Assembly (NCBI GenBank): GCA_963675665.1
Contig: OY776510.1
Coordinates: 4,992,001-5,056,000, forward strand
Direction of reading: 5' to 3'
Source of the DNA: Spirochaetia bacterium
Lineage (GTDB): Bacteria; Spirochaetota; Spirochaetia; UBA9216
DNA: 64,000 nucleotides
Made by a program: the position numbers and the translations under genes. Under the pieces are notes generated by a model that had not been told where the DNA came from, did no database searches, and saw nothing but the letters and a program-made list of their open reading frames with translations. Below are positions 1 through 64,000 of this stretch, in pieces (within the stretch, counting starts at the first letter, position 1; each line of letters starts with the position of its first letter).

Positions 1-300
1 CAGGCCTTCGACCGCCCCAACGGTAACAAGCAGTTCATCCGGGGCCGCTGAAATACTGTTATCGCGTTTAAGTTTTTTAACTATTTCGGCTCTCAATTCA
101 GGCAAACCGTCGCTTTGCGAGTACCCGCCCGTAAGGCCCTTTTCTATAGCCTCAATTACCCCGTCGTTAATGTGTTTCGGGGTGCCTGATGTAGGTTTCG
201 CCCATGAAAGAAACGCCACATCTTCATATTGTTTTGATAGTCTTGTCATCTCGTGGATTGCCGACTTGGAAATTTGTTCAACACGGTTTGAAATATTCAT
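1..300 (-). CDS. PLP-dependent aminotransferase class I/II (5' part only; runs off the window)
   Basis: Own translation from ATG at 300: MNISNRVEQISKSAIHEM...GYSQSDGLPELRAEIVKKLKRDN...ELLVTVGAVEGL, the typical AspAT-like N-terminus (Y..x.GLPELR..I; VT.GA.E.L). Confidence 0.85.
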   Translation of the reverse strand, partial: MNISNRVEQISKSAIHEMTRLSKQYEDVAFLSWAKPTSGTPKHINDGVIEAIEKGLTGGYSQSDGLPELRAEIVKKLKRDNSISAAPDELLVTVGAVEGL

Positions 301-385
301 AATACCAAAGTTTAACATAAAAGGGTAAATTTAGCGACACCAAAACAAGTAAGGAAAGGCTTATTCAACAGCAACAACAGCAGTA

Positions 386-416
386 AACAAAAAGACCGGG
401 GGAAGTATCCCCGGCC
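386..416 (-). terminator. Intrinsic terminator after the repeat lipoprotein
   Basis: Minus strand CCGGGG-atacttc-CCCCGG followed by TCTTTTTGTTT, just after the stop at 423. Confidence 0.75.
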
Positions 417-422
417 CTATTT

Positions 423-1733
423 TTATTGTGCCGGCGGCGGCGGGAATTCATCCATATCGTCGTAAGATATATCGAGAGTTTCGCTTGCGTCGACGGACAG
501 GTCAACCGGATATGAAGCGGCATGCCTGGGCGCCGGGGTTGCCGGCGGATCATTGGTCTCCGGATCGTTGTCACCGTCGACGTTGCCGTCGATATAGATG
601 TACAGATCATAACCTGTTCCGCCCGTGCCTATCCACTCTGTGCCGTTTCCGAACCAGGTACTTCCATCGGATTCTTCCAGAGTAAAAGACGCGGTCCCGC
701 CGCTTATTTCAATCTGGTTGGTTGCAATAAGCAATGCCGGATTGTCGAAAACAGTCTCGCCATCTGCAAAGAGAAACGCATACAGTCCCTGCGTGTCCGC
801 CGCGGAAGCCCCGGTAAGGCTTACGGTTATCTTTCCGTCATGCGGGCCGGCGGTATATTCGACCATATCGCTATAGGCCAGGGCTATTGAGTTGATATCA
901 TCAATTTCAACAACCATAGGGTACGTACTCGTTTTCATCGGCATGGGGACACCGGATGAAGTCTCAGGATCGTAATCGCCGTCGTCGTTGCCGTCGGTAT
1001 AGATATACAGATCATAGTTTGTGCCGCCTGTGCCGACCCAGTCGGTGCCGTTTCCGAACCAGGCGCCGTCGGATTCTTCGAGGGTAAAAGACGCTGTACC
1101 GCCGCTTATTGTGACCTGGTTTGTGGCGATAAGCTTGTCGGGATTGTTAAGATCAGTTTCATCTTCTGCATAAAGATAAGCGTAAAATACCTGTGTATCC
1201 GCTGCTGAAGCGCCGCTTAACGACATAGTAAGGGTTCCATCGGAAAAACCGTAATCATAATCAACCATATCGGAATAAGCCACGGCAACCGTCTGCGCGT
1301 CCGCGATTGTTACAACCACGGGGTAAGGACTCGTCATTTTGGGGACGGGAGAGCCGGAATGCGTATCGGGCTCATTATCGCCGTCGGCATTTGCGTCGGT
1401 GTAAATGTAAACGTCATAGCTGATGCCGGCCGTGCCGAGCCAGTCGGTACCGTTTCCCTGCCAGGCGCCATTTGTTACCTGAAGCACAAAGGCGGCCGCT
1501 CCTCCGCTGATTGTCGCTTTGTTGGTTGCGAGAAGTTTGGCGGGATTTCCCAAATCGGTTTCGCCATTTGCGTAAAGGTAAGCATAAAGCGACTGGGAGT
1601 CCGCTGAGGATGCGCCGGTCAGAACAACAGAAACAGTGCCGTCCGCGGGAGTTTCATCGCAGCCGAAATAGAACACGGTAAAAAGAACAGTAAAGACAAC
1701 AGATAAAACTCCGACAAGAATCTTTTTTTTCAT
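423..1733 (-). CDS. Acidic lipoprotein made of three tandem ~130-aa beta-rich repeat domains, unknown function
   Basis: Start reassigned to MKKKILVG (ATG 1733, AAGGAG RBS); lipobox FYFG-C; three repeats of LxGASxADxQ..YAxLxAxxET..NP..LxATN...ISGGxAxFxL...WxGNGTxW.GT.G..YD.YIY.D.N.DGD. Confidence 0.8.
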   Translation of the reverse strand: MKKKILVGVLSVVFTVLFTVFYFGCDETPADGTVSVVLTGASSADSQSLYAYLYANGETDLGNPAKLLATNKATISGGAAAFVLQVTNGAWQGNGTDWLGTAGISYDVYIYTDANADGDNEPDTHSGSPVPKMTSPYPVVVTIADAQTVAVAYSDMVDYDYGFSDGTLTMSLSGASAADTQVFYAYLYAEDETDLNNPDKLIATNQVTISGGTASFTLEESDGAWFGNGTDWVGTGGTNYDLYIYTDGNDDGDYDPETSSGVPMPMKTSTYPMVVEIDDINSIALAYSDMVEYTAGPHDGKITVSLTGASAADTQGLYAFLFADGETVFDNPALLIATNQIEISGGTASFTLEESDGSTWFGNGTEWIGTGGTGYDLYIYIDGNVDGDNDPETNDPPATPAPRHAASYPVDLSVDASETLDISYDDMDEFPPPPAQ

Positions 1734-1754
1734 AAAAATCTCCTTATGGAATTT

Positions 1755-1903
1755 GGGAACCTCTAATAACCCTAAATTGGGCTTATTTGAGGTTTGAAAC
1801 ACTTTGTGTTTCCGGGAGTTTACTTATTTCCTTATCAGGAAATAAGTAAACATCCACTAAATCTAAGGTCGGCTTCTAAAAACTGCAGTTTTTAGAAGTC
1901 CCC
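1755..1903. repeat. Multi-hairpin palindromic intergenic element (REP/MITE-like)
   Basis: Imperfect terminal IRs GGGAACCTCTAATAAC / GTTTTTAGAAGTCCC enclosing four hairpins (1758-1794, 1796-1812, 1818-1851, 1873-1898); the left end is homologous to the IS target at 38453/39989. Confidence 0.75.
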
Positions 1904-1923
1904 TTATATCAATACTCACGGAA

Positions 1924-4434
1924 TCACTTCAGGAGTTCCCACCAGTAAACATCTCCGGAGTAATAAATTCCGCCGATTGCGTCCGTAGTGCCGTCGCCGT
2001 CGACATCCTCTGCGGCCACTCCCCAGGGCTGATCATAGGATGAGCCGCTGGCGAAGGTCCTCCTGGTCCATGACGGATTCAAGCCGCCCTCATTGGCCCA
2101 CCACGCAATGTAATCGCTGTCGTTGGAAGAACAGATGACATCCATGTCGCCGTCGAAGTCCAGGTCAGCCGCGCATCCACCTTTGGGATCGTTTACGGAA
2201 TCTATTAGACGCTGAGTAAAAGTCCCCGAACCGTTGTTGTCGCACCATGTAAAGTTGTCGTCGTTCTCATAAGCCGTAAGAACATCAATGTCCCCGTCGC
2301 CGTTTATATCCCCGGCAAACACGAAATTCGGCGCGTCGCCTGTTGCAATACCCTGACGCGCCCCGAAGCTTCCGCTGCCGTTGTTGGCCCACCATGATAC
2401 GATATCCCCGCCCCAGGCGCAGGCGATGATATCGGGATATGTGTCCCCGTTCACGTCGCCGGTGCAGACGTCCCGGGCATAGCTGAAACTGCCGTCGATA
2501 ATCACCTCGGAACCGAAGGTCCCGTTTCCGTTATTAAGCCAGAGAGATACCTTGTTGTCGGTCTGGGAGGTGCCCATGATATCGGGACAGCTGTCCCCGT
2601 TCACGTCCGCCGCATGCACCGAGGTGCCCATCTGGAAAGTAGTGAATGACAGGGTCGTAGCGGTCCATGATGTACCGGCGCCGTTGCTGTTTATGTAGTA
2701 CCTTATGGTATTGGCGCTTCCATAGACACCGGCTGCGTCCATATCTCCGTCCTGGTCGAAGTCGGCGGCGCAGATGTCGTTCGCGCCGCTGCCGGTTCCT
2801 ATCTGGTGTTCCGACCAGGAGGTCCCGGCCCCGTTAACATTCTCAAACCAGCTTACCTTGTTATAGTTTGTAGCCGCCGCAAGGATATCCGTGTTCCCGT
2901 CGCCGTCCATATCCGCAGCGGCCACGCCTTTAGCGCCGGAAAATCCCAGCGGGTTCACCTGGTGCGCCGCAGGCGCGGGAAAATCAGTGGAAATATATGA
3001 GTACTTAGTCTCCGTATCGGTTCCGCCGTCGCCGGAAACTGTAAGTCCGACACTGTAGGTGCCGGGGGTCCCGAAAACCCAGGCCGGGCTTTGTTCGGTG
3101 GAATCCGTTGTGCCGTCGTCGTCGAAATCCCATTCCCAAGTATCAATGGTGCCCGTAGACTGGTCGGTAAAATTAACCGAAAGACGGGCTTCGCCTGAGG
3201 TAACATCTGCTGTAAAACCCGCTACGGCCGGTTCGTAAACGTCAATGTAGCCGGTCTTAACCAGTTCATCGCTTCCGTAACTGTTTGTAACCGCGAGGCT
3301 GACGGTGTAGGAACCTTCCGCTGAGAAATCATGCTCGAAGCCCTGGGCCGTACCCTCGATTGTTCCGTCGTCACCGATATCCCAGGCCCAGGCGGTGATG
3401 CCCGCCCCGGACGAATCGTCGGTAAAGGTTACATGCAGGTCAGGATTCGCCAGACCTGATGTAACATCGGCATGAAAAGCGGCCACAGGGGTACCGATGA
3501 CTACATAATCCGTTTTAATAATCTCATCGATCCCCGAAGAACCCGAAACCTTAAGCCGTACATCGTAGATGCCCGCGGTATTGTAGGGCCAATTATGCGG
3601 GCCTATACCTGTAACATCAATATTATCATCATTGTCGAAATCCCATTCCCAGGTCGTAATATTGCCGGTTGACAGATTGGTAAACGCGACGGTAGTCCCT
3701 ACAGGGCCTTCCGTGATATCTGCGGAAAAATTGGCCACAGGCACGTCTACGGCTATATACTGGGTTTTAACTTCCTCGTCGACCCCTCCCGGGCCGGAAA
3801 CTCTTAACCTGACGGTATAAAGTCCGGAGGTAGTATAGTTATACGAAGGGTTCTGCTCATAGGAATCAACGGCCGCGTTATTGTCGAAGTCCCACTCCCA
3901 GGTTGTAATATCGCCGGTGGACTGATCAGTAAACTGAACGATCAGCGGCGAAGTCCCCCCGGTTTTATCGGAGGTAAAAGCGGCAACCGGGACCTGGGAT
4001 TCGGCTGTAACAGTAATCTCCGTTGAAAACAGGGATTCGCCGTTTTCGTTATAGGCGCTTATCCGGTAATAGTATTGCGTACCGGGCGATATGTCCGTAT
4101 CGATGTAAGACAGATCGTTAAGATCTGTTATCGCGGCAAGAAGCTCCCATTCTCCCGTTTCCCCAACTTTTTTGTAGATATTGAAACCCTCTGCATAAAG
4201 GGCCTTGTTTACCCACTCGAGTTTTACCGATTCATGGGTAACAACCGCAGCTTCAAGGTTTACAGGCAGGACAGGCACAGCCGTTTCGACATTATTGGGA
4301 TCAGTTTCCGCTTCATAATCAGGGTCTGTGGGGTTCCAGCGGCCGATAGGCTCAAGAACGCCGTCACAGGCGAAAAAAATTAAAAAAACCAATACAACTG
4401 CTATTCCCGGAAGAAACTGTTTTTGCTTCATCAT
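1924..4434 (-). CDS. Surface lipoprotein: FN3 + four PKD domains + FG-GAP/VCBS beta-propeller
   Basis: Lipobox IFFA-C; FN3 motif (LEW...GFNIY...YIDT...YYYRISAYN); four PKD repeats (FTDQSTG.ITTWEWDFD); ~7 AADxDGDGDxD repeats. Confidence 0.9.
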   Translation of the reverse strand: MMKQKQFLPGIAVVLVFLIFFACDGVLEPIGRWNPTDPDYEAETDPNNVETAVPVLPVNLEAAVVTHESVKLEWVNKALYAEGFNIYKKVGETGEWELLAAITDLNDLSYIDTDISPGTQYYYRISAYNENGESLFSTEITVTAESQVPVAAFTSDKTGGTSPLIVQFTDQSTGDITTWEWDFDNNAAVDSYEQNPSYNYTTSGLYTVRLRVSGPGGVDEEVKTQYIAVDVPVANFSADITEGPVGTTVAFTNLSTGNITTWEWDFDNDDNIDVTGIGPHNWPYNTAGIYDVRLKVSGSSGIDEIIKTDYVVIGTPVAAFHADVTSGLANPDLHVTFTDDSSGAGITAWAWDIGDDGTIEGTAQGFEHDFSAEGSYTVSLAVTNSYGSDELVKTGYIDVYEPAVAGFTADVTSGEARLSVNFTDQSTGTIDTWEWDFDDDGTTDSTEQSPAWVFGTPGTYSVGLTVSGDGGTDTETKYSYISTDFPAPAAHQVNPLGFSGAKGVAAADMDGDGNTDILAAATNYNKVSWFENVNGAGTSWSEHQIGTGSGANDICAADFDQDGDMDAAGVYGSANTIRYYINSNGAGTSWTATTLSFTTFQMGTSVHAADVNGDSCPDIMGTSQTDNKVSLWLNNGNGTFGSEVIIDGSFSYARDVCTGDVNGDTYPDIIACAWGGDIVSWWANNGSGSFGARQGIATGDAPNFVFAGDINGDGDIDVLTAYENDDNFTWCDNNGSGTFTQRLIDSVNDPKGGCAADLDFDGDMDVICSSNDSDYIAWWANEGGLNPSWTRRTFASGSSYDQPWGVAAEDVDGDGTTDAIGGIYYSGDVYWWELLK

Positions 4435-5306
4435 CTTCCCCCCTGGTAATTGACATGCACCGCTATCCGGGCGGCGCCCGGCGCCGGCAGCACGGAAAAA
4501 CTTACCCTGGGAGCTTTCTCTTTTTCAGGCGCCAGAAAGAAAACCGATGCCCCCATGGCTGCTGCCCCTGCTCCTGTAATTATCGCGGCCGTTACCAGCT
4601 TTCCCGTGAATTCCTTCTGCAGGCTGATGTAATCTGAATACAGGGCCTCATGATCGTCGCCCTCCACCGCTGCCAGGTAAGCCGTTTTTGACGACTCTAC
4701 CGTTTCCGAATTAAAAGCAAAGGCCGCATACAGCAGGTATCCGCCTATTCCGGCGGTTACCGCTCCAGCGCCAAGAACGGAATAGCCGATTACTTTCCGG
4801 GATTCCGGTTTTTTCTCCGCCGTTTGAGGTGTATCCGCTACCGGTTCTATCCCTGCAAGCCGGCAGCTGAACGGATAGATATCTCCAAGAAGGCTGTCAA
4901 TATCATTATATATCCCGTCGGCGGACCCGATTCTCCGGGAGGTGGAAGTCTCGAGCATTTTTGCGCTCAAAACGTATTTTGTTCCCACCATTCGAAGACT
5001 GCCTGTAACGATCAACTCGGCGGACAGCAGCTTTCCTACCTCCAGCTGACATGATTCGTCGGTACAGCCTGTAAGGGAAAACTCTATTTCCTTAAGAATG
5101 GTGTCCCTTTCGGCCACGTCGATAACCGTGAAAGAACCTGTCTGAAAAAGAGATGAGGACAATAGAGAGATGACGGACAGCATTTCATTTTCCGACACGC
5201 CGTTGGTTTCGAAGTCCATGACCGTGACAATGGGCTGTCCGGTCTGTGCGGGCAAAGACATTACAACCAGGACTGACATAATCAATGCTAGAAGCGAATA
5301 TTTCAC
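4431..5306 (-). CDS. Exported CsgG/HfaB-like (TolB_N-like) domain protein with C-terminal Gly-rich hydrophobic segments
   Basis: Likely GTG start 5306 (GGGAG RBS); signal peptide; VTVMDF..GV...F.VID...RD.ILKE.EFS..GC.DESCQLEVGKLLSAE.I..G motif; paralog of 43358-44476. Confidence 0.75.
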   Translation of the reverse strand: MKYSLLALIMSVLVVMSLPAQTGQPIVTVMDFETNGVSENEMLSVISLLSSSLFQTGSFTVIDVAERDTILKEIEFSLTGCTDESCQLEVGKLLSAELIVTGSLRMVGTKYVLSAKMLETSTSRRIGSADGIYNDIDSLLGDIYPFSCRLAGIEPVADTPQTAEKKPESRKVIGYSVLGAGAVTAGIGGYLLYAAFAFNSETVESSKTAYLAAVEGDDHEALYSDYISLQKEFTGKLVTAAIITGAGAAAMGASVFFLAPEKEKAPRVSFSVLPAPGAARIAVHVNYQGGR

Positions 5307-5461
5307 TTTTAACTCCCGTGTTGTTATATATCCAGTATGCCACACCCGCTATGTTTTTTCCAGTTTTTCTTTACAGGTGCAATAACCCCGTATTGTTAAA
5401 GCTCCGATTAATATTAACAGCATTCAATATATAAATTTGACAGCACCTGTAAAACATAAAT

Positions 5462-6232
5462 CTATTGCATGCACCTTGCTTCTTCAATTTCGATACACAA
5501 ATCCTCTACAAACCTTGCTGCGGGAGCTCCGTCGACAATGTCATGATCAAACGAAACCGTTAAATGCAGTTTTCCTGCGCCCTGACCTGTTTTTTCAGTA
5601 CTTGTTGTTCCAACTGAAAGTAAAATGGTCGCGCTGCCATGAGGCAAAATCCACATGGGCCTTGTTGCAAACATTCCAACAGACGTTATTGCAAGTTTTC
5701 CGTATCTTATTCCCATTCCGATATTCTGATCAGCCATTCTGACGAATGTTTTAAGCAGCCGGCCGGGAATAAATTTAAAATACCACGCATTACTTAGATC
5801 ACCCAAAGACCTTCCATTATTACTTTTGTCTTTTGCAATTCTGATTTCATCGGCAATCTCCAACGGCGACTTCCGATCAACATTGTGCATCACCATAGGT
5901 TCCGGGACGGATACTCCGTCTATATTTCTTTCCATAAGGATACTGACGGCAATATCATCAAGAAAAATCTGTTTTCCGTGTGCAATAAATGAGTTCATCC
6001 ATTTATGTTTTTCAACAGTTGATGCAAATGATTTTGTTAGGTAAGTCGTCATTGAAACATGACGCCCGTCTCTTTTAAGAGTCTCCATCTTCCCGACTGC
6101 ATTTGTAATATCAACTTCGGTCATGAAATGAATTGTATTTTTATTCCCTGAAACTGTGGCGGAAGCATTTACCGCCTTTCTCAGAAAACTTAAAGGAACA
6201 ATTTTGACTTTTTTATTATGCGAGGAAAACAT
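5462..6232 (-). CDS. Stand-alone 2-oxoacid dehydrogenase E2/CAT-like acyltransferase catalytic domain
   Basis: C-terminal SFDHDIVDGAPAARF (DHxxxDG) motif; no lipoyl or E3-binding domain; start at MFSSHN with GAAGGAG RBS. Confidence 0.8.
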   Translation of the reverse strand: MFSSHNKKVKIVPLSFLRKAVNASATVSGNKNTIHFMTEVDITNAVGKMETLKRDGRHVSMTTYLTKSFASTVEKHKWMNSFIAHGKQIFLDDIAVSILMERNIDGVSVPEPMVMHNVDRKSPLEIADEIRIAKDKSNNGRSLGDLSNAWYFKFIPGRLLKTFVRMADQNIGMGIRYGKLAITSVGMFATRPMWILPHGSATILLSVGTTSTEKTGQGAGKLHLTVSFDHDIVDGAPAARFVEDLCIEIEEARCMQ

Positions 6233-6341
6233 ATTCACTCCTTCCAAATAAAGCGGACCGCAAATTGCCCTCCCGCCGAATGCCCGTAAAGGCTGATCCG
6301 CTCATTGACGGCAGCCGGCATTCAATGCAGAAAAATAAATA

Positions 6342-6776
6342 TTACACTTTGTCGAAAGGCTTCCTGATAATCATCATTGTAGCGCTGCTGCGTGAAATTT
6401 TCCTGCCGTCCTTATCGCTGACAACGGTATCCACTATAATAAGCTGCCTGCCTTTTTTAAAAACAGTAGCCTCCGCGACAAGTTTTCCTTCCGCCGCCAT
6501 TGACAGAAAATTATTTTTAAGCTCAATAGTCGTAACACTTTCGCCCGGTTTAAGCAAAGTCATTGCGGCATGCGCGGCAACCTCGCTGGAGAAGGCTATT
6601 GAAAGTCCTCCCTGCATTATTCCGGCACCCTGAAGAAATTCCGGACGGATATCCAGACTGAAAGAAGCATAACCTTCTCCCAACTCTTCCAGCTGCATTC
6701 CAAGAAAATACAGAAAAGGGTTATCAACTTTTTCTCCCGACTCAAGCTTCTTTAAATATTCCGTAAAATCAGCCAT
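6342..6776 (-). CDS. PaaI family hot-dog thioesterase
   Basis: NPF...LGM; GIMQGG; TTIELKNNFL; KKGRQL motifs. Confidence 0.85.
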   Translation of the reverse strand: MADFTEYLKKLESGEKVDNPFLYFLGMQLEELGEGYASFSLDIRPEFLQGAGIMQGGLSIAFSSEVAAHAAMTLLKPGESVTTIELKNNFLSMAAEGKLVAEATVFKKGRQLIIVDTVVSDKDGRKISRSSATMMIIRKPFDKV

Positions 6777-6801
6777 TTAATAACCCCTATATTTTAAATT
6801 A

Positions 6802-7389
6802 TCACAGTCCCAGGACTTCATAGAGGTGAGATTCAAAACGCTTGCGGTCAATATCGCCGTTCAGATAAAGAGACAGAAGCTTACGAACCTGCTCCGGGAA
6901 GGATCTCCAGTACTTGTCTTTCCAGCCGGGAATTTCATTCTCCATCTGCACCTGCTCGGCAGGACTCATGGCGCCCTCGCTGTACTCCACAAACTGCTGA
7001 ACCATTTGAATTATCATGCCTGCCGGAAGACTGTCCCCTGATGCCGCACTGTTCTTACGGCCGCGGCCCACCCTGCCTCCGGCCGACTCGGGCATGAATT
7101 CTGAAAGAAGTTCCCGGACCTGCGCATCGGAAAGCTCAGGCGCATTCTGTCTTATAATGTCAGCGGCAAAACCGGCCGCCATCCGGGAAATCATTTTCTT
7201 TGAACCTTCAAGCTGATCGGTTATATTGTCCGAAGATTGTGCCGCAAGTTTTGCAGGGTTAAGCCCCATCACTGGAGCATTCCGTTTATCCGAATAACGT
7301 TTTTCAAGCGCCGACTTTATTACTTCAAGATCATCGTAATCGGCAATATTAAGAATATATTCGACTATGCTGTACAGCCGTTTATCCAA
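6802..7389 (-). CDS. Hypothetical protein
   Basis: Long ORF following the MFS gene; likely TTG start at 7389 overlapping the MFS stop (track start 7491 overlaps the MFS by 110 nt). Confidence 0.65.
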   Translation of the reverse strand: MDKRLYSIVEYILNIADYDDLEVIKSALEKRYSDKRNAPVMGLNPAKLAAQSSDNITDQLEGSKKMISRMAAGFAADIIRQNAPELSDAQVRELLSEFMPESAGGRVGRGRKNSAASGDSLPAGMIIQMVQQFVEYSEGAMSPAEQVQMENEIPGWKDKYWRSFPEQVRKLLSLYLNGDIDRKRFESHLYEVLGL

Positions 7390-8635
7390 CTTTCCGTTTC
7401 TCCGTAAAATATAATACAGCAAGGCCCGCCGCGGCGGCAAGCGCAAAAACTCCGCAAAGGGGCCAAACCTGGCGTACTGAATTATGCTCAATAAATTTAC
7501 CCATCAGGTACGGAGAAATTGCGTGACCGGCCCCGATAATTATCGGCACAATCGAGTTTACCCTGCCCCGGTGCGACATCGGCGTATGGTTTGCAATATA
7601 CACATCAATATTGGTTGCGCCCAGGATCTCGCCGATGGTCCAGATCAAGGCCGTAATTATAATAATGTAATAAACATAACCGAAATAAATACCTCCGAAA
7701 CCAAAGGCATACAGTATTGCAGCCAGGAGGGTGGCAAGAATAGGCTTCATATTTTTTGTCAGACCTATAATAAAGGTTGTACCCATGATTACAACAAGAG
7801 CATTAAAGGTCATTGTTGTTCCGTACATGACAGCTCCCTCCGCCCCGAACACTTCATTGAGGAAAAGGGGCAAGGAGAATGTCATCTGCGCATAAACAAA
7901 ATTCAGGACCATCACAAGCAGAATAAAAATAAAGAGTCCGGGCCGGCGTCTGAGAACCGAGATAACTGAACCCGTTTCAGCCTTTTCGGGATTTTTTCCT
8001 TCAGCGGCTGAACTCAGACTTTCCTTAATGCTTTCATGGGAGGGCTTTGTTTCCGTAACGAACAGCACTACAAGGATAATTGACAAGAAAGTTGTAAGAG
8101 CATCACCGCTGAACAGCCAGTAAGGCCTGCTGTTGTACATAAGCCCCGCAAGCAGCGGACCAACGGCAAAACCAAGATTGTGCCCAAGGTACAGAAGCGA
8201 AAAAGCAGCTTTCCGGTTTTCAGGTCTGCTCAGATCGGTAATCATAGCTGTTGATGTCGGGTGCACTATACCCATAAAAAACTCAGCCGAAACAATGAAA
8301 ATCGGAATAATCTGTTTGTCGGGAACAATCGCACACAGCAGAAAACTGCCGGCCGCAAGAAATTGGGCTGCTACAAGAATACGTTTTCTACCAAAAGCAT
8401 CCGAGATCTTTCCGCCTATAAGCGAACCCGGAACAAAACTGATACTGACAAGCATCAGGATAAGCCCTGCGTCTCCGGCGGAATAATCAAGCTTGTCGGT
8501 TAAAAACAGCGTAAGAAACGGATATACAAAACTTCCGACACTGTTGATAATACGGGCAAAAAAGAGTACATAGATACTTCTTTCAAGCCCCCGATAGATT
8601 CCGAAAGATGATTTGAATACATCAACTATTTTCAT
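7382..8635 (-). CDS. MFS transporter
   Basis: 12 hydrophobic segments; motif A GGKISDAFGRK. Confidence 0.9.
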   Translation of the reverse strand: MKIVDVFKSSFGIYRGLERSIYVLFFARIINSVGSFVYPFLTLFLTDKLDYSAGDAGLILMLVSISFVPGSLIGGKISDAFGRKRILVAAQFLAAGSFLLCAIVPDKQIIPIFIVSAEFFMGIVHPTSTAMITDLSRPENRKAAFSLLYLGHNLGFAVGPLLAGLMYNSRPYWLFSGDALTTFLSIILVVLFVTETKPSHESIKESLSSAAEGKNPEKAETGSVISVLRRRPGLFIFILLVMVLNFVYAQMTFSLPLFLNEVFGAEGAVMYGTTMTFNALVVIMGTTFIIGLTKNMKPILATLLAAILYAFGFGGIYFGYVYYIIIITALIWTIGEILGATNIDVYIANHTPMSHRGRVNSIVPIIIGAGHAISPYLMGKFIEHNSVRQVWPLCGVFALAAAAGLAVLYFTEKRKVG

Positions 8636-9723
8636 TTGCCGGTTATATCCCGTTTAAGAAGTTCAAAACGCTCAAGAATAGGAAGATGCTGTGTACAGGC
8701 CGCTTCACATTTACCGCATTTTGTACATCGCCCGAGCTCGTCTATCGTCATTGCCCAGTGCCATTTCAGTCTTTCGGCGGCCTTGTATTTGCTGTTAATC
8801 ATCGTGTGGTTGTAGGTTTCCATAAAAGCCCATACGGGTATATCAACCGGGCAAACATTACAATATCCGCAGGTTGTGCACATCGACTGAAAATCATCCT
8901 GGATCCTGGCTTTCAAAGCGGAGATCTCTTTCTCATTGTAGGGCTTGAAGTTCTCAACAGCCGACTCAGCATCATCAATATGGGCCTTGTTTCCAAAACC
9001 TACAAGAGCGGAGCTGATCCCGGGATTTGAAAGCAGAAAATGAAGCGATGCATCTACAATCGACTGTTTATCATGCATCCTGATAAAAGAAAATTCATCG
9101 GGATTATCAACAATCATACCTCCGCCGAGCGGGTTCATAATTACAAGACCCATTTTCTTTTCAACAGCAGCCTTTACCCCTTCTTCACGAAACGGGAAAT
9201 TTATTGCCGAATAACCCAGAGTAATGCCTTCAAATTCTTCAGTTTCGAGAAGGTTTCTTATCTCAATACCGCTCATGTGAGTTGAAATTGATATGTGTTT
9301 GACAAGACCCTCGTCCTTCAGTTTTCTAAACTCGTCAATAACTCCGGCAGCCTTTCTCTCTGCATAATCCCCCGGTGTAAGCACACACCAGAGATGATAA
9401 AAATCAATACAGTCCGTTTTCATTCTCACAAGAGAATGTTCAATATCCTTTCGAACCCCGGCAGGATCTTTTGCCATTGATTTTGTCGAGTAATAGAAGT
9501 CCTTTCCGGTTCTTTCCAGTTCCTTTCGGGCATGCCCAAATATTTCTTCTGATTTTCCTTTGAAGTAAAAAGTTGCAGTGTCAAAATAGTTTATACCGTG
9601 TTCAAGAGCATATACCAGAAGCTCAGCCGATTCATCATAATCATGCGGCTTCTCAAATCTCATACCGCCGAAACCAATTGAGGATATTCTTTTGCCGGTT
9701 TTTCCATATTCCCTGTAAATCAA
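8632..9723 (-). CDS. Aldo/keto reductase with C-terminal 4Fe-4S dicluster
   Basis: YREYGKTG..ISSIGFGGMRF, GINYFDTA..Y; CTTCGYCNVCP and CTKCGKCEAAC. Confidence 0.9.
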   Translation of the reverse strand: MIYREYGKTGKRISSIGFGGMRFEKPHDYDESAELLVYALEHGINYFDTATFYFKGKSEEIFGHARKELERTGKDFYYSTKSMAKDPAGVRKDIEHSLVRMKTDCIDFYHLWCVLTPGDYAERKAAGVIDEFRKLKDEGLVKHISISTHMSGIEIRNLLETEEFEGITLGYSAINFPFREEGVKAAVEKKMGLVIMNPLGGGMIVDNPDEFSFIRMHDKQSIVDASLHFLLSNPGISSALVGFGNKAHIDDAESAVENFKPYNEKEISALKARIQDDFQSMCTTCGYCNVCPVDIPVWAFMETYNHTMINSKYKAAERLKWHWAMTIDELGRCTKCGKCEAACTQHLPILERFELLKRDITGK

Positions 9724-9747
9724 TTTTTAACTCCAAAACGAACAAGG

Positions 9748-9920
9748 CTGAATGTTTAATGTGCGCAACCGGTTGGCTAAACAGCTTGCCCTTTCACACC
9801 AAAAATAAAAGTCAAAATATAAATTTTGACTTTTTCTACCGGTTATATCCTGGACGTTTATTTACGAAGTAAATAAACTCCTGAATGTTTAATGTGCGCA
9901 ACCAGCGCACATTAAACATT
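9748..9920. repeat. 23-bp direct repeats flanking two palindromes; the second repeat forms a perfect 16-bp hairpin at the ychF stop
   Basis: CTGAATGTTTAATGTGCGCAACC at 9748-9770 and 9881-9903; palindromes at 9807-9834 and 9856-9878; AATGTTTAATGTGCGC-aacca-GCGCACATTAAACATT at 9884-9920. Confidence 0.8.
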
Positions 9921-11021
9921 AAACTTAAAATGCATCACATCGCCATCTTTTACAATGTAGTTCTTTCCTTCCTGCCTCAGTTTCCCGGCTTTCCTGATTG
10001 CGTCTTCGGAACCGTATTCAAACAAATCATCACAATGATAAACCTCAGCCTTGATGAAGCCTTTCTGAAAGTCGGTATGAATAACGCCCGCGGCTTCAGG
10101 AGCAAAGGCTCCGCTTCGGAAAGTCCATGCCCGGTTTTCATCGGCGCCTGCGGTAAAGAAGGTGCGCAGCCCCAGTGCGCTATAAGTCTTATGAATCAGC
10201 CTGGATAACCCGGACTCTTCAAGTCCGGCTTCTTCCAGAAACTCTTTCTTTTCCTCTTCCGTTTCAAGAGCAGCTATATCTGCTTCAAGTGCTCCGCATA
10301 TTACTACTGTCTCGGCGTCTTCCGTATCAGCAATGGCTTTTACCTTTTCAACATACGAATTCCCGCTCTCAAGTCCGGCTTCATCGACATTACAGACAAA
10401 CATCTGCTTCTTCATTGTAATCAGCTGCAGTTCACGGATATCTTCAAGCTGTTCATCGGTGAACTCAAGAGTGCGGGCCGCCCGGCCTTCAGACAGGTTC
10501 TCTTTAAGCAGCTCCAGCACAGGCATCATCGCATTCGCTTTCTTTGAAATGTCCTTGTCCGGAGAACGGAGCTGCTTGGCCGATTTTTCAATCCGTTTTT
10601 CCACGGTTCCAAGGTCGGCAAGAGCAAGCTCGATGTTTATTATCTCAATATCCGAATCGGGATCTATCCGGCCGCCTACATGCGTAATGTCATCATTATC
10701 AAAACAGCGGACTACATGAACAATCATGCCCACCTGCCTGATATGAGAAAGAAACTGGTTGCCCAGACCTTCTCCTTTAGAGGCGCCCTTTACAAGGCCG
10801 GCAATATCAACAAATTCCACTATTGCAGGTATTTCCTTTGCCGGAACAATTATTTCCGAGATTTTCTTAAGACGTTCATCAGGGACATTTACTATTCCGA
10901 CATTGGGATCTATTGTGCAAAAAGGATAATTCGCAGCCTCAGCGGGCGCGGATGTAAGCGCAGAAAAAATTGTCGATTTCCCGACATTGGGAAGCCCGAC
11001 AATTCCGCAGTTTAAAGCCAT
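9912..11021 (-). CDS. ychF: Redox-regulated ribosome-binding ATPase YchF
   Basis: [46 protein letters not shown]-terminal [10 protein letters not shown]. Confidence 0.97.
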
Positions 11022-11034
11022 TGTGTCCTCCGGG

Positions 11035-11478
11035 TTAAAGATATATTACAAGTGAAACTATCAGTCCAAGAACCGCGCCGAAAAAAACCTGGGGAAGCGT
11101 ATGTCCCAGAAGCGTCTTCAGTTTCTGCGGCTCAAAGCCGTCCCTGAAGGCGTCATCCCAGACCTGAATAAGTTCATTCAGGATTTCCGCATGTCTTCCT
11201 GCAGCACGCCTGATACCGCATGCATCATACATTACTATAAATGCAAGAACGAGAGATATGGTAAATTCAGTGCTTGCAAAACCTTCGGTAAATCCTACCG
11301 ATACTGCCAGCGCTGTAACTGACGAAGAATGAGAAGACGGCATACCGCCGGTCCCTCTCAGCCGCTGGGCATCGAGCTTGCCTTCCGTGATCAGAACTGT
11401 TAAAACTTTAAGAATCTGCGCTGCAATAAGAGAGATTATTACAGACCATAAAATCCTGTTTCCAAAAATTTCTTGCAA
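11035..11478 (-). CDS. Divergent PAP2 family (DUF212) membrane protein
   Basis: GGMPSSHS, VMYDA.GIRR.AG.HA, LLGHT..QV motifs. Confidence 0.9.
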   Translation of the reverse strand: MQEIFGNRILWSVIISLIAAQILKVLTVLITEGKLDAQRLRGTGGMPSSHSSSVTALAVSVGFTEGFASTEFTISLVLAFIVMYDACGIRRAAGRHAEILNELIQVWDDAFRDGFEPQKLKTLLGHTLPQVFFGAVLGLIVSLVIYL

Positions 11479-11542
11479 TTCATTCTCCGTAAATTCTCGA
11501 GTTTATAGATTATAAAGCTTAAAATCCATCGTGAAAAGCCTC

Positions 11543-11734
11543 TTAATCTCTGATTCGCGGAGATTTGATGAATGAAGGGCAATGCTTTCCTGTGGCTTTA
11601 AAAACAGAAATGGACGGCAGTTCACGTCCTTTAACCCCGAACATCACGCATCCCCGCGGAAACCTGCGGTCCCAGGTAACCTTGTAGTATTTGCATTTCA
11701 GACAATCAGGAGCCTTTAAAGGGTTTTCTGCCAT
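11543..11734 (-). CDS. Small Cys-rich putative metal-binding protein
   Basis: CxKCKYYxVTWD...P.GC..FG.K....PS..V...TG..C pattern, 63 aa. Confidence 0.7.
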   Translation of the reverse strand: MAENPLKAPDCLKCKYYKVTWDRRFPRGCVMFGVKGRELPSISVFKATGKHCPSFIKSPRIRD

Positions 11735-11770
11735 ATATTAAATATCGTAAAGATATTGTATATTATTAAT

Positions 11771-12490
11771 ATGAAAAACGAACGATATCAAAGACAGCTT
11801 CTTCTTGAAAAAGATTACGGGTTCAATCAGAACAAACTTGCTTCCTCAACGGTATTTATTGCAGGAACAGGCGGATTGGGCAGCCCGGCGGCATTTTACC
11901 TGGCAGCCGCCGGCATTGGAAGAATAATCATCTGCGATAACGACGAAGTTGATTTGTCCAACCTTAACAGACAGATTCTGCACACCTCCAGCCGGTTAGG
12001 CATGCGCAAAACACAATCAGCAGCGATTCAGCTTTCAGACCTGAATCCTGAAATTATTATTGAACAGCGCGATTCACTGATTGACGGCGATCTGTCCGAA
12101 CTTGCCGATGGAGCCGATATTATTATCGACTGTCTCGATAATATCAAAGCACGCTATGTATTAAACGATTATTCAATCAGGACAGGAACCCCTGTCGTTC
12201 ACGGCGGTATAAACGGTTACGCCGGACAGATCAGTTTTATTTCGCCGCCTGAAACTGCATGTATAAGATGCATATTTCCCGAACCCTATAAGAGCAATAG
12301 TCCGATTCCCGTTCTCGGCGCTGTTGCCGGCATGATAGGCTCGATGCAGGCTATGGAAGCGATAAAATACCTGACAGGCCGCGGCAATCTGTTAAAAAAC
12401 AGCCTTTATATTATGGACGGCTTTACAAACGAGTCGGAAATTCTCCGTCTTGAAAAAAACCCGTCCTGCCCGGCCTGCGGAAAGAAATGA
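11771..12490 (+). CDS. HesA/MoeB/ThiF family adenylyltransferase
   Basis: RY.RQ, GTGGLGS, DxDxVDLSNLNRQ, CxxC pairs (CIRC, CPAC); start taken at MKNERY. Confidence 0.92.
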   Translation: MKNERYQRQLLLEKDYGFNQNKLASSTVFIAGTGGLGSPAAFYLAAAGIGRIIICDNDEVDLSNLNRQILHTSSRLGMRKTQSAAIQLSDLNPEIIIEQRDSLIDGDLSELADGADIIIDCLDNIKARYVLNDYSIRTGTPVVHGGINGYAGQISFISPPETACIRCIFPEPYKSNSPIPVLGAVAGMIGSMQAMEAIKYLTGRGNLLKNSLYIMDGFTNESEILRLEKNPSCPACGKK

Positions 12491-12515
12491 AACCCCGACA
12501 GCCGTCCGTCCTGTT

Positions 12516-15365
12516 TTATTGTGCCTGGTGTTCGGGGTTTAACCGCACCCTGATGTAACTGTCGGTATCAAGATATTCACGAACAGTCCGCACAACCGAC
12601 TCTTTACTGATCTTTTCATTAAACAATTCGGGCGTCAGGATTTCCTCCGGATCATCACCGTAACCGAATGATTCTTCAAGATGATTGAGCCAGAAAACAT
12701 TTTCTTCAACAGACTTTTCATACCCGCGGCGATATTGCTGCTCTTCCCTGACAATATACTGCTCTTCAAGTTCTCCCGCCGAAACAGCCGTAATAACATC
12801 AATGACCTTCCGTGAAAGCTCATCGGAACGGTCCGGATCACAGCCGAACTCTATATGAACTGATGCAGACGGCCAGGGCTCGCGCATAACAGAAGGATTA
12901 ACCGCAATATGATATGTTCCGCCAAGCTCTTCTCTCAAAGTCTCGCGCATCAGGGTTTCAAGTACCTGTGCTGTTATTTCAATCTGAAGCTCGATATCAG
13001 GAGACCATTCTTTCAGTTCATTTGTAAACGACATTCTGACCCTGCCCTGCTGTTCGATTCCGCGATAAACTGTTTCATCTACCGGACCGGCAGGAGGTCT
13101 GACGCCCAGATCTGCCGGTTCTTCATGGTGAACACCGGAAGGAAGCGATGCAACCCACACCTGAACAGCTTCTTCGAGCGCGGTCTTATCCACATTTCCG
13201 GTAAAAACAAAGATGAAATCGTCCGCACCGCCGAAACGGGTTTCATATACTTCACGCGCCAACCCGGGCTCAAGCATGGCCAGCCTTTCCTGATCGAGAG
13301 GACGGCTTCTGAAGCTGTCCCGGGTCAGGATTTCGGCAATTCTGTCGTAATAATCATTCATCGGATCCGCACTGCGATTTTCAATCAGGCTCTCAAGACG
13401 GGTAACAAGGTTTCCGGCTGCGGATTCATCAAAATCGGGGGCGGTAAAATACAGATATACAAGCTGCATAAACGGGGTAATCTCTTCGGGTGAAAAACTG
13501 CCGGAAATCCCTTCGAAATAATTGCCTATATATGGAGAAAGCCTGATACTCAGTCCCGCAAGTTTCTTTTCAAGCTGAACAGCGTTAAATTCCCCGAGGC
13601 CGCTTAAAGACAGCAATAGCGGAGCATAACGGCCTGAAATAAACTGTTCGTCCGGATGAAGCGATAATCCCCCGCGGCTGAAAGCGGAAAACAGAATTTC
13701 ATCATCACGAAAATCGGTCTTTCGGATAATAACATCAGCTCCGTTTGAAAGATGCCAGAGTTCAGTATCAATCGATTCATAATAACTGCGTTCATCAACA
13801 GCACCCGCTTCCGGAATATTTTCCACCAGATCTCTTTCAAGCGAATCATCAAAATATTTATCCAGCGTCATACTGCTTCCGGATTCAGCTATCCTGATAA
13901 TTTCTTCTTCATCGGGAACTTCCGCCCCTTCAGGATATATTATAGTCACGGTCCGACCGGCGCCGGGAAGCATTCCGACAGCATATTCATTTATCTCGTC
14001 CAGGCTGATTGACGGTATAAAGCGTTTATATAATTCATACTCCGCCTGTATGCCCGGCATGAATACATCATTCAGGTAATATTCGGTAAGCTCTTCTGCA
14101 AAACCTGACGAAGGAATATTTTCCCTTTCGCGGTAATATTCCTCGATCGATTTGAGATATTCAGCGCGCTTGCGTTCCAGTTCGGCTTCGGAGAATCCGT
14201 ACCTGGCCGCTCTTTCAAGCTCGGCAACAAGCGAAGTAAGCGCTTCTTCAACCATGTCGGTATCTACCGAAGCATAACAGCTGATGTTTCCGGCGGATCT
14301 GACAATTCGTCCTGTTCCGCCGCCGGCGCCTATAAAAGGAGGTTCGGGTTTTCTGGCAATTTCATCAAGCCGGTTGTTAAACATCGACCAGGTCATGGAC
14401 TCGGCAAGCATGCTTCGGTAATCACTCTCGGTTCGGCGGTCCGGCTTTTCGGTTTTCACGGAAATTTCTATTGAAGAATAGGTCAGCTCCGGGTCTTCTA
14501 TTATGCACAGTTCGGTCTCCGTCCCGACTGCAACCGGGATTTCCGGACGTACCGCAGGTTCTTCCGGCGCCGGATACGAGAAATAATTCTCAATCAGGGT
14601 ACGGGCTTTGTCCGGTTCAATATCTCCGGCGACTATAACCGCCATCAGTGACGGGCGATACCATTTCTTATAGAAATCACGAAGTCTCTGAGGGGGGGCG
14701 TTCATTACTACATCCATCTTGCCTATAGGAAGCCGCTCCGCATACAGCGAGTCTTTGAATAAAACGGGAACCATCTTGTCCAGGATTCTTCCGGAAGCGC
14801 CTCTTCCCAGCCGCCATTCCTCCTGTATGACTCCGCGCTCCTTTTCAACCTCTTCATCCTCATAGCTGACAAGATGCGCCCAGTCTTCAAGTACCTGAAA
14901 TGCATTATTAATAATTTCATCATCATCCGTCGGAATCTCAAGCATATAGACGGTTTCATCAAAACCGGTATAAGCATTAATCTCGGGGCCGAATGCCATT
15001 CCTATCGACTCAAGATAGTCAACCAGTTCCATTTTCGCGAAATGTTCGGTTCCGTTGAATGCCATATGTTCGCAGAAATGGGCAAGCCCCTGCTGGTCAT
15101 CCTCTTCAAGCACCGAACCGGCGTTTACAACAAGCCGCAGAGATGCGCGCCCGGCGGGCTCCCGGTTCGGTCTTATATACCAGTGAAGACCGTTCTCCAG
15201 TACGCCGGATTTAACCAGCGGATCAAGAGCAATGGCCTGCTCTTCCTGAGACTGTAATTCTTCCGGTCCGGCCGGCTGGTTTACCGAGCTGCAGGTGGTA
15301 ATCAGCAATAACGATAGAACTGCAGAAATTAATACCAAGAATCTTTTAAAAAAACGGATGTACAT
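12516..15365 (-). CDS. M16 family zinc protease (PqqL-like), lipoprotein
   Basis: Inverted zincin GLAHFCEHMAFNGT, NAYTGFDETVY, EKERGVIQEEWR; lipoprotein-type leader; start 15365 with GGAGG RBS. Confidence 0.92.
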   Translation of the reverse strand: MYIRFFKRFLVLISAVLSLLLITTCSSVNQPAGPEELQSQEEQAIALDPLVKSGVLENGLHWYIRPNREPAGRASLRLVVNAGSVLEEDDQQGLAHFCEHMAFNGTEHFAKMELVDYLESIGMAFGPEINAYTGFDETVYMLEIPTDDDEIINNAFQVLEDWAHLVSYEDEEVEKERGVIQEEWRLGRGASGRILDKMVPVLFKDSLYAERLPIGKMDVVMNAPPQRLRDFYKKWYRPSLMAVIVAGDIEPDKARTLIENYFSYPAPEEPAVRPEIPVAVGTETELCIIEDPELTYSSIEISVKTEKPDRRTESDYRSMLAESMTWSMFNNRLDEIARKPEPPFIGAGGGTGRIVRSAGNISCYASVDTDMVEEALTSLVAELERAARYGFSEAELERKRAEYLKSIEEYYRERENIPSSGFAEELTEYYLNDVFMPGIQAEYELYKRFIPSISLDEINEYAVGMLPGAGRTVTIIYPEGAEVPDEEEIIRIAESGSSMTLDKYFDDSLERDLVENIPEAGAVDERSYYESIDTELWHLSNGADVIIRKTDFRDDEILFSAFSRGGLSLHPDEQFISGRYAPLLLSLSGLGEFNAVQLEKKLAGLSIRLSPYIGNYFEGISGSFSPEEITPFMQLVYLYFTAPDFDESAAGNLVTRLESLIENRSADPMNDYYDRIAEILTRDSFRSRPLDQERLAMLEPGLAREVYETRFGGADDFIFVFTGNVDKTALEEAVQVWVASLPSGVHHEEPADLGVRPPAGPVDETVYRGIEQQGRVRMSFTNELKEWSPDIELQIEITAQVLETLMRETLREELGGTYHIAVNPSVMREPWPSASVHIEFGCDPDRSDELSRKVIDVITAVSAGELEEQYIVREEQQYRRGYEKSVEENVFWLNHLEESFGYGDDPEEILTPELFNEKISKESVVRTVREYLDTDSYIRVRLNPEHQAQ

Positions 15366-15398
15366 GACTTCCTCCCGATTTACTGATATAATACTATT

Positions 15399-17540
15399 GT
15401 GTTTCAGCAAATCGATCAACTAAATAAGGATTCCTGGGATAACACCGGCAATAATCCTGTTGAAGCTCTCGGCAAAGCCGAACAGGCGTTGCAGATGTCC
15501 CGCTCAGGGAAGTACCCTCTCGGCATTGCTGAAAGTTTACTCAATATAGGCAGATGTTGTACCGCTACAGCCGGATATGATAAAGCCCTTGAAGTTTTAA
15601 ACCAGGCTGTTGAACAGTTCAGGGTACAAAGCGGCGATCAGGCAGAACTCGGAGAAATGAGAAGTCTGAATGCGCTTGGGGAGGCCTCCTTTGAACTGCA
15701 GGATTATGAAAGCGCACTGAATTATTATTTTATGACGCTGACGCAGGCTGAAATGTCCGGCAATGATGAAATCAAAATTCTGGCGCTGAACAATATCGGA
15801 GAAATTCACAACCTGATAAATAATTCCGAAGAGGCTCTCAGTTATGTTTATCAGGCCTTCCAGATAGCCAGGCAGATCAATGACGAGCCGGGCATGGCGA
15901 TATCAAGAATCAATCTGGGCGAACTCTATCTCAAACTGAACGACCTGGCTGAAGCTGAAGAATATTTCAGTAAGGCACTTATATTTTCCGAAGACAATAA
16001 TAATACCCAGGCTATAGCAGATTCATGCTTCGGTCTGGGAAGAATTCAGCTGGCGCGGGAAGAGTATTTCGGAGCTGAAGACAAACTGACCAGGGCTTGT
16101 GAGCTTTATACCAAAATAGGCGACATATCCTCGGTTGCCGAATGCAACTACCAGTTCAGCCTGATAGGGCTTAATAATAAAAAGTACACCGAAGCAAAAA
16201 GATATCTGGAAGACGCCCGGGAAACAGCGGAAAAGCTTAACGCTACAGGATTGTTAAGCAGGTGCATGCAAAAACTTTCGGAAATTTACAAAGCCGAGGA
16301 AGACTTCAGGAAAGCGCTTGATTTTTTTGAAGTTTTTCACAAACTTGAAGAAGATCTGCGTAACGACAATCTGAAAAACAGGCTTAAAAAGATAACAATA
16401 CTTTATGAAACCGAACAGACCGAAACCGAAAAAGAGGCTTACCGGATGCAGTCTCTTCAACTTGAAAAATCAAACAAGGAAATTGAATTTATCAATCAGA
16501 TAGGCAGGGAAATCACATCGTCACTGCATATGGATGACATAATACATAATACCTGCAGCAGGATGTCCGAGATACTTAATATCACCGGATTCGGCATTGC
16601 GCTTTACGATGCAGACAACAAGAATATTGAATACAATTTTATAGTAGAAAACAGTGAACGGAGTACACCTGTTTCAGTTCCGGCGGACAGTGAAACAAGC
16701 CTGACGGTCTGGTGTATAAAAAACAGAAAATCAGTTCTGGTCAACAAGCGCAGCGAGGCTCAAAAATACATTAAAGTATGGAGTTCAAATTCAGACGATC
16801 CTCCGAATTCTGCGATATTCGTTCCGATGATGCATGGAAACAAGCTGGTCGGCTGTGTCACTGTACAGCATACAGATGAAAACGCTTATACCGAAAATGA
16901 TGTTGATCTCGTACAGGCGGTTTCAACATTTCTGGCGATAGCTATAGATAATTCAAAAGTTCATCAGGAACTCAATAAACTGAATGAAATCATCACTTCG
17001 GAAAAAAGAGGTCTTGAGGTTGCCTATCGCAAGATCGCCCATATGGCAAACCATGATACACTGACGGATCTTCCCAACCGCAATCTCCTGAACGAGCTGC
17101 TTAAACGGGGAATCAGAATTTCAGCAAGAGAAAAACAGAAGCTTGCCGTCTTTTATATGGATCTGGATAAGTTTAAACCCATAAACGACACCCTCGGGCA
17201 TGAGAGCGGAGACCAGGTACTTGGAATCGTAGCGGAACGATTGAATGAAACCCTGAGGACCTCGGATACTGTGGCAAGAATAGGCGGGGATGAATTTGTC
17301 GCCGTGCTCTATAACATTGAATCGGAAGAAGGCGTGATGTCGGCTGCCGGTAAAATTATACAGTCTCTCGGAGAAGAGATCGTACTGAAAGGACGCACTT
17401 TCACCATAGGCGTCAGCATCGGCATTTCCATTTATCCCGATAACGGGACAGACATAGACAGCCTGCTGCTGAAAGCGGACAAGGCCATGTACCAGGCAAA
17501 ACAGGCCGGACGCAACAGGGCACTGTTCTACGGAAAATAA
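15399..17540 (+). CDS. TPR-GAF-GGDEF diguanylate cyclase
   Basis: N-terminal TPRs, GAF (SAIFVPM...GCVTVQH..AY), HDTLTDLPNR, DLDKFKPIND, RxxD I-site (RTSD) and ARIGGDEF. Confidence 0.92.
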   Translation: MFQQIDQLNKDSWDNTGNNPVEALGKAEQALQMSRSGKYPLGIAESLLNIGRCCTATAGYDKALEVLNQAVEQFRVQSGDQAELGEMRSLNALGEASFELQDYESALNYYFMTLTQAEMSGNDEIKILALNNIGEIHNLINNSEEALSYVYQAFQIARQINDEPGMAISRINLGELYLKLNDLAEAEEYFSKALIFSEDNNNTQAIADSCFGLGRIQLAREEYFGAEDKLTRACELYTKIGDISSVAECNYQFSLIGLNNKKYTEAKRYLEDARETAEKLNATGLLSRCMQKLSEIYKAEEDFRKALDFFEVFHKLEEDLRNDNLKNRLKKITILYETEQTETEKEAYRMQSLQLEKSNKEIEFINQIGREITSSLHMDDIIHNTCSRMSEILNITGFGIALYDADNKNIEYNFIVENSERSTPVSVPADSETSLTVWCIKNRKSVLVNKRSEAQKYIKVWSSNSDDPPNSAIFVPMMHGNKLVGCVTVQHTDENAYTENDVDLVQAVSTFLAIAIDNSKVHQELNKLNEIITSEKRGLEVAYRKIAHMANHDTLTDLPNRNLLNELLKRGIRISAREKQKLAVFYMDLDKFKPINDTLGHESGDQVLGIVAERLNETLRTSDTVARIGGDEFVAVLYNIESEEGVMSAAGKIIQSLGEEIVLKGRTFTIGVSIGISIYPDNGTDIDSLLLKADKAMYQAKQAGRNRALFYGK

Positions 17541-17593
17541 AAAAAGGAGCAATTTAAAGTTAACTGCCCCTTTTAGAGTATACTTATCAGATA

Positions 17594-19276
17594 TTACCGG
17601 GTCAGACGCCTGTATTTGATTCTGTGAGGCTGTTCAGCACTGATACCGAGGCGCTTTTTACGGTTTTCATCATATTCGGTGTAATTCCCTTCAAAGAAAA
17701 ACACCTGGCTGTCGCCTTCAAACGCAATAATATGCGTTGCTATCCTGTCGAGAAACCACCGGTCATGACTTATTACAACAGCACAGCCGGCATAACCTGT
17801 AATAGCCTCTTCGAGCGCACGTATCGTATTAACATCAAGATCATTTGTAGGTTCGTCGAGCAGCAGAACGTTCGACCCCTCTTTGAGCATAAGCGCAAGC
17901 TGAACACGGTTGCGCTCGCCGCCGGAAAGCACACCGATTTTCTTCTGCTGGTCCGCCCCGGTAAAATTAAACTGTGCGCAATAAGCCCTTGAATTAACTT
18001 CCCGGCTGCCGACCTTTAACGTATCCTGGCCGTCCGAAATCTGCTGCCAGATGGATTTATCCGGATCAAGTACTTCGCGCATCTGATCAACATGGGCAAG
18101 TTTAACGGTCTGTCCAATCCTGAGTTCTCCCTCATCCGGTTTTTCCGCTCCTGTAATCATCCTGAACAGGGTTGTCTTTCCGGCGCCGTTAGGGCCTATT
18201 ATCCCGATAATCGCTCCGGGAGGCATACTGAAACTCATATTTTCAACCAGAATACGGTCTTCAAATGATTTTTTGATACCTTCAGCCTCTATAACCAAAT
18301 CGCCGAGACGCGGTCCGGGCGGGATATAAATCTGAAGCTTTGATACCCGTTCGGAGGTTTCCTGATTAAGCAGCTGTTCATAAGAATTTATCCTGGCTTT
18401 AGCTTTTGCGTGCCTGCCCTTCGGGCTCATGTGAATCCAGTCAAGCTCCCGCTGAAGGGTACGCTGCCTGTCGCTTTCCTGCTTTTCTTCCTGCGCCAGC
18501 CGCTGCTGTTTCTGCTCAAGCCAGGAAGAATAATTTCCCTTCCAGGGTATACCCTGCCCCCTGTCAAGTTCCAGAATCCAGCCGGCCACATTATCAAGGA
18601 AATAGCGGTCGTGGGTTACTGCGATAACGGTCCCCTCATATTTCTGCAGATGCTGCTCTAACCAGCCTACTGTTTCGGCATCAAGATGGTTGGTCGGTTC
18701 ATCAAGCAGCAGAATATCCGGTTTTTGAAGGAGCAGCCGGCACAATGCCACACGTCTTTTCTCCCCCCCGGACAACACGCCAATCTTCATCTCTTCCGGC
18801 GGACAGCGCAGGGCATCCATTGCCATTTCAAGCCTGGAATCAATTTCCCACGCACCAAGCTGATCCAGCTTTTCCTGAACAGCTCCCTGCCGGTCAAGAA
18901 GCTTTGTCATCTCGTCATCATCCATGGGCTCTGCGAATTTCTCGTTTATCTGATCATATTCCGCCAGCAGCTCCATAGTTTCGTGAACACCTTCCTGAAC
19001 AATTTCCTTTACGGTTTTTTCAGGATCAATACGGGGTTCCTGTTCCAGAAACCCGATGGTAAAACCTTCGGACAATATTGTTTCACCGTTAAAATCCCGG
19101 TCCACACCGGCAAGAATTTTCAGCAGGGTCGATTTTCCCGAACCGTTCAGACCCAGAACTCCAATCTTTGCCCCGTAAAAATACGACAGATAGATATCTT
19201 TAAGAATCACCTTCTGATTTATTGTTTTGCTTACTCCGACCATGGAATATATTATTTTTTCAGCTTCATTTGCCAT
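17594..19276 (-). CDS. ettA: Energy-dependent translational throttle ABC-F protein EttA
   Basis: [18 protein letters not shown], two ABC cassettes, [25 protein letters not shown]-terminal PHRIKYRRL. Confidence 0.95.
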
Positions 19277-19305
19277 TTAAAATCTCCCTTTCTATTATAC
19301 GATAT

Positions 19306-20685
19306 TCAGCTGCTTTCAGGAACTGATTTAACCTGAGAACCCAGCAGTTTTCCAAGATGTTTCATTTCAATCAATGCCATGGGAACGGTGACCAGCAGCG
19401 TTAAGACATCGGCTGTAACCTGCGAAAAAAGAATCCCGTTTAACCCGAAAAGGCGCGGCAGAATAAGCACAACGGGAATGAAAAACAGTCCCTGCCTTGC
19501 AACCGCAAGAACACCCGCCTGTATTCCTTTTCCAAGCGCCTGGAAAAGCGCCGCGTAGACGTTCATTATTCCTACGAGAAGAAGTGCCGAAGACATATAC
19601 CGGATAGCCTTTACCCCTATATCTATAACTTCGTAATCCCGGGTAAACATCGATACTATCTGCTGCGTAAAAGCCCAGAAAAGTATCGTCATCACAGCAG
19701 TAAAGACTACGCTCCATATTATGGCCTTGTTTGTAGAAAGGATTACACGGTCATACCGGCGCGCGCCGTAATTATACCCGGCAAGGGGCTGAAGGCCCTG
19801 CCCTATTCCGAAAATTACCATCATTACAAGCGAGAGGACCCGCAGTGAAATCCCGATAGCCGCAACTGCAGCATCGCCGTATATACCGGCTGCATTATTC
19901 AGCATTCCCATTGATATACTGACCAGAACCTGCCGGGCGAATGTCGGCAGCCCGATAATCATAATGTCGCGGTAAGTGCCCGGGGCCGGGTGAAAGTCGG
20001 AAATTTTAATTCTGAGCACGCCTTTTTTCATAAGAAAGAACCGAAGCAGATAGACTGTGCTTATCAGCTGCGCGGTAATGGTGGCCACTGCCGCACCGGC
20101 AAGCCCCATTTTAAAAACAAACATAAAAACCGGATCGAGAATTATATTCAGAATACCGCCCATCATCAGCGCTCTTCCGCTGTAAGCTGAGGCGCCTTCA
20201 GATCTCAGCATATTGTTCATGCACATGTTGAGAACCTGGAAAACCGAACCGCCGATTATAATCCTGCCGTAAATAACAGCCCTGGAAAGAATTGTATCAG
20301 TTGCTCCGAAAACCCGTAAAACAGGTTCGATAAAAATATTGCCGCATACTGCAAAAGCAATTCCCGCAATCATGCATGTGTAGAATGCAGTTGATGCGGA
20401 ACGTTTTGCATCCCCGGGTTTATTTTCTCCGAGTTTTCTTGAAATGACCGATGCGGCGCCGATTCCGAAAGTCAGGCCGATGGCGCCCACAAGCATGAAT
20501 ATCGGGAAAAGTACGGCTGACGCGCCGATGGAAGCTGTATCATGTAAAAGCCCTATAAAGGCGGTATCGACTACATTATAAATCGCGTTCACAAGCATTG
20601 CTATAACTGCCGGAACAACAAGGATCCGCAGGGTTTTACCGATGTTACCGCGTCGCAGCATTTCAGTTCTGTCGTTTGTGTCCAT
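19306..20685 (-). CDS. MATE family efflux transporter
   Basis: AIYNVVDTAFIG, ILNIILDPVF, GLQPLAGYNYGA; 12 TM. Confidence 0.92.
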   Translation of the reverse strand: MDTNDRTEMLRRGNIGKTLRILVVPAVIAMLVNAIYNVVDTAFIGLLHDTASIGASAVLFPIFMLVGAIGLTFGIGAASVISRKLGENKPGDAKRSASTAFYTCMIAGIAFAVCGNIFIEPVLRVFGATDTILSRAVIYGRIIIGGSVFQVLNMCMNNMLRSEGASAYSGRALMMGGILNIILDPVFMFVFKMGLAGAAVATITAQLISTVYLLRFFLMKKGVLRIKISDFHPAPGTYRDIMIIGLPTFARQVLVSISMGMLNNAAGIYGDAAVAAIGISLRVLSLVMMVIFGIGQGLQPLAGYNYGARRYDRVILSTNKAIIWSVVFTAVMTILFWAFTQQIVSMFTRDYEVIDIGVKAIRYMSSALLLVGIMNVYAALFQALGKGIQAGVLAVARQGLFFIPVVLILPRLFGLNGILFSQVTADVLTLLVTVPMALIEMKHLGKLLGSQVKSVPESS

Positions 20686-20756
20686 TACATCAAACTAACG
20701 GCTATTTCAGATATTTACAAGCTATCCGGCATAGAGTTTTCATGGTATATTCAGTT

Positions 20757-21254
20757 ATGAAGATTACAAACGAAACAACAGTAACAATAAATTATAAGGT
20801 CAGCGAAAAGAACGGTACTGTGCTTGAGCAGACAGAACAGGATAATCCCGTCGTATACCTGCAGGGGCTTGAAATGATGCTTCCTGCAGTCGAGGAAGCT
20901 CTTGAAGGCAAGATTCCCGGCGACAAGGTGAAGCTTGAACTGAAAGCAGCCGATGCTTTCGGTGAAAGAGTTGATGATCTCGTCACTACTATCCCATCCT
21001 CCGACTTTGAGGAACCGGAAAGCCTCAATACAGGTGAAGACATAATTGTCGGTAACGGTGAGGAAGAAGTAATAATGACAGTGATTGATATTTCCGACAA
21101 AAACATAACCCTTGACGGCAATCATCCTTTTGCCGGAAAAGATATCGTATTTGAGATTGAGGTTATTGATGTACATAAAACCACCGATGAGGATTTGAAA
21201 GCCTTTGAACATCATCATGAGCATGGAGAGGAGTGCGACCATGAACACCATTGA
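20757..21254 (+). CDS. slyD: FKBP-type peptidyl-prolyl isomerase SlyD
   Basis: TLDGNHPFAGKDIVFEIEV and His-rich tail HHHEHGEECDHEHH; start taken at MKITNE. Confidence 0.88.
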   Translation: MKITNETTVTINYKVSEKNGTVLEQTEQDNPVVYLQGLEMMLPAVEEALEGKIPGDKVKLELKAADAFGERVDDLVTTIPSSDFEEPESLNTGEDIIVGNGEEEVIMTVIDISDKNITLDGNHPFAGKDIVFEIEVIDVHKTTDEDLKAFEHHHEHGEECDHEHH

Positions 21255-21588
21255 GAAATTCCTCCAACTTCCTGACGACCCGGCCGAAGAAATTATCAAT
21301 AATACGGCCCATGAACTTGAAATGCTTAATTTTTCTCCCATTCTTCTCATACCTGCACCCCGTTTTCTGTATCTTACAAAGAATGAGTTGATTTCCGAAG
21401 TTGAACGTATCACAGATTTGGCAGATGACGCCCTGCCGGAATACGATAAAAGCAGCATAAACAGCCCTGCTGAATTCAGACAAAAACATATTGAAATGCT
21501 TTATTTCAATTATGAACTGCTGACCAGGCTGCGTGCTGAAAACCCTGAAGCATGGGATTACGTTCATGAACTGTATGAAGACGATTAA
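21241..21588 (+). CDS. Hypothetical protein
   Basis: ORF overlapping the slyD end, GAGGAG RBS before ATG 21241. Confidence 0.6.
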   Translation: MNTIEKFLQLPDDPAEEIINNTAHELEMLNFSPILLIPAPRFLYLTKNELISEVERITDLADDALPEYDKSSINSPAEFRQKHIEMLYFNYELLTRLRAENPEAWDYVHELYEDD

Positions 21589-21633
21589 TTACTTTTCTTG
21601 ACAAAAAGCAGGTTCTGAAACATTATTAGCAGA

Positions 21634-22083
21634 ATGAAAGAGAAAGCGGAAAAACTGATCAGACTTTTTTCGGAATTACTGGAGAACAGCAACCGTGATG
21701 AGAAAACAGCCTGCGCAGATACTCCGCTTTGTACACTGAGTACTAATGATCTGAAGGTACTTCTTTCCCTGTGCGACAGGGAACATCCCAGTATCAAGGA
21801 AATATCCGAAGAGCTGCAGCTCCCGATGAGTACCCTTACCGGCATTTTTAACAAGCTTGTCGACAGAAAATTTGTTAAACGCTACCGATGCGTAACCGAC
21901 AGAAGGGTTGTCCGCGTTCACCTGACAAAAAAAGGCTGCGACGCCGCTGCCATTAAAAGAGAAAACTCGGAACGGTTCGCTTCCGCTGTGCTGAACATAC
22001 TTGCAGAAAATGAACAAAATCAGCTTCTTTTTCTGCTTGAAAAGATAATATCCGGTCTGCCGGGTGATTGTCCCCCGGCCTAA
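21634..22083 (+). CDS. MarR family transcriptional regulator
   Basis: wHTH: SIKEISEEL..PMSTLTGIFNKLVDRKFVKR...DRRVVRVHLT..G. Confidence 0.9.
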   Translation: MKEKAEKLIRLFSELLENSNRDEKTACADTPLCTLSTNDLKVLLSLCDREHPSIKEISEELQLPMSTLTGIFNKLVDRKFVKRYRCVTDRRVVRVHLTKKGCDAAAIKRENSERFASAVLNILAENEQNQLLFLLEKIISGLPGDCPPA

Positions 22084-22152
22084 ATCGCTTGCCGATACAG
22101 TTTTTCAGCATTATATTACGAGTATCGAAATATTCGAACAAGGAAGTAATAT

Positions 22153-24543
22153 ATGCCGAATGAAATTAATATTGCAAAAACCCCGTTGCTTCCCCTTGAA
22201 AATACAATTCTTCTTCACGAAGGCAAGGCGGAAATAAAGATAAACCAGCCGATGGCCGGCATGATAAAAAACTGGGCCGATATGGGTCATTCCGAAATAC
22301 TTGCATCCGGTCTGAAGAATGAAAAATACAGCCGTGAAATAACCGAAGAGGATATTTACCATACCGGCGTTCTGATAAAAATAATTTCAACACATTCGGA
22401 CGGAGACGGAATACTGCTCAAAGCCGATGTTGCCGAACGCGTTGAAATCAAAAACATCTTTATTGAAAACGGTGAACTTCACGCGGAATACACGCCGGCT
22501 CCCGATATCACTGATATAACAGTTCAGGAACAGGAAGATCTTCTCAACTACCTGAAAAGCCTCATCCGTGAAATAGCCGGCCAGTTTAAAGGGGCGCGTT
22601 CAATTATCTCCCTGATAGAAAGGCAATCCACAATCACACAGCTGATAGGGTTTTCAGCGCCGTATATGAATATCAGCAGGCAGGATAAACAGGAACTGCT
22701 TGAAACACGTTCGGTTCACCAGCGGGGGATCCGTTTTCTGGACTTCCTGCTGAAGCAGAAAGAATCGCTTAAACTTCAGATTGAGATGGCTAACAAATTC
22801 GCTGAAAGCACGAATAAACAGTACCGGAAACAAATGCTGCGGCAACAGCTTAAAGAAATCCAGAAAGAGCTTGAGGCTGAAGAACCGGGCTCAACCCGCA
22901 AGGAGAAAAAAGATTACAGGCAACTGATTGATGAAGCCGATCTTCCCGATTATGCCCGGGAGGCAGCGCTGGAGGAAGTAGACAAACTTGAAGCACAGGG
23001 CGCAAACGGTCACGAAGAGGGAATGATTAAAACATACCTGGACCTGATACTTGCTCTTCCATGGAATGAAAAAAGCAGCGGCGATATTGATCTGCAGCGG
23101 GCGAGAGAGGTTCTCGACAGAGACCATTACGGCCTGAAAGAAGTGAAGAACAGGATAGTTCAGCATCTTGCCGTTATGAAGCTGACCGAAAAAAAGCGCG
23201 GAACCATTCTGCTCTTCGAAGGACCTCCGGGAACAGGAAAAACCAGCCTCGGCAAAAGCATTGCCGAAGCGCTCGGCAGGAAATACGTCAGGGTAAGTCT
23301 CGGGGGAATCAGGGATGAAGCTGAAATACGCGGCCACCGGAGAACTTATATAGGAGCCCTTCCGGGACGGATAATCAGCGAGATGAAAAAAGCCGGACAG
23401 AAGGACCCGGTATTCGTCCTCGATGAAGTGGACAAGCTTATGACGGCTTATAACGGGGACCCAGCAAGCGCATTGCTTGAGGTTCTCGATCCCGAACAAA
23501 ACGACAGCTTTTCCGACCGGTATCTCGACATACCCTTTGACCTCTCCGAAGTGTTTTTCATCGCAACTGCAAATACCGTAAGTTCAATTCCCGGACCACT
23601 TCTGGACAGAATGGAAGTGATCAATATAACGAGCTATACAAACAGCGAAAAGTTTCATATCGGTAAAGATCATCTTGTTCCCGCAGTACTGAATGAACAC
23701 GGGCTTGATACGCAGAAACTGCAGATCACCGACGATTCGCTCAGACTGGTTATAGAGAAATATACCCGTGAGGCAGGAGTCCGCGGACTGAAAAAACAGA
23801 TAGCGAAAATTGCACGTGTTTCCTCGGAAAAAATAGTCGGAGGCGAAGCTGAACTTCCGATTGTTATCCGGCAGGACGACATGGAAGACATTCTCGGACA
23901 CGAAAGAGTCCGTCTTGAAGACGCTCTTAAAGAGAACTTTCCGGGTGTGGTAACAGGACTTGCATGGACACCGGTAGGAGGAGATATTCTTTTTATCGAA
24001 AGCACTTTTATGGCGGGAAAAGGCGAACTTGTCCTGACCGGCCAGCTCGGTGACGTAATGAAGGAATCGGCTCGAATTTCGTTAAGTCTGATTCGGTCGC
24101 GGCTTGCAAACCAGATAACCCATTTTGATTTTGCCGGCAACGACATTCATATCCATGTTCCTGCAGGAAGCACCCCTAAAGACGGTCCGTCGGCCGGCAT
24201 CACGCTTTTCACCTCGCTTGCTTCACTTCTTACGGGCAGAACGGTTGATACAAAAACTGCAATGACCGGAGAAATAACGCTTAGGGGAACCGTACTGCCT
24301 GTCGGAGGAATCAAGGAAAAAGTCCTTGCCGCCCATCGCGCCGGTATTAAAAGGATTATAATGTCGGCAGAGAATGAAAGCGACATCAGGGATATTCCGG
24401 ACGATGTGGCATCCGAGACAGAATTTATGTTTGTTGAACGTATCGAGGATGTTATAAAACTTGCGCTTGATATTGAGCTCCCCGGAGCCGTCGTTGTAAA
24501 TATGGATTACCCATCGGGCAACCTTAGATCATCATCCGATTAA
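22153..24543 (+). CDS. lon: ATP-dependent Lon protease
   Basis: GPPGTGKTS, DEAEIRGHRRTYIGALPG, catalytic PKDGPSAG and GGIKEK. Confidence 0.96.
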   Translation: MPNEINIAKTPLLPLENTILLHEGKAEIKINQPMAGMIKNWADMGHSEILASGLKNEKYSREITEEDIYHTGVLIKIISTHSDGDGILLKADVAERVEIKNIFIENGELHAEYTPAPDITDITVQEQEDLLNYLKSLIREIAGQFKGARSIISLIERQSTITQLIGFSAPYMNISRQDKQELLETRSVHQRGIRFLDFLLKQKESLKLQIEMANKFAESTNKQYRKQMLRQQLKEIQKELEAEEPGSTRKEKKDYRQLIDEADLPDYAREAALEEVDKLEAQGANGHEEGMIKTYLDLILALPWNEKSSGDIDLQRAREVLDRDHYGLKEVKNRIVQHLAVMKLTEKKRGTILLFEGPPGTGKTSLGKSIAEALGRKYVRVSLGGIRDEAEIRGHRRTYIGALPGRIISEMKKAGQKDPVFVLDEVDKLMTAYNGDPASALLEVLDPEQNDSFSDRYLDIPFDLSEVFFIATANTVSSIPGPLLDRMEVINITSYTNSEKFHIGKDHLVPAVLNEHGLDTQKLQITDDSLRLVIEKYTREAGVRGLKKQIAKIARVSSEKIVGGEAELPIVIRQDDMEDILGHERVRLEDALKENFPGVVTGLAWTPVGGDILFIESTFMAGKGELVLTGQLGDVMKESARISLSLIRSRLANQITHFDFAGNDIHIHVPAGSTPKDGPSAGITLFTSLASLLTGRTVDTKTAMTGEITLRGTVLPVGGIKEKVLAAHRAGIKRIIMSAENESDIRDIPDDVASETEFMFVERIEDVIKLALDIELPGAVVVNMDYPSGNLRSSSD

Positions 24544-24591
24544 TTGTACAGACCTTTCCGCTGTGATATTATATTCTGCAGAGAGGTCACA

Positions 24592-27039
24592 ATGAACATT
24601 GAGAAACTCACGCTTAAAGAAAAAGCAAGCCTGCTTTCAGGAAGGGGCAACTGGTTCTTCAGGGGGCTGCCTGAACACGGACTTCAGGAAATAATAGTTG
24701 CCGACGGTCCGCACGGGCTGAGAAAGAAGGTTGAACCGGGCGCCCAGTCCGAATATAAAGACAGCATTCCGGCTACATGTTTTCCGACGGCCTGCGCCAT
24801 TGCCTCCTCCTGGGACCGCGCATTAATCGGGACAGTCGGGGACGCAATTGCAAAAGAAGCCTCAGCCGGACAGGTCTCGATAGTTCTTGGGCCAGGCGCA
24901 AACATAAAGAGGAGTCCTCTCTGCGGCCGTAATTTTGAATATTTCTCCGAGGATCCTTTTCTGTCCGGCGAGCTCGCCGCTGCGATGATTAAATCGATCC
25001 AGACGCATAAAATAGGCTGTTCCCTGAAGCATTTTGCGGTAAACAACCAGGAAAAACTCAGGATGACAATAGATGCCGTGGTGGATGAAAGAACACTGCA
25101 TGAGATATATCTCGCCGGTTTTGAAAACGCGGTAAAACAGTCGAAACCATGGACGGTGATGTGCGCCTACAACAGGGTAAACGGCAAATATGCAAGCGAA
25201 AACCATTACCTTCTTACCAGGAAACTGCGGGACGAATGGGGATTCGACGGTATTGTTATTTCCGACTGGGGGGCATGCAACAACAGAGTCGAAGGACTTA
25301 AGGCCGGACTTGAAATAGAAATGCCCTATTCCGGCAAACACAACCCTGAATCGGTTGTTCAGGCCGTAGAATCAGGACAGCTGCCTGAAGCAATTCTTGA
25401 TACTGCAGTCGAGAGGATTTATGATGTCATGTCACGGACAGCACCTGACCCTTCTGTTCAAATCGATATGGAAGAGCATCACCTTATCGCCCGCGAAGCC
25501 GCCGCCGATTCCATTGTGCTTCTCAAAAACGAATCCGGCGTTCTGCCGCTAAAACCGGGCGACAGGATTGCCGTCATCGGCGAATTCGCCGTTAATCCCA
25601 GATACCAGGGCGCCGGCAGTTCGCGCATAAATCCGACCTCGATAGATAATTTTCTTGAACAGATCAGAGCAGATTTCCCCGGCGCGCCCTTCGCTGCAGG
25701 ATTTAGCCTTGACAGGAACAATAAAAATGAAAAGCATCTTGCTGCCGAGGCAGCTACACTGGCAGATGCGGCCGACAAGATAATCATTCTTGCCGGACTT
25801 CCGGACGATTATGAATCGGAAGGTTTCGACCGCGCCGATATGAAACTGCCGGCGGAACAGGACCGTCTTATTCAGATGCTCTGCGATACAGGGAAACCGG
25901 TAATCGTCTGCCTCAGCAACGGGTCGCCGGTTGAGATGCCCTGGAATAACGATGCGTCAGCCGTAGTAGAATGCTATCTCGGCGGCCAGGCCGGGGCCGG
26001 GGCTCTTGCCGATATTGTTACAGGCAGGGTAAACCCTTCCGGCAAACTGGCTGAAAGCTTTCCCGTCAAACTCGAGGACAACCCTTCATTTAAATGGTTC
26101 CCGGGCGGACCGCTCCGGGTTGAATACCGTGAGGGCATCTACGTCGGCTACAGATATTATGACACCGCCGGTGTTCCGGTGCTGTATCCTTTCGGGCACG
26201 GACTTTCCTATACCGGTTTTGAATACAGCGGCATCAAGCTCACCCGCAACGGCTGGGAAATTGAAGTAAGCCTGAATGTAAAAAACACCGGCAGCCGAAG
26301 AGGAAAAGAGGTAGTTCAGCTGTATATTACCCCTCCTGAAGATGACGGGAAGAATAAGGGCAGCCTGCATCGTCCGGTAAAGGAACTCAAGGGCTTCGTT
26401 AAAACAGAAATTGCCGCAGGTGAAGAAGCTGCAGTATCAATCAAACTCGGGTTCCGTTCATTTGCCTGTTATGACCCGCAGCAGAAACTGTGGGTTGCCG
26501 AACCCGGAATATACACAATTCATGCCGGAGCATCATCCGCCGATATCAGGCAATCCGCTGAAATTCGTATTGAGAGCGGCAAAAAAAATAATACACCTCT
26601 ATTATCTTCCGAAAAAGCAGCAGACGAAAGCGACTATATAAAATTACGTACAAATTCCGAAATTATTCATGTAATCTCCGATAAAAGCTTTGAGGGGGAA
26701 CTGGGAAGAAAGCCACCGGTAAACCTGCTTCCTGAAACCTACGGCAGAACGACAACCCTGTCTGACTTTCAACAGACCTTTACAGGTAAAATACTTATGA
26801 GAATAGCAATGCGGGCCGCCCGTGAACAAAGCAAAGGGATAGAGAATTCAGCAGGAATGTTCGAGGCAATGGCAAAGGAAATGCCGCTCAGGGCCATGCC
26901 GCAGTTTAATCCTGAAATGGTTAATATCGAGATGGTCGACGCGCTACTGCTTACCGGAAACGGTCATTTTTTGCAGGGGCTTTTTGCCCTCCTCCGCGCG
27001 GTAAAGAAACTGAAAACTGATTTAAAGGAAGAACTCTGA
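24592..27039 (+). CDS. GH3 beta-glucosidase with Fn3-like domain
   Basis: ADGPHGLR, GRNFEYFSEDP, KHFAVNNQE, nucleophile VISDWG, ESEGFDR. Confidence 0.93.
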   Translation: MNIEKLTLKEKASLLSGRGNWFFRGLPEHGLQEIIVADGPHGLRKKVEPGAQSEYKDSIPATCFPTACAIASSWDRALIGTVGDAIAKEASAGQVSIVLGPGANIKRSPLCGRNFEYFSEDPFLSGELAAAMIKSIQTHKIGCSLKHFAVNNQEKLRMTIDAVVDERTLHEIYLAGFENAVKQSKPWTVMCAYNRVNGKYASENHYLLTRKLRDEWGFDGIVISDWGACNNRVEGLKAGLEIEMPYSGKHNPESVVQAVESGQLPEAILDTAVERIYDVMSRTAPDPSVQIDMEEHHLIAREAAADSIVLLKNESGVLPLKPGDRIAVIGEFAVNPRYQGAGSSRINPTSIDNFLEQIRADFPGAPFAAGFSLDRNNKNEKHLAAEAATLADAADKIIILAGLPDDYESEGFDRADMKLPAEQDRLIQMLCDTGKPVIVCLSNGSPVEMPWNNDASAVVECYLGGQAGAGALADIVTGRVNPSGKLAESFPVKLEDNPSFKWFPGGPLRVEYREGIYVGYRYYDTAGVPVLYPFGHGLSYTGFEYSGIKLTRNGWEIEVSLNVKNTGSRRGKEVVQLYITPPEDDGKNKGSLHRPVKELKGFVKTEIAAGEEAAVSIKLGFRSFACYDPQQKLWVAEPGIYTIHAGASSADIRQSAEIRIESGKKNNTPLLSSEKAADESDYIKLRTNSEIIHVISDKSFEGELGRKPPVNLLPETYGRTTTLSDFQQTFTGKILMRIAMRAAREQSKGIENSAGMFEAMAKEMPLRAMPQFNPEMVNIEMVDALLLTGNGHFLQGLFALLRAVKKLKTDLKEEL

Positions 27040-27040
27040 A

Positions 27041-27667
27041 ATGCGAAAATTAATTCTGCTCCTGGTACTGACAATTCTGCCGGCGGCTGTATTGACAGCT
27101 CATCCTCATATGTTTATTGACATGCAATTGACACCGGTTTATTCGGAGGACAGCTTTAAAGGCGTTAAGGTAAACTGGCTTTTCGATATGGTATTTACCG
27201 GTTCGGTCCTGATGGACAACGACATCGGATGGAAGGATAAATTTTCCGCCGACGAAATTAAAATAATCAGGGACACATCATTTATTAACTTGATAAATTA
27301 CAACTATTTCACATATTTCAATTCAGCAGGCAGAATATACAAGGCGTCAAGCTTCAGCGATTTCTCGGCTTACATGTCGGGTACCCGTATGGGTTATACT
27401 TTCTTTCTGCCTTTTGAGGGGGGAAATGCAGCTGCCCGTGAAATTCGAATCGCTGTTTACGATGAAACTTTTTTCTGTGATATAGCGTTTACAGAAGACA
27501 AACCCGTCAAGATAGAAGCTCCGGATAAAACCGACATCAACTGGCAGCTTTCAGAAAAACAGGATGCCCCTATTTTCTATGATAATACAGCACAGATGGT
27601 TTCGCGCGACGGCGCCGAATATACCGGACAGGCGTTCCCCGTAGAACTGGTTCTGACCAGAAAATAA
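27041..27667 (+). CDS. DUF1007 family periplasmic metal-binding protein
   Basis: Signal peptide followed by AHPHMFID; W.FD..F; VYDETFF. Confidence 0.82.
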   Translation: MRKLILLLVLTILPAAVLTAHPHMFIDMQLTPVYSEDSFKGVKVNWLFDMVFTGSVLMDNDIGWKDKFSADEIKIIRDTSFINLINYNYFTYFNSAGRIYKASSFSDFSAYMSGTRMGYTFFLPFEGGNAAAREIRIAVYDETFFCDIAFTEDKPVKIEAPDKTDINWQLSEKQDAPIFYDNTAQMVSRDGAEYTGQAFPVELVLTRK

Positions 27668-28611
27668 TGTTTAGACGAATACCCGGGGTTTTGGGGTTTA
27701 TTGCTGTAATGGTTTTCTTCAGCACAGGTTCGATATCGGCACAGCAGAATCCTTTCTTATCCTCCGGTCCGGCAGAAACAGGCTCATCCGTACAGAAAGC
27801 ATCGGACATAGACAGCTCAGCTTCCGCCGGAACCGGCCCATTTTTTAATTCAGCGCTGATGAGAAAATCAAGAAGCATCCAGAAATCCATACAGGCAAAG
27901 ATCTCCGATTATATTTCCGATTACCGGGAAAACGGAAATATCAGGACGCTTATTGTTTTTCTTCAATTTTCATTTTTATACGGCCTGCTGCATGTTCTCG
28001 GCCCGGGACACAGGAAAGTGTTTTTATTTACATATTTCATTTCACGCCCGTCCCGCTGGAAAGCGGGAATGTTTGCCGGTTTCATGACGGCTGTGCTTCA
28101 TGCCGTATCAGCGGTAGTCCTGATCGGCGGACTGTTCCTGGTCACAAGCCGCGCTCTGCTCACGCGCTTTAATAATGTAACACCCGTCATTGAGACTACA
28201 AGCTACGGTGCCATAGTAGTGATCGGATTGTACCTTTTGGTTCGACAGATAATATCAGCAGCAAGCAGTCATTCAAATAGTAGAGATTCAGACAGTCTAA
28301 ACGGAAGGAATCCGGATACAGCCGTGTTCATTATCGTCTCGGGACTTGTTCCATGCCCCGGAGCCGCAATGATAATGATTTTTTCAATTGCGGTCGGAGA
28401 ACCCGTCGTAGGTATCTATGCAGTGACTGCAATGTCGCTGGGAATGGCTGCCGTACTGACTCTTGTTCCGCCGGCTGCCATTTTTCTGAAAAACAGACTG
28501 GAACCGCTGCTGATTAAATGGACCCCTGAAACAGGCGAACGCATCCATAACGGTATTTCGATAGCCGGCGCTGTAGTAATGGTACTGTTCGGGCTTCTCT
28601 TTTTAATCTGA
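27667..28611 (+). CDS. Nickel/cobalt transporter (RcnA/NiCoT-like)
   Basis: FLYGLLHVLGPGHRK and GLVPCPGA motifs; coupled to the DUF1007 gene. Confidence 0.85.
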   Translation: MFRRIPGVLGFIAVMVFFSTGSISAQQNPFLSSGPAETGSSVQKASDIDSSASAGTGPFFNSALMRKSRSIQKSIQAKISDYISDYRENGNIRTLIVFLQFSFLYGLLHVLGPGHRKVFLFTYFISRPSRWKAGMFAGFMTAVLHAVSAVVLIGGLFLVTSRALLTRFNNVTPVIETTSYGAIVVIGLYLLVRQIISAASSHSNSRDSDSLNGRNPDTAVFIIVSGLVPCPGAAMIMIFSIAVGEPVVGIYAVTAMSLGMAAVLTLVPPAAIFLKNRLEPLLIKWTPETGERIHNGISIAGAVVMVLFGLLFLI

Positions 28612-28639
28612 AACCGAAAATATAAGAATATGGTTTGTT

Positions 28640-29419
28640 TTATTTGAGCTTCCAGTTCGGGCTGCGTTTTTCGAAAAAGGCGCTTACTCCTTCCTTCGCA
28701 TCTTCCGTCGTACATAAACGGGCAAATGCTTCATTCATATAAGCAAACTGCCTCTCATAATCCATATCCTCTGAATTGTAAAATCCTGTTTTAGCAATCT
28801 GCAGGGCTATCGGGCTTTTTTCAGCAAATGACGCAGCCCAGGCAAATGCTTCGTTTTCAAGTTCAGCTTCCGGGACAACCCTGTTGACCAGACCCATTTC
28901 CATAGCTTCTGCGGCATTGATAATACGGCCTGAGAACAGCAGTTCCAGCGCCCGCTTTCGTCCTGTGCAGCGCGCAACCGGAATAACCGGGCCGACACAG
29001 TTCAGGCCCACATTGATTGCAGTCAGGCCCATCCGCGCTGTATCCGCCGATATGACCAGATCCGATGAAGCAACAAGACCCATCCCGTTCGCAACCGCAA
29101 CGCCGTGGTGGACAGCAATGACCACCTTTTTCATCCTGGAGATTGTTGACAGCGGCCGCTCCATTCTTTCAATCCATTCCCGGTATTCGAGCGCTGTTTT
29201 TCCTTCCAGTTCCCCGACGTCAATTCCCGCGCAAAACGCTTTTCCTGCAGCTTTCAGCAGTATCACCCTAACATTTTCATCTTTATCCGCAGCAACTAAC
29301 GCATCATAAAGGTCTTCAGCAAGCCGGGTATTGAATGTATTCATTGCCTCAGGCCTGTTCAAAGTTATTGCGGCAATATGGTTTTCAGTTGTTTCCAATG
29401 TTACGGTTTTATAGTTCAT
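28640..29419 (-). CDS. Enoyl-CoA hydratase/isomerase family protein
   Basis: ITLNRPEAMN, KAFCAGID, A.EA..MGLVNRVVP, TEDAKEGVSAFFEKR.P. Confidence 0.9.
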   Translation of the reverse strand: MNYKTVTLETTENHIAAITLNRPEAMNTFNTRLAEDLYDALVAADKDENVRVILLKAAGKAFCAGIDVGELEGKTALEYREWIERMERPLSTISRMKKVVIAVHHGVAVANGMGLVASSDLVISADTARMGLTAINVGLNCVGPVIPVARCTGRKRALELLFSGRIINAAEAMEMGLVNRVVPEAELENEAFAWAASFAEKSPIALQIAKTGFYNSEDMDYERQFAYMNEAFARLCTTEDAKEGVSAFFEKRSPNWKLK

Positions 29420-29539
29420 TAATGTTTCTCCAGTTTGACAGATATAAATATATGGTATAATATTACCATGCAGTTGGGAAATTTAAAACATTTATTTCTC
29501 ATTGCGTTACTTTAGCCAAATAATTAACAGGAAATTGAC

Positions 29540-31021
29540 ATGAAACAGGACAATATTAAATGCGTGGGCTTCGACTGCGGAAACTCATCTATCAGAACAG
29601 TTATCGGTTTTTATGACGGAGAATCAGTCAGTTCCGAGGTTATTATGCAGGTCCCCAACCGGGCCATAACGGTTAACGGCGTTGACTTCTGGGATATTCT
29701 GAATATATTTGATTCAATGCAGCGAGGACTTAAAACCGCCGAAACAAAATACGGGAAAATTGATTCTGCGGGAATCACAACCTGGGGTATCGATTTCGGC
29801 ATGCTGGGAAAATCCGGACAGCTGATAGGCAACCCTCTCTGCTACAGGAATAAATTCGGGGTAAAAGGCCTTGAATCGGTTGACGAACAGACCAAAAAAA
29901 AGCTCTTTGATCTCAGCGGCATACAGAACCACCCGATGAATTCAATGTACCAGCTGATCGGAATCAGGGAAATGCTGCCCGAATACTACAGTACTGCTGA
30001 AGATATTCTTTTCATTCCCGATCTGCTTAATTTCATGTTCACCGGCGAAAAGGGAACCGAGAACACAATTGCCAGTACTTCACAGCTGCTTGACATGAGA
30101 ACGCGTGATTACTGCGGAGAGATTTTCCAGATAACCGGCCTTGAACGCAGCATGTTTCATCCAGTCATTCCGCATGGAAAGGAACGGGGCAGAATGCTTA
30201 ACTCTATTGCAAATTATCTCGAGATTGATTCCCCGATGCCGTTTATTTCGGTTCCTTCGCATGATACTGCTTCGGCTGTGGTTTCCGTGCCGGCTACTGA
30301 AGAGAATTTTATCTTTATCAGCTCGGGAACATGGTCGCTGATAGGCACGGAACTTGACGAACCTGTCATCAACGACAGAGTGTACGACCTGAGCTTTGCG
30401 AATGAGGGCGGCGCCGCAAATACGATTACACTGCTGAAAAACTCCGCCGGCATGCATATTCTGCAGAACGTTAAAAATGAACTTGAACAGCTTAAAGCCA
30501 GGCCTTATGAATGGCCGGAACTTATAAGCATGGCACAGGGCGCCGGATTCAAAGCAGCGCTTTATGATCCCAATCACCAGTCTCTGTACAATCCGGAGAA
30601 AATGACTGACGCCATTACCGCTCTTACCGGCGAAACTGAAATCGAAAGAATCCTTGCATCGTCTTTTCTCTCGCTTGCCTGCAGTTACCGTGAAGCAATT
30701 ACCGATCTTGAAGAGATCTGTAAACAGGATTTTAATGCGGTCCACATTATCGGAGGAGGAGCCAGAAACGCGTATCTTAACCAGCTTTCCGCGGATATAG
30801 CCGGGAAAACGGTAATCGCAGGTCCGGAAGAGGCTACCTCGCAGGGTGTAATAGCAGCTCAGTTGCTGTATCATGTTCCTGGCGCTGATCTAAAATCCAT
30901 AAGGGCAACAGCCGCCAAAGGTATTGATACCGCGACCTTCACACCCTCGGCGAATTTCCCGCGAGAAGAAACCTACAAAAAATATATCGAAGGGAAAGAC
31001 CGAAGCCAGTCGTTCAGCTGA
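29540..31021 (+). CDS. FGGY sugar kinase, rhamnulokinase/fuculokinase-like
   Basis: DCGNSS.R, TWGIDFG, SHDTASAV, ISSGTWSLIGTE, NEGG, IIGGG, AGP.EAT. Confidence 0.88.
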   Translation: MKQDNIKCVGFDCGNSSIRTVIGFYDGESVSSEVIMQVPNRAITVNGVDFWDILNIFDSMQRGLKTAETKYGKIDSAGITTWGIDFGMLGKSGQLIGNPLCYRNKFGVKGLESVDEQTKKKLFDLSGIQNHPMNSMYQLIGIREMLPEYYSTAEDILFIPDLLNFMFTGEKGTENTIASTSQLLDMRTRDYCGEIFQITGLERSMFHPVIPHGKERGRMLNSIANYLEIDSPMPFISVPSHDTASAVVSVPATEENFIFISSGTWSLIGTELDEPVINDRVYDLSFANEGGAANTITLLKNSAGMHILQNVKNELEQLKARPYEWPELISMAQGAGFKAALYDPNHQSLYNPEKMTDAITALTGETEIERILASSFLSLACSYREAITDLEEICKQDFNAVHIIGGGARNAYLNQLSADIAGKTVIAGPEEATSQGVIAAQLLYHVPGADLKSIRATAAKGIDTATFTPSANFPREETYKKYIEGKDRSQSFS

Positions 31022-31084
31022 GATCCTTTACCGTTACACGCTGTGCTTATTGATCACCCGGACTTTCCGGTGTAAGCTTTAGCC

Positions 31085-31648
31085 ATGAAAGCACTGCTTG
31101 TGGTTGATATACAGAATGACTTCTGTCCCGGAGGAACACTTGCCGTAAACGGCGGAGATGATATTGTCGAACCTGTAAACAGGCTTATTGAATCCTTCGC
31201 AGATTCCGGACTGCCCATAGTATACACTCGTGACTGGCACCCGCCCTGCCACAGCTCGTTTAAGGAATTCGGCGGAATCTGGCCGGCACATTGCGTTGCC
31301 GGGACCCCTGGGGCCGACTTTCATCCGAATCTGCTGATAGCAAAGAATGCCGTCGTTATATCGAAAGCCTGCAAGGTCGAAGCAGATGCTTATTCAGGCT
31401 TTGAAGGAACAAATCTTGATTCGGAACTGAAAGCGCGAGGCGTTGACAAGGTGATTGTTACCGGACTTGCAACCGATTACTGTGTTAAAAACACCGTCCT
31501 GGACGCCCTGGAGCTGGGCTACGGCGTCTTTGTCGCCGACGAATGTATCAAGGCGGTGAATGTTCATCCCGGAGACGGATCTTCAGCTGTCGCAGAGATG
31601 AAACAGGCCGGCGCCGTTGTAGGCCCGCTGATAGACCTGCCTGATTGA
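31085..31648 (+). CDS. pncA: Nicotinamidase/pyrazinamidase
   Basis: VVDIQNDFCPGG.LAV, DWHP..H, WPAHCV, YSGF, GLATDYCV. Confidence 0.93.
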   Translation: MKALLVVDIQNDFCPGGTLAVNGGDDIVEPVNRLIESFADSGLPIVYTRDWHPPCHSSFKEFGGIWPAHCVAGTPGADFHPNLLIAKNAVVISKACKVEADAYSGFEGTNLDSELKARGVDKVIVTGLATDYCVKNTVLDALELGYGVFVADECIKAVNVHPGDGSSAVAEMKQAGAVVGPLIDLPD

Positions 31649-32532
31649 TGCTCGGCCAGTTATTCGCGCTGCTCACCGCTGTCTGCTGGGCCCAGAATTC
31701 AGTTTCATACAGTATCGCCGGCAAAAGGGTAACCTCGCGGACGGTCACCCATATTCGATTATGGATTGCCCTGCCTGCCGTTTTCGCGGTTCATTATTTT
31801 TTTCTGGGAACAATTCTGCCGCCGGTAACGTTCAATTACCAGTTCCTGATGCTTGCCGCATCCGGCTTTATCGGTTTTTTTATCGCGGACGTGTTCATTT
31901 TCCACGGTTTCGTGTTGATCGGCCCCGGACGCACCCTGCTGGTCCTTACCCTGTCTCCAATCATCAGCGCTATTATTTCATTTCTGACTCTCGGAGAAAG
32001 CCTTGGATTCATACAGACAATCGGGATGCTGGTTACAATCTTCGGAATTCTTCTGGTTGTTTATTTTGAAAATATCAGTTCCGGGATAGCCAGACACGAA
32101 CTGAAGGGATTTATTTATGCCGCGGCAGGGGCACTTGCCCAGGCCGCAGCAATGGTAATGTCGAAAATAGGATTGGGCAATGATGTTCACCCGGTTTCGG
32201 CAAATGTGATCAGAATTTCCGCAGGGCTTGCCGGACTTGTAATTTTCGCCGCCCTGAAGGGCGAATTCTTCAACGATTTCAAAAAAATGAAAGACAGAAA
32301 AGCCCTTTTACTGATTTTTTTCGCAGCGCTTATAGGCCCGGTTCTTGGAATAATCATGACGTTGTACGCGCTTCAGCTGGCGCCCGTCGGTATTGTAACC
32401 ACGCTTACCCAGATCAGCCCGATACTTCTGCTTCCGGTTGAGGCCGTATTTTTTAAAAGAAGAATAAGCTTTCCGATTCTATCCGGTACTTTTATCGCAG
32501 TTTCCGGCGCAGTTATATTATTTCTGCTATAA
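31645..32532 (+). CDS. DMT (EamA-like) transporter
   Basis: 10 TM segments in two repeats. Confidence 0.85.
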   Translation: MMLGQLFALLTAVCWAQNSVSYSIAGKRVTSRTVTHIRLWIALPAVFAVHYFFLGTILPPVTFNYQFLMLAASGFIGFFIADVFIFHGFVLIGPGRTLLVLTLSPIISAIISFLTLGESLGFIQTIGMLVTIFGILLVVYFENISSGIARHELKGFIYAAAGALAQAAAMVMSKIGLGNDVHPVSANVIRISAGLAGLVIFAALKGEFFNDFKKMKDRKALLLIFFAALIGPVLGIIMTLYALQLAPVGIVTTLTQISPILLLPVEAVFFKRRISFPILSGTFIAVSGAVILFLL

Positions 32533-32540
32533 TAACGGTC

Positions 32541-34862
32541 ATGATTGAAACCGGATTTATTCTAACGGCGCACTGCCTTGATGCCGGCGGAAGATGCGAA
32601 CTGCACTATTACGGCAAGGGTATCAACGGACCGTTCAAGCTTGTGTTCTCGCCGCATAAACCGGTTTTTTTTATCAGGCGCGATACGGAACAGAAATTTA
32701 CTTCCGGAATTGAACGCCGTGAAGTAAACCTCACCGATATCGGCAACAATCCGGTCGACGCGCTTTATTTCAATACTTTGAACGGTTTCTTTGAAGCCAG
32801 AAGACATTTCAGGGACACCGGCGTCAGAATGTACGAATCCGACATACGGGCCGAAGACCGCTTTCTTATGGAACGTTTTATAAACGGCAGTCTTGAAATT
32901 AAAGGTAACCCGCAGAAGAAGGGGCCTCTGGATATATACTATAACCCGGGAATCAGGCCGTCCGGCAGCCGCCCGTCTTTCACCGTCCTTTCACTCGACA
33001 TAGAAACGGGCACTGACGGAAGCATCTACTCAATAGCGCTTCACTGTTCGGGTGAATATGCAAATGAACAAAAAACGGTTCTGATGCGCAGCAAAACCGC
33101 CGCCGGTGAAGAGTTCATCGCGGGCGGCACAATAAATATTTGTTATTTCAGCGACGAGGACCTTCTGCTGCGCAAATTCAACAGTTATATTAAACTGAAT
33201 GACCCCGATTTAATCATCGGCTGGCATGTTATAGGCTTTGATCTCGACTTTATCCGCCGCAGGTGCGAACAGCTCGGAGTCCAGCTTGATATCGGTAGGG
33301 GTCCGGGAAGATTAAAAATAAATGAAAAACGGAACGGGATGTTTTCGGCGGAAATAAAAGGACGCGTTGTTATCGACGGCCCCCAGACATTGAGGACGGC
33401 ATTTTATAAATTTGAAAACTACCGTCTTGAAACAGTCGCCCGCAAGCTTCTCGGAAGGGGCAAGGACATAACGCCTGATACAGACAAAGTTGCCGAGATC
33501 GAGCGCCGATTCCGGGAAAACAAAAAAGCTCTTGCATTTTATAATATGGAAGATTCCGTACTTGTAACGGAGATATTCCGGAAAACAGCAATAATAGAGC
33601 AGATGGTAACGCGCAGCCTGATTACCGGGCTGACGATTGACAAGGTACATATGTCGGTAGCGGCATTCGATCATTTCATGCTGCCCCAGTTTCACAGAAA
33701 AGGTATTGCCGCGCCTGATACGGCCGATGTTGTTTCCGGGGACCATGCCGCGGGCGGCCATGTCTTCACATCGGCCCCGGGGCTTTACCCCCACGTGGTT
33801 GTACTGGATTTTAAAAGTCTGTATCCGACCATCATGAGGACCTTCTTCATCGATCCGTACTCCAGGCTTAAATCCGAAACAGATACAGTTGAAACGCCGT
33901 CAGGCATCGCGTTCTCCCGCACGGAAAACATACTCCCCGATTTTCTTGAAGAACTTATGGAAAGAAGGGCCAGGGCCAAGCTTAAGAATGACGGACACCT
34001 TTCCCAGGCGGTCAAAATTCTGCTGAACAGTTTTTACGGAGTAATGGGAACAACCGGGTGCCGCTTTTATCACCCGGATCTTCCCACGGCCATAACAGGA
34101 ACTGGCCAGTGGGTGCTGAAAAACTGCGCTGAATTTCTCCGAAATAAAGGTTATAACGTGATTTACGGGGACACAGATTCGGTATTCGTTCAGCTTAAGC
34201 ACGGCGAACAGCAGCAGGCCGCACTCTCCGGAACCCGCCTCGCGGAAAGCGTAAACAGGTATTTCTCGGGCAGGCTTGAAAAAGAATATGATGTCGAGTC
34301 TAAACTCGAGATCGAATTTGAAAAGTATTACCTGAAGTTCTTTCTGCCGCCGATGAGGAACACCACCGAAGGAGCAAGAAAAAAATATGCGGGGCTTCTC
34401 GAGAGCGGTGAAATAGAGTTCAAAGGACTTGAAATAGTACGGTCTGACTGGACGGAGCTGGCCGGAAACTTTCAGCAGGAACTGTTTCGGAGATTCTTTA
34501 ATGATGAGGACCTTAAATCATGGATACGTTCTTTTGTCGAAGATTTGAAAAACGGCAAATTTGACGAACAATTGATATACCGGCGCCGCCTGAAACGTTC
34601 CGCGGAAAAATATGTAAAAACCAGCCCTCCTCACGTGAAAGCAGCACGGAAACTCGACCCCGAAGGTATAAAAAATCTTACCGAGATAAGTTACCTGATA
34701 ACCGCCGACGGCCCTACTCCGCTCGAACTGGTTCAGGGCCCCCCCGACTATGCTCACTACATTGAAAAACAGATTAAACCCATAGCGGACGGCGTGCTTT
34801 TTCTCTCCGGGGACAGTTTCGATTCGCTCATAGACGGCCAGCAGCTTGACCTGTTCGACTAA
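32541..34862 (+). CDS. polB: Family B DNA polymerase II
   Basis: Exonuclease SLDIET; region I VLDFKSLYP; KILLNSFYG; YGDTDS; C-terminal beta-clamp motif QLDLF. Confidence 0.93.
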   Translation: MIETGFILTAHCLDAGGRCELHYYGKGINGPFKLVFSPHKPVFFIRRDTEQKFTSGIERREVNLTDIGNNPVDALYFNTLNGFFEARRHFRDTGVRMYESDIRAEDRFLMERFINGSLEIKGNPQKKGPLDIYYNPGIRPSGSRPSFTVLSLDIETGTDGSIYSIALHCSGEYANEQKTVLMRSKTAAGEEFIAGGTINICYFSDEDLLLRKFNSYIKLNDPDLIIGWHVIGFDLDFIRRRCEQLGVQLDIGRGPGRLKINEKRNGMFSAEIKGRVVIDGPQTLRTAFYKFENYRLETVARKLLGRGKDITPDTDKVAEIERRFRENKKALAFYNMEDSVLVTEIFRKTAIIEQMVTRSLITGLTIDKVHMSVAAFDHFMLPQFHRKGIAAPDTADVVSGDHAAGGHVFTSAPGLYPHVVVLDFKSLYPTIMRTFFIDPYSRLKSETDTVETPSGIAFSRTENILPDFLEELMERRARAKLKNDGHLSQAVKILLNSFYGVMGTTGCRFYHPDLPTAITGTGQWVLKNCAEFLRNKGYNVIYGDTDSVFVQLKHGEQQQAALSGTRLAESVNRYFSGRLEKEYDVESKLEIEFEKYYLKFFLPPMRNTTEGARKKYAGLLESGEIEFKGLEIVRSDWTELAGNFQQELFRRFFNDEDLKSWIRSFVEDLKNGKFDEQLIYRRRLKRSAEKYVKTSPPHVKAARKLDPEGIKNLTEISYLITADGPTPLELVQGPPDYAHYIEKQIKPIADGVLFLSGDSFDSLIDGQQLDLFD

Positions 34863-34986
34863 TCAAACCGCCGGGCAGTCTTGAAAACTGTATTATAAAA
34901 TCCTCTTTTTTTTATTTTTTATAGTTGACTTCATACTGTTTTTTGATAAAGATGGTATTATATGTTTAAAAACATAAGGAGAATTT

Positions 34987-35376
34987 ATGAAAAAGATTAA
35001 ACTTTTTGCGGTACTTGTGATCCTGCTTGTTGTAATGATGTCATGTCAGACGGCAACATTTTCCGGTCTTCAGATGACAAAGGATATGGATTCCTTTGTT
35101 GTAGTTAAAGATTTCGAAACAACGGTATCTGTATGGGAATTCCTCGGAACTCCTGCCGGAGGGAACCTCTTCAATATTACAGCTGACGCCATGGACGATC
35201 CTGTTTTCCAGGCTGTTCAGAATGAGATTCAGAAACTCGGCGGAGACGCTGCTGTGGATATCACACTTGTTCAGGAAGCAACTCTTGTCGATATGATTAT
35301 CGGCGGCGTAACCGGTTCTATTCTTGCTCCATGCAAGGTTCATATCACCGGTACAGTTGTAAAATTTGCTGATTAA
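34987..35376 (+). CDS. Small lipoprotein of unknown function
   Basis: MKKIKLF...VMMS-C lipobox; AAGGAG RBS. Confidence 0.75.
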   Translation: MKKIKLFAVLVILLVVMMSCQTATFSGLQMTKDMDSFVVVKDFETTVSVWEFLGTPAGGNLFNITADAMDDPVFQAVQNEIQKLGGDAAVDITLVQEATLVDMIIGGVTGSILAPCKVHITGTVVKFAD

Positions 35377-35809
35377 TTACCTAAATCCGGGAAGAAAGCT
35401 CTTTTTTCCCGGAAAAATTTTTATCTTAATACTGACAGTTCTTCTGATCTCATGTTCATCCGCATCCGTAAAGAAAGAATTGTCCGCTAAAACCGACAGC
35501 CTGATGGAATCGCTGATTAGCGGAAATTATTCGGGTTTTCCCGAAATAGAGTCGGCTCTAAACAGTCTTGATCCTTCCGAATCTGAAAACATAAAAAATG
35601 CCCTCTCCGGAATTGAAGATTGGAAAACGGAAATCAAAATTCTTTCAGAAAACCGGGCCGCAGCGGAAGTAAAGGCGGACATAAACAAGAGACAAACAGT
35701 TTTTATTTTTACCTACTCAACAGTCGATAATGAATGGGTTCTTGACGAAAAGATTTCACTTAAGCAGAACATAGAAGTTATTCCCTTTATAGGTCTTGAG
35801 CAGGATTAG
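35366..35809 (+). CDS. Putative lipoprotein
   Basis: LLIS-C lipobox; coupled to the previous gene. Confidence 0.6.
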   Translation: MLINYLNPGRKLFFPGKIFILILTVLLISCSSASVKKELSAKTDSLMESLISGNYSGFPEIESALNSLDPSESENIKNALSGIEDWKTEIKILSENRAAAEVKADINKRQTVFIFTYSTVDNEWVLDEKISLKQNIEVIPFIGLEQD

Positions 35810-36692
35810 CCAACCGGATCTTGCCTGCGGCGAGCCCGGCCGCGATGAGTATTATTCCGATTATCTTTTCAACCGCAACAGCATTGCCGTTATACAAATC
35901 AAGCAGAATTCCCGCAGAGAGCTCTCCGGAGTAGATGCCCAGAATAACCGGTAGCGCTGGAGATTTCAACAGCATGAAGGCAATGGACCCTGTTGTAAAA
36001 ACTCCAATCAGCCCGCCCCCGGCTATTACATACCATGGAAGCTGCAATTCCGACAGTACTGTTAAAACAAAACCGGACTTTCCGATATGGAAACTGCCGC
36101 TGATAAAAACCGCCATCGGTATAATCACTACCAATGCTGAAAGGTAATTAAATACAACGGTCAAAGGCGTTCCGTAATGCGCCGTATTACGGGCATTCAT
36201 CGACTGCTGGATCATGAGGAATATTCCGGGAATCCAGGAAATCATAATCCATAACGGAGAAGCCCCGACTTTCAATCCTATAATAACCGAACCGGGAAGC
36301 AAAAGCGCCGGCGAAAGTATTCGCTGAAAAACCGGGGAGCGCTTCCGGCCGCCACGGTAAAATCCTTCGATAACAGATGCAACCAGGGTCTGTCCCGCAA
36401 GCGAACCGCTTAGCGAAAGCAGAATACCGCCTTTTCCAAAAGATACGCTTGCAAGAAACACAATAATCGTTCCTATTGCTCCGGCTCCAAGAAAAACTCG
36501 CGGCACCGGCTGCGACTTATCTCCTAACATTCGGCGGCGGAATATTACGAACAGCAAGCCTGATGCGCCAAGACCGAATATATGTATCAGCATCAGTGAA
36601 TTAAGGCTTCCGGCAGTTGCCTGCAATATACCGTTCAGCTGAATCATTACCGCTACAAGCATCCCTGTAAATATTGATAATGCCAAAATCAT
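35787..36692 (-). CDS. DMT family transporter (YdcZ-like, duplicated)
   Basis: Hydrophobic; G..VA..IQ.NG.L, Q..MNA, PWY...GG.IGV; divergent from the Crp gene. Confidence 0.7.
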   Translation of the reverse strand: MILALSIFTGMLVAVMIQLNGILQATAGSLNSLMLIHIFGLGASGLLFVIFRRRMLGDKSQPVPRVFLGAGAIGTIIVFLASVSFGKGGILLSLSGSLAGQTLVASVIEGFYRGGRKRSPVFQRILSPALLLPGSVIIGLKVGASPLWIMISWIPGIFLMIQQSMNARNTAHYGTPLTVVFNYLSALVVIIPMAVFISGSFHIGKSGFVLTVLSELQLPWYVIAGGGLIGVFTTGSIAFMLLKSPALPVILGIYSGELSAGILLDLYNGNAVAVEKIIGIILIAAGLAAGKIRLANPAQDL

Positions 36693-36765
36693 CTGCCCCT
36701 CCCGAAAACATCCGACTTGAAATCTGTCTTATAGTAAAATATAATCGAACCGGAAGGTAGGACAC

Positions 36766-37461
36766 ATGTCCCATAAAAAAGAGATAATTGATTTTTTTCA
36801 TAATTCTTCGGAAACGGAACGCAAAACCTGGAACAAGGGCGACTACATTTGCCGTGAAGGTTGTGAAATTAATCATCTGAATCTGATTATAGCCGGAAGA
36901 TTCAGGGTTTTCAGAACGCTGAGCAATGCAAGAGAGATGCTTTACAGAATTTACCTTCCCGGATCAATCATAGGCGATATGGAAATCTTTACCGGCAGTG
37001 AAGCCGCATCATGCTCTGTTCAGTGCATTGAACAGGCAGTTACGCTTTCGCTTCCCATGAATCTAATCAGGGAAACTCCGGCAGTAGCTCCGGAGCTGAT
37101 TTTTGCTCTCGGTTGCGGTATTGCACGAAAGCTTCATGAAAATTCCGTTTCAGAAGCTGTAAACACAGCTTACCCGCTGGAGATACGCCTTGCACATTAT
37201 TATCTGTCCTATACCGACCCGGCGTTGAAAGCTGATTCACTGGGACAACTTGCCGGGTGGATGGGATGCAGTTACCGGCATCTGACGCGCAGCCTCGCAT
37301 CGCTTCGCGATCGGGGAGCAATAGAACAGTTTACTGAAAAAACAGGCAAAGGGGCTTCATCAGTTTACAGGGCTGCAGATACGGATCTGTTGAAAAAACT
37401 TGCAAAACCGATAATTTCCGAGGAGCGGGGAAGATCCTTTTTTGAACCGGGTGAAAAATAG
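36766..37461 (+). CDS. Crp/Fnr family transcriptional regulator (YeiL-like)
   Basis: cNMP domain (ICREG...IIGDMEIF) and HTH (LAGWMGCSYRHLTRSL). Confidence 0.85.
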   Translation: MSHKKEIIDFFHNSSETERKTWNKGDYICREGCEINHLNLIIAGRFRVFRTLSNAREMLYRIYLPGSIIGDMEIFTGSEAASCSVQCIEQAVTLSLPMNLIRETPAVAPELIFALGCGIARKLHENSVSEAVNTAYPLEIRLAHYYLSYTDPALKADSLGQLAGWMGCSYRHLTRSLASLRDRGAIEQFTEKTGKGASSVYRAADTDLLKKLAKPIISEERGRSFFEPGEK

Positions 37462-37478
37462 AGACTGTTGAATTCGTA

Positions 37479-38378
37479 TCAGATTATTTCAACCGTTTCT
37501 TTCCCAAGCATGCATGTGAATGATTTTTCCGTCCAGCGCCTGTATATACAGTTATAGCAGCTTTGAGAATCCCCATCGACAAACTCTTCCGGAACATCGG
37601 GTTTAAAATGCCCGCAAGCCCGTTTAACTGCCCTGGCCTCTCCAAAACGCCGCATTTCATTCTTTACCAGCGTTAACCAACAGCTGTTTTCAGGATTCCG
37701 CCGGACAATCAGCACGGGCCGTCCGGCATGCAGAACAGGCTTGGCTTTCCAGCTGATAACAACTTCTTCATTGAAACCAAGCGGCTTCATATCTGTCGTA
37801 CAGACTTCAGCAATATGCGAATTCGTTAAAAGCGCATCGACGGTGAATCTCCCGCCCTGTTCATAATCCGCAATACCGCCTTTCACCTCTCCGTCATAAC
37901 CGTGAAGCCGCAAACCTGCTCCGGCCAGCGCTCCAATAATACCATCGCCGGTGCCGCCGGTTTCTTCAAGAAAGATCCCTGCCTGTCGGGAAAGACTGTA
38001 AGCATGCTGCTTTGTCATAACTTCAGTCTTGGCCCTGTATCCGAATTCAATAACCTTGCTGCGTTCTGTAATTCGATCAATATCGGCAATACAGATACCG
38101 GGATCCGAACCGGCAGCCATCTCCGCAGCCAGATATTCGGTAAGCCCGGTTTTCAACTGCTCAAAGTAACAATCTTCTGCTGTTGTATTAAAACACATTG
38201 AGCTGTTGTGCGAGGTATAACGTACATCCTTGTGCAGCACAAGCTGATGCCGGGATATAATTCCGCAGCGTCCCCACCCCTTTCGTTCAATCAGTTCAGT
38301 CATTTCGGCTGCAATGGAGCCGGTGCCTCTTGATTCCAGATTGTCGGTGTCATCAATGCAGATAAGCAGATTCATCAT
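37479..38378 (-). CDS. TiaS N-terminal-like (DUF1743-like) protein with C-terminal Cys-rich domain
   Basis: ICIDDTD...GTG, RHQL, YTSHNSSMC, GSDPG, GTGDGIIGALAG; tail CGHF.PD.......SCYNCIYRRW....TC. Confidence 0.6.
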   Translation of the reverse strand: MMNLLICIDDTDNLESRGTGSIAAEMTELIERKGWGRCGIISRHQLVLHKDVRYTSHNSSMCFNTTAEDCYFEQLKTGLTEYLAAEMAAGSDPGICIADIDRITERSKVIEFGYRAKTEVMTKQHAYSLSRQAGIFLEETGGTGDGIIGALAGAGLRLHGYDGEVKGGIADYEQGGRFTVDALLTNSHIAEVCTTDMKPLGFNEEVVISWKAKPVLHAGRPVLIVRRNPENSCWLTLVKNEMRRFGEARAVKRACGHFKPDVPEEFVDGDSQSCYNCIYRRWTEKSFTCMLGKETVEII

Positions 38379-38525
38379 TAAAGCTCCTTAAGCCGATAAA
38401 AGATAATTCTGTTTTCGTGATTTCCTTTGGTATCAAAAACCTGGTAAAATCAGGGAACCTCTGATATGATGTGACCCATGTCAAGTTAAAATATCCAGGT
38501 TTTATCTATAAGATCCCCCCCCTGT

Positions 38526-38724
38526 CCAGGACAGGAAGAAAGATAGAACAACGTTTATGCGGCGATAGACCACTCTGATATTCGCGGATTGGTTACCGCA
38601 GGTCAATGGGATCGTCGGGAGCTGCCTCTGTCTAAAACCGAGGATCAATATTATTATTGCCTCATAGAGGTGCCGAGGGTTCTCCTTTATCACTGTTGTT
38701 GTTCTATCCATCCTTCTGTCCTGG
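38526..38724 (-). ncRNA. Putative bridge/seek RNA of the IS110 element
   Basis: 27-nt enclosing stem (38526-38552 with 38698-38724, G-U pairs on the minus strand) containing two internal loops whose strands match the target and donor junction sequences. Confidence 0.75.
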
Positions 38725-38748
38725 TAGCTTATTAACCAACTATCGAAG

Positions 38749-39852
38749 TCATGCGACTTCTGTTCTACCTACCATCATTCCCCAAATAAATCCTGATAAT
38801 TCTCTGGCAACTGCCGTAACAGTTTTCTGAGGGCATACCCCTCTACGAATCATCCTGAAATATTTCTTACTCAACCTTCTGCCGGCTTTATCAGCATAAG
38901 CTATTGTTTCAGCAGATTGTCCTTTCCTTCTCGCTGTCAGTCGTTTCGATGGCGAATACCTTTGGTAATGCCAGCTTGATTCCACTAACAGCCGTCGTAG
39001 CCTGGAGTTGCCGGCCTTCGTAATCCCGCCAAGCTTCCGGCCCTCTCCGCTTGAGTATTCTGACGGCACAAGTCCAAGATACGCCATGAAGGATTCCGCT
39101 TTTTTAAATCTTCTGAAATCTCCTATCTCGCATACAAATGTTAATGCTGTTAATGTCTCTATACCTTTGAAACATCGAAGCCGGGATACCCTTTCTTTAT
39201 ATCTGTCTTCAGCAGCAATCTCTTCTATTTTTTCCTGCAACCGTTCAATCTTTTCCTCTAATTCCACAATCGCAAGATAATATTCTTTTAAAACTTCTTT
39301 ATGCATTACCTGTTCAAACTGCAAGTTTTTCAACCAGGTTCGATGCGCCCCTGTCCAGTACTTTTTCCCAATATCATATTTCTTCCCGTTCCTTAGCAGA
39401 AACTGTAAGAGCCTCTGTTTCTGTTTCCTCAAATCAATTTTCATATCGTTACACATCCTCATGTAATCACGAACTGATTCATCTGTGCGTGTCGGTATAT
39501 TCACCGGTGTTATTTCCTGATTCCTTAATGCTCTGGCTAATTTGACTGCATCCCTCTTGTCTGTCTTTATTCGGTCTCCGGGTTTCCTCGGCAATAATGA
39601 TGGTGCTGCTACGTAACAGATAATTCCCATATCTTCAAGTAATCTATAAAGTGTAAATCCTGTAGGGCCTGCTTCGTAACAACACAGAATATTTTCTCCA
39701 TTCTCTTTAAGTCGCTTGAAGAATCTTTTAATATTTCCGGGTTCGTTCCTGAGCTCTCTTTCAAACTCAGGATTCTGATAATTATCTCTGAATACCGCTA
39801 CTGCGATTGATTCCTTGTGGACATCCATCCCTACATAAATTACACTATTCAT
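38749..39852 (-). CDS. IS110 family DEDD recombinase/transposase
   Basis: YVGMDVHK, CYEAGPTG, IKTDKRDA (DEDD) and GLVPSEYSSG (catalytic Ser); start MNSVIY with GGAGG RBS. Confidence 0.95.
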   Translation of the reverse strand: MNSVIYVGMDVHKESIAVAVFRDNYQNPEFERELRNEPGNIKRFFKRLKENGENILCCYEAGPTGFTLYRLLEDMGIICYVAAPSLLPRKPGDRIKTDKRDAVKLARALRNQEITPVNIPTRTDESVRDYMRMCNDMKIDLRKQKQRLLQFLLRNGKKYDIGKKYWTGAHRTWLKNLQFEQVMHKEVLKEYYLAIVELEEKIERLQEKIEEIAAEDRYKERVSRLRCFKGIETLTALTFVCEIGDFRRFKKAESFMAYLGLVPSEYSSGEGRKLGGITKAGNSRLRRLLVESSWHYQRYSPSKRLTARRKGQSAETIAYADKAGRRLSKKYFRMIRRGVCPQKTVTAVARELSGFIWGMMVGRTEVA

Positions 39853-39990
39853 AGTGGCCTCCGTTCCTTTGTATGTGGCGTGTCTGCGCTTTGCCATTAG
39901 CCATTGTGTAGGCTAATCCACGATTTTGCAAACACGGCGGTCACTTCATATTGTCTAAAAATCCCACTTTCGGGTTATTTGAGGTTCCCT

Positions 39991-40512
39991 TCAGATAATC
40001 CTTACTCTTTCGTTAAAAGATTTTTTCTCACGGCGAGGATGCTCTTCCAAAGGCTTTCCAACAGGGATTAGTATCCGAATTACCCTCTCGGAATCAAGGC
40101 TGCATAATTCGCTGATTGCATCAGCTCTGTTCCCGGTTCTGAGCCAGCCGTCAATCCAGACAGCGGCATAGCCGAGGGCGGTTGCACCAAGCAGTATATT
40201 CTCGGCGGCAGCTGCGCAGTCTTCCACGACGAATTCGTAATCCAGGTTAGATTTATTTGGAACCCTGTCGACATGGCAGGCAATAAATGCAGGCGCGGTT
40301 GACATTGCTTCATTTCCGCCCGGCATTGTGTTTATCTTTTTAACGACATCGGGATCTGCAATTATAAGAAATCCGGTTGTCTGGGCATTTTTACCCGACG
40401 GGGCATCAACACCCGCCTGAACTATTTTACGCAGATCGTCAAGCGGTGGTGCTGCCGCGTTCAACTTCTTTCTGTAACTGAAACGATTGCCTGCAACCTC
40501 AAAAAAATCCAT
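39991..40512 (-). CDS. Nitroreductase family protein
   Basis: R.SYR, APSGKNAQ, DCAAAAENILLGATALGY..VW. Confidence 0.9.
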   Translation of the reverse strand: MDFFEVAGNRFSYRKKLNAAAPPLDDLRKIVQAGVDAPSGKNAQTTGFLIIADPDVVKKINTMPGGNEAMSTAPAFIACHVDRVPNKSNLDYEFVVEDCAAAAENILLGATALGYAAVWIDGWLRTGNRADAISELCSLDSERVIRILIPVGKPLEEHPRREKKSFNERVRII

Positions 40513-40581
40513 TGAAATTCTCCGTAGTTATTTATGATTACAGAATTATATACTATCCTCAATGGTTTGTAAGCAGGATCT

Positions 40582-41298
40582 TTAAAACTGTTTCAAATCA
40601 GACGGGAAAACAACGTCGACGCCGCCGGTATTATTTGTTCCGCGATAATAACAGGTTGAAGCATCTGATACAGTACCGGAAAGAACACCGTCAAGATTAA
40701 TCCACGCGGTGCTTGCCCCGCTTATTTCAATATCGGCATCCGCAGCAAGACATCCGCTGAAATCGGCCTTGCTTGCATCGGAGCAGATCAGCAATAAATT
40801 CCCGCTCATGGACTCTGCTTCGATAAGACAATCCGAAGCGCCGGAAATTATCGCGGAGATATCCCCTGCCGATGTCAAATTAATATCCGTTTTGGCAGCG
40901 TCAGACACAGTCAACTCAAATACACTGTTCACATTAAAGCCCGAAACTGTAACGTCGGCGGCATCACATGCGGTCAAGGCCTGCAGCTCCGGCATAATTA
41001 CCGAGGCTCTGAAAGTGACATCATTGTAAACAGCATACGGCATAAGAGAGATCTGCAGTTTGTCGCCGATAAGTTTTACATCAAGATAGTCAATAACATT
41101 ATCGTCGCAGCTTATCGTAACGCCGTACTCGGCACCTTCAGTCAGGGTAACCTCACAAAATGAACCTGCTTCCAGGTTTTTAAAGCCCTCGGCATCAAAA
41201 GATGTTTCCACAATAACACCGGATCCTCTCATCATGTTACATCCGGTAAAAATAAACGCCGCTGTAATAACAGCTAAAATAAATATTGCCTGTTTCAT
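40582..41298 (-). CDS. DUF2807 (GIN/adhesin-head beta-helix) lipoprotein
   Basis: Start MKQAIF, lipobox FTG-C; GSG..V; DDNVIDYLDV; repeated SGAS/SDAS beta-helix rungs. Confidence 0.82.
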   Translation of the reverse strand: MKQAIFILAVITAAFIFTGCNMMRGSGVIVETSFDAEGFKNLEAGSFCEVTLTEGAEYGVTISCDDNVIDYLDVKLIGDKLQISLMPYAVYNDVTFRASVIMPELQALTACDAADVTVSGFNVNSVFELTVSDAAKTDINLTSAGDISAIISGASDCLIEAESMSGNLLLICSDASKADFSGCLAADADIEISGASTAWINLDGVLSGTVSDASTCYYRGTNNTGGVDVVFPSDLKQF

Positions 41299-41409
41299 GA
41301 TTGTTAAACACAATTCCAGTCGCAATCTGTTACTTTCCCGGGCAATTAATATTTTCAGGATAAAAACCGGGACTTCAGGCTTTACCTCTGATTCATAATA
41401 CCTTAGAGT

Positions 41410-42021
41410 ATGCAAATGATAATTAAAAGCGATTCAGAAAAACTAAAAAGGCAGTTGGAGTTTATCCGCGAAATAGACAAGGTAAAAAGCATCTTCAGAC
41501 AGACGCCCCTAATCGATAAATCACGCAAGGAAAATGATGCCGAACATTCATGGCACCTTGCAATGATGACAATAGTTCTTGCCGAGTATGCGCCTCCCGG
41601 AACTGATCTCAACCGCGTTATACAGATGGTTCTTGTTCATGATCTGGTTGAGATTGATGCCGGAGACTCCTACCTGTTCGACGAATCTGCACAGCTTGAC
41701 AAGGAAGAAAGAGAGCAAAAAGCAGCTGATAGAATTTTCGGCATCCTGCCTGAAGAAACCGGCTCGGAAATAATGGATCTTTGGCAGGAATTTGAAGAAA
41801 GGAAAACAGATGAAGCACGATTTGCCGCTCTGATGGACAGAATCCAGCCTTTTATTCACAACATCAGCACCGACGGAATTTCATGGCTGGAGCATGGTAT
41901 AAGCCGCTCGCAGGTCCTGGGCCGGATGAGACCCGTTGTCGGGCAGTTCCCCCTGTTCTGGGAATTTCTTACGGCGAATGTCGACGGCGCGGTAAAAAAA
42001 GGATGGCTAAAGCCGGATTAA
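41410..42021 (+). CDS. HD-domain phosphohydrolase (YfbR/HDDC2-like)
   Basis: EIDKVK.I.R, ENDAEHSWH, VHDLVEIDAGD. Confidence 0.9.
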   Translation: MQMIIKSDSEKLKRQLEFIREIDKVKSIFRQTPLIDKSRKENDAEHSWHLAMMTIVLAEYAPPGTDLNRVIQMVLVHDLVEIDAGDSYLFDESAQLDKEEREQKAADRIFGILPEETGSEIMDLWQEFEERKTDEARFAALMDRIQPFIHNISTDGISWLEHGISRSQVLGRMRPVVGQFPLFWEFLTANVDGAVKKGWLKPD

Positions 42022-43361
42022 TCAGCTGTCCGGGCAATGCGGAAGCCGAAGTATGCATATGCATTAGTAGTCCAGCCCGATGGGTAATGATAGCCAAGTT
42101 TACGCCCGTTGCCCAGGGCAAAGGAAATGGCGCCGCCTCTCATTAGTTTATGCATGCTATCGACAGTGTCAAAAACCCATTCATTCATATTTCCGCTCAT
42201 ATCCCAGAGCCCCAGCGCGTTTGAGTTTTCCACTGTTGCCACTTGCTGAACAGTACTGGTAAAGTTTGCCACTTTTGCAGTCTCAATAGTATCATTGATA
42301 TCCGCAGTCGCCCCGCTGGCGTAACCTCCGGGATAATAATCTCCAGCATCCCTGATATCGTTTAATGTTCCGGTATCCTGAATATATCTTGCGGCCAGCC
42401 CCCATTCATCTCCGGTCAGAAGTCTGAATCCGGTTTTATAAGCGGGAACGATGTCGTCATAATCTACCGTTGTGGAGTCCCTGACCGGGATCCCTGCATC
42501 CTGGTAAACACATTCATATGACGTTGAAAAAAATGTATTCATATACTCAGTCAGAGCATTACACCAGACCATTGAATCACGCCAGTTAATATAATGTGCG
42601 GGATATAACGGACCTGCAGGCGGGGTTGCGCCGTCGTCGGTACCGGAATTTGCGAATGTATATGTTCCGGCAGATTCTCCGCCGTCGATGCTACCGTTCA
42701 TATCAGTATCGCCTGAAGCCCACTTATAAACCTCGCTCCACAAACCGTAAGTCACTTCAGTTTCACCGATCCAGTAGGCATCATCAACCGTTGCAATACC
42801 GTCCGGATCATCATTCGTACCGTCCCCGTCCAAATCGCCTGCATCATCAACACCGGTAGGAAACGTAATCCCGCCGGGGACATAAATCATATCAAACGAA
42901 GCTGTACTCAGCGTAAATGTTTCCGAATCACCTGCATTGTATGCAGGCGGAGTATATGCATAATCCGCAATTACAATTGAATCTAAAGTTACTGATACCG
43001 AACACATATCGAATATGCCGGTATTGTCGGCGGATGTTACTGTAATTTCAGCAGCTCCGCTGCTCTTTACCGTTACCTTGCCGAATGCATCAACCGAGAA
43101 AATGCCTTCATTGCTGCTTACCCAGGTTACGCCTCGCTGGGTCGTATTTGCCGGGGAATATTCTACGGCAAGTTCAAACTCTTCGGCCCTCGCAATTGTT
43201 CCCTCCGCTCCGGCAAGTGATAAAGCTGTAAGAGGTATTTCAATAAAAGAAGGATTATTCGGATCAAGCGGGTTCGACGGTGCATTCGGGGTTAATGTAA
43301 ACAGCTCGCAGCAGAGTAATAAAACAGCGGCTATCAAAGCGGCAATGATTATCTTTTTCAT
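42018..43361 (-). CDS. Lipoprotein with Ig-like (Big_2) and FGE-sulfatase (CLec-fold) domains
   Basis: Start MKKIII (ATGA overlap with upstream gene); LLLC-C lipobox; VTWVSSNE.I.SVD..GKVT; IGETEVT...W; NALGLWDMSGN..EW; RGG; GFRIAR. Confidence 0.88.
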   Translation of the reverse strand: MKKIIIAALIAAVLLLCCELFTLTPNAPSNPLDPNNPSFIEIPLTALSLAGAEGTIARAEEFELAVEYSPANTTQRGVTWVSSNEGIFSVDAFGKVTVKSSGAAEITVTSADNTGIFDMCSVSVTLDSIVIADYAYTPPAYNAGDSETFTLSTASFDMIYVPGGITFPTGVDDAGDLDGDGTNDDPDGIATVDDAYWIGETEVTYGLWSEVYKWASGDTDMNGSIDGGESAGTYTFANSGTDDGATPPAGPLYPAHYINWRDSMVWCNALTEYMNTFFSTSYECVYQDAGIPVRDSTTVDYDDIVPAYKTGFRLLTGDEWGLAARYIQDTGTLNDIRDAGDYYPGGYASGATADINDTIETAKVANFTSTVQQVATVENSNALGLWDMSGNMNEWVFDTVDSMHKLMRGGAISFALGNGRKLGYHYPSGWTTNAYAYFGFRIARTAD

Positions 43362-44476
43362 CTGAGAACCCCCGCAGGATAAAATTTCCATAAAAACGTA
43401 AGTTCACCCGGTCCGGGCTGCAGGTTAAACGACAATTTGTCTGAACCATTCTGCAATTCAGTATCTTCATTGCCCTGCGGCAGCAGAAACAGCAGCGCCG
43501 ATGCCGCCAAGGAGAGAATACCTCCGCCGGTCACGGACAATGCAAGTATACTCTTACCTTTAAATATATCAAAAACAGCGAGATATTCAGAGTATACCTG
43601 GTTAAAATACTCATCAGCAGTAAGGCTTCCGTAATTGGGACTGTCGTCCAGATAAACATCATTATAAGCCGGATCAACATTCGCGGTCTTGTACGCAAGA
43701 GCATCATAGATCAGATACCCGCCGACAGCTGCTGCTGCAGCGCCGATTCCAAGAGTACTCCAGGCTGCAATTTTCCTGACATCCGGGCCGCCGGTTTTTT
43801 CTTCTTCAGTCAGAATATCGGCGACATTTTCCACTTCCTCAGGAACGATTTCTTCAGCTTCAGGCTCCGCCTGTTTTGGTTCCTGCGCTGCGGGTTGAGC
43901 CGGAGCTTCTGCTACCGCCGGGGTTTCTGCTACCGCCGGAGCTTCAGGCTTTACAGGCGCATCTGCCACATCCGTTCCGACGGCGGTGTTTGCCGGCTCC
44001 GGCTGAGGTTCTGATATGCCTGAATCAGAAAGTTTTAGCGCAAGCGAATCAATATTATCCAGCAATTCATCCATATCGGCAAAAAGCCCTCTGGCTGTAT
44101 TTATGGTTTGTGAAGACTCTGTTTCAATCATTTTGGCATTCAGGATATATCTTGTTCCAACCCTGCTGACATCGCCTACAATGATATACTCGGCGGCCAG
44201 AAGCTTACCGATTTCAAGCTGACATGATTCATCCGCACAGCCGGAAACTGAAAACTCAAGCTCCATCAGTATATTATCACGCTGGGCTTTATCTATGACA
44301 CGAAACCGGTTTGTTTCGAAGACCGATGAAGTCAGAAAAGATACTATGGCGTTTGCATCGCTTTCGGCAATTCCGTTTGCCGTGAAATCCAGAACGGTTA
44401 TGATAGGTTTTCCCTGTGAAAAAGCACTCAAGACAAGCAAGAGAGAAAAAACCAGGATGAATATTGTTTTCTTCAA
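43358..44476 (-). CDS. Exported CsgG/HfaB-like domain protein with Pro/Ala/Glu linker and C-terminal hydrophobic segments
   Basis: Signal peptide; ITVLDF..NG...F.VID..QRD.IL.ELEFSVSGCADESCQLEIGKLLAAEYII.G; paralog of 4431-5306. Confidence 0.75.
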   Translation of the reverse strand: MKKTIFILVFSLLLVLSAFSQGKPIITVLDFTANGIAESDANAIVSFLTSSVFETNRFRVIDKAQRDNILMELEFSVSGCADESCQLEIGKLLAAEYIIVGDVSRVGTRYILNAKMIETESSQTINTARGLFADMDELLDNIDSLALKLSDSGISEPQPEPANTAVGTDVADAPVKPEAPAVAETPAVAEAPAQPAAQEPKQAEPEAEEIVPEEVENVADILTEEEKTGGPDVRKIAAWSTLGIGAAAAAVGGYLIYDALAYKTANVDPAYNDVYLDDSPNYGSLTADEYFNQVYSEYLAVFDIFKGKSILALSVTGGGILSLAASALLFLLPQGNEDTELQNGSDKLSFNLQPGPGELTFLWKFYPAGVLR

Positions 44477-44570
44477 ATTTCATTCCTCGGATAAGTCTTT
44501 GCTCTCAATGATAATATGTTAATTATCGGTTTGCAACCGGTTAATTAATTATTTTATCAGATTTGTCATG

Positions 44571-44604
44571 TAAAAAAAACCGTCCGGAAAATCATCCGGA
44601 CGGT
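44571..44604 (-). terminator. Intrinsic terminator of the ABC operon
   Basis: CCGTCCGGA-loop-TCCGGACGG with a T-run on the minus strand. Confidence 0.8.
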
Positions 44605-44655
44605 CTGAAATAAATTAACACTTCTCCTGAAATATCAACAGGACTTTCACAATTT

Positions 44656-45714
44656 TTATTCGGCATCGGCTCCTTTCTGCTGTTTAAGCGCCGCTTCATT
44701 CTGCTTTCTGAGCTGGAACTGGTCTACAACAACAGCAATTACAACTACAAATCCCTTTATTACCGTCTGCCAGAATGATGAAACACCGACCATTACAAGT
44801 CCGTCGTTAAGAACTCCGAGAATCAGCGCGCCTATTACCGAACCTCCGATCGAACCCCGGCCGCCGGAAAGCGAAGTACCGCCGAGAACGACCGCGGCGA
44901 TTGTGGTCAGCTCATACGATTCGCCCGTGGCAGGATGAGACGCTACCAGCTGGGATGAAAGAACAAGGCCCGTCAGGGCAGCTGTAAACCCCGAGAACAT
45001 ATAGGTTGCCATCTTGATTCTGCGCACCCTTATACCGGAAAGTTTTGCCGCATCGGCATTGCCGCCTACTGCATATACATGGCGGCCGAGCGGAGTTTTC
45101 TTTGAAACGTAAGCAGCTATAACGGCAAGCGCAATTGCAATCCATACTACAAGCGGAATTCCGATTATCGTGCCGGCGCCCAGTTTGGGAAACCCGGTGT
45201 TACCGAGGGAAGGATCACCGATCAGGTTAGGAAAGGTTTTCCCTCCCGAACGGAGCATTGCAAAACCCCGGGCCATATACATCATGCCTAGAGTTGCAAT
45301 AAACGGCGCAACTTTCAAACGGGTAATAAGAAGCCCGTTAACGGCTCCAAGACCCGTACCTATCAGAAGAACAATAATAATGATCATCCCCGTATGGAAA
45401 TAGATAACCAGGTCAAACATCGGCAGTCTCAGCCCTTCAACAATGAAACCGCCGGCAAGCATACCGCACAACCCGGCGATTGAACCGACCGAGAGATCAA
45501 TTCCGTCGCCGATTATTACAAATGTCATACCCATTGCAAGAATTGTCCATATTGCCGAATGCTTGGCCATTGCAACCAGGTTTGCAAACGAAAGAAAATT
45601 CGGAGCTATAATTCCAAATACTACCAATACGGCGAAAAATGCAATCAGTGTTCTTAGTTTAAGAAGGAGCATTCCAACGGAGAAATCCCCTTTCAATTTA
45701 TTTTTGGTAACCAT
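44656..45714 (-). CDS. Monosaccharide ABC transporter permease (RbsC-like)
   Basis: GMTFVII..GIDLSVGS, PFIATLG, YAVGGN..AAKLSGI, YEL..IAAVVLGGTSLSGGRG. Confidence 0.93.
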   Translation of the reverse strand: MVTKNKLKGDFSVGMLLLKLRTLIAFFAVLVVFGIIAPNFLSFANLVAMAKHSAIWTILAMGMTFVIIGDGIDLSVGSIAGLCGMLAGGFIVEGLRLPMFDLVIYFHTGMIIIIVLLIGTGLGAVNGLLITRLKVAPFIATLGMMYMARGFAMLRSGGKTFPNLIGDPSLGNTGFPKLGAGTIIGIPLVVWIAIALAVIAAYVSKKTPLGRHVYAVGGNADAAKLSGIRVRRIKMATYMFSGFTAALTGLVLSSQLVASHPATGESYELTTIAAVVLGGTSLSGGRGSIGGSVIGALILGVLNDGLVMVGVSSFWQTVIKGFVVVIAVVVDQFQLRKQNEAALKQQKGADAE

Positions 45715-45730
45715 AAGTCTGTTCCTCCTT

Positions 45731-47287
45731 TTATGCTATTGAAGTAATTCCATGACCAATTTCCGAAGCCTTTCGTACCTTTTCTTCAGTAGCTTCCGAA
45801 CGGTCAAATACTCCGGTCACCTTACCCTTTGAAAGTACTATGATTCGGTCGGACATCGAGAAGATTTCTTCCAGTTCCGACGAGACAAGAACAATACCGA
45901 ATTTCTCATTCGCCATGCTGTTTGTAATTTCAAAAACATCGGATTTTGCTCCGACATCAATTCCCCGGGTAGGCTCGTCCATCAGCAGTACTTTCGGTTT
46001 TGTCAGAAGACCCTTGCCTATAACCACTTTCTGCTGATTTCCTCCGGAAAGGGCGTTAATGGATATCTGCGGACTGGCAACCTTGATGGCAATCTGCCTG
46101 ATCGTTTCAATAACAGATTCATTCTCTTTCTCTTTATTTATATGAAAAATTCTGGTAAATGCTTTTAAACTCGACATGGTCAGATTGTGATCAACAGCAA
46201 GGTTCAGAAACAAGCCTTCTCGTTGCCGCTCTTCAGGAATAAGAACCAGCCCCCGCTCTATTCGCCCTTTTGTATCAATTCCGTCTATCCGTTCGCCCGA
46301 CAGCCATATTTTACCGGTAGTTTTTTCCATTGCCCCCATCAGGCTTTCGAGCAGTTCGGTCCGGCCGGCCCCCATCAGGCCGTAAATTCCCAGAACTTCG
46401 CCTTCCTTTACCTCGAAAGAAACATTATCAAGGGTATATCCGCCCCCGAATCGGGGCAAGGTCATATTTTCAGCCCTGAGAAGGACTTCGCCGGTTTGGT
46501 GAGCTTCACCCTGGAAAAACTTCTTCGGATCCCGTCCCACCATCTTTTCAATTATTTCATGCATCTCCATAGACGCAATTTCATTAAAATCTATCAGATT
46601 CGCATCTCTCAATATTGTTATGTAATCTCCGATCTCCTTAATTTCTTCAAGCCGGTGTGATATATACACAATGGCAACATTCTGCGATTTGAGATCATCA
46701 ATTACATCAAACAGGACCTTTACCTCCTGTTCGCTCAACGAAGACGTTGGTTCGTCCATTATCAGTATTTTCGGTTCATCGATCATGGTTTTTGCTATTT
46801 CCACAATCTGCTGCTGTCCAAGCCTCAGGTCACGCACAAGAGTCTCCGGTTTTATGTCCTGACCCAATCTTCTCAGAACTTCTACAGCACGTTCTTTCTG
46901 GCTTCCGTGGTCTATACTAAAGGCGTTTTTCTTCAATTCCTTGTTCATGAAGATGTTTTCAGCAACATCAAGATCGGCAAAAAGGTTAAGCTCCTGATGC
47001 ACTATACCTATTCCCTTCTGAACGGCATCACGGGTTGAGGAAAAAGAAACAACCTCCCGCGAACCGTTATCATCGTACATGATAAGTTCGCCGGCCGTCG
47101 GCTGCTCAATTCCGGCAATTATTTTCATAAGGGTGGATTTGCCTGCGCCGTTTTCTCCTACAAGAACATTTATCTTTCCCTTGTATATCTTGAAATCAAC
47201 ACAGTTTAATGCTTTGGTTCCGGGATATACCTTGTCTATCCCGACGGCTTCCATAATCAGCCCTTCTTTTGGTTCAATCATAAGCAA
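45731..47287 (-). CDS. Monosaccharide ABC transporter ATP-binding protein (RbsA-like)
   Basis: GENGAGKSTL, DEPTSSL, LSGGNQQK, DEPTRGIDVGAK. Confidence 0.95.
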   Translation of the reverse strand: MLMIEPKEGLIMEAVGIDKVYPGTKALNCVDFKIYKGKINVLVGENGAGKSTLMKIIAGIEQPTAGELIMYDDNGSREVVSFSSTRDAVQKGIGIVHQELNLFADLDVAENIFMNKELKKNAFSIDHGSQKERAVEVLRRLGQDIKPETLVRDLRLGQQQIVEIAKTMIDEPKILIMDEPTSSLSEQEVKVLFDVIDDLKSQNVAIVYISHRLEEIKEIGDYITILRDANLIDFNEIASMEMHEIIEKMVGRDPKKFFQGEAHQTGEVLLRAENMTLPRFGGGYTLDNVSFEVKEGEVLGIYGLMGAGRTELLESLMGAMEKTTGKIWLSGERIDGIDTKGRIERGLVLIPEERQREGLFLNLAVDHNLTMSSLKAFTRIFHINKEKENESVIETIRQIAIKVASPQISINALSGGNQQKVVIGKGLLTKPKVLLMDEPTRGIDVGAKSDVFEITNSMANEKFGIVLVSSELEEIFSMSDRIIVLSKGKVTGVFDRSEATEEKVRKASEIGHGITSIA

Positions 47288-47290
47288 CCT

Positions 47291-47980
47291 CTACTCTTTA
47301 ACTTCAATCACAGCAGGGGTCAGTATAATATCTTCGACCGCATCAGATTGTTCAAGTTTGAACGCTGCATAGAAGCTTACTGTTTTTCCGGAAAGGTTTT
47401 CCAGGTCAAGCGGTTCAACAACTACCTTTTTCATTTTATTATTCAACTCATCAGCAAGGCTGGCAAACTGCAGCTGGTTTCCGACTTCGGAAAATTTGAT
47501 AAAATCCAGCGAATCACGAAGCGCGGTCTTTTTTATAACCGGACCTACCTGAATGGCTGTATCCCTTACGCCGTCGGCAGGTACAAGATCTATGATAAGA
47601 AGTCCGTTTCTCGAGCTGCTGTCATATTCAAGAACAACTGCTTCACCTTTTACCTTAAACGCGAAACTTGCGGCTCCCTGAGTTTTTGTCAAACCATAAT
47701 CAGCTGTAGCTTTCTCCCTGTCGGACTTCAGCGCGTTGATAATAATATCGATATCTACACATTCTTCCTTAAAAGCCGGTACAAGCCTGGAATCCCAGAT
47801 TCCTTCTACATATGAAACAGGCTCAAACTGGCTTCCGCTTTTTGTCCAGGTTGAATACTCTCCCTTTACTTCTTTTGCTTCGACTTCACTTAATTTCCTG
47901 ACAGTACATGATGTAAAAGCTAAAAAGATGACTGCAATCAAAGTAAGGAACAGCAGACCTTTCTTATTCGTTTCGATCAT
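47291..47980 (-). CDS. DUF2291 family lipoprotein
   Basis: Start MIETNKK; lipobox FTS-C; YV..IW; IQVGPVI..TALRD...FI.F....NQLQFA.LA.ELN; located between the SBP and ATPase genes. Confidence 0.82.
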   Translation of the reverse strand: MIETNKKGLLFLTLIAVIFLAFTSCTVRKLSEVEAKEVKGEYSTWTKSGSQFEPVSYVEGIWDSRLVPAFKEECVDIDIIINALKSDREKATADYGLTKTQGAASFAFKVKGEAVVLEYDSSSRNGLLIIDLVPADGVRDTAIQVGPVIKKTALRDSLDFIKFSEVGNQLQFASLADELNNKMKKVVVEPLDLENLSGKTVSFYAAFKLEQSDAVEDIILTPAVIEVKE

Positions 47981-48059
47981 ATTTTGACTCCAGATATATT
48001 GATTTACATTAAAAAAGGAATCCGGTCGAAACCGGACTCCCCTTATTCTATCATGAGAA

Positions 48060-49019
48060 TTAATTGATTGGTGCGAAACCTTTCCATTTGGTCGCATTTT
48101 CGGGAGTAATGAGGAAGCAGTCGTTAAGAATTTTTTCTTCACTCATGCCGGTTGAACCGGTTTTGATATATTTGTCGGCAAGTTCTACTGCCATTTCCGC
48201 GTTCTTTGCATTCGGCTGCATAACAGTTCCGTCGATTTTACCCTGAAGGATCGACTGAAGAACATTATCGTTTCCATCAAAACCCATTACAACTATATTG
48301 CCCTTTCCGGCTGCATCAATTGCTGCCTGTGCGCCGAGAGCCATTGTGTCGTTACCACAGATAATACCGTTAATGTCGGGATTTGCCTGAAGTATTGATT
48401 CAATATCAGCATATGCTTCTGTCTGGCTCCAGTTTGCTGTTTCTCTTGCAGCCATTACCATGTCAGGATACTGATCTATGATATTGTGAAAACCTTTGGA
48501 TCGGACACCTGCATTTGTATCTGATTCTTTTCCAACCAGCTCTACATATTTGCCTTTTTCTCCGAGAAGCGAAACAAACCTTTCAGCGCCGAGTTTTGCC
48601 CCCTGGAAGTTATTTGAAATAAGCTGAGCCTTTGCAATCCCGGTTGCATTTATCTCTCTGTCCATACAGAAAACAGGAATACCTGCATCTGTGGCTCTCT
48701 GAAGGTTATTCGGTGAAGCATCGGCATTTGCGATATCAATGATAATAGCTGCAGCATTTCTTGCAATAGCTGTATCGATTATATCACTTTCAGCATTAGG
48801 ATCATCACCATGAACCGCAAGCAGCGTTTCATAACCAAGAGATTCTGCTTTGGCTTTAGCAGCATCAGCTTCCGCTGTAAAGAAAATATTGTCTTTATCA
48901 GGGGTTACTATTACCATAAGATTTGATGACGCTTCAGCTTCCTGCTGACCTCCAGCGAACACCAGTCCTGCACCCAACAGGATTGATACAAGTGCGAAAA
49001 TAAGAATTTTCTTAGACAT
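48060..49019 (-). CDS. Sugar/polyol ABC transporter substrate-binding protein (RbsB-like)
   Basis: Peripla_BP fold motifs N.FF, GIPVFCMDREI, SNNFQGA, GKESDTNAGVRS, GNDTMALGA, GFDG. Confidence 0.93.
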   Translation of the reverse strand: MSKKILIFALVSILLGAGLVFAGGQQEAEASSNLMVIVTPDKDNIFFTAEADAAKAKAESLGYETLLAVHGDDPNAESDIIDTAIARNAAAIIIDIANADASPNNLQRATDAGIPVFCMDREINATGIAKAQLISNNFQGAKLGAERFVSLLGEKGKYVELVGKESDTNAGVRSKGFHNIIDQYPDMVMAARETANWSQTEAYADIESILQANPDINGIICGNDTMALGAQAAIDAAGKGNIVVMGFDGNDNVLQSILQGKIDGTVMQPNAKNAEMAVELADKYIKTGSTGMSEEKILNDCFLITPENATKWKGFAPIN

Positions 49020-49132
49020 AAGCCCTCCTTAAATATAAACGCATCAACGATACGTAATGTACCAACGGCACATTGCACGCCTGTAGCGTGTTATCCACAT
49101 TAAAAAAATTGCGATATCCCAGAGCAAAACTC

Positions 49133-49146
49133 TGAAACCGATTTCA
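49133..49146. promoter_or_regulatory. LacI-family operator upstream of the ABC operon
   Basis: TGAAACCGATTTCA, palindromic with central CG; near-identical copies at 54708 and 56441. Confidence 0.75.
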
Positions 49147-49293
49147 TTGATGTTAAAAGTTTATCATACCCAACCCGTTTGTCAAGGAATATAACTCAAA
49201 AATCTTAATATTTTTGCGTAAGTTACCAGCTTTTTGGTAACTTTACACCATTACCTTACCAGTTTTGTCAGGTATTATTCAATGAAAGCGTTA

Positions 49294-50199
49294 TCAAACA
49301 GCTCCAATACCAATATCCAGACCAAGCATCCGGCCATAATCCGTATAGCCTGCGCATTCCGTTTTTTCAACATTGCTGAAAGATGCCCAGGGATATTCAA
49401 AACCGAGACCATCATATTTTCCTGATCCAAGCCGGTGAAAAGGCAATAATTCAACTTTTCTGATTGCGGTTTCCCGATAAATAAAATCAAGCATATGCTT
49501 AACGGTTTTTTCAGAATGGTTTACTCCGGGAATTACCGGGATACGAACCACAACATTATCATGGCAACGGCTGATCCCGGTTATATTCGCAAGAATTTTT
49601 TCCATACCGACTCCGGTATATTTCAGATGTTCAGCGTTGTCAATGTGCTTGAGATCTACATAAAAAAGATCAATTACATCAAGCAGGCTTTCGATTATCT
49701 GCCAGTCTACTGCAGCTGCTGTTTCAATTGCGGTATGTATACCTTCAGCTCTGCACCTTTCGGCAATTTCCCTGACCTCCCGGTGCTGCAGAAGGGGCTC
49801 TCCGCCGGAAAAAGTTACACCGCCCCCGGATTCCCTGTAGAAATGCCTGTCGGCGAGAACAACCTTCATAAGCTGCTCAATATCATAGTCCTGCCCCACT
49901 ACCCTTCGGGCATCAAAAAAACAGGCATCTGCGCATCTTCCACAACCCGTGCAGGCATCATGATCAGTTATAAAGCCGTATTTTTCCGAAAGAAAAACCG
50001 CGCCCTCAGGACAGACTTCAATGCATTTTCCGCAGCCGCTGCATTTATTTTTATAGTACATCAGCTGCTTTTTGAAACTCCAGGATTCCGGGTTCTGGCA
50101 CCAGCTGCATCTGAGGTTGCAGCCCTTGAAAAACAACACTGTTCGGATCCCGGGGCCGTCTTTCGTTGCATAACGCTCTATGTCAAAAACATTTATCAT
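49294..50199 (-). CDS. Glycyl-radical enzyme activating enzyme (radical SAM with ferredoxin insert)
   Basis: DGPGIRT.LFFKGCNLRCSWCQNPES; two CxxCxxCxxxC; GGVTFSGGEP. Confidence 0.95.
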   Translation of the reverse strand: MINVFDIERYATKDGPGIRTVLFFKGCNLRCSWCQNPESWSFKKQLMYYKNKCSGCGKCIEVCPEGAVFLSEKYGFITDHDACTGCGRCADACFFDARRVVGQDYDIEQLMKVVLADRHFYRESGGGVTFSGGEPLLQHREVREIAERCRAEGIHTAIETAAAVDWQIIESLLDVIDLFYVDLKHIDNAEHLKYTGVGMEKILANITGISRCHDNVVVRIPVIPGVNHSEKTVKHMLDFIYRETAIRKVELLPFHRLGSGKYDGLGFEYPWASFSNVEKTECAGYTDYGRMLGLDIGIGAV

Positions 50200-51605
50200 A
50201 TTGTTGCAGGTTCAAAATCGCTCATCGCCGGCCCGCCCAAAAGCTGATGGTTTATATCCACGTTGCTGCGGAACTGGGCAATTCTTTCAACTGATGAGGC
50301 GTTATGCGCCCCCTGCTCCAGAGTTGTCTCGCCGGTGGAAACCACTCCTATTCCGGCAACAATACAGCACCCCTTATACCATCTAAGCATATTCAGAAGA
50401 GGGTTCTCGGGAGATCTGTCCAGAACAGTCCTGGAATCTATTAATCCGACGCGGGGATTAAGATATATGGCTTCAGCATCAATAGGATAAAGAACTGTAT
50501 GGTTATCCTGGGTATATACAACATTACTGTTGTCTCCGTAAAGAACCTGCTCGCCGTATTTTTCAGCGAGCACCGCCATACCCTCTGCATTCCCCAGAGG
50601 GTTCTGGGTTATCATACATGTATTCTGGTTCATATTATTATAAACAAGTTTATGAATGTGCAAATCAAGCGAGTCGTCATCAGAGGGTTTTATACTTTCC
50701 CGTCTAAGCGGAAAATCCATATTCTCGGGAACTGCGGACATGGGACAGTAAACCATTTCATCAGCGGAAATTCGCTGGCTCATCGAACCGGTGCCGTACC
50801 CGCTTATAAGATTATTATAATTATAGTTAAGACGCTGGGTAAAATCAGCTACCATTGCCTCATCGGCGACATCTCTCCGGGACAGTTCCGCTTCATTCAG
50901 CGGCTCGGGCCTGATACCGTAAAAAACGGCCGGTGTTTTATCATAAATATCGGAAAGCAGTTTAACCACATTAATTCCGCGGCGCCGCAGGTGCATCAGC
51001 GACATTGAACTTATCTCAATAGTCGTAAGCCTGTAAAGCCCGTCTTCAAGTGAATTCCCCCTGGCAAAGGGGCCATGGCCCCTTACAATGGTAAGCCTGT
51101 TATCAGCAAGGTATTTCGGCAGCCTTTCGGTCATCTCCGCAGACCCCACCGGTTGTACATATGTGCCGCAACGTACTTCTCCGACAATGAAAGATCCGTA
51201 GAAATCAACCGGATGAAACATGAATTCTTCACGCCCTTTATCATCCTCGCCGAGATATTTCATAAAAAGCTCTTTTTCTTTCGTATCGAAAGATACCGAA
51301 GAGGTATAAATGCCATGACTGTGAACTACTGCATTGGTTCCAGGATGCATAAGGATTTTACGGTGATTATCAGACTCTGTTGAACCGCGTGTATCACCCC
51401 AGGACACCCTGGAAAAGCGGACAGGTACAATATCATGCGGAACAAGAGCGCCAATCTGAGAACCGCTTGCAGTTATGTAAAATAAATCCGGGTTCTCGGG
51501 ATCCCTGACTGAAAGATTACCGCTATGAGTATTATTGGCATTAACGCGCCCGAGCGCCTCACCTATTGTTCGAAGATTCTTATATGCCCATTCGTGTGAT
51601 GTCAT
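50196..51605 (-). CDS. Tandem class II aldolase/adducin-domain protein (second domain lacks metal ligands)
   Basis: Domain 1: SGNLSVR, ITASGS, STE...H, VVHSH, RGHG; domain 2: GSMSQR, SLDLHIH, MITQNP, AGIG; shared F/L-x-P-V/I-D motif. Confidence 0.78.
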   Translation of the reverse strand: MTSHEWAYKNLRTIGEALGRVNANNTHSGNLSVRDPENPDLFYITASGSQIGALVPHDIVPVRFSRVSWGDTRGSTESDNHRKILMHPGTNAVVHSHGIYTSSVSFDTKEKELFMKYLGEDDKGREEFMFHPVDFYGSFIVGEVRCGTYVQPVGSAEMTERLPKYLADNRLTIVRGHGPFARGNSLEDGLYRLTTIEISSMSLMHLRRRGINVVKLLSDIYDKTPAVFYGIRPEPLNEAELSRRDVADEAMVADFTQRLNYNYNNLISGYGTGSMSQRISADEMVYCPMSAVPENMDFPLRRESIKPSDDDSLDLHIHKLVYNNMNQNTCMITQNPLGNAEGMAVLAEKYGEQVLYGDNSNVVYTQDNHTVLYPIDAEAIYLNPRVGLIDSRTVLDRSPENPLLNMLRWYKGCCIVAGIGVVSTGETTLEQGAHNASSVERIAQFRSNVDINHQLLGGPAMSDFEPATI

Positions 51606-53632
51606 TATGCTGCCCCCTCCGCTTTACTTACGCCGACCAATTCGTCAATTTGCAGTTTCTCCAGGGTTTCGGATATCGGAATGCCGTCCGGACTCCAACC
51701 CATTGCTTTATAATATTCCGTATGCATTTGTCCGAAAGCTTTCCGCTCACAAACTACCTTTCGTCCTTCTACTGTTGCAGGTTTTGTGTAAAACCGTTCA
51801 GGCAGCCAGTCATCATCCGTCGTCAGGCCGCAGGCAACATTGAACAGTCTTTCAAGCGTGTAGACCCTGTGACCTATGCGCTGCAGTTTACCGGCATTTA
51901 ATTCCATTCCTGTAATTGCGTTAAGCAGTTTTGCGTAGTCATCCAGAGGTATTGAAAACGAGGTGTATACGCATGAACCTATTGTATCAAAAACAGTATT
52001 GCGGAATGCGGCATTTTTCAGCACCAGCGGCGTACCTTCTATTCGACCGCCGTCCCATTCTCCGTACCCTGCGGCATACGCCTGCGCCGCCATGTAACCG
52101 CCCTCAAGGTGGCAGCCGCCGCGGTTGCTCATCTCATAGCTTAGAGCCTGACTGAATGAAGTTCTGGGATCATATGCGGGAAGTTCCTGTTTTTTCACCG
52201 TCATCGAGAGTTCAGGGTGGCCGTACCGTTCACAAAACCGAAAAGAGCCTTCGGCAAGATACCCGCCTATACCCTTTCGCTCTGCAATCATGTTTATCAG
52301 CGGAAGCAGAATTTCTTTGTTTCCGAATACCGGCTCTCCGACTTCTTTTACAAATAACGCCGAATCAGACATGAACTGTTGTTCTGCTTCATTCAAATTG
52401 TCCAAGGACTTGCAGGTTTCATATAAATCAACGAATGCGGATATTGTCCCGCCCAGGCTGATGGTATCCATGCCCAGACGGTTCGACGCATTGTTGGCAA
52501 GCGCTATAAGCGGAAGATCATAGATTGACAGATTAGCGCCCAGCAATGTTACGGATTCAAATTCCGGGCCTTCACCCTTGTCGAATTCATTTCCGTTCTC
52601 ATCATAGATCGTTATTTTTCGTTTGCAGGCTACAGGGCAGTTGTAGCAGGTACCTTTTTTTGCTTTTATACCGAACTCTCCGTCATGTTTAATATCATCG
52701 TAATAACGGAGAGCTTCACCGCTGATTCTGTCGATATCACTGTCGTTATGAGTTGTGTCTCTCATATTGTTATGAGGCAACTGACCATGATTATGCACCA
52801 TTCCCATAAGGCCAAGCGAGCCGAGAGAGGAAAGAATACCGTAGTCGACCTCTTTTCTGGTCAGTTTCCCGACATCCAGCATTATTTTGGCCTTGAATGC
52901 CGCGCTTTTACTGTTTTTTATACTCAGCATATCGGGATCAGCAACCTTTATTTCGGTTTCCGAATCGGGGACTACGGCAATCGCATGCAGGTTCTTTGAT
53001 CCCCAGACAGCTCCGCAGCCGTTTCGTCCAAAAGCGCGGCCTTTTTCATTTATTACAGCGGAAAACCTCACAAGGTTCTTTCCCGCCGGACCTATCGACA
53101 TTACACGAACACCCTCGGGTAATTCCGAAGCGATACCGTCGTTAGACTCTTCGGTTGAAGCTTCAGCATAAGCTGACGCATCCCTGACTGTAACATTGTC
53201 CTTCTGCACTACAAGATAAACCGGCTTCTCAGCCTTTCCGGTAATAAAAAGAACATCAATACCTGTCTTTTTCAGGGCCACACCCCAGTATCCGCCTGAA
53301 TTGCTGCTTCCGAGACCGCCGGTCAGCGGTGATTTGAAATTCATATGGAAACGGCCCGAACCCGGCATTTTAGTCCCGGTTGCGGGAGAGGTCGTTATAA
53401 TAACCGGATTATCCGGAGATAATCCGTCAATATCGCTAAAAGGATTGCCGTACTTCCCGGAAAGAGAAGCAAAATAACGATACAGCAACGCAATACCCAA
53501 CCCCCTTCCACCGAAATACCTGATCGCTATTTCAGGATCAAGCGGTTCGAATTTGCATTCACCTGAACTTAAGTCTATAAATGCAATTCTTCCCATAAAA
53601 CCAAGGGGCAGTCGTTTCTCTGCTGTTTTCAT
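51605..53632 (-). CDS. Aldehyde:ferredoxin oxidoreductase (W/Mo-pterin AOR family)
   Basis: GGRGLG, KSPLTG, SNSGG, IGPAG, GAVWGSKNL, CYNCPVAC, GPEFE, GMDTIS.G, NRGGCH, YY..MGW...G.P; exact start (53632 or 53641) uncertain. Confidence 0.92.
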   Translation of the reverse strand: MKTAEKRLPLGFMGRIAFIDLSSGECKFEPLDPEIAIRYFGGRGLGIALLYRYFASLSGKYGNPFSDIDGLSPDNPVIITTSPATGTKMPGSGRFHMNFKSPLTGGLGSSNSGGYWGVALKKTGIDVLFITGKAEKPVYLVVQKDNVTVRDASAYAEASTEESNDGIASELPEGVRVMSIGPAGKNLVRFSAVINEKGRAFGRNGCGAVWGSKNLHAIAVVPDSETEIKVADPDMLSIKNSKSAAFKAKIMLDVGKLTRKEVDYGILSSLGSLGLMGMVHNHGQLPHNNMRDTTHNDSDIDRISGEALRYYDDIKHDGEFGIKAKKGTCYNCPVACKRKITIYDENGNEFDKGEGPEFESVTLLGANLSIYDLPLIALANNASNRLGMDTISLGGTISAFVDLYETCKSLDNLNEAEQQFMSDSALFVKEVGEPVFGNKEILLPLINMIAERKGIGGYLAEGSFRFCERYGHPELSMTVKKQELPAYDPRTSFSQALSYEMSNRGGCHLEGGYMAAQAYAAGYGEWDGGRIEGTPLVLKNAAFRNTVFDTIGSCVYTSFSIPLDDYAKLLNAITGMELNAGKLQRIGHRVYTLERLFNVACGLTTDDDWLPERFYTKPATVEGRKVVCERKAFGQMHTEYYKAMGWSPDGIPISETLEKLQIDELVGVSKAEGAA

Positions 53633-53680
53633 AGTTTCCACCTTATCTATAAAATTAACGGAGTTTGGTGCTTAAGGGTA

Positions 53681-54691
53681 TTAACCTATCAGTTTTCTGC
53701 AGGTTTCACCTATTTTCAGCTGTGTCGGTACAATTATCCGCTTTTCTTCCTTATCTGTATTATCTCCCCGGATCTTCTTCATCATGATATTGAAAGCACA
53801 CTGACAGAGTTCAGGGATATTCTGCTCTACAGTGGTCAGTTTCGTATTAAAAATTGTGTAATAGGGAATATTGTCAAAACCTATCAGAGAGATATCTTCC
53901 GGCACCGAAATATTTAAAAGCTTTGCCTTATTCAATGCACCAAGGGCCATTTGATCATTCGCGCTGAAAATAGCTGTAGGCCATTCTGACAGGGTCAGAA
54001 AATATTCCATTGCGTTTATTCCTGATTCAAAGCGTAAATCTCCGCGGCTGACCAGTTCCTGATTGAAAGAAACATCGTAAGCTTTAAGTGCGTCGCAATA
54101 ACCACGGAATCTCTCCTCTGCCGACGGCCATTTTGCCGGCCCGCTGATAAAACCTATTCTCCGGTGATTAAGCTGCAGAAGGTATTCTACAGCCTGGCGC
54201 GCTCCGTTATAGTTATCGCTGCTGACTTCAGACACAACGCCTTCCTCGCTGTGCCTGTCGATAAGCACCGTTTCGGTATACTGACGCGCCCGCTCTATCG
54301 TGTTCATCGAAATTCCCTCGGCAAATATTATCCCGCCTATTTTATTGTCCAGCAGATAATCAAGATAAATCCTCTCCTTCTCCTCATTATTTTCCGTGTC
54401 GCATACCGTCAGCGGTATCCCCTGCTCCATGGCAAGATGACTTATCCGGCGCACAATCATGGCAAAAAACGGGTTCAGAATATCAAAGACAAATAATGCA
54501 AGTCCCCAGCGCGATTTGGAACTCAACCTTGATGCAAACGGGTTAGGTTTGTAACCAACCTCACGCATGGTGTTTTCTATCTTTTCACGCAACGGCGCGG
54601 CAACAATATCCGGATTATTTAACACCCTCGAGACGGTTGCAGGAGATGTTCCGCAGAGTTTTGCTATTTCCGTTATCGTATATTTAGACAA
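53681..54691 (-). CDS. LacI family transcriptional regulator
   Basis: TITEIAKLCGTSPATVSRVLN, Y.PN..A, NPFF, PTAIF..ND..A.G, VPEDISLIGFD. Confidence 0.95.
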   Translation of the reverse strand: MSKYTITEIAKLCGTSPATVSRVLNNPDIVAAPLREKIENTMREVGYKPNPFASRLSSKSRWGLALFVFDILNPFFAMIVRRISHLAMEQGIPLTVCDTENNEEKERIYLDYLLDNKIGGIIFAEGISMNTIERARQYTETVLIDRHSEEGVVSEVSSDNYNGARQAVEYLLQLNHRRIGFISGPAKWPSAEERFRGYCDALKAYDVSFNQELVSRGDLRFESGINAMEYFLTLSEWPTAIFSANDQMALGALNKAKLLNISVPEDISLIGFDNIPYYTIFNTKLTTVEQNIPELCQCAFNIMMKKIRGDNTDKEEKRIIVPTQLKIGETCRKLIG

Positions 54692-54707
54692 ACCATGCCT
54701 CCTGTGG

Positions 54708-54721
54708 TGAAAACGATTTCA
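54708..54721. promoter_or_regulatory. LacI-family operator upstream of lacI-AOR-aldolase-activase
   Basis: TGAAAACGATTTCA just upstream of the lacI RBS and downstream of a minus-strand TTGACA (54754-54759). Confidence 0.75.
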
Positions 54722-54777
54722 ACCACACCTATTAAAAACCCCGCCGGAGCATATGTCAAGCGGGAATTATTTACTTC

Positions 54778-55461
54778 CTAGCTGAACAGATCTTTGTTTT
54801 TCTGACCGTAATGATTTTTGGCAAAGTCCTGCATTGCCTTAATTTCATCCTGGCTGAATTTTCGGATGTTATTGCCGAGCAGATTGGCAAACAAAAGAAT
54901 CTGCGCATTTTTCTCAAGCACCATGCTCACTTTTAAAGCCATCTTCATGTCGGTTCCGACAAGCAACGCGCCGTGTCCCGGAAGAAGAACTGCATTATTA
55001 TTCCCGAGTCCGGCAACCGCCACATCTCCGAGAGCCTCAGTTCCCGGAAGTTCATAGGGGCTTGCTACCTTTATTTCAGCTCCTACTATCTGGATAAAAT
55101 CTTCGCTTACCCCGATGAGGTTCTGCCCTGCTACTCCAAAAGCTGTTGAGTAGACCGGATGCGTATGAATGACCGCATTAACGTCCGATCTTGCATTAAA
55201 CACTGCAAGATGCATATGCTTTTCAATTGAAGGCTCTGCTTCTCCGTCGACAATATTCAGCTCAGTATCCATTACAACAACATGCTGCGGTTGTATCTTG
55301 GAATAATCCATTCCGCTCGGGCTTATATAAACCAGATTGGTTTCCGGGTCGCGCGCGCTTATATTTCCCCACGTTCCGACGGTGATTCCTTTAGCGACCA
55401 TCTCAATTCCTGTATCAACAATAAGCTGCTTATAGCTGCCTTTGATACGTCTATCCATCAT
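54778..55461 (-). CDS. Class II aldolase/epimerase (FucA/AraD-like)
   Basis: GTWGNISARD, ISPSG, PSIE..MH, VIHTHP, LPGHG: intact Zn site. Confidence 0.9.
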   Translation of the reverse strand: MMDRRIKGSYKQLIVDTGIEMVAKGITVGTWGNISARDPETNLVYISPSGMDYSKIQPQHVVVMDTELNIVDGEAEPSIEKHMHLAVFNARSDVNAVIHTHPVYSTAFGVAGQNLIGVSEDFIQIVGAEIKVASPYELPGTEALGDVAVAGLGNNNAVLLPGHGALLVGTDMKMALKVSMVLEKNAQILLFANLLGNNIRKFSQDEIKAMQDFAKNHYGQKNKDLFS

Positions 55462-55585
55462 ATAACTCCTAATGATTTAATATTATCATACTTATGGTAT
55501 ATTTCTACCTATTTTTACACATTTTTGTCAATATAGTCTCAACTTCTTTATTTACATTTTATTTTTACCATATTATAATCCAATT

Positions 55586-56362
55586 ATGAGTAATAAACAA
55601 AAGCGCCTCGAAGTGCTGAAAAGCATGCTGAAAGTCGAACATTCAATGAAAATCTCGGACATTTCGAACCGGATCGGCGTATCTCCAATGACTACCAGAC
55701 GCGATATTGAAATACTTGAACACGAAGGCTTTATAAAAGTTCTTCACGGAGCCGTCATATATAATGCCGCTGCAGAACCCGGCGGCCTGTCTGATTACAT
55801 GCTGACGGTTGCCGAAAGCAGGCAGAAAGAAAAGAAACAACATATTGCTCATCATGCGTTATCGTATATCGAAGATAATGATATCATTTTTCTCGATGCC
55901 GGATCAACGACAGAATCACTTGCCCGAAGGCTTCCCGAAAATCTGAAGCTTACAGTTATATGCTATACCATCAACATTTTTCTTGCTGTTGCAGATCATC
56001 CAAATATTACAGTCATTCTGCTAGGAGGAACTTACAACCGCGAAACAATGATACTGGAACAGAAAGGCGTTTCTCCCATACTTCAGAACAACCGGACAAA
56101 GAAGGCTTTTATTTCAGCAGGAGGTTTTCATACAAAACTCGGAGTCACCTGCTCAAATGAAAACGAGCGCCTGACAAAGCAAACAGCAGTCAATCAAACT
56201 GCCGAGTCTTTTCTACTGATTGATTCATCAAAATTCGGTGAAGTGAATTCATGTTTCTTTGCAGGGACCAATGATTTCGATCATATAATTACCGACAATA
56301 ATATCCCCGATAATTACAGAGAAGAATTAGCCGGATTCGATACTGAAGTACATTTCGTCTGA
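55586..56362 (+). CDS. DeoR/GlpR family transcriptional regulator
   Basis: VSPMTTRRDI..L; IFLDAGSTT; LIDSSKFG. Confidence 0.93.
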   Translation: MSNKQKRLEVLKSMLKVEHSMKISDISNRIGVSPMTTRRDIEILEHEGFIKVLHGAVIYNAAAEPGGLSDYMLTVAESRQKEKKQHIAHHALSYIEDNDIIFLDAGSTTESLARRLPENLKLTVICYTINIFLAVADHPNITVILLGGTYNRETMILEQKGVSPILQNNRTKKAFISAGGFHTKLGVTCSNENERLTKQTAVNQTAESFLLIDSSKFGEVNSCFFAGTNDFDHIITDNNIPDNYREELAGFDTEVHFV

Positions 56363-56440
56363 TAAGATTAAAAACCGTCTGAATGCTGCATATTTTCAAT
56401 TGCAGATTCATGTTTACTGTGGTATTCTTTAAAAACGGTC

Positions 56441-56454
56441 TGAAACCGTTTTCA
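56441..56454. promoter_or_regulatory. LacI-family operator upstream of the glycyl radical enzyme
   Basis: TGAAACCGTTTTCA just upstream of the AGGAG RBS. Confidence 0.75.
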
Positions 56455-56477
56455 TAAAGGCTTTATAGGAGATTGAT

Positions 56478-58889
56478 ATGAATACACGAATTGTAAAATT
56501 AAGAGAAGGACTCTTTGAAAATATCCCGGAAATATGCCCGGAGAGGGCGGTAATTTTTACCGAAGAAATGAAAAGAAGCGAAGGGGAACCCATTGTAAAG
56601 CGAAGGGCACAGGCTTTGTATGAAGTCCTTGATAAAATCACAATATTCATAAGAGACGGCGAACTTCTTGTCGGAAACCAGGCCTCAACAGTGCGCGGAG
56701 CTCCGGTTTTCCCCGAATACTCCGTCGACTGGATTGTAGATGAATTCAACGGTAAACCCTACCACTTTGCAGAGAGACCCTGCGATCAGTTCCGGTACAC
56801 AGAAAAAACAAAAAAACTGGTCCTTGAAACAATTGAATACTGGAAAAACAAAACCTTGATAAAAAACGTCTGGAGCAGCCTTCCGGAAGAAGCAAGAACA
56901 GCCTGGGAGATAAATGCCATCGACGACACATGGTGTGCTGCCGCCGGCCTTGGAAATGTTCTGCCTGATCACTCAATGGTTCTCACACACGGTCTTGAAT
57001 ATGTTATTGCAAAGGCTGAACAAAGAATTCAGAACCTCGACCTTACCGAGCCCGGCACAATCAGTCAGTACTGGTTTCTTCAGGCCGTGGTAACGGCAAA
57101 TAAGGCTGTAATAAACTTTGCCTCAAGGTATGCTGCTCTTCTGGAGAAGGAAGCAGCCTCATGCACAGACGCCGTCCGGAAAAATGAGCTTCTGGCTATG
57201 GCCGCAAACTGCCGGCGTGTTCCTGCAAAACCGGCGGAAACCTTCTGGCAGGCCGTTCAGACCGTATGGTTTATCCAGCTTATACTTCAGATAGAAACAA
57301 ACGGTCATGCAATATCCCTGGGACGCTTTGATCAGTACCTGTATCCGTATTACCGCAACGATATCGACAGGGGAATAATAACAAAGGATCAGGCGCTTGA
57401 GATAGTAGAATCGTTCTTTATAAAGGCGAATGAAATAAACAAACTTCGGTCATGGCCTGACAGCGAATATTTTCCCGGATATCATCTTGCGGAAAACCTC
57501 GCCATCGGCGGACAGCTTGCCGACGGAACCGATGCGGTAAATGATCTGACGCATATTATACTTGAGGCGACCGGAGATCTGCGCCTGACAAAACCGTCGG
57601 TTTCACTTAAATGGTACGAAGGAACAAGCGATGAGTTTATGCACAAAGCCCTTGAGGTAATAGATAAACATAAAGGCGGACAGCCGGCGCTTTACAACGA
57701 TCCGGGCGTAATGAAAATACTTGAGGGTATGGGGGTAGCAAAAGAAGATCTTTACACCTGGGCGCCTGTAGGCTGTATTGAAGCGTCGATACCGGGCAAA
57801 TGGGATTTTGCCGCAAAGGGTTCATGGCTCAACGTCGGTAAGGTTTTCGAAATGACGCTTAATAACGGAACTGATCCCAATACCGGAATATGCCTGCTGC
57901 CCGGAGACGGTTACCTGTCCGGGTTTAAAAGCAGCGCTGAACTGATGGCAGCCTTCAAGAAACAGCTTCATTACTATATGGAACTGCAGGTTATCGTAGA
58001 ACACATCAGCGACGAGATGCACATTCTGCATGACCAGAACGCATTCAGATCATCGCTTGTTCATGACTGTATTGAACGGGGGAAATCACTTATCGAAGGC
58101 GGAGCTGTTTATACCGCCGACGGAGGTCCTACAGCGGGCTCCATTTCGGTTGGAAACGCATTCGCAGCAATAGAATATGCCGTTTTCGACAAGAAACTGC
58201 TCACAGCCGCCCAGATAGCGCACGCGCTTGAAACCAATTACGAAGACAGTACAACATCCCCCTCCGGCGAAGAAATCAGGCAGCTTCTTCTCAATAAAGC
58301 GCCTAAATTCGGAAATGATGATGATTATGTTGATAAATGGGTAGTGGAAATAACCGACTACCTGGGCTCAAGCTACCATAAGGATTTCAAGAGTTCCAGA
58401 TACGGCAAGGGCCCGGTCCCGGCCACTTTTGCTCTCAGCATGAGTTCGGTTACCGGAAACGTGGCGTTCGGAAAGTCGGTGGGAGCCCTGCCTGACGGCC
58501 GCAAAGCCACACTGCCGGTAAACAACGGTGTATCTCCAGCAAACGGAACAGAAAAAACAGGCCCTACAGCCCTGATAAATTCAGAAGGAAAACTGCCGAG
58601 CTGCTGGTGTCAGAAGGGAACAATTTTCAACATGAGGCTTACTCCTGAAACATTAAAAACCCCGGAAGGCCGTAACAGAGCCCTTGCTCTCGTAAAAAAT
58701 CACTTTAAGAATAATCAGTTTCATATACAATTCAATGTATTAAGCGATAAAACCCTCCTCGAAGCACAGCAGAAACCTGAAGAATACCAGGATCTGATGG
58801 TACGCATCTCGGGATACAGCGCGTTTTTTACACCGCTGAACGAAGAACTACAGCGGGATGTGATTGAAAGAATGAAGTTTGATTTTTAA
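56478..58889 (+). CDS. Glycyl radical enzyme (PFL2/YbiW/diol-dehydratase superfamily), substrate unknown
   Basis: Cys loop VGCIE (single Cys, so not PFL); Gly loop DLMVRISGYSAFF; GRFDQYLYPY; APKFGNDDDYVD. Confidence 0.93.
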   Translation: MNTRIVKLREGLFENIPEICPERAVIFTEEMKRSEGEPIVKRRAQALYEVLDKITIFIRDGELLVGNQASTVRGAPVFPEYSVDWIVDEFNGKPYHFAERPCDQFRYTEKTKKLVLETIEYWKNKTLIKNVWSSLPEEARTAWEINAIDDTWCAAAGLGNVLPDHSMVLTHGLEYVIAKAEQRIQNLDLTEPGTISQYWFLQAVVTANKAVINFASRYAALLEKEAASCTDAVRKNELLAMAANCRRVPAKPAETFWQAVQTVWFIQLILQIETNGHAISLGRFDQYLYPYYRNDIDRGIITKDQALEIVESFFIKANEINKLRSWPDSEYFPGYHLAENLAIGGQLADGTDAVNDLTHIILEATGDLRLTKPSVSLKWYEGTSDEFMHKALEVIDKHKGGQPALYNDPGVMKILEGMGVAKEDLYTWAPVGCIEASIPGKWDFAAKGSWLNVGKVFEMTLNNGTDPNTGICLLPGDGYLSGFKSSAELMAAFKKQLHYYMELQVIVEHISDEMHILHDQNAFRSSLVHDCIERGKSLIEGGAVYTADGGPTAGSISVGNAFAAIEYAVFDKKLLTAAQIAHALETNYEDSTTSPSGEEIRQLLLNKAPKFGNDDDYVDKWVVEITDYLGSSYHKDFKSSRYGKGPVPATFALSMSSVTGNVAFGKSVGALPDGRKATLPVNNGVSPANGTEKTGPTALINSEGKLPSCWCQKGTIFNMRLTPETLKTPEGRNRALALVKNHFKNNQFHIQFNVLSDKTLLEAQQKPEEYQDLMVRISGYSAFFTPLNEELQRDVIERMKFDF

Positions 58890-58913
58890 ACGGATTTGAA
58901 TATACCAAATTTC

Positions 58914-58949
58914 AAAAGCCCCGCCGGTTATCAGGTCGGGGCTTTTTTT
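58914..58949 (+). terminator. Intrinsic (probably bidirectional) terminator after the GRE gene
   Basis: AAAAGCCCCG...CGGGGCTTTTTTT between convergent genes. Confidence 0.8.
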
Positions 58950-58962
58950 GATACAGGAAAGA

Positions 58963-59724
58963 TTACAGGTTTCTGTAATGAAAGACTTTGTCGGGAATCG
59001 AATCAGGCATCCTGATCTTTTTAAAGACAAGCCTAGTCCTCGAGTTGTTTTCGAAATCTTCCATCAGGCTTTCATCCGGAAAGATTTTTCCGTCGACATT
59101 CTGTGTTGAAATAACCTTGTACCTTTTAACCAGGGTTGTGCCGTTAAAGTACTCTACTTCACGAATCTGATGCGATTCGCTGTCGATAAAAAGGACTTTT
59201 TTATTCGTCCGATCACTATCGTCAATCGATGAAACTTCAATCCTGTAACCGGGTGATTCATCTATAATTATCCCGGAAGAATCCGTAATTAGAAAATCAG
59301 AAGTCCTGATGGATGAAAAGTCCGAAGCAGTAAAGTCTGAATCGAAAACGCGTTCATCATTTCCGGAAGAGGTAATCTTTCTGGCGCCCCTGCTTGTAGC
59401 AATCCATTGCAATGAGGTTCCGTCTCCTGAACTGAGCTGAAGGAATTTCATTTTTCGTAAAAAAGACGGATCTATAATCTGCATATATAATTTATACTCG
59501 TTGCCTTCATTGCTGATGCTTATATCTATACTGCGGCGTTTTTCCCCGGAAGGATTTTCGATTATCATTTCCACTTCCATCGTCATGTATCGGCTTTCTC
59601 CGAATAACCTCGCCTCTGAAAGGATTGATTCAGCGTCTGCAGGTTCTGCATAAATAGTCATGGGAGCGCAGAGAAATAAGAATAAGAATAATATTCCAGT
59701 CCGAGCAGTTGATTTTTTCCTCAT
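58963..59724 (-). CDS. LolA-like outer-membrane lipoprotein-sorting protein
   Basis: Signal peptide; KFL...QWI...RKI......F.SDFT..D; C-terminal M.D.....T.L.......IPD..F. Confidence 0.78.
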   Translation of the reverse strand: MRKKSTARTGILFLFLFLCAPMTIYAEPADAESILSEARLFGESRYMTMEVEMIIENPSGEKRRSIDISISNEGNEYKLYMQIIDPSFLRKMKFLQLSSGDGTSLQWIATSRGARKITSSGNDERVFDSDFTASDFSSIRTSDFLITDSSGIIIDESPGYRIEVSSIDDSDRTNKKVLFIDSESHQIREVEYFNGTTLVKRYKVISTQNVDGKIFPDESLMEDFENNSRTRLVFKKIRMPDSIPDKVFHYRNL

Positions 59725-59774
59725 TAATGTTTATCTCCGTAAGCTAATGCGATAAAATAAAGTATCATAAGGAG

Positions 59775-61970
59775 ATGAATTTGGTAAAGGGCCGTGTTGT
59801 TTATCCAATTCTTTTTATATTGCTGTGCCTGTCAATCTATTTTATCAGTATGATTGAAACAAGCGGTTCGGTGTATCCTGAACAGAAAAAAGGCGAATAC
59901 CGTGATAACAGGGAAACTGCAGCCGAACTTTTCCCGGAGTCTAATTACATAAGGGTTTATTTTCAGCGGCTGCCGGGAGAAACAGCCTTCGAATACTATC
60001 GGGAAATCGATAAATGCGCTGATTATTTCAACCGGCTTGAATGGCCGGACATGGTAGTGGCGGCAACCCGGATACAGGACATCAATACGGAATCGATGCA
60101 GTTCAATTCCGAAAAAATCTACAATTCAAGCAGCAACTCGGCTGAATCACTTGATTATATGCTCCATGAAGTCCCTCTGTTTTCTCAATTGTTTCTGTCA
60201 AATGACAGAACCGGAAGTTATATCTACATTTTTTACCCTGAAGACTCGTGGGAAAAGAGTTTCTATCACGATATCGATACACTTGCAAACAAGTATCAAG
60301 ACCGGCTGGTTTTCCCGATGGGAATAACCATACTCGAAAAGCATATTTCTTTTATTGCAGAGACCGAGCTGGGGAAACTGGGCATTATTGCCGTTTTTGT
60401 TGTCCTGTTGATCGAAATTGTTTTTTTCCGCTCGATTCTTTTCGGCCTGCTTTTTTCACTGGTTTCCTTCATTCCCCCGATATATGTCATGTCGCTTTTC
60501 CCGCTGTTCAATATTGAGTTCTCGGTAATGCTCATTCCGGTGCCCATCCTAACCATGGTGCTGTCAACAACCTATACCCTGCATATTGTTTCCTACGCAA
60601 TTGCCCGACCGAACGATTCATTAAAGAAAAACCTTGTCCGGGTGCTGCCTGTGGTTTCAGCGGCGGCAGCAACAACATTGTTCGGTTTTGCAACAATGCT
60701 TTTTTCTTCATTGGGCAGAATTCAGGAACTGGGTATACTGATGCTGTTCGGAGTTCTAATCTCCATGGCTGTGGCATGGCTTGTCCTTCCTTCCATAATT
60801 CCATGTTACCTGAAAAACAAGCCTCCCGGTAAAAAATTGCTGAATAAAATTCCGATATCGAAATGCTATGCCCTGGGGTTTCTTCTGCTTCTGATTATAG
60901 GTATATCCGGAATATTCAAAACTGAGGATCATCGTTTTTACCTGGAAAGGACTGTAAGAACCACGCCTCTAAGCGAATACATAAAAAACTCGAGAAGAGT
61001 AACAGGAGCAAGCGATCAGTTTTTCATTATTATAGATACCGGCGAAGAATACGGATTCGTATCGCTGTCCAATTACCGGGCCCTCCTCAATGTCCGGAAA
61101 GAACTTGCTGCTTTGCCCTACTCCGGAGACATGCTGTCAATTACTGATCTTGCAGACTGGATAAACGGTAAAATTGAAGGAAGCGACAGCCCGATCCCGC
61201 CTGAAGATGAGATGGAAATAGGGGAATCTTTAGAGCTTCTCTTTTCAAGCGATTCAGGACTGAATCCTGAGTCACTGATAACCCAGGATTATTCAGCGGT
61301 TAGATTTCAACTGCTTGTCGACGCCTCCCAAAGCAATTCATGGAAATCGAACCTTGTTGTCAGTGACGTGAAAGATGAGATTTACAGTATATTTAAAAAA
61401 TGTTTTCCGGAAGCTGAAATCATTGTATTATCCGATTCTATAGGAATATCGGAATCACTTGATTATGTGAGAAACGGAATTCTTAATTCCTTGCTGTTGT
61501 TTTACCCGATTGTTTTCCTGTTTCTTGCAATACTTTTCAAATCTCCGCTTTCTGCAGCCATTGCAATTATTCCTTCGCTTTCCTCAGCCCTCCTTTATAT
61601 AGGTTTGATAGGCTATCTTGGTTTTTACTTCTCACTTTTCGCTTCAGTCTATATCTGCATGCTGATAGGCGTCAGCATAGACGACTCAGTTGTCCTTGTA
61701 CAATTCTTCCTGACTCATAAAAATCAGTATAAAGATACTTTCACTGCCATGCAGGAAAGCCTTAATGAAGTAGGTTCCGTTATAATAAGAACAACAGTAA
61801 TTATTATTTCAGGAGTTTCCGTTCTACTTTTATCTTCATACAGGGAAGCGGTCCAGAATACCATGCTTGTAATTGTCTGTTTTTCTTTTGCGACACTGCT
61901 GACGCTCTTTTTTATTCCCGTTGTCTTTTTAATAAATAAAAAGAAGAAGGTTTCGACAAATGAAAAATAA
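59775..61970 (+). CDS. MMPL/RND family transporter
   Basis: Two repeats of periplasmic domain + TM bundle; TT.FGF..M, IGVSIDDSV. Confidence 0.85.
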   Translation: MNLVKGRVVYPILFILLCLSIYFISMIETSGSVYPEQKKGEYRDNRETAAELFPESNYIRVYFQRLPGETAFEYYREIDKCADYFNRLEWPDMVVAATRIQDINTESMQFNSEKIYNSSSNSAESLDYMLHEVPLFSQLFLSNDRTGSYIYIFYPEDSWEKSFYHDIDTLANKYQDRLVFPMGITILEKHISFIAETELGKLGIIAVFVVLLIEIVFFRSILFGLLFSLVSFIPPIYVMSLFPLFNIEFSVMLIPVPILTMVLSTTYTLHIVSYAIARPNDSLKKNLVRVLPVVSAAAATTLFGFATMLFSSLGRIQELGILMLFGVLISMAVAWLVLPSIIPCYLKNKPPGKKLLNKIPISKCYALGFLLLLIIGISGIFKTEDHRFYLERTVRTTPLSEYIKNSRRVTGASDQFFIIIDTGEEYGFVSLSNYRALLNVRKELAALPYSGDMLSITDLADWINGKIEGSDSPIPPEDEMEIGESLELLFSSDSGLNPESLITQDYSAVRFQLLVDASQSNSWKSNLVVSDVKDEIYSIFKKCFPEAEIIVLSDSIGISESLDYVRNGILNSLLLFYPIVFLFLAILFKSPLSAAIAIIPSLSSALLYIGLIGYLGFYFSLFASVYICMLIGVSIDDSVVLVQFFLTHKNQYKDTFTAMQESLNEVGSVIIRTTVIIISGVSVLLLSSYREAVQNTMLVIVCFSFATLLTLFFIPVVFLINKKKKVSTNEK

Positions 61971-63285
61971 ATTCCTTCTGTTGTCTCTGACATTTTTATC
62001 CGTCATAATTCCCCTTTATGCAGAGAATGAAATGTTCCAGGAGTTTACTTTCTCTCTGAACACTTTAATTTTAAAAGACAGCGTTCATAATGCTGAATAT
62101 ACTGCCGATTTCGTCTGGAAACCCGAAATATTCGGATACTCGGATAAGTACGATCTCACATTCAAACCGGTTGTGTATTTTTTAATAAATGACGAGACTG
62201 AAGTTACAGCAGATATCAAGGAACTGGTTATGTCTTTTTCGTTAAGCAGTTCAATTGAAATCAGCGCCGGCAGATATATCCATGACGCGTCTTTTGCTTC
62301 ATTTTTCTCCAGAACAGCATTTGCACGAGTTACAGATTATCAGGAAATACTGGAGGGAAATCCTGATTCTGCCGTTTTACCCTCATGGCTTATAGAGGGT
62401 ACGTATTATTTCGGGGATCTGTATTTAAGAGCAAGTGCGGAACCTTTCAGGACTGAGCTTCCGTTTTTTGAAACCGACTCTGTATGGTTTCCCAATCTTG
62501 GGTTTACTGAAAAAATATCGTCGCCATTCGCTTCCGACGGGGTAATCGAGCTTGAAGGAATCAGTATTATAGAACCTGACCCGTCTACAAACTGGTACAA
62601 TTTCATTGAAGACATAGGCGGCGCCCTCGAATTCGGCGGGCGGCTCGGGCCCTGTGATTTTCTGACAATAATTTATTCCGGGCGCGATACTGTCCCCCTT
62701 TACTCGGCAGAAATAATCCTTAAAAACCTTGTTGATGATTACAGTGTTGTTCTCTACCCGGTAGAACAAAGGATCTATGCTGCCGGCATAGCCGCAAGAG
62801 GCGTGATCGGTCCTGTCGTTTTGTATGGAGAAAGCTCTTTTATTCTAAATAAACCTTTCATCAAAGAGACCTTTTATTCAACTTCCGCAGGGTTCGAAAC
62901 AGAATCTTATACCAGTAAATACATCGGGCTTACCGTCGGTGGAAGATGGGAATGGTGGGAGACAAACCTGTTTATAACTGCGGAATATACCGATGGGTAT
63001 ATTTTGAATGAAGAACCCCGTACAATCATGCCTTTTTTTCAACGGATGGCGCTGCTTTCGCTCCTGTGGACCCCTTTCGACGGTCAGTTATCACTCAATC
63101 TGAATGGGGTGGCAGATATTGAGGAAACAAGTTTTGCAGTCGCAACCGGTATTGAATATGCACCCGGCGAGGGTAAACTTTCCATAAAGCTCGGAATGCC
63201 GCTGTTTTTCGGAGCAGCCGACAGCACTCTCGGCCAGTACAGCGATATTATCTTTCCGACAATCAGCGCCTCAATTCTGTTCTAA
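61960..63285 (+). CDS. Putative outer-membrane beta-barrel protein
   Basis: Signal peptide, alternating beta pattern, C-terminal GQY...ISASILF; coupled to the MMPL gene. Confidence 0.6.
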   Translation: MKNKFLLLSLTFLSVIIPLYAENEMFQEFTFSLNTLILKDSVHNAEYTADFVWKPEIFGYSDKYDLTFKPVVYFLINDETEVTADIKELVMSFSLSSSIEISAGRYIHDASFASFFSRTAFARVTDYQEILEGNPDSAVLPSWLIEGTYYFGDLYLRASAEPFRTELPFFETDSVWFPNLGFTEKISSPFASDGVIELEGISIIEPDPSTNWYNFIEDIGGALEFGGRLGPCDFLTIIYSGRDTVPLYSAEIILKNLVDDYSVVLYPVEQRIYAAGIAARGVIGPVVLYGESSFILNKPFIKETFYSTSAGFETESYTSKYIGLTVGGRWEWWETNLFITAEYTDGYILNEEPRTIMPFFQRMALLSLLWTPFDGQLSLNLNGVADIEETSFAVATGIEYAPGEGKLSIKLGMPLFFGAADSTLGQYSDIIFPTISASILF

Positions 63286-63287
63286 CG

Positions 63288-64000
63288 TCAGTTAAATATA
63301 TCCGACAAAGCGGCCGCTCCAAGCCAGAAAGAGCCGGTGCTTGTGTATGTTGCCGTTTCTGTTGAAACAGTGTCTCCGGCAACAGTAAGGCTGTGCCATA
63401 CAGCAAGATTCATCGCCTCCGGAAGAGCAAGATAAAATGATCCGGTGTTATCATCAACCGAAATCGGACGGTCTGTGACAGGCTTAACCGAACCGTTAAA
63501 CTCGTCCAGGGCAGTTCGAAACGCGGTACGGTCTCCGGGATCGGCATAATTATCCAGATCTGCGTCATCAAGATCCAGGGATGAGGTATATTCCGCACCC
63601 CAGTAATGCCCGGCAGGATCTTCAAGAAGTCCATTCAAGTTCCAGTCATCAATATCGAGGATACCGCTGATGTTCGGGTTTACATTGAACGCGGTGATGG
63701 TCTCGCCGGGGTCCCACAATCCGTTGCGCGGCAACCCTGCATCCAACCATCCAAAATCGCCGATTCTGAATACTGCAGAGCCTGCATCGTCTGCGGGCAT
63801 CATTGACGTATCAAGTGTACCGTTAAGGTCGGCGTCATTGATTTTGAGATAATAAAAATGATCGGAACCGTCAAGCGCCGGTATATCCGCAGCGTTTTCA
63901 AACCCGCTGTTATCACTCATCCATTTATAAAAAACAGGCTCGCCTGTATCATGCAGGGCCAAAACTGAACTGAACACGGTTACCGAAAATGTATAAAACG
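63288..64000 (-). CDS. 3' part of an acidic, DxNxNG/DxDxD-rich secreted protein (runs off the window)
   Basis: Open frame to the stop at 63288; DADLNG, DWNLNG, DLDDADLD Ca-loop-like motifs; true start probably beyond 64000. Confidence 0.55.
   Translation of the reverse strand, partial: FYTFSVTVFSSVLALHDTGEPVFYKWMSDNSGFENAADIPALDGSDHFYYLKINDADLNGTLDTSMMPADDAGSAVFRIGDFGWLDAGLPRNGLWDPGETITAFNVNPNISGILDIDDWNLNGLLEDPAGHYWGAEYTSSLDLDDADLDNYADPGDRTAFRTALDEFNGSVKPVTDRPISVDDNTGSFYLALPEAMNLAVWHSLTVAGDTVSTETATYTSTGSFWLGAAALSDIFN

Follow-up and report, generated by a model that had tools for sequence, protein, structure and literature searches.

Does a 199-nt stretch that follows a transposase gene (tnp) on the minus strand of spirochaete DNA encode an RNA that chooses where its own insertion sequence (IS) goes? 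The stretch (38526-38724) lies within a window of 64,000 nucleotides from a Spirochaetia bacterium (GCA_963675665.1 OY776510.1:4992001-5056000), to which positions given without a contig prefix refer. A preliminary description, made from the sequence of this window, had read it as a bridge/seek RNA in which a 27-bp outer stem encloses two guide loops, one fitted to the target and the other to the donor. RNAs of this kind, termed seekRNAs, have been shown experimentally for four IS1111 members (PMC11187229), and for 93% of IS1111 elements a bridge RNA is predicted, located in the right end (PMC11208160). IS1111-type elements carry the RNA downstream of tnp, in long and short forms, with a promoter at the junction, and their guide order is the reverse of that in IS110-type elements (PMC11187229). 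Our results make it very probable that the minus strand of 38526-38724 is a genuine bridge/seek RNA, belonging to a 1494-bp IS110-family IS of IS1111-type layout.

Results

The element and its transposase

Eight related places were found in the genome, of which seven are 99-100% identical and one, L008, is 68% identical. Comparison of the flanks placed the IS at 38463-39956 on the minus strand, a length of 1494 bp when the shared TCT (AGA in transposase sense) is counted once. All seven copies have exactly these limits and diverge outside them, and the IS ends assumed in the preliminary description were thus correct. The seven copies differ by a single SNP, at position 39011 in one copy, which points to a recent burst. 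DNA contigs from four runs of one study break at the IS ends, with the IS at ~6-7x the depth of its flanks, and no empty form of this IS locus was found in them. Contigs of runs X1-X3 also contain a joint of 38484 to 38555, in which 70 bases are replaced by 65 other letters; this is probably the divergent relative L008 mapping partly onto the copy in the window.

In transposase sense, the element begins after the left flank with AG, ACAATATGAAGTGACC (left inverted repeat), a 104-nt leader and tnp, and continues through a 24-nt gap, the RNA, TTGACA, GGTCACATCATATC (right inverted repeat) and AG to the right flank. The non-coding part is 286 nt long downstream of tnp (38463-38748) versus 104 nt upstream (39853-39956). 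The subterminal inverted repeats are 14 nt, begin 0-3 nt from the IS ends and are kept in homologs. Together with the order of the guides described below, the long downstream non-coding region and the subterminal repeats (7-17 bp) give the element the layout of the IS1111 group.

All seven copies occupy related sites, in a single orientation relative to the site and without target duplication. On the plus strand the sites read GG(A/C/T)ACC-TCT followed by AA(A/T)A..., with TCT at both junctions; the sequence common to both junctions is only TCT here and only CT in L008. The ORF upstream of the insertion is co-directional in four of the seven copies, i.e. the sites show no bias with respect to read-through from host genes.

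In the 382-aa ORF, the N-terminal RuvC-like DEDD domain (PF01548) was recognised at residues 22-168 with an E-value of 2.7e-13 and the C-terminal Tnp domain (PF02371) with 3.5e-22, and the NCBIfam model NF033542, 'IS110 family RNA-guided transposase', scored 240.2 bits against a cut-off of 140. The motifs GMDVH, CYEAG and KTDKRDA align with GIDTA, CIEAT and KTDTVDA of IS621, the domain-1 alignment being weak when taken alone (i-Evalue 6.1). Further on, GLVPSEYSSG fits the GL-P----SG motif (PMC11187229), its YSSG aligning with YESG of IS621, and the catalytic residues of IS621 are D11, E60, D102, D105 and S241 (PMC11208158). The DEDD domain, the Ser-Gly loop, the family score and site-specific insertion without duplication place the element in the IS110 family.

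Within that family, similarity to the IS621 protein is weak (E 2e-10, mainly residues 196-291), and IS4321/IS5075 match residues 198-293 only, IS4321 with 37.5% identity over 26% of the length. The nearest annotated transposases are an IS110-family gene on Leptospira interrogans plasmids (47.2% identity) and ISEc45 (43.7%), each over 98% of the length, and the nearest relatives come from MAGs labelled Spirochaetales/Spirochaetota and from Leptospira plasmids. In the source-data matrix of PMC11187229, judged by column order only, ISEc45 and IS1533 stand away from the IS1111 block.

Table 1. Positions of the element, its predicted RNA and its target sites in the window.
Feature	Position	Strand	Basis or remark
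Transposase/recombinase gene, 367 aa from MNSV	38749..39852	-	Pfam, NCBIfam NF033542, IS621 motif alignment
Bridge/seek RNA (predicted), two-armed junction closed by a long outer stem	38526..38724	-	Fold z = -5.7; consensus over 23 homologs
Outer stem, 5' strand	38698..38724	-	I1; both-side changes in 18/20 consensus pairs
Outer stem, 3' strand	38526..38552	-	I1; same consensus helix
Target loop, 5' strand GGCACCUCUA	38665..38674	-	Predicted to pair with transposase-sense top strand, core + right target (functional RTG)
Hairpin capping target loop	38640..38663	-	Columns 70-74/108-111 covary: GC 11, AU 9, CG 3; AU 16, UA 5, CG 2
Target loop, 3' strand GGUUUUAGA	38631..38639	-	Variable part covaries with left-end flank; terminal AGA invariant in 23/23
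Donor loop, 5' strand CAUUGACCU	38600..38608	-	Putative RDG, with putative discontiguous pairing to left IS end AG-A-CAAT
Hairpin capping donor loop (UGCGG...CCGCG)	38583..38600	-	Pairs 153-155/186-188 almost invariant
Donor loop, 3' strand AAUAUCAGAG	38573..38582	-	Equals right IS end ATATC + core AG + first left-end base A (putative functional LDG)
Outward-facing TTGACA (candidate -35) near right end	38479..38484	-	In the circle, 17 nt from GACAAT in left end
Right-end subterminal inverted repeat GGUCACAUCAUAUC	38463..38476	-	Complementary to left-end repeat at 12/14 positions
Left-end subterminal inverted repeat CAATATGAAGTGACC	39939..39953	-	Conserved in homologs
Target half adjoining right IS end, AGGGAACC-TCT	38452..38462	+	Flanks of 7 copies; shared core within TCT 38460-38462
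Other target half AAAAATCCC... and REP-like palindrome partner arm (39976-39990)	39957..39990	+	Inverted repeat I6, 15 nt, 87% complementary
Unoccupied REP-like target copy GGGAACCTCTAATAACCC-TAAATT-GGGCTTATTTGAGG	1755..1797	+	Ready IS target within the window

RNA fold and homologs

The minus strand of the stretch folds with -71.7 kcal/mol, compared with -47.6 +/- 4.2 kcal/mol in 200 shuffles, none of which was as good (z = -5.7). This minimum-free-energy fold reproduced the arrangement of stems and loops given in the preliminary description, and the two arms of the outer stem are indeed 27 nt long and 85% complementary. All the parts named there also lie where they had been placed, including AUAUCAGA at 38574-38581 and AUUGACCU at 38600-38607 in the second loop, and UUUUAGA in the first, which is the reverse complement of TCTAAAA at 38631-38637.

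Homologous RNAs came from L008 in the same genome, from six loci in species-representative genomes (MAGs labelled Spirochaetales, Spirochaetota, Spirochaetaceae, Vulcanimicrobiota, Dehalococcoidales and archaeon) and from a metagenome scan with a pattern of 17 specified bases taken from the RNA core. Inspection of 80 metagenome loci yielded at least 20 true members; 60 of the 80 were judged by inspection to be chance matches to the pattern and were rejected. The 23 RNAs with complete sequence were aligned, and their consensus structure has 39 pairs in six helices.

Standard pairs fill 94.8% of the 879 cells in these 23 homologs, whereas shuffled partners give 81.3%, with 0 of 500 shuffles as high, and a slide of the partners by 1-3 columns lowers the figure to 40-52%. 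Changes on both sides, i.e. compensatory ones, were seen in 22 of the 39 pairs, among them 18 of the 20 in the closing stem and two of the four at the base of the first hairpin; the helices that frame both internal loops hardly vary, and are therefore uninformative either way. G-U cells outnumber A-C cells in the alignment (85 vs 25), an excess that points to an RNA read in transposase sense. Conservation is uneven along the molecule, the majority base accounting for a fraction of 0.97-0.98 in the stems, 0.79-0.81 in the donor-loop strands and 0.50-0.56 in the target-loop strands. The preliminary description had proposed folding and covariance across homologous copies as a check, and on both counts it is borne out: the fold holds in the 23 RNAs, and the guides of the first loop covary with the flanks, as set out in the next section. 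No matching Rfam family was found at E up to 1 over 38000-40400.

Besides many metagenomes and Leptospira plasmids, the sources of this RNA family include MAGs labelled Spirochaetota, Dehalococcoidales and Vulcanimicrobiota and one labelled archaeon. Both the RNA and the IS family are present in L013 (the MAG labelled archaeon) and L010 (the Vulcanimicrobiota MAG), with protein identity of up to 72-76% between phyla. The occurrence of L013 and L010 in such distant phyla suggests recent horizontal spread, or else binning errors.

Target loop

The two strands of the first loop were delimited in the same way at each locus, the 5' strand as the bases after a conserved GGAGAAUCCUCG and the 3' strand as those between the first hairpin and the GAGG stem, and both were compared with the DNA outside the IS ends. 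At the seven sites of the element itself, the 5' strand matches 7-10 of 10 positions and the reverse complement of the 3' strand 6-9 of 9.

Across homologs, the reverse complement of the 5' strand corresponds to (N)AG plus the right flank. In 19 distinct pairs, drawn from 21 loci with both parts, the mean exact run between 5' strand and right-end flank was 5.84 for the element's own flank vs 2.45 for foreign ones (0 of 100,000 permutations), and between the 3' strand, over the bases before AGA, and the left-end flank it was 2.53 vs 0.72 (n = 17, 0 of 100,000 permutations); the alignment and the guide and flank windows behind these numbers were pattern-defined by the analyst, which could favour the guide reading, and the permutation controls share the same windows. 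Fits to the right flank were poor in register at L012 (run of 1), L043/L092 (4) and L074 (4), and the left side scored 0 at L057, L062 and L094, where the left end is non-canonical or was probably mislocated by the search pattern.

The relative in the same genome gives a second line of evidence. L008, whose transposase is 69% identical at the amino acid level, has kept the stems and replaced both loop strands by UAAAAAGCU and UCCGUAGA, and these fit its own site, ...TCCCGT-AG-CTTTTTTAC, except for one base of a homopolymer run on each side. The guide reading of the target loop is therefore upheld by two observations, the independent covariation across some 20 homologous elements and the re-targeted relative. 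It supports a division of labour in which the 5' strand would guide to the core and right target (top strand) and the 3' strand to the left target and core (bottom strand). That the guides are written on the opposite strand, as the preliminary description had noted, is no more than the order typical of IS1111 elements, where the match to the top strand comes 5' of the match to the bottom strand (PMC11187229). Natural re-targeting of this sort also suggests that the RNA may be reprogrammable.

Within the window by itself, the guide 10-mer with up to one mismatch occurs six times in 64 kb vs 2.6 times expected, which is not significant (8 of 100 shuffles reach six); four of the six matches are accounted for by the guide, the empty target and the occupied target with its partner in the palindrome. 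This window-level test is weak; what argues against chance is the covariation across homologs.

Several loci deserve separate mention. L008 (G000:C1:4456572-4458051) is a single copy with 68% DNA identity, and its transposase ORF is 37 residues short (330 vs 367 aa); it may be decaying. L094, a distant homolog on a metagenome contig, carries guides that are nearly those of the window element (ACACCUCUA and AUUUUAGA); a 2-nt slip from one AG dinucleotide to another is needed before its right flank fits, and the canonical AGACAAT is missing from its left end. L012, on a contig of a Dehalococcoidales MAG, has a left guide that agrees with the left flank (CAAGAGA) and a right guide with no fit to the right flank, which could reflect a half-matched insertion or a later rearrangement.

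Donor loop

The second loop had been described as carrying a sequence complementary to the donor junction, opposite a strand that matches the donor only in part, and this reading stood for one strand better than for the other. The 3' strand, AAUAUCAGA, is identical to the right IS end joined to the core and the first left-end base; the exact 7-mer ATATCAG is common to this strand and the element's own right end in 14 of the 21 loci that have a right end, and the other seven loci show 1-3 uncompensated differences. The 5' strand consists of CAUUG, invariant in 23 of 23, three variable bases and U. For the copy in the window, the match between the reverse complement of this strand, AGGTCAATG, and the left end, AGACAATAT, is limited to AG and CAAT with an offset of 1 nt, i.e. 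it is discontiguous, and variants of the strand with UCA give a contiguous GACAAT. No compensatory change between either strand of the donor loop and the IS ends was found across the homologs. Since the donor ends barely vary in the family, this absence of covariation is expected and says little, and the conservation of the second loop fits IS ends that are themselves conserved across the family.

These observations leave room for an account in which only the first arm guides, as a 'short seekRNA', the second arm serves as a scaffold for protein binding or processing, and the protein reads the subterminal inverted repeats; the likeness of AUAUCAGA to the right end would then come from shared ancestry or from a protein-recognition motif. 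The missing compensatory change, the seven loci with uncompensated 3'-strand mismatches and the discontiguous match of the 5' strand all agree with it, and so does ISEc11, in which a short seekRNA of 82 nt, holding the target-matching segments, was sufficient for transposition and supported it better than the long form (PMC11187229). A base-pairing role of the second arm is thus not established for the IS1111 type. However, the two loops have the same geometry, with a 3' strand of the form N5-AG-A and a 5' strand ending in CU just before the hairpin, the 7-nt identity with the right end that is kept in two thirds of these loci includes the core, and the near-constancy of the donor ends removes much of the force from the lack of covariation. 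Moreover, the donor loop of IS621 does pair with the donor, and there too the RDG-RD pairing is discontiguous (PMC11208160). We regard guidance by the first arm only as a serious possibility that is nevertheless the less probable one, and pairing of the second arm with the donor seems likely from the match between loop and IS ends.

Transcription and putative junction promoter

No sigma-70-like promoter was found on the minus strand of the integrated copy, nor was any RNA sequencing run found that contains the stretch. Of 23 distinct right ends, 22 carry TTGAC(A/G), which in 16 of them stands exactly 18 nt from the IS end. With the ends joined, TTGACA would be separated by a 17-nt spacer from a candidate -10 in the left end, GACAAT, which matches at 4 of 6 positions. 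The circle junction that would carry this promoter was not found in the DNA contigs of the four runs from one study.

A structure that begins 24 nt past the stop codon, on a strand where no internal promoter was found, might also be a 3'-UTR element of the transposase mRNA, acting as stabiliser, terminator or translational regulator and having no role in the choice of site, and its long closing stem would protect a 3' end. Yet the stem is not followed by a U-tract, and a regulatory stem leaves unexplained why hypervariable loop strands track the DNA of both flanks; a stabilising role would in any case be compatible with a guide role and not an alternative to it. As a replacement for the bridge/seek RNA reading, we consider the 3'-UTR account very improbable.

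On the bridge/seek RNA reading, the RNA, which lies on the same strand as tnp, would presumably be cut from a transcript shared with the transposase gene and be bound by the protein, folding into the long closing stem and two arms, each made of a stem, an internal loop and a hairpin. Pairing by the target arm would fix both site and orientation. In the second arm, the 3' strand (AUAUC-AG-A) would pair with the right IS end and the 5' strand (CAUUG..CU) would probably pair discontiguously with the left IS end, so that this arm would hold the joined ends of an excised circle, with a predicted junction of ...CATATC-AG-ACAATATG.... A tetramer of the DEDD/Ser recombinase would then exchange strands at the AG/CT core without target duplication. 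While the element is a circle, right-end TTGACA and left-end GACAAT may form a promoter for both transposase and RNA.

Target site

The target of the window copy can be written GGCACCTCT-AAAACC. Most copies sit in the left arm of a REP-like palindrome; here its arms lie at 38452-38466 and 39976-39990 and read GGAACCTCTAAAA...TTTTAGAGGTTCC, and the genome contains further palindromes of this sort. At 1755-1772 the same window has an empty site, GGGAACCTCT|AATAACCC, which fits insertion at the shared core. The 15-mer implied by the guides has no match in the genome at up to one mismatch, 9 at up to two and 128 at up to three. With a loose pattern, 50 matches were found vs ~42 expected from composition, so the target is not an abundant repeat, and REP-like palindromes that bear it number only about ten in the genome.

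The notion that the RNA structure is itself a passenger remnant or mimic of the targeted REP-like palindrome, alike by common descent and not by guiding, would suit the window target, which is one arm of such a palindrome, and the resemblance of the two loop strands to the starts of both arms, but L008, L011, L020, L057, L062, L081 and others have unrelated, non-palindromic targets whose own flanks are matched by their loop strands, and the loops change within stems that stay invariant, which leaves this notion with next to no credibility.

A second IS110-family element, ~1381 bp long, is present in 15 identical copies outside the window (G000:C1:243141-244160 and 14 further places) and has a long non-coding region upstream of tnp, the IS110-group layout. 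Each copy stands directly after a Shine-Dalgarno-like (T-rich)AGGAG, only a few bases ahead of a host gene's ATG; the right end of the element closes with TTGACTTTTTATAGGAG, which leaves the gene beyond it with a ribosome-binding site. Of the target, the left half alone is conserved, and it is equal to the right end of the element. The least typical site of the element in the window is that of copy L007 (G000:C1:2621202-2622705), ATAAACCTCT|AAAGTACT, which the guides match at 7/10 and 6/9 positions. This copy lies outside any palindrome and 100 bp from a copy of the second IS110-family element, and its left flank includes a short stretch that resembles the left end of that element.

Discussion

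Systems of this kind have been known since 2024; the present copy adds a clean, though ordinary, case to them and leaves knowledge of the mechanism unchanged. Its interest lies in being a natural, well documented RNA-guided recombinase whose transposase clade is far removed from the systems that have been tested: identity to the closest named elements does not exceed 47%, and the match to IS621 and IS4321 extends over only ~100 residues. The rules of its guides can be read from seven near-identical copies, an empty site and a re-targeted sibling, all in one genome. For this family, which is missing from Rfam, a covariance model could be started from the 23 aligned homologs, and this might help the annotation of elements that are now labelled only 'IS110 family transposase'.

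It is conceivable, if somewhat doubtful, that the RNA family forms a distinct and unusually regular structural class of 3'-encoded bridge RNA. In such a class, a closed three-way junction may bear the target and donor loops as geometric copies of each other, and the invariant A that follows the core in the target loop, which complements the first IS base and not the target, may be a built-in post-exchange ('handshake') pair. If so, the element would offer a compact ortholog with programming rules that are easily read. The transposase clade (ISEc45/Leptospira-like, 367 aa) may also be one that the two 2024 classifications treat differently.

Among known systems, ISPpu9/ISPpu10 (PMC12288879) resemble the element in having seven copies within palindromic extragenic repeats and in recombining at an AG common to IS and target. 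Unlike it, ISPpu9 belongs to the IS110 group, with a bridge RNA upstream that has its own strong promoter, and has no junction promoter (PMC12288879). The bridge RNA of IS621 (PMC11208160, PMC11208158) likewise has two internal loops, for target and donor, and IS621 has the core dinucleotide (CT/AG) in all four pairings and a discontiguous RDG-RD, as is predicted for the element, with which it shares the DEDD and Ser-Gly motifs. It differs in carrying the RNA upstream of the gene, in the reversed order of guide strands within each loop and in having an inverted repeat of only 2-3 bp.

Closer in protein sequence, the downstream RNA of the Leptospira interrogans plasmid element is recognisable as a homolog, ...CAGCUCCCGAUG...CCGCGAAUAUCAGUCUGAUCAAUCGUCG..., and the right end of this element reads ...CCATATCAG. 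In ISEc45 (ISfinder name, from RefSeq annotation) the first arm is more divergent and, by eye, similarly arranged. Both differ from the element in the window by a protein identity of <50% and by other guides and targets, and a literature search limited to paper supplements found no bridge RNA described specifically for either.

In organisation, the nearest counterparts are ISEc11, ISPa11 and ISKpn4 with their seekRNAs (PMC11187229). As in the spirochaete element, their RNA lies in the long non-coding part that follows tnp, its top-strand-complementary segment stands 5' of the bottom-strand-complementary one and overlaps it at the insertion point, and subterminal inverted repeats are accompanied by a promoter from the joined ends, which is predicted here. 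ISPa11 also targets a REP, and natural re-targeting among relatives is seen in ISEc11 and ISXne4 (PMC11187229) as it is in L001 and L008. Among the differences, the transposase has 367 aa here vs 330-350 aa for the IS1111 family and bears only a distant resemblance to that of the IS1111-type IS4321, and the RNA, whose extent is taken here from sequence, has 199 nt and a closing stem of 20-27 bp vs long forms reported at 145-170 nt (PMC11187229).

Follow-up and report, generated by a model that had tools for sequence, protein, structure and literature searches.

Which substrate does the glycyl radical enzyme (GRE) encoded at 56478..58889 on the + strand of the window (the whole 64,000-nt stretch of a Spirochaetia bacterium genome analysed here) act on, and in which pathway? 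The ORF (P0001, 803 aa) is open and contains a PFL-like and a Gly_radical domain (Pfam, 611 and 97.9 bits, respectively). All seven motifs quoted by the sequence-only reading were found in its translation: AAGLGN (residues 155-160), NGHAIS (275-280), YFPGYHLAENL (331-341), VGCIE (431-435), FAAKGSWLN (444-452), LSMSSVTGN (653-661) and RISGY (776-780). The Cys loop VGCIE is encoded at nt 57768-57782 (+) and RISGY, the counterpart of the superfamily C-terminal motif RVxG[FWY], at nt 58803-58817 (+). Residue-level alignments placed the radical Gly, G779, on the Gly loop and defined C433-I434-E435 as the Cys-x-Glu loop, and HMMER comparison with solved structures aligned Cys433 to the catalytic Cys of propanediol dehydratase (PD) and YbiW. 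The AF2 model (pLDDT 93.6) is a standard GRE barrel, with the catalytic Cys on the Cys loop within the ten-stranded barrel, and Foldseek returned TM values of 0.94-0.97 to PD, glycerol dehydratase (GD) and YbiW. G779 and the Cys and Glu of the Cys-x-Glu loop are present in all 120 homologues, and Cys-x-Glu is the motif that defines GRE eliminases and isomerases in sections 5.6 and 5.7 of a 2026 review and in PMC7077986. Taken together, alignments and model identify the gene product as an oxygen-sensitive GRE, predicted to be functional, of the PFL2 1,2-eliminase/isomerase type.

When scored with the NCBIfam equivalog models, the protein remained below every cut-off (HpfG 514 vs 1000, HypD 509 vs 1100, HpsG 486 vs 1000, CutC 476 vs 1050, indoleacetate decarboxylase 394 vs 1100, HPA decarboxylase 289 vs 1150 and PFL 148 vs 994), as it did with the PflD-type model PRK09983 (486 vs 1109); the only model passed was TIGR01774, a subfamily model (706 vs 678). 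Its best solved relatives are 35-38% identical, and the protein shares 38% identity with E. coli YbiW and 33% with PflD. In a quick ML tree the GRE clade (25 rows; a stem length of 1.57) came out as the sister group of YbiW, with an SH-aLRT of 99. More than 120 clusters at ≥58% identity, from Spirochaetia, Bacillota and Atribacterota, belong to this clade, and a metagenome scan with generic GRE patterns added mainly relatives at 30-39%, with L052-L055 as the only informative loci. At genome position 2043348-2045720 the same genome encodes a YbiW-type paralogue that shares 55% identity with E. coli YbiW and has SGDAH, SAGGPLYQN and YRCTGK; another paralogue, of the PflD type, is adjoined by an ABC importer, a ROK kinase and a DeoR regulator. 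Our literature search returned no characterised clade member, and none of the characterised eliminases and isomerases in the sections of the 2026 review cited here fits the enzyme. These comparisons define the clade, at the level of sequence, as a large, uncharacterised sister group of the YbiW 1,5-anhydroglucitol-6-phosphate C-O lyases. The earlier proposal of a different substrate is well supported by the missed equivalogs, the 35-38% identity to solved relatives, a pocket that is invariant across a large clade and the separate YbiW-type and PflD-type paralogues within the same genome.

Defining residues of the B12-independent glycerol and propanediol dehydratases include the GHS Ser, an Asp at position Cys+14 and the GLYP Tyr; we take Ser282, Asp447 and Tyr640 of GD to be the equivalents of the corresponding pocket positions. 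Residues were compared by HMMER alignment to solved structures and by MAFFT alignment to the E. coli proteins YbiW and PflD, diol dehydratase residues being read from the propanediol dehydratases 5i2a and 9rco. Both alignments upheld the register that the sequence-only reading had set by eye, and with it the claim that the pocket matches neither diol dehydratases nor YbiW. AAGLGN aligned with NGVGH/GGIGH in 5i2a and 9rco and with SGDAH in YbiW, so that Asn160, kept in 120/120 homologues, occupies the position of the GxGH His; NGHAIS aligned with SGHSIS and NGHSVS, respectively, with Ala278 in place of the Ser. Lys447 (Cys+14) is Asp in PD (GWHDAAFFN) and Thr in YbiW (YRCTGM). LSMSSV aligned with AGLYPV in PD, a Ser replacing the GLYP Tyr, and with AGTSSI in YbiW, while YFPGYHLAEN aligned with GFAGYSLFQN in PD and ASAGSPLYQN in YbiW. 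The protein therefore lacks the His, Ser, Asp and Tyr expected of a diol dehydratase and, at 38% identity, has each of the motifs SGDAH, SAGSPLYQN and YRCTGM of the YbiW-type AG6P C-O lyases replaced. In GD, His164 and Glu435 are the residues named in the part of the 2026 review that deals with it, His164 protonating the leaving hydroxyl.

The substituted pocket is strongly conserved. All 120 homologues, at 58-89% identity, retain G159, N160, N275, G276, S280, F332, Y335, N340, C433, E435, W442, D443, K447, S656, V658 and G779, while A278 (118/120), H336 (105/120) and H277 (102/120) are less strict. Asn160, Ala278, Tyr335-His336, Asp443 and Lys447 thus form a predicted pocket signature that is clade-specific and conserved, not noise. 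A sulfonate lyase was considered and rejected, given that the Arg/Gln/Arg anchor described in section 5.6.3 of the 2026 review has no counterpart at the aligned motifs.

Neighbouring genes were tallied across 28 related loci, of which many are broken off at contig ends. The most constant neighbour of the GRE, found in 23 loci, is a LacI-family regulator (53681..54691, -), followed by a predicted cognate GRE activating enzyme of the radical SAM type (49294..50199, -; 20 loci), which passes TIGR02494 (348 bits vs a cut-off of 174). A LacI/cre-type operator-like pseudo-palindrome, TGAAACCGTTTTCA, was read at 56441..56454 (+), 24 nt 5' of the GRE start codon; this pseudo-palindrome presumably matches the cre consensus, is the sole perfect match across the window and sits within a perfect inverted repeat, AAACGGT-N5-ACCGTTT (56433-56451). 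In 7 of 26 related loci the half-site TGAAACCGTTT occurs 37-40 nt 5' of the GRE start, and 2 further loci have one-mismatch forms. The LacI regulator probably controls the GRE gene at this predicted site. An AGGAG ribosome-binding site follows (56467-56471, +), and consensus scans gave a terminator-like hairpin with a T run 35 nt past the GRE stop codon (58924..58939, +). Directly 5' of the GRE lies a DeoR-family regulator (55586..56362, +), whose orthologue (at least 54% identity) adjoins the GRE in 11/28 loci and which is itself preceded by a promoter-like site matching 11/12 consensus positions (55551-55579).

The enzymes around this module vary. A class II (FucA/AraD-family) aldolase-like protein (54778..55461, -) has an orthologue in 10/28 loci; it retains all three histidines of the Zn site as well as Glu73 (FucA numbering) and is AraD-like at several points (TWGN, PSGxDY and a C-terminal HYGQ). 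A tungsten-type aldehyde:ferredoxin oxidoreductase (AOR; 51605..53641, -) was found in one of the 28 loci (L005), and a truncated AOR lies at the end of L001, its presence at the locus being confined to the closest relatives. Next to it, at 50196..51605 (-), a 469-aa protein combines an N-terminal class II aldolase domain with a C-terminal part of about 250 aa that has no assigned domain; its orthologue adjoins AOR in L001. A rhamnulokinase-like FGGY kinase (29540..31021, +) is 25 kb from the GRE but has orthologues that adjoin the GRE elsewhere; rhamnulokinase-like FGGY kinases are next to it in L012, L055, G071 and G095, with two at most 14 kb away in G241; in L027 and L007 the adjoining kinase scores above the xylulokinase cut-off. 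The FGGY orthologue (80% identity) is also present in G091, a genome without a GRE match at E ≤ 1e-150, and G232 has the GRE with no intact kinase orthologue. Within the available sequence, 16 of the 28 loci carry the GRE with activase and/or LacI and no FGGY kinase, the aldolase is absent from 18/28 and the kinase from most. DUF4037 and DUF4125 proteins were rejected as pathway enzymes: both are encoded elsewhere in the genome and neither occurs at the window locus, so the GRE does not depend on them.

A four-gene ABC importer (44656..49019, -) in the order SBP-DUF2291-ATPase-permease is encoded beyond the activase. Its parts are a binding protein of the RbsB type (48060-49019, -), a DUF2291 lipoprotein (listed as 47291-48142, -, with a real start that is probably internal), an ATPase (45731-47287, -) and a permease (44656-45714, -). 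Close to the GRE, the binding protein was found in 11/28 and DUF2291 in 9/28 loci. The binding protein is 59% identical (E 1e-106) to PDB 4ry0/5ibq from Rhizobium etli (4ry0 being RHE_PF00037), for which the PDB titles and molecule names give a ribose transporter binding protein and name no ligand; we take the ligand in 5IBQ to be D-apiose. The D-apiose cluster of E. coli SE15, in which SBP-DUF2291-ATPase adjoins aplK, aptA and aptB, has the gene order of the window importer, and according to the relevant part of PMC13001218 strains with this cluster grow on D-apiose. The window binding protein shares 38% identity with its E. coli SE15 counterpart and 58-60% with the binding proteins of spirochaete transketolase clusters, whose AptA and AptB are 52-58% and 49-54% identical to the best references. 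These results indicate that the importer is, by sequence, a paralogue of those in transketolase-type D-apiose clusters.

Within the class, a binding protein at ≥79% identity was found in 10 of 300 other genomes, all ten being among the 12 GRE carriers. Furthermore, transketolase, isomerase or AplK-like genes that have no importer of their own directly adjoin the GRE module in 8/28 loci. The window itself contains no aplK, aptA or aptB, and AplK-like and AptB-like genes are located at 2.54 Mb of the genome. The ten contact positions of ribose-binding protein are identical in 8/8 GRE-linked and 3/3 transketolase-linked binding proteins and are of the neutral-pentose type; as E. coli RbsB shares nine of the ten, they cannot tell apiose and ribose-like sugars apart. 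In G071 and G241 the GRE cluster coexists with a canonical transketolase cluster that has its own importer, suggesting that the GRE-linked paralogue may bind a different sugar. The binding proteins of subclade B loci (L012, L027, L007 and the 56% paralogue) are 18-32% identical to that of the window and are not accompanied by DUF2291. Overall, the locus context points to a neutral pentose-like sugar, in preference to a small diol, as the predicted substrate.

A pocket unlike that of studied relatives, in a sugar-uptake locus akin to those for apiose, suggests that the GRE probably catalyses an undescribed step of anaerobic sugar breakdown. Our leading reading, held tentatively and at somewhat less than an even chance, is a radical C-O lyase or isomerase of new specificity that would help to break down apiose or a similar sugar anaerobically. 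The substrate would be a neutral pentose-like sugar entering through the adjacent SBP-DUF2291-ATPase-permease importer and, because this importer is paralogous to those of D-apiose clusters, the leading candidate is D-apiose itself or a closely derived sugar, such as apulose or a different branched or furanose pentose. The Cys433 thiyl radical would take H from a carbinol carbon of the sugar and Glu435 would remove the proton from the hydroxyl of the same carbon, after which the C-O bond at the neighbouring carbon (hydroxyl or ring ether) would be cleaved and H given back, yielding a keto sugar. This product could be phosphorylated by the FGGY ketose kinase and split by the FucA-like class II aldolase, the resulting aldehyde passing to AOR in this genome; in other genomes the product might enter a transketolase or a xylulokinase-type kinase step. 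Counting against this reading, known GRE eliminations leave a CH2 or CH3 beside the new carbonyl, which would be no obvious substrate for a DHAP-dependent FucA-type aldolase. The many loci that lack the aldolase or the kinase, the imperfect pairing of kinase and GRE in G091 and G232, the coexisting transketolase clusters of G071 and G241 and the divergent binding proteins of subclade B count against it as well.

The resemblance to YbiW raises the possibility of a variant of anhydroglycolysis, in which the GRE, as a C-O lyase, would open the ring of another anhydro-alditol (unphosphorylated, or of a different stereoisomer or ring size). Its 1-deoxy-ketose product would be phosphorylated by the FGGY kinase at the sole primary hydroxyl and cleaved by the class II aldolase, in an AraD-like binding mode, to hydroxyacetone and a phospho-aldehyde. 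The AraD-like TWGN, PSGxDY and HYGQ of the aldolase agree with this, as does the sister relationship to YbiW, with which the clade shares a roughly six-residue insertion (RYGxGPxxxx) absent from PflD and PD; moreover, the ABC importer, ROK kinase and DeoR regulator beside the PflD-like paralogue make ABC-plus-kinase forms of anhydroglycolysis plausible in this genome. We nevertheless consider it unlikely, given that every YbiW pocket motif (SGDAH, SAGSPLYQN, YRCTGM) is replaced, the importer is of the apiose/ribose and not the hexose type, and the genome already encodes a dedicated YbiW-type enzyme. To our knowledge, moreover, no natural anhydro-pentitols or other anhydro-hexitols are abundant substrates. 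YbiW and PflD, as described in section 5.7 of the 2026 review, both act on 6-phosphates, and this chemistry also bears on the suggestion of the sequence-only reading that the substrate is anionic or phosphorylated. The FGGY kinase would then act first and the GRE on a sugar phosphate, with Lys447 binding the anion; the phosphate might itself be the leaving group, which would explain the missing general-acid His at position 160. An invariant Lys447 in place of the diol dehydratase Asp, Asn160 in place of the GD His that protonates the leaving hydroxyl, and kinase genes adjoining the GRE in at least six genomes are all consistent with such an order, and the GRE is flanked by DeoR regulators, a family that usually senses sugar phosphates. 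However, the ten contacts of the binding protein are of the neutral-pentose type, 16/28 loci have the GRE module (LacI and/or activase, often with importer) with no FGGY kinase in the available sequence, and the Arg/Gln residues of sulfonate lyases are absent at the aligned motifs. In addition, position 330, a putative phosphate contact, is Lys/Arg in 4/4 YbiW/PflD-type sequences, whereas 77 of 122 clade members have Glu there. We regard an anionic substrate as unlikely, even though kinases adjoin the GRE in several genomes.

The aldolase, the rhamnulokinase-like kinase and AOR in or near the locus also recall fucose and rhamnose breakdown, where the aldolase step is followed by a GRE diol dehydratase, and PD and GD are among the nearest folds. 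The GRE might by this parallel dehydrate a small product of the aldolase step, such as ethylene glycol, 1,2-propanediol, glycerol or hydrated glycolaldehyde or lactaldehyde. This appears very unlikely indeed: the GD/PD pocket residues are replaced, and bulky residues give way to small ones at two positions (Phe to Ala338 and Tyr to Ser), which points to a larger ligand. Likewise, it is LacI and a sugar importer that constantly accompany the GRE, and not the aldolase, and no microcompartment shell or aldehyde dehydrogenase genes were found in scans of the window. Because these scans found no shell-protein domains, the microcompartment-associated form of diol dehydratase was rejected.

A decidedly unlikely alternative, within the apiose hypothesis, is a radical 'linearising' isomerase that would convert a branched pentose (apulose or apiose) into a straight-chain 2-pentulose. 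H would be taken from the hydroxymethyl carbon, followed by a 1,2-shift of the adjacent acyl/carbon group through a cyclopropyloxy radical or by fragmentation and recombination. A straight-chain product would explain why three distinct sets of ketose-processing genes adjoin the GRE: in L027 and L007, just a xylulokinase-type kinase; in other cases, a FucA-like aldolase together with a rhamnulokinase-like kinase, to which AOR is added in the window and which would yield DHAP and glycolaldehyde; and, in others again, apulose-type transketolase genes. Such an enzyme, if real, would be the first carbon-skeleton mutase among GREs and would open a fifth, strictly anaerobic route for D-apiose.

GRE functions have been assigned clade by clade, and new substrates (choline, hydroxyproline, sulfonates, anhydro-sugars) have revealed unexpected anaerobic pathways. 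Among solved structures, YbiW (PDB 8ID7 and 8YJN; homologue 6XS4) is the best sequence match (E 1e-164 to 1e-168), with a TM of 0.97 and a shared Cys-x-Glu loop, NGH motif and RYGxGP insertion. The two differ in that SGDAH, SAGSPLYQN, YRCTGM and AGTSSISAN of YbiW are replaced by AGLGN, YFPGYHLAEN, FAAKG and LSMSSVTGN. The locus logic of sugar uptake, radical C-O cleavage and aldolase is similar in the published outline of the YbiW pathway, although uptake is by an ABC importer at the GRE and a PTS at YbiW, and the aldolase is of class II in the former and an FSA in the latter. Propanediol and glycerol dehydratases (PDB 5I2A/5I2G, 9RCO and 1R8W) are the top structural matches (TM 0.94-0.97, 35-37% identity) and share with it both the CxE and the Gly loop, as well as positions Phe332 and Tyr335, but the GRE locus has no microcompartment context. 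PflD, the 1,5-anhydromannitol-6-phosphate C-O lyase, belongs to the same superfamily and has a CxE loop, but is without the RYGxGP insertion, and its pocket motifs are QGH/NASS. Transketolase-type D-apiose clusters (apsI, aplK, aptA, aptB and an ABC importer; MetaCyc PWY-8089) share the importer architecture of the window, which, however, has no transketolase genes beside the GRE.

The routes for D-apiose and apionate listed in the relevant part of PMC13753588 are one transketolase and three oxidative, with no radical enzyme mentioned there, and the same passages of this 2026 ApnO paper state that apiose routes have seen no additional biochemical analysis since 2018. Our search of the literature linking glycyl radical enzymes with apiose returned one unrelated review and nothing else. 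D-apiose is a widespread branched sugar of plant cell walls. The clade described here combines a conserved pocket unlike that of every studied GRE with a concrete candidate class of substrate. A radical apiose route in sediment and gut anaerobes would extend the picture of pectin carbon turnover, and might reveal new GRE chemistry at a quaternary carbon. About ten GRE genes were counted in the genome, the majority next to sugar importers, and the genome would be well suited as a model of radical sugar catabolism.

The GRE gene (56478-58889, +) was an uninterrupted open reading frame of 803 codons, with an AGGAG ribosome-binding site read from the sequence 6 nt 5' of the ATG and a terminator-like hairpin 35 nt 3' of the stop codon. 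In a domain profile search its product matched PFL-like (611 bits) and Gly_radical (98 bits), and the only NCBIfam model it passed was the broad subfamily TIGR01774 (706 bits, cut-off 678). All seven motifs quoted in the sequence-only reading were found in the translation, namely AAGLGN (residues 155-160), NGHAIS (275-280), YFPGYHLAENL (331-341), VGCIE (431-435), FAAKGSWLN (444-452), LSMSSVTGN (653-661) and RISGY (776-780); G779, which carries the radical, and the Cys433-Ile-Glu435 loop were both intact. The by-eye register of that reading proved correct against solved structures (aligned with HMMER) and against the E. coli enzymes YbiW and PflD (aligned with MAFFT). The His of GxGH, found in B12-independent propanediol dehydratases (PD; NGVGH/GGIGH in 5i2a and 9rco) and in YbiW (SGDAH), is replaced by Asn160, the Ser of GHS by Ala278, the Asp at catalytic Cys+14 (GWHDAAFFN) by Lys447 and the Tyr of GLYP by Ser. 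The pocket is also unlike that of YbiW, with YFPGYHLAEN at the position of SAGSPLYQN.

Among the matches listed by a search of 5.8 billion proteins were 120 clusters sharing 58-89% identity with the GRE; every one has a generic name, and they originate from Spirochaetia, Bacillota (Petroclostridium) and Atribacterota. G159, N160, N275, G276, S280, F332, Y335, N340, C433, E435, W442, D443, K447, S656, V658 and G779 were invariant in all 120 listed, while A278 was kept in 118, H336 in 105 and H277 in 102. In a maximum-likelihood tree from a quick search over 31 rows, whose long branches were flagged by the tool, the clade (25 rows, stem of 1.57 changes per site) was sister to YbiW and a YbiW-like paralogue (SH-aLRT 99), with PflD-type sequences outside this grouping. 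In agreement with this placement, about six extra residues (RYGxGPxxxx) are common to the GRE and YbiW and not found in PflD or PD; E. coli YbiW is 38.0% identical to the GRE and PflD 33.3%. The AlphaFold model (pLDDT 93.6) superposed on PD, glycerol dehydratase (GD), YbiW, CutC and HypD with TM scores of 0.93-0.97 at 29-37% identity, so that the modelled fold is ordinary and the pocket alone unusual.

All NCBIfam equivalog models scored the GRE far under their cut-offs: HpfG (514 bits, cut-off 1000), HypD (509, 1100), PflD-type PRK09983 (486, 1109), HpsG (486, 1000), CutC (476, 1050) and indoleacetate decarboxylase (394, 1100). Passages of a review (Imrich et al., June 2026, PMC13450708) name as characterised C-O eliminases GD, PD, HpfG, HypD, HpyG and HpzG, as C-N eliminase CutC, as C-S eliminases IslA, IseG and HpsG, and as isomerases HplG, YbiW and PflD, and state that whole GRE clades lack experimental validation. 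According to passages in the article describing the structure of HypD (PMC7077986), eliminases have no strictly conserved sequences beyond the Cys and Gly loops and their pockets are each adapted to their own substrate; a conserved but different pocket is therefore good evidence of a different substrate. This supports the proposal of the sequence-only reading that the enzyme acts on another substrate, and we regard the GRE as a functionally new form of an established enzyme type.

The GRE gene is preceded by a DeoR gene (55586-56362, +) and, on the minus strand in order of increasing distance, by genes for a FucA/AraD-family class II aldolase (54778-55461), a LacI regulator (53681-54691), an aldehyde:ferredoxin oxidoreductase (AOR, 51605-53641), a 469-aa aldolase-domain fusion (50196-51605), an activase (49294-50199) and an ABC importer (44656-49019) comprising binding protein, DUF2291 lipoprotein, ATPase and permease. 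Among 28 loci encoding clade members, many of them on short contigs that make these counts lower bounds, LacI was a neighbour in at least 23, the activase in at least 20, DUF4037 and DUF4125 in at least 12 each, DeoR and the binding protein (≥70% identity) in at least 11 each, the class II aldolase in at least 10, DUF2291 in at least nine, rhamnulokinase-like and xylulokinase-type FGGY kinases in at least two each and AOR in at least one; the related locus L001 also ends in a truncated AOR. Upstream of the GRE lies a LacI-type pseudo-palindrome, TGAAACCGTTTTCA (56441-56454), which we take to be cre-like. It sits within AAACGGT-N5-ACCGTTT, the sole perfect repeat of this form in the window, and its half-site TGAAACCGTTT was present 37-40 nt 5' of the GRE start in seven of 26 loci; another two have it with a single mismatch. 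The adjacent LacI regulator probably controls the GRE gene.

Several features of these neighbourhoods were observed in passing. A DUF4037-DUF4125 pair lay between the activase and binding-protein genes in 12 of the 28 loci (L021:4746-6240, L041:3929-5420 and ten more); none was present at the window locus, and the own-genome site (1331715-1332254) lies elsewhere on the contig. The DUF4037 protein carries an N-terminal nucleotidyltransferase-like motif, as read from its sequence, and at L029 a DUF4125 gene (13394-13957) adjoins both activase genes that accompany an unrelated GRE (28% identity). DUF4037 and DUF4125 may form an accessory system for GREs. The 469-aa fusion joins a class II aldolase domain with its metal ligands kept to a domain of about 250 aa of no assigned family, and is paired with AOR both in the window (50196-53641, -) and at L001 (13694-15699), where enoyl-CoA hydratase and RbsD/FucU mutarotase genes follow. 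The last 83 nt of the binding-protein gene (48060-49019, -) also lie within the listed DUF2291 frame (47291-48142, -; GTG start), whose Pfam match starts only at residue 70 and whose true start is probably an internal codon. Just past the permease gene, at 42018-44476 (-), are genes for an FGE-sulfatase/Big_2 protein and a 372-aa protein without family match.

The binding protein matched Rhizobium etli RHE_PF00037 (PDB 4ry0/5ibq; E 1e-106, 59% identity), whose entry titles and molecule names mention only a ribose transporter binding protein; 5IBQ is presumably the complex with D-apiose reported by Carter et al. (2018). In the D-apiose cluster of E. coli SE15, genes for an ABC ATPase, DUF2291 and a 'ribose' binding protein adjoin those for a kinase and two transketolase subunits, and the unusual order binding protein-DUF2291-ATPase is the same as in the window, which independently supports the importer's link to apiose. 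Passages of PMC13001218 name the kinase and transketolase genes of this cluster aplK, aptA and aptB and report growth on D-apiose for strains carrying it. In three spirochaete genomes (G071, G241 and G035), a binding protein-DUF2291-ATPase-permease-isomerase operon starts with a binding protein that shares 58-60% identity with that of the window. AptA-like, AptB-like and AplK-like genes follow this operon or diverge from it, AptA-like sharing 52-58% and AptB-like 49-54% identity with the closer of two references (E. coli and L021). At ten positions that we assume to be the ligand contacts of E. coli RbsB, all eight GRE-linked and all three transketolase-linked binding proteins had N F F D R R W N D Q, suggesting a neutral pentose-like ligand; RbsB differs only in having Phe for Trp, so these positions do not separate apiose from ribose. 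GRE orthologues (≥71% identity) occurred in 12 of 300 other genomes of the class, and binding proteins at ≥79% identity in 10 of the 300, all among those 12. Apiose-type transketolase/isomerase/kinase genes without an importer of their own lay directly beside the GRE module in eight of the 28 loci (L009, L018, L020, L021-L024 and L028). Passages in PMC13753588 describe four routes for apiose/apionate, one through transketolase and three oxidative, and make no mention of a radical enzyme. Taken together, these comparisons suggest, as candidate substrate of the GRE, a pentose-like sugar of the kind taken up by apiose-type importers. The window's own genome also holds a transketolase-type cluster distant from the GRE (2541773-2547380), with DeoR, AplK-like kinase (37%), AptB-like (46% to E. 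coli AptB) and isomerase-like (26% to the L021 isomerase) genes; the sole apiose-type binding protein found in this genome at E ≤ 1e-60 is that of the GRE locus.

An FGGY kinase encoded in the window (29540-31021) scored 331 bits on the rhamnulokinase model (cut-off 528). Its relatives lie inside the GRE operon in Petroclostridium (L012, 49% identity), about 1 kb from the GRE in G071 and G095 (56%) and, as two copies, 5-14 kb away in G241 (44% and 54%); on a metagenome contig (L055) such a kinase, 44% identical to that of L012, directly follows GRE and activase. GRE-adjacent kinases at L027 and L007 passed the xylulokinase cut-off (466 and 438 bits, cut-off 380). However, G091 has the kinase (80%) and no GRE match at E ≤ 1e-150, while in G232, which has the GRE, the best kinase match is 34% identical and contains a stop codon; both results argue against a strict link. 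The kinase forms a divergent pair with an enoyl-CoA hydratase/isomerase gene in both the window (28640-31021) and G091 (L044:7981-10387), with isochorismatase, EamA, GH3, DUF1007 and NicO genes close by in the same relative order, so this kinase may function outside the GRE pathway. Of the FucA residues, the aldolase has retained Glu73 and the Zn-binding His92, His94 and His155 (FucA numbering) but not Tyr113; several of its motifs also occur in AraD, and its sequence is compatible with aldolase or epimerase. Since these partners are all ketose-processing enzymes, the GRE product would most simply be a keto sugar.

Several observations bear on the suggestion that the substrate is anionic or phosphorylated. 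Position 330, a putative phosphate contact, has Lys or Arg in both E. coli enzymes (YbiW and PflD) and in their two paralogues from this genome, but 77 of 122 clade members have Glu there, and the binding-protein signature suggests that the sugar is imported neutral; given the kinases beside the GRE, the substrate may nevertheless be phosphorylated.

By analogy with eliminases and isomerases, the Cys433 thiyl radical would take hydrogen from a carbinol carbon, Glu435 would remove the hydroxyl proton to give a ketyl radical, the C-O bond beta to the radical would be cleaved and Cys433 would return the hydrogen atom. With Asn160 in place of the His that serves GD as general acid, another residue, perhaps Lys447, His336 or His277, must aid the leaving group, or the leaving group may be a better one. 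The weak point of this elimination is that CH2 or CH3 is left beside the new carbonyl, a product not directly suited to a DHAP-dependent aldolase; the aldolase may have an AraD-like binding mode, a kinase step may precede the GRE, or the reaction may be other than simple elimination. The boldest version of the last, which we regard as improbable, is a radical 1,2-shift that would turn the branched pentose into a straight-chain 2-pentulose. Such a shift, which has no precedent in the GRE superfamily, would explain each of the three downstream gene sets.

The own genome (G000; 5.15 Mb, one contig) encodes about ten GREs, the others (L030-L037) lying at G000:C1 166335-168734, 175173-177029, 392428-393945, 1399947-1401947, 1971492-1973834, 2043348-2045720, 2052879-2055200, 4317636-4319975 and 4818480-4820363, an unusually large group of radical sugar enzymes. 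A YbiW-type paralogue (55% to E. coli YbiW; SGDAH, SAGGPLYQN and YRCTGK kept) adjoins a DeoR gene and a PflD-type one has ABC importer, ROK kinase and DeoR neighbours, so the known anhydro-sugar functions are, by homology, covered elsewhere in the genome. A 56% paralogue from the GRE's own clade occurs with LysR, ABC importer and activase genes, two paralogues (36% identity) adjoin Zn-dependent alcohol dehydrogenases, one of them also with GH88 and an ABC importer, and another directly adjoins a second AOR. A 382-aa IS110-family transposase (38749-39897, -) has a counterpart of equal length beside the YbiW-like paralogue (L032:12531-13679, -), and the element is probably multi-copy in this genome.
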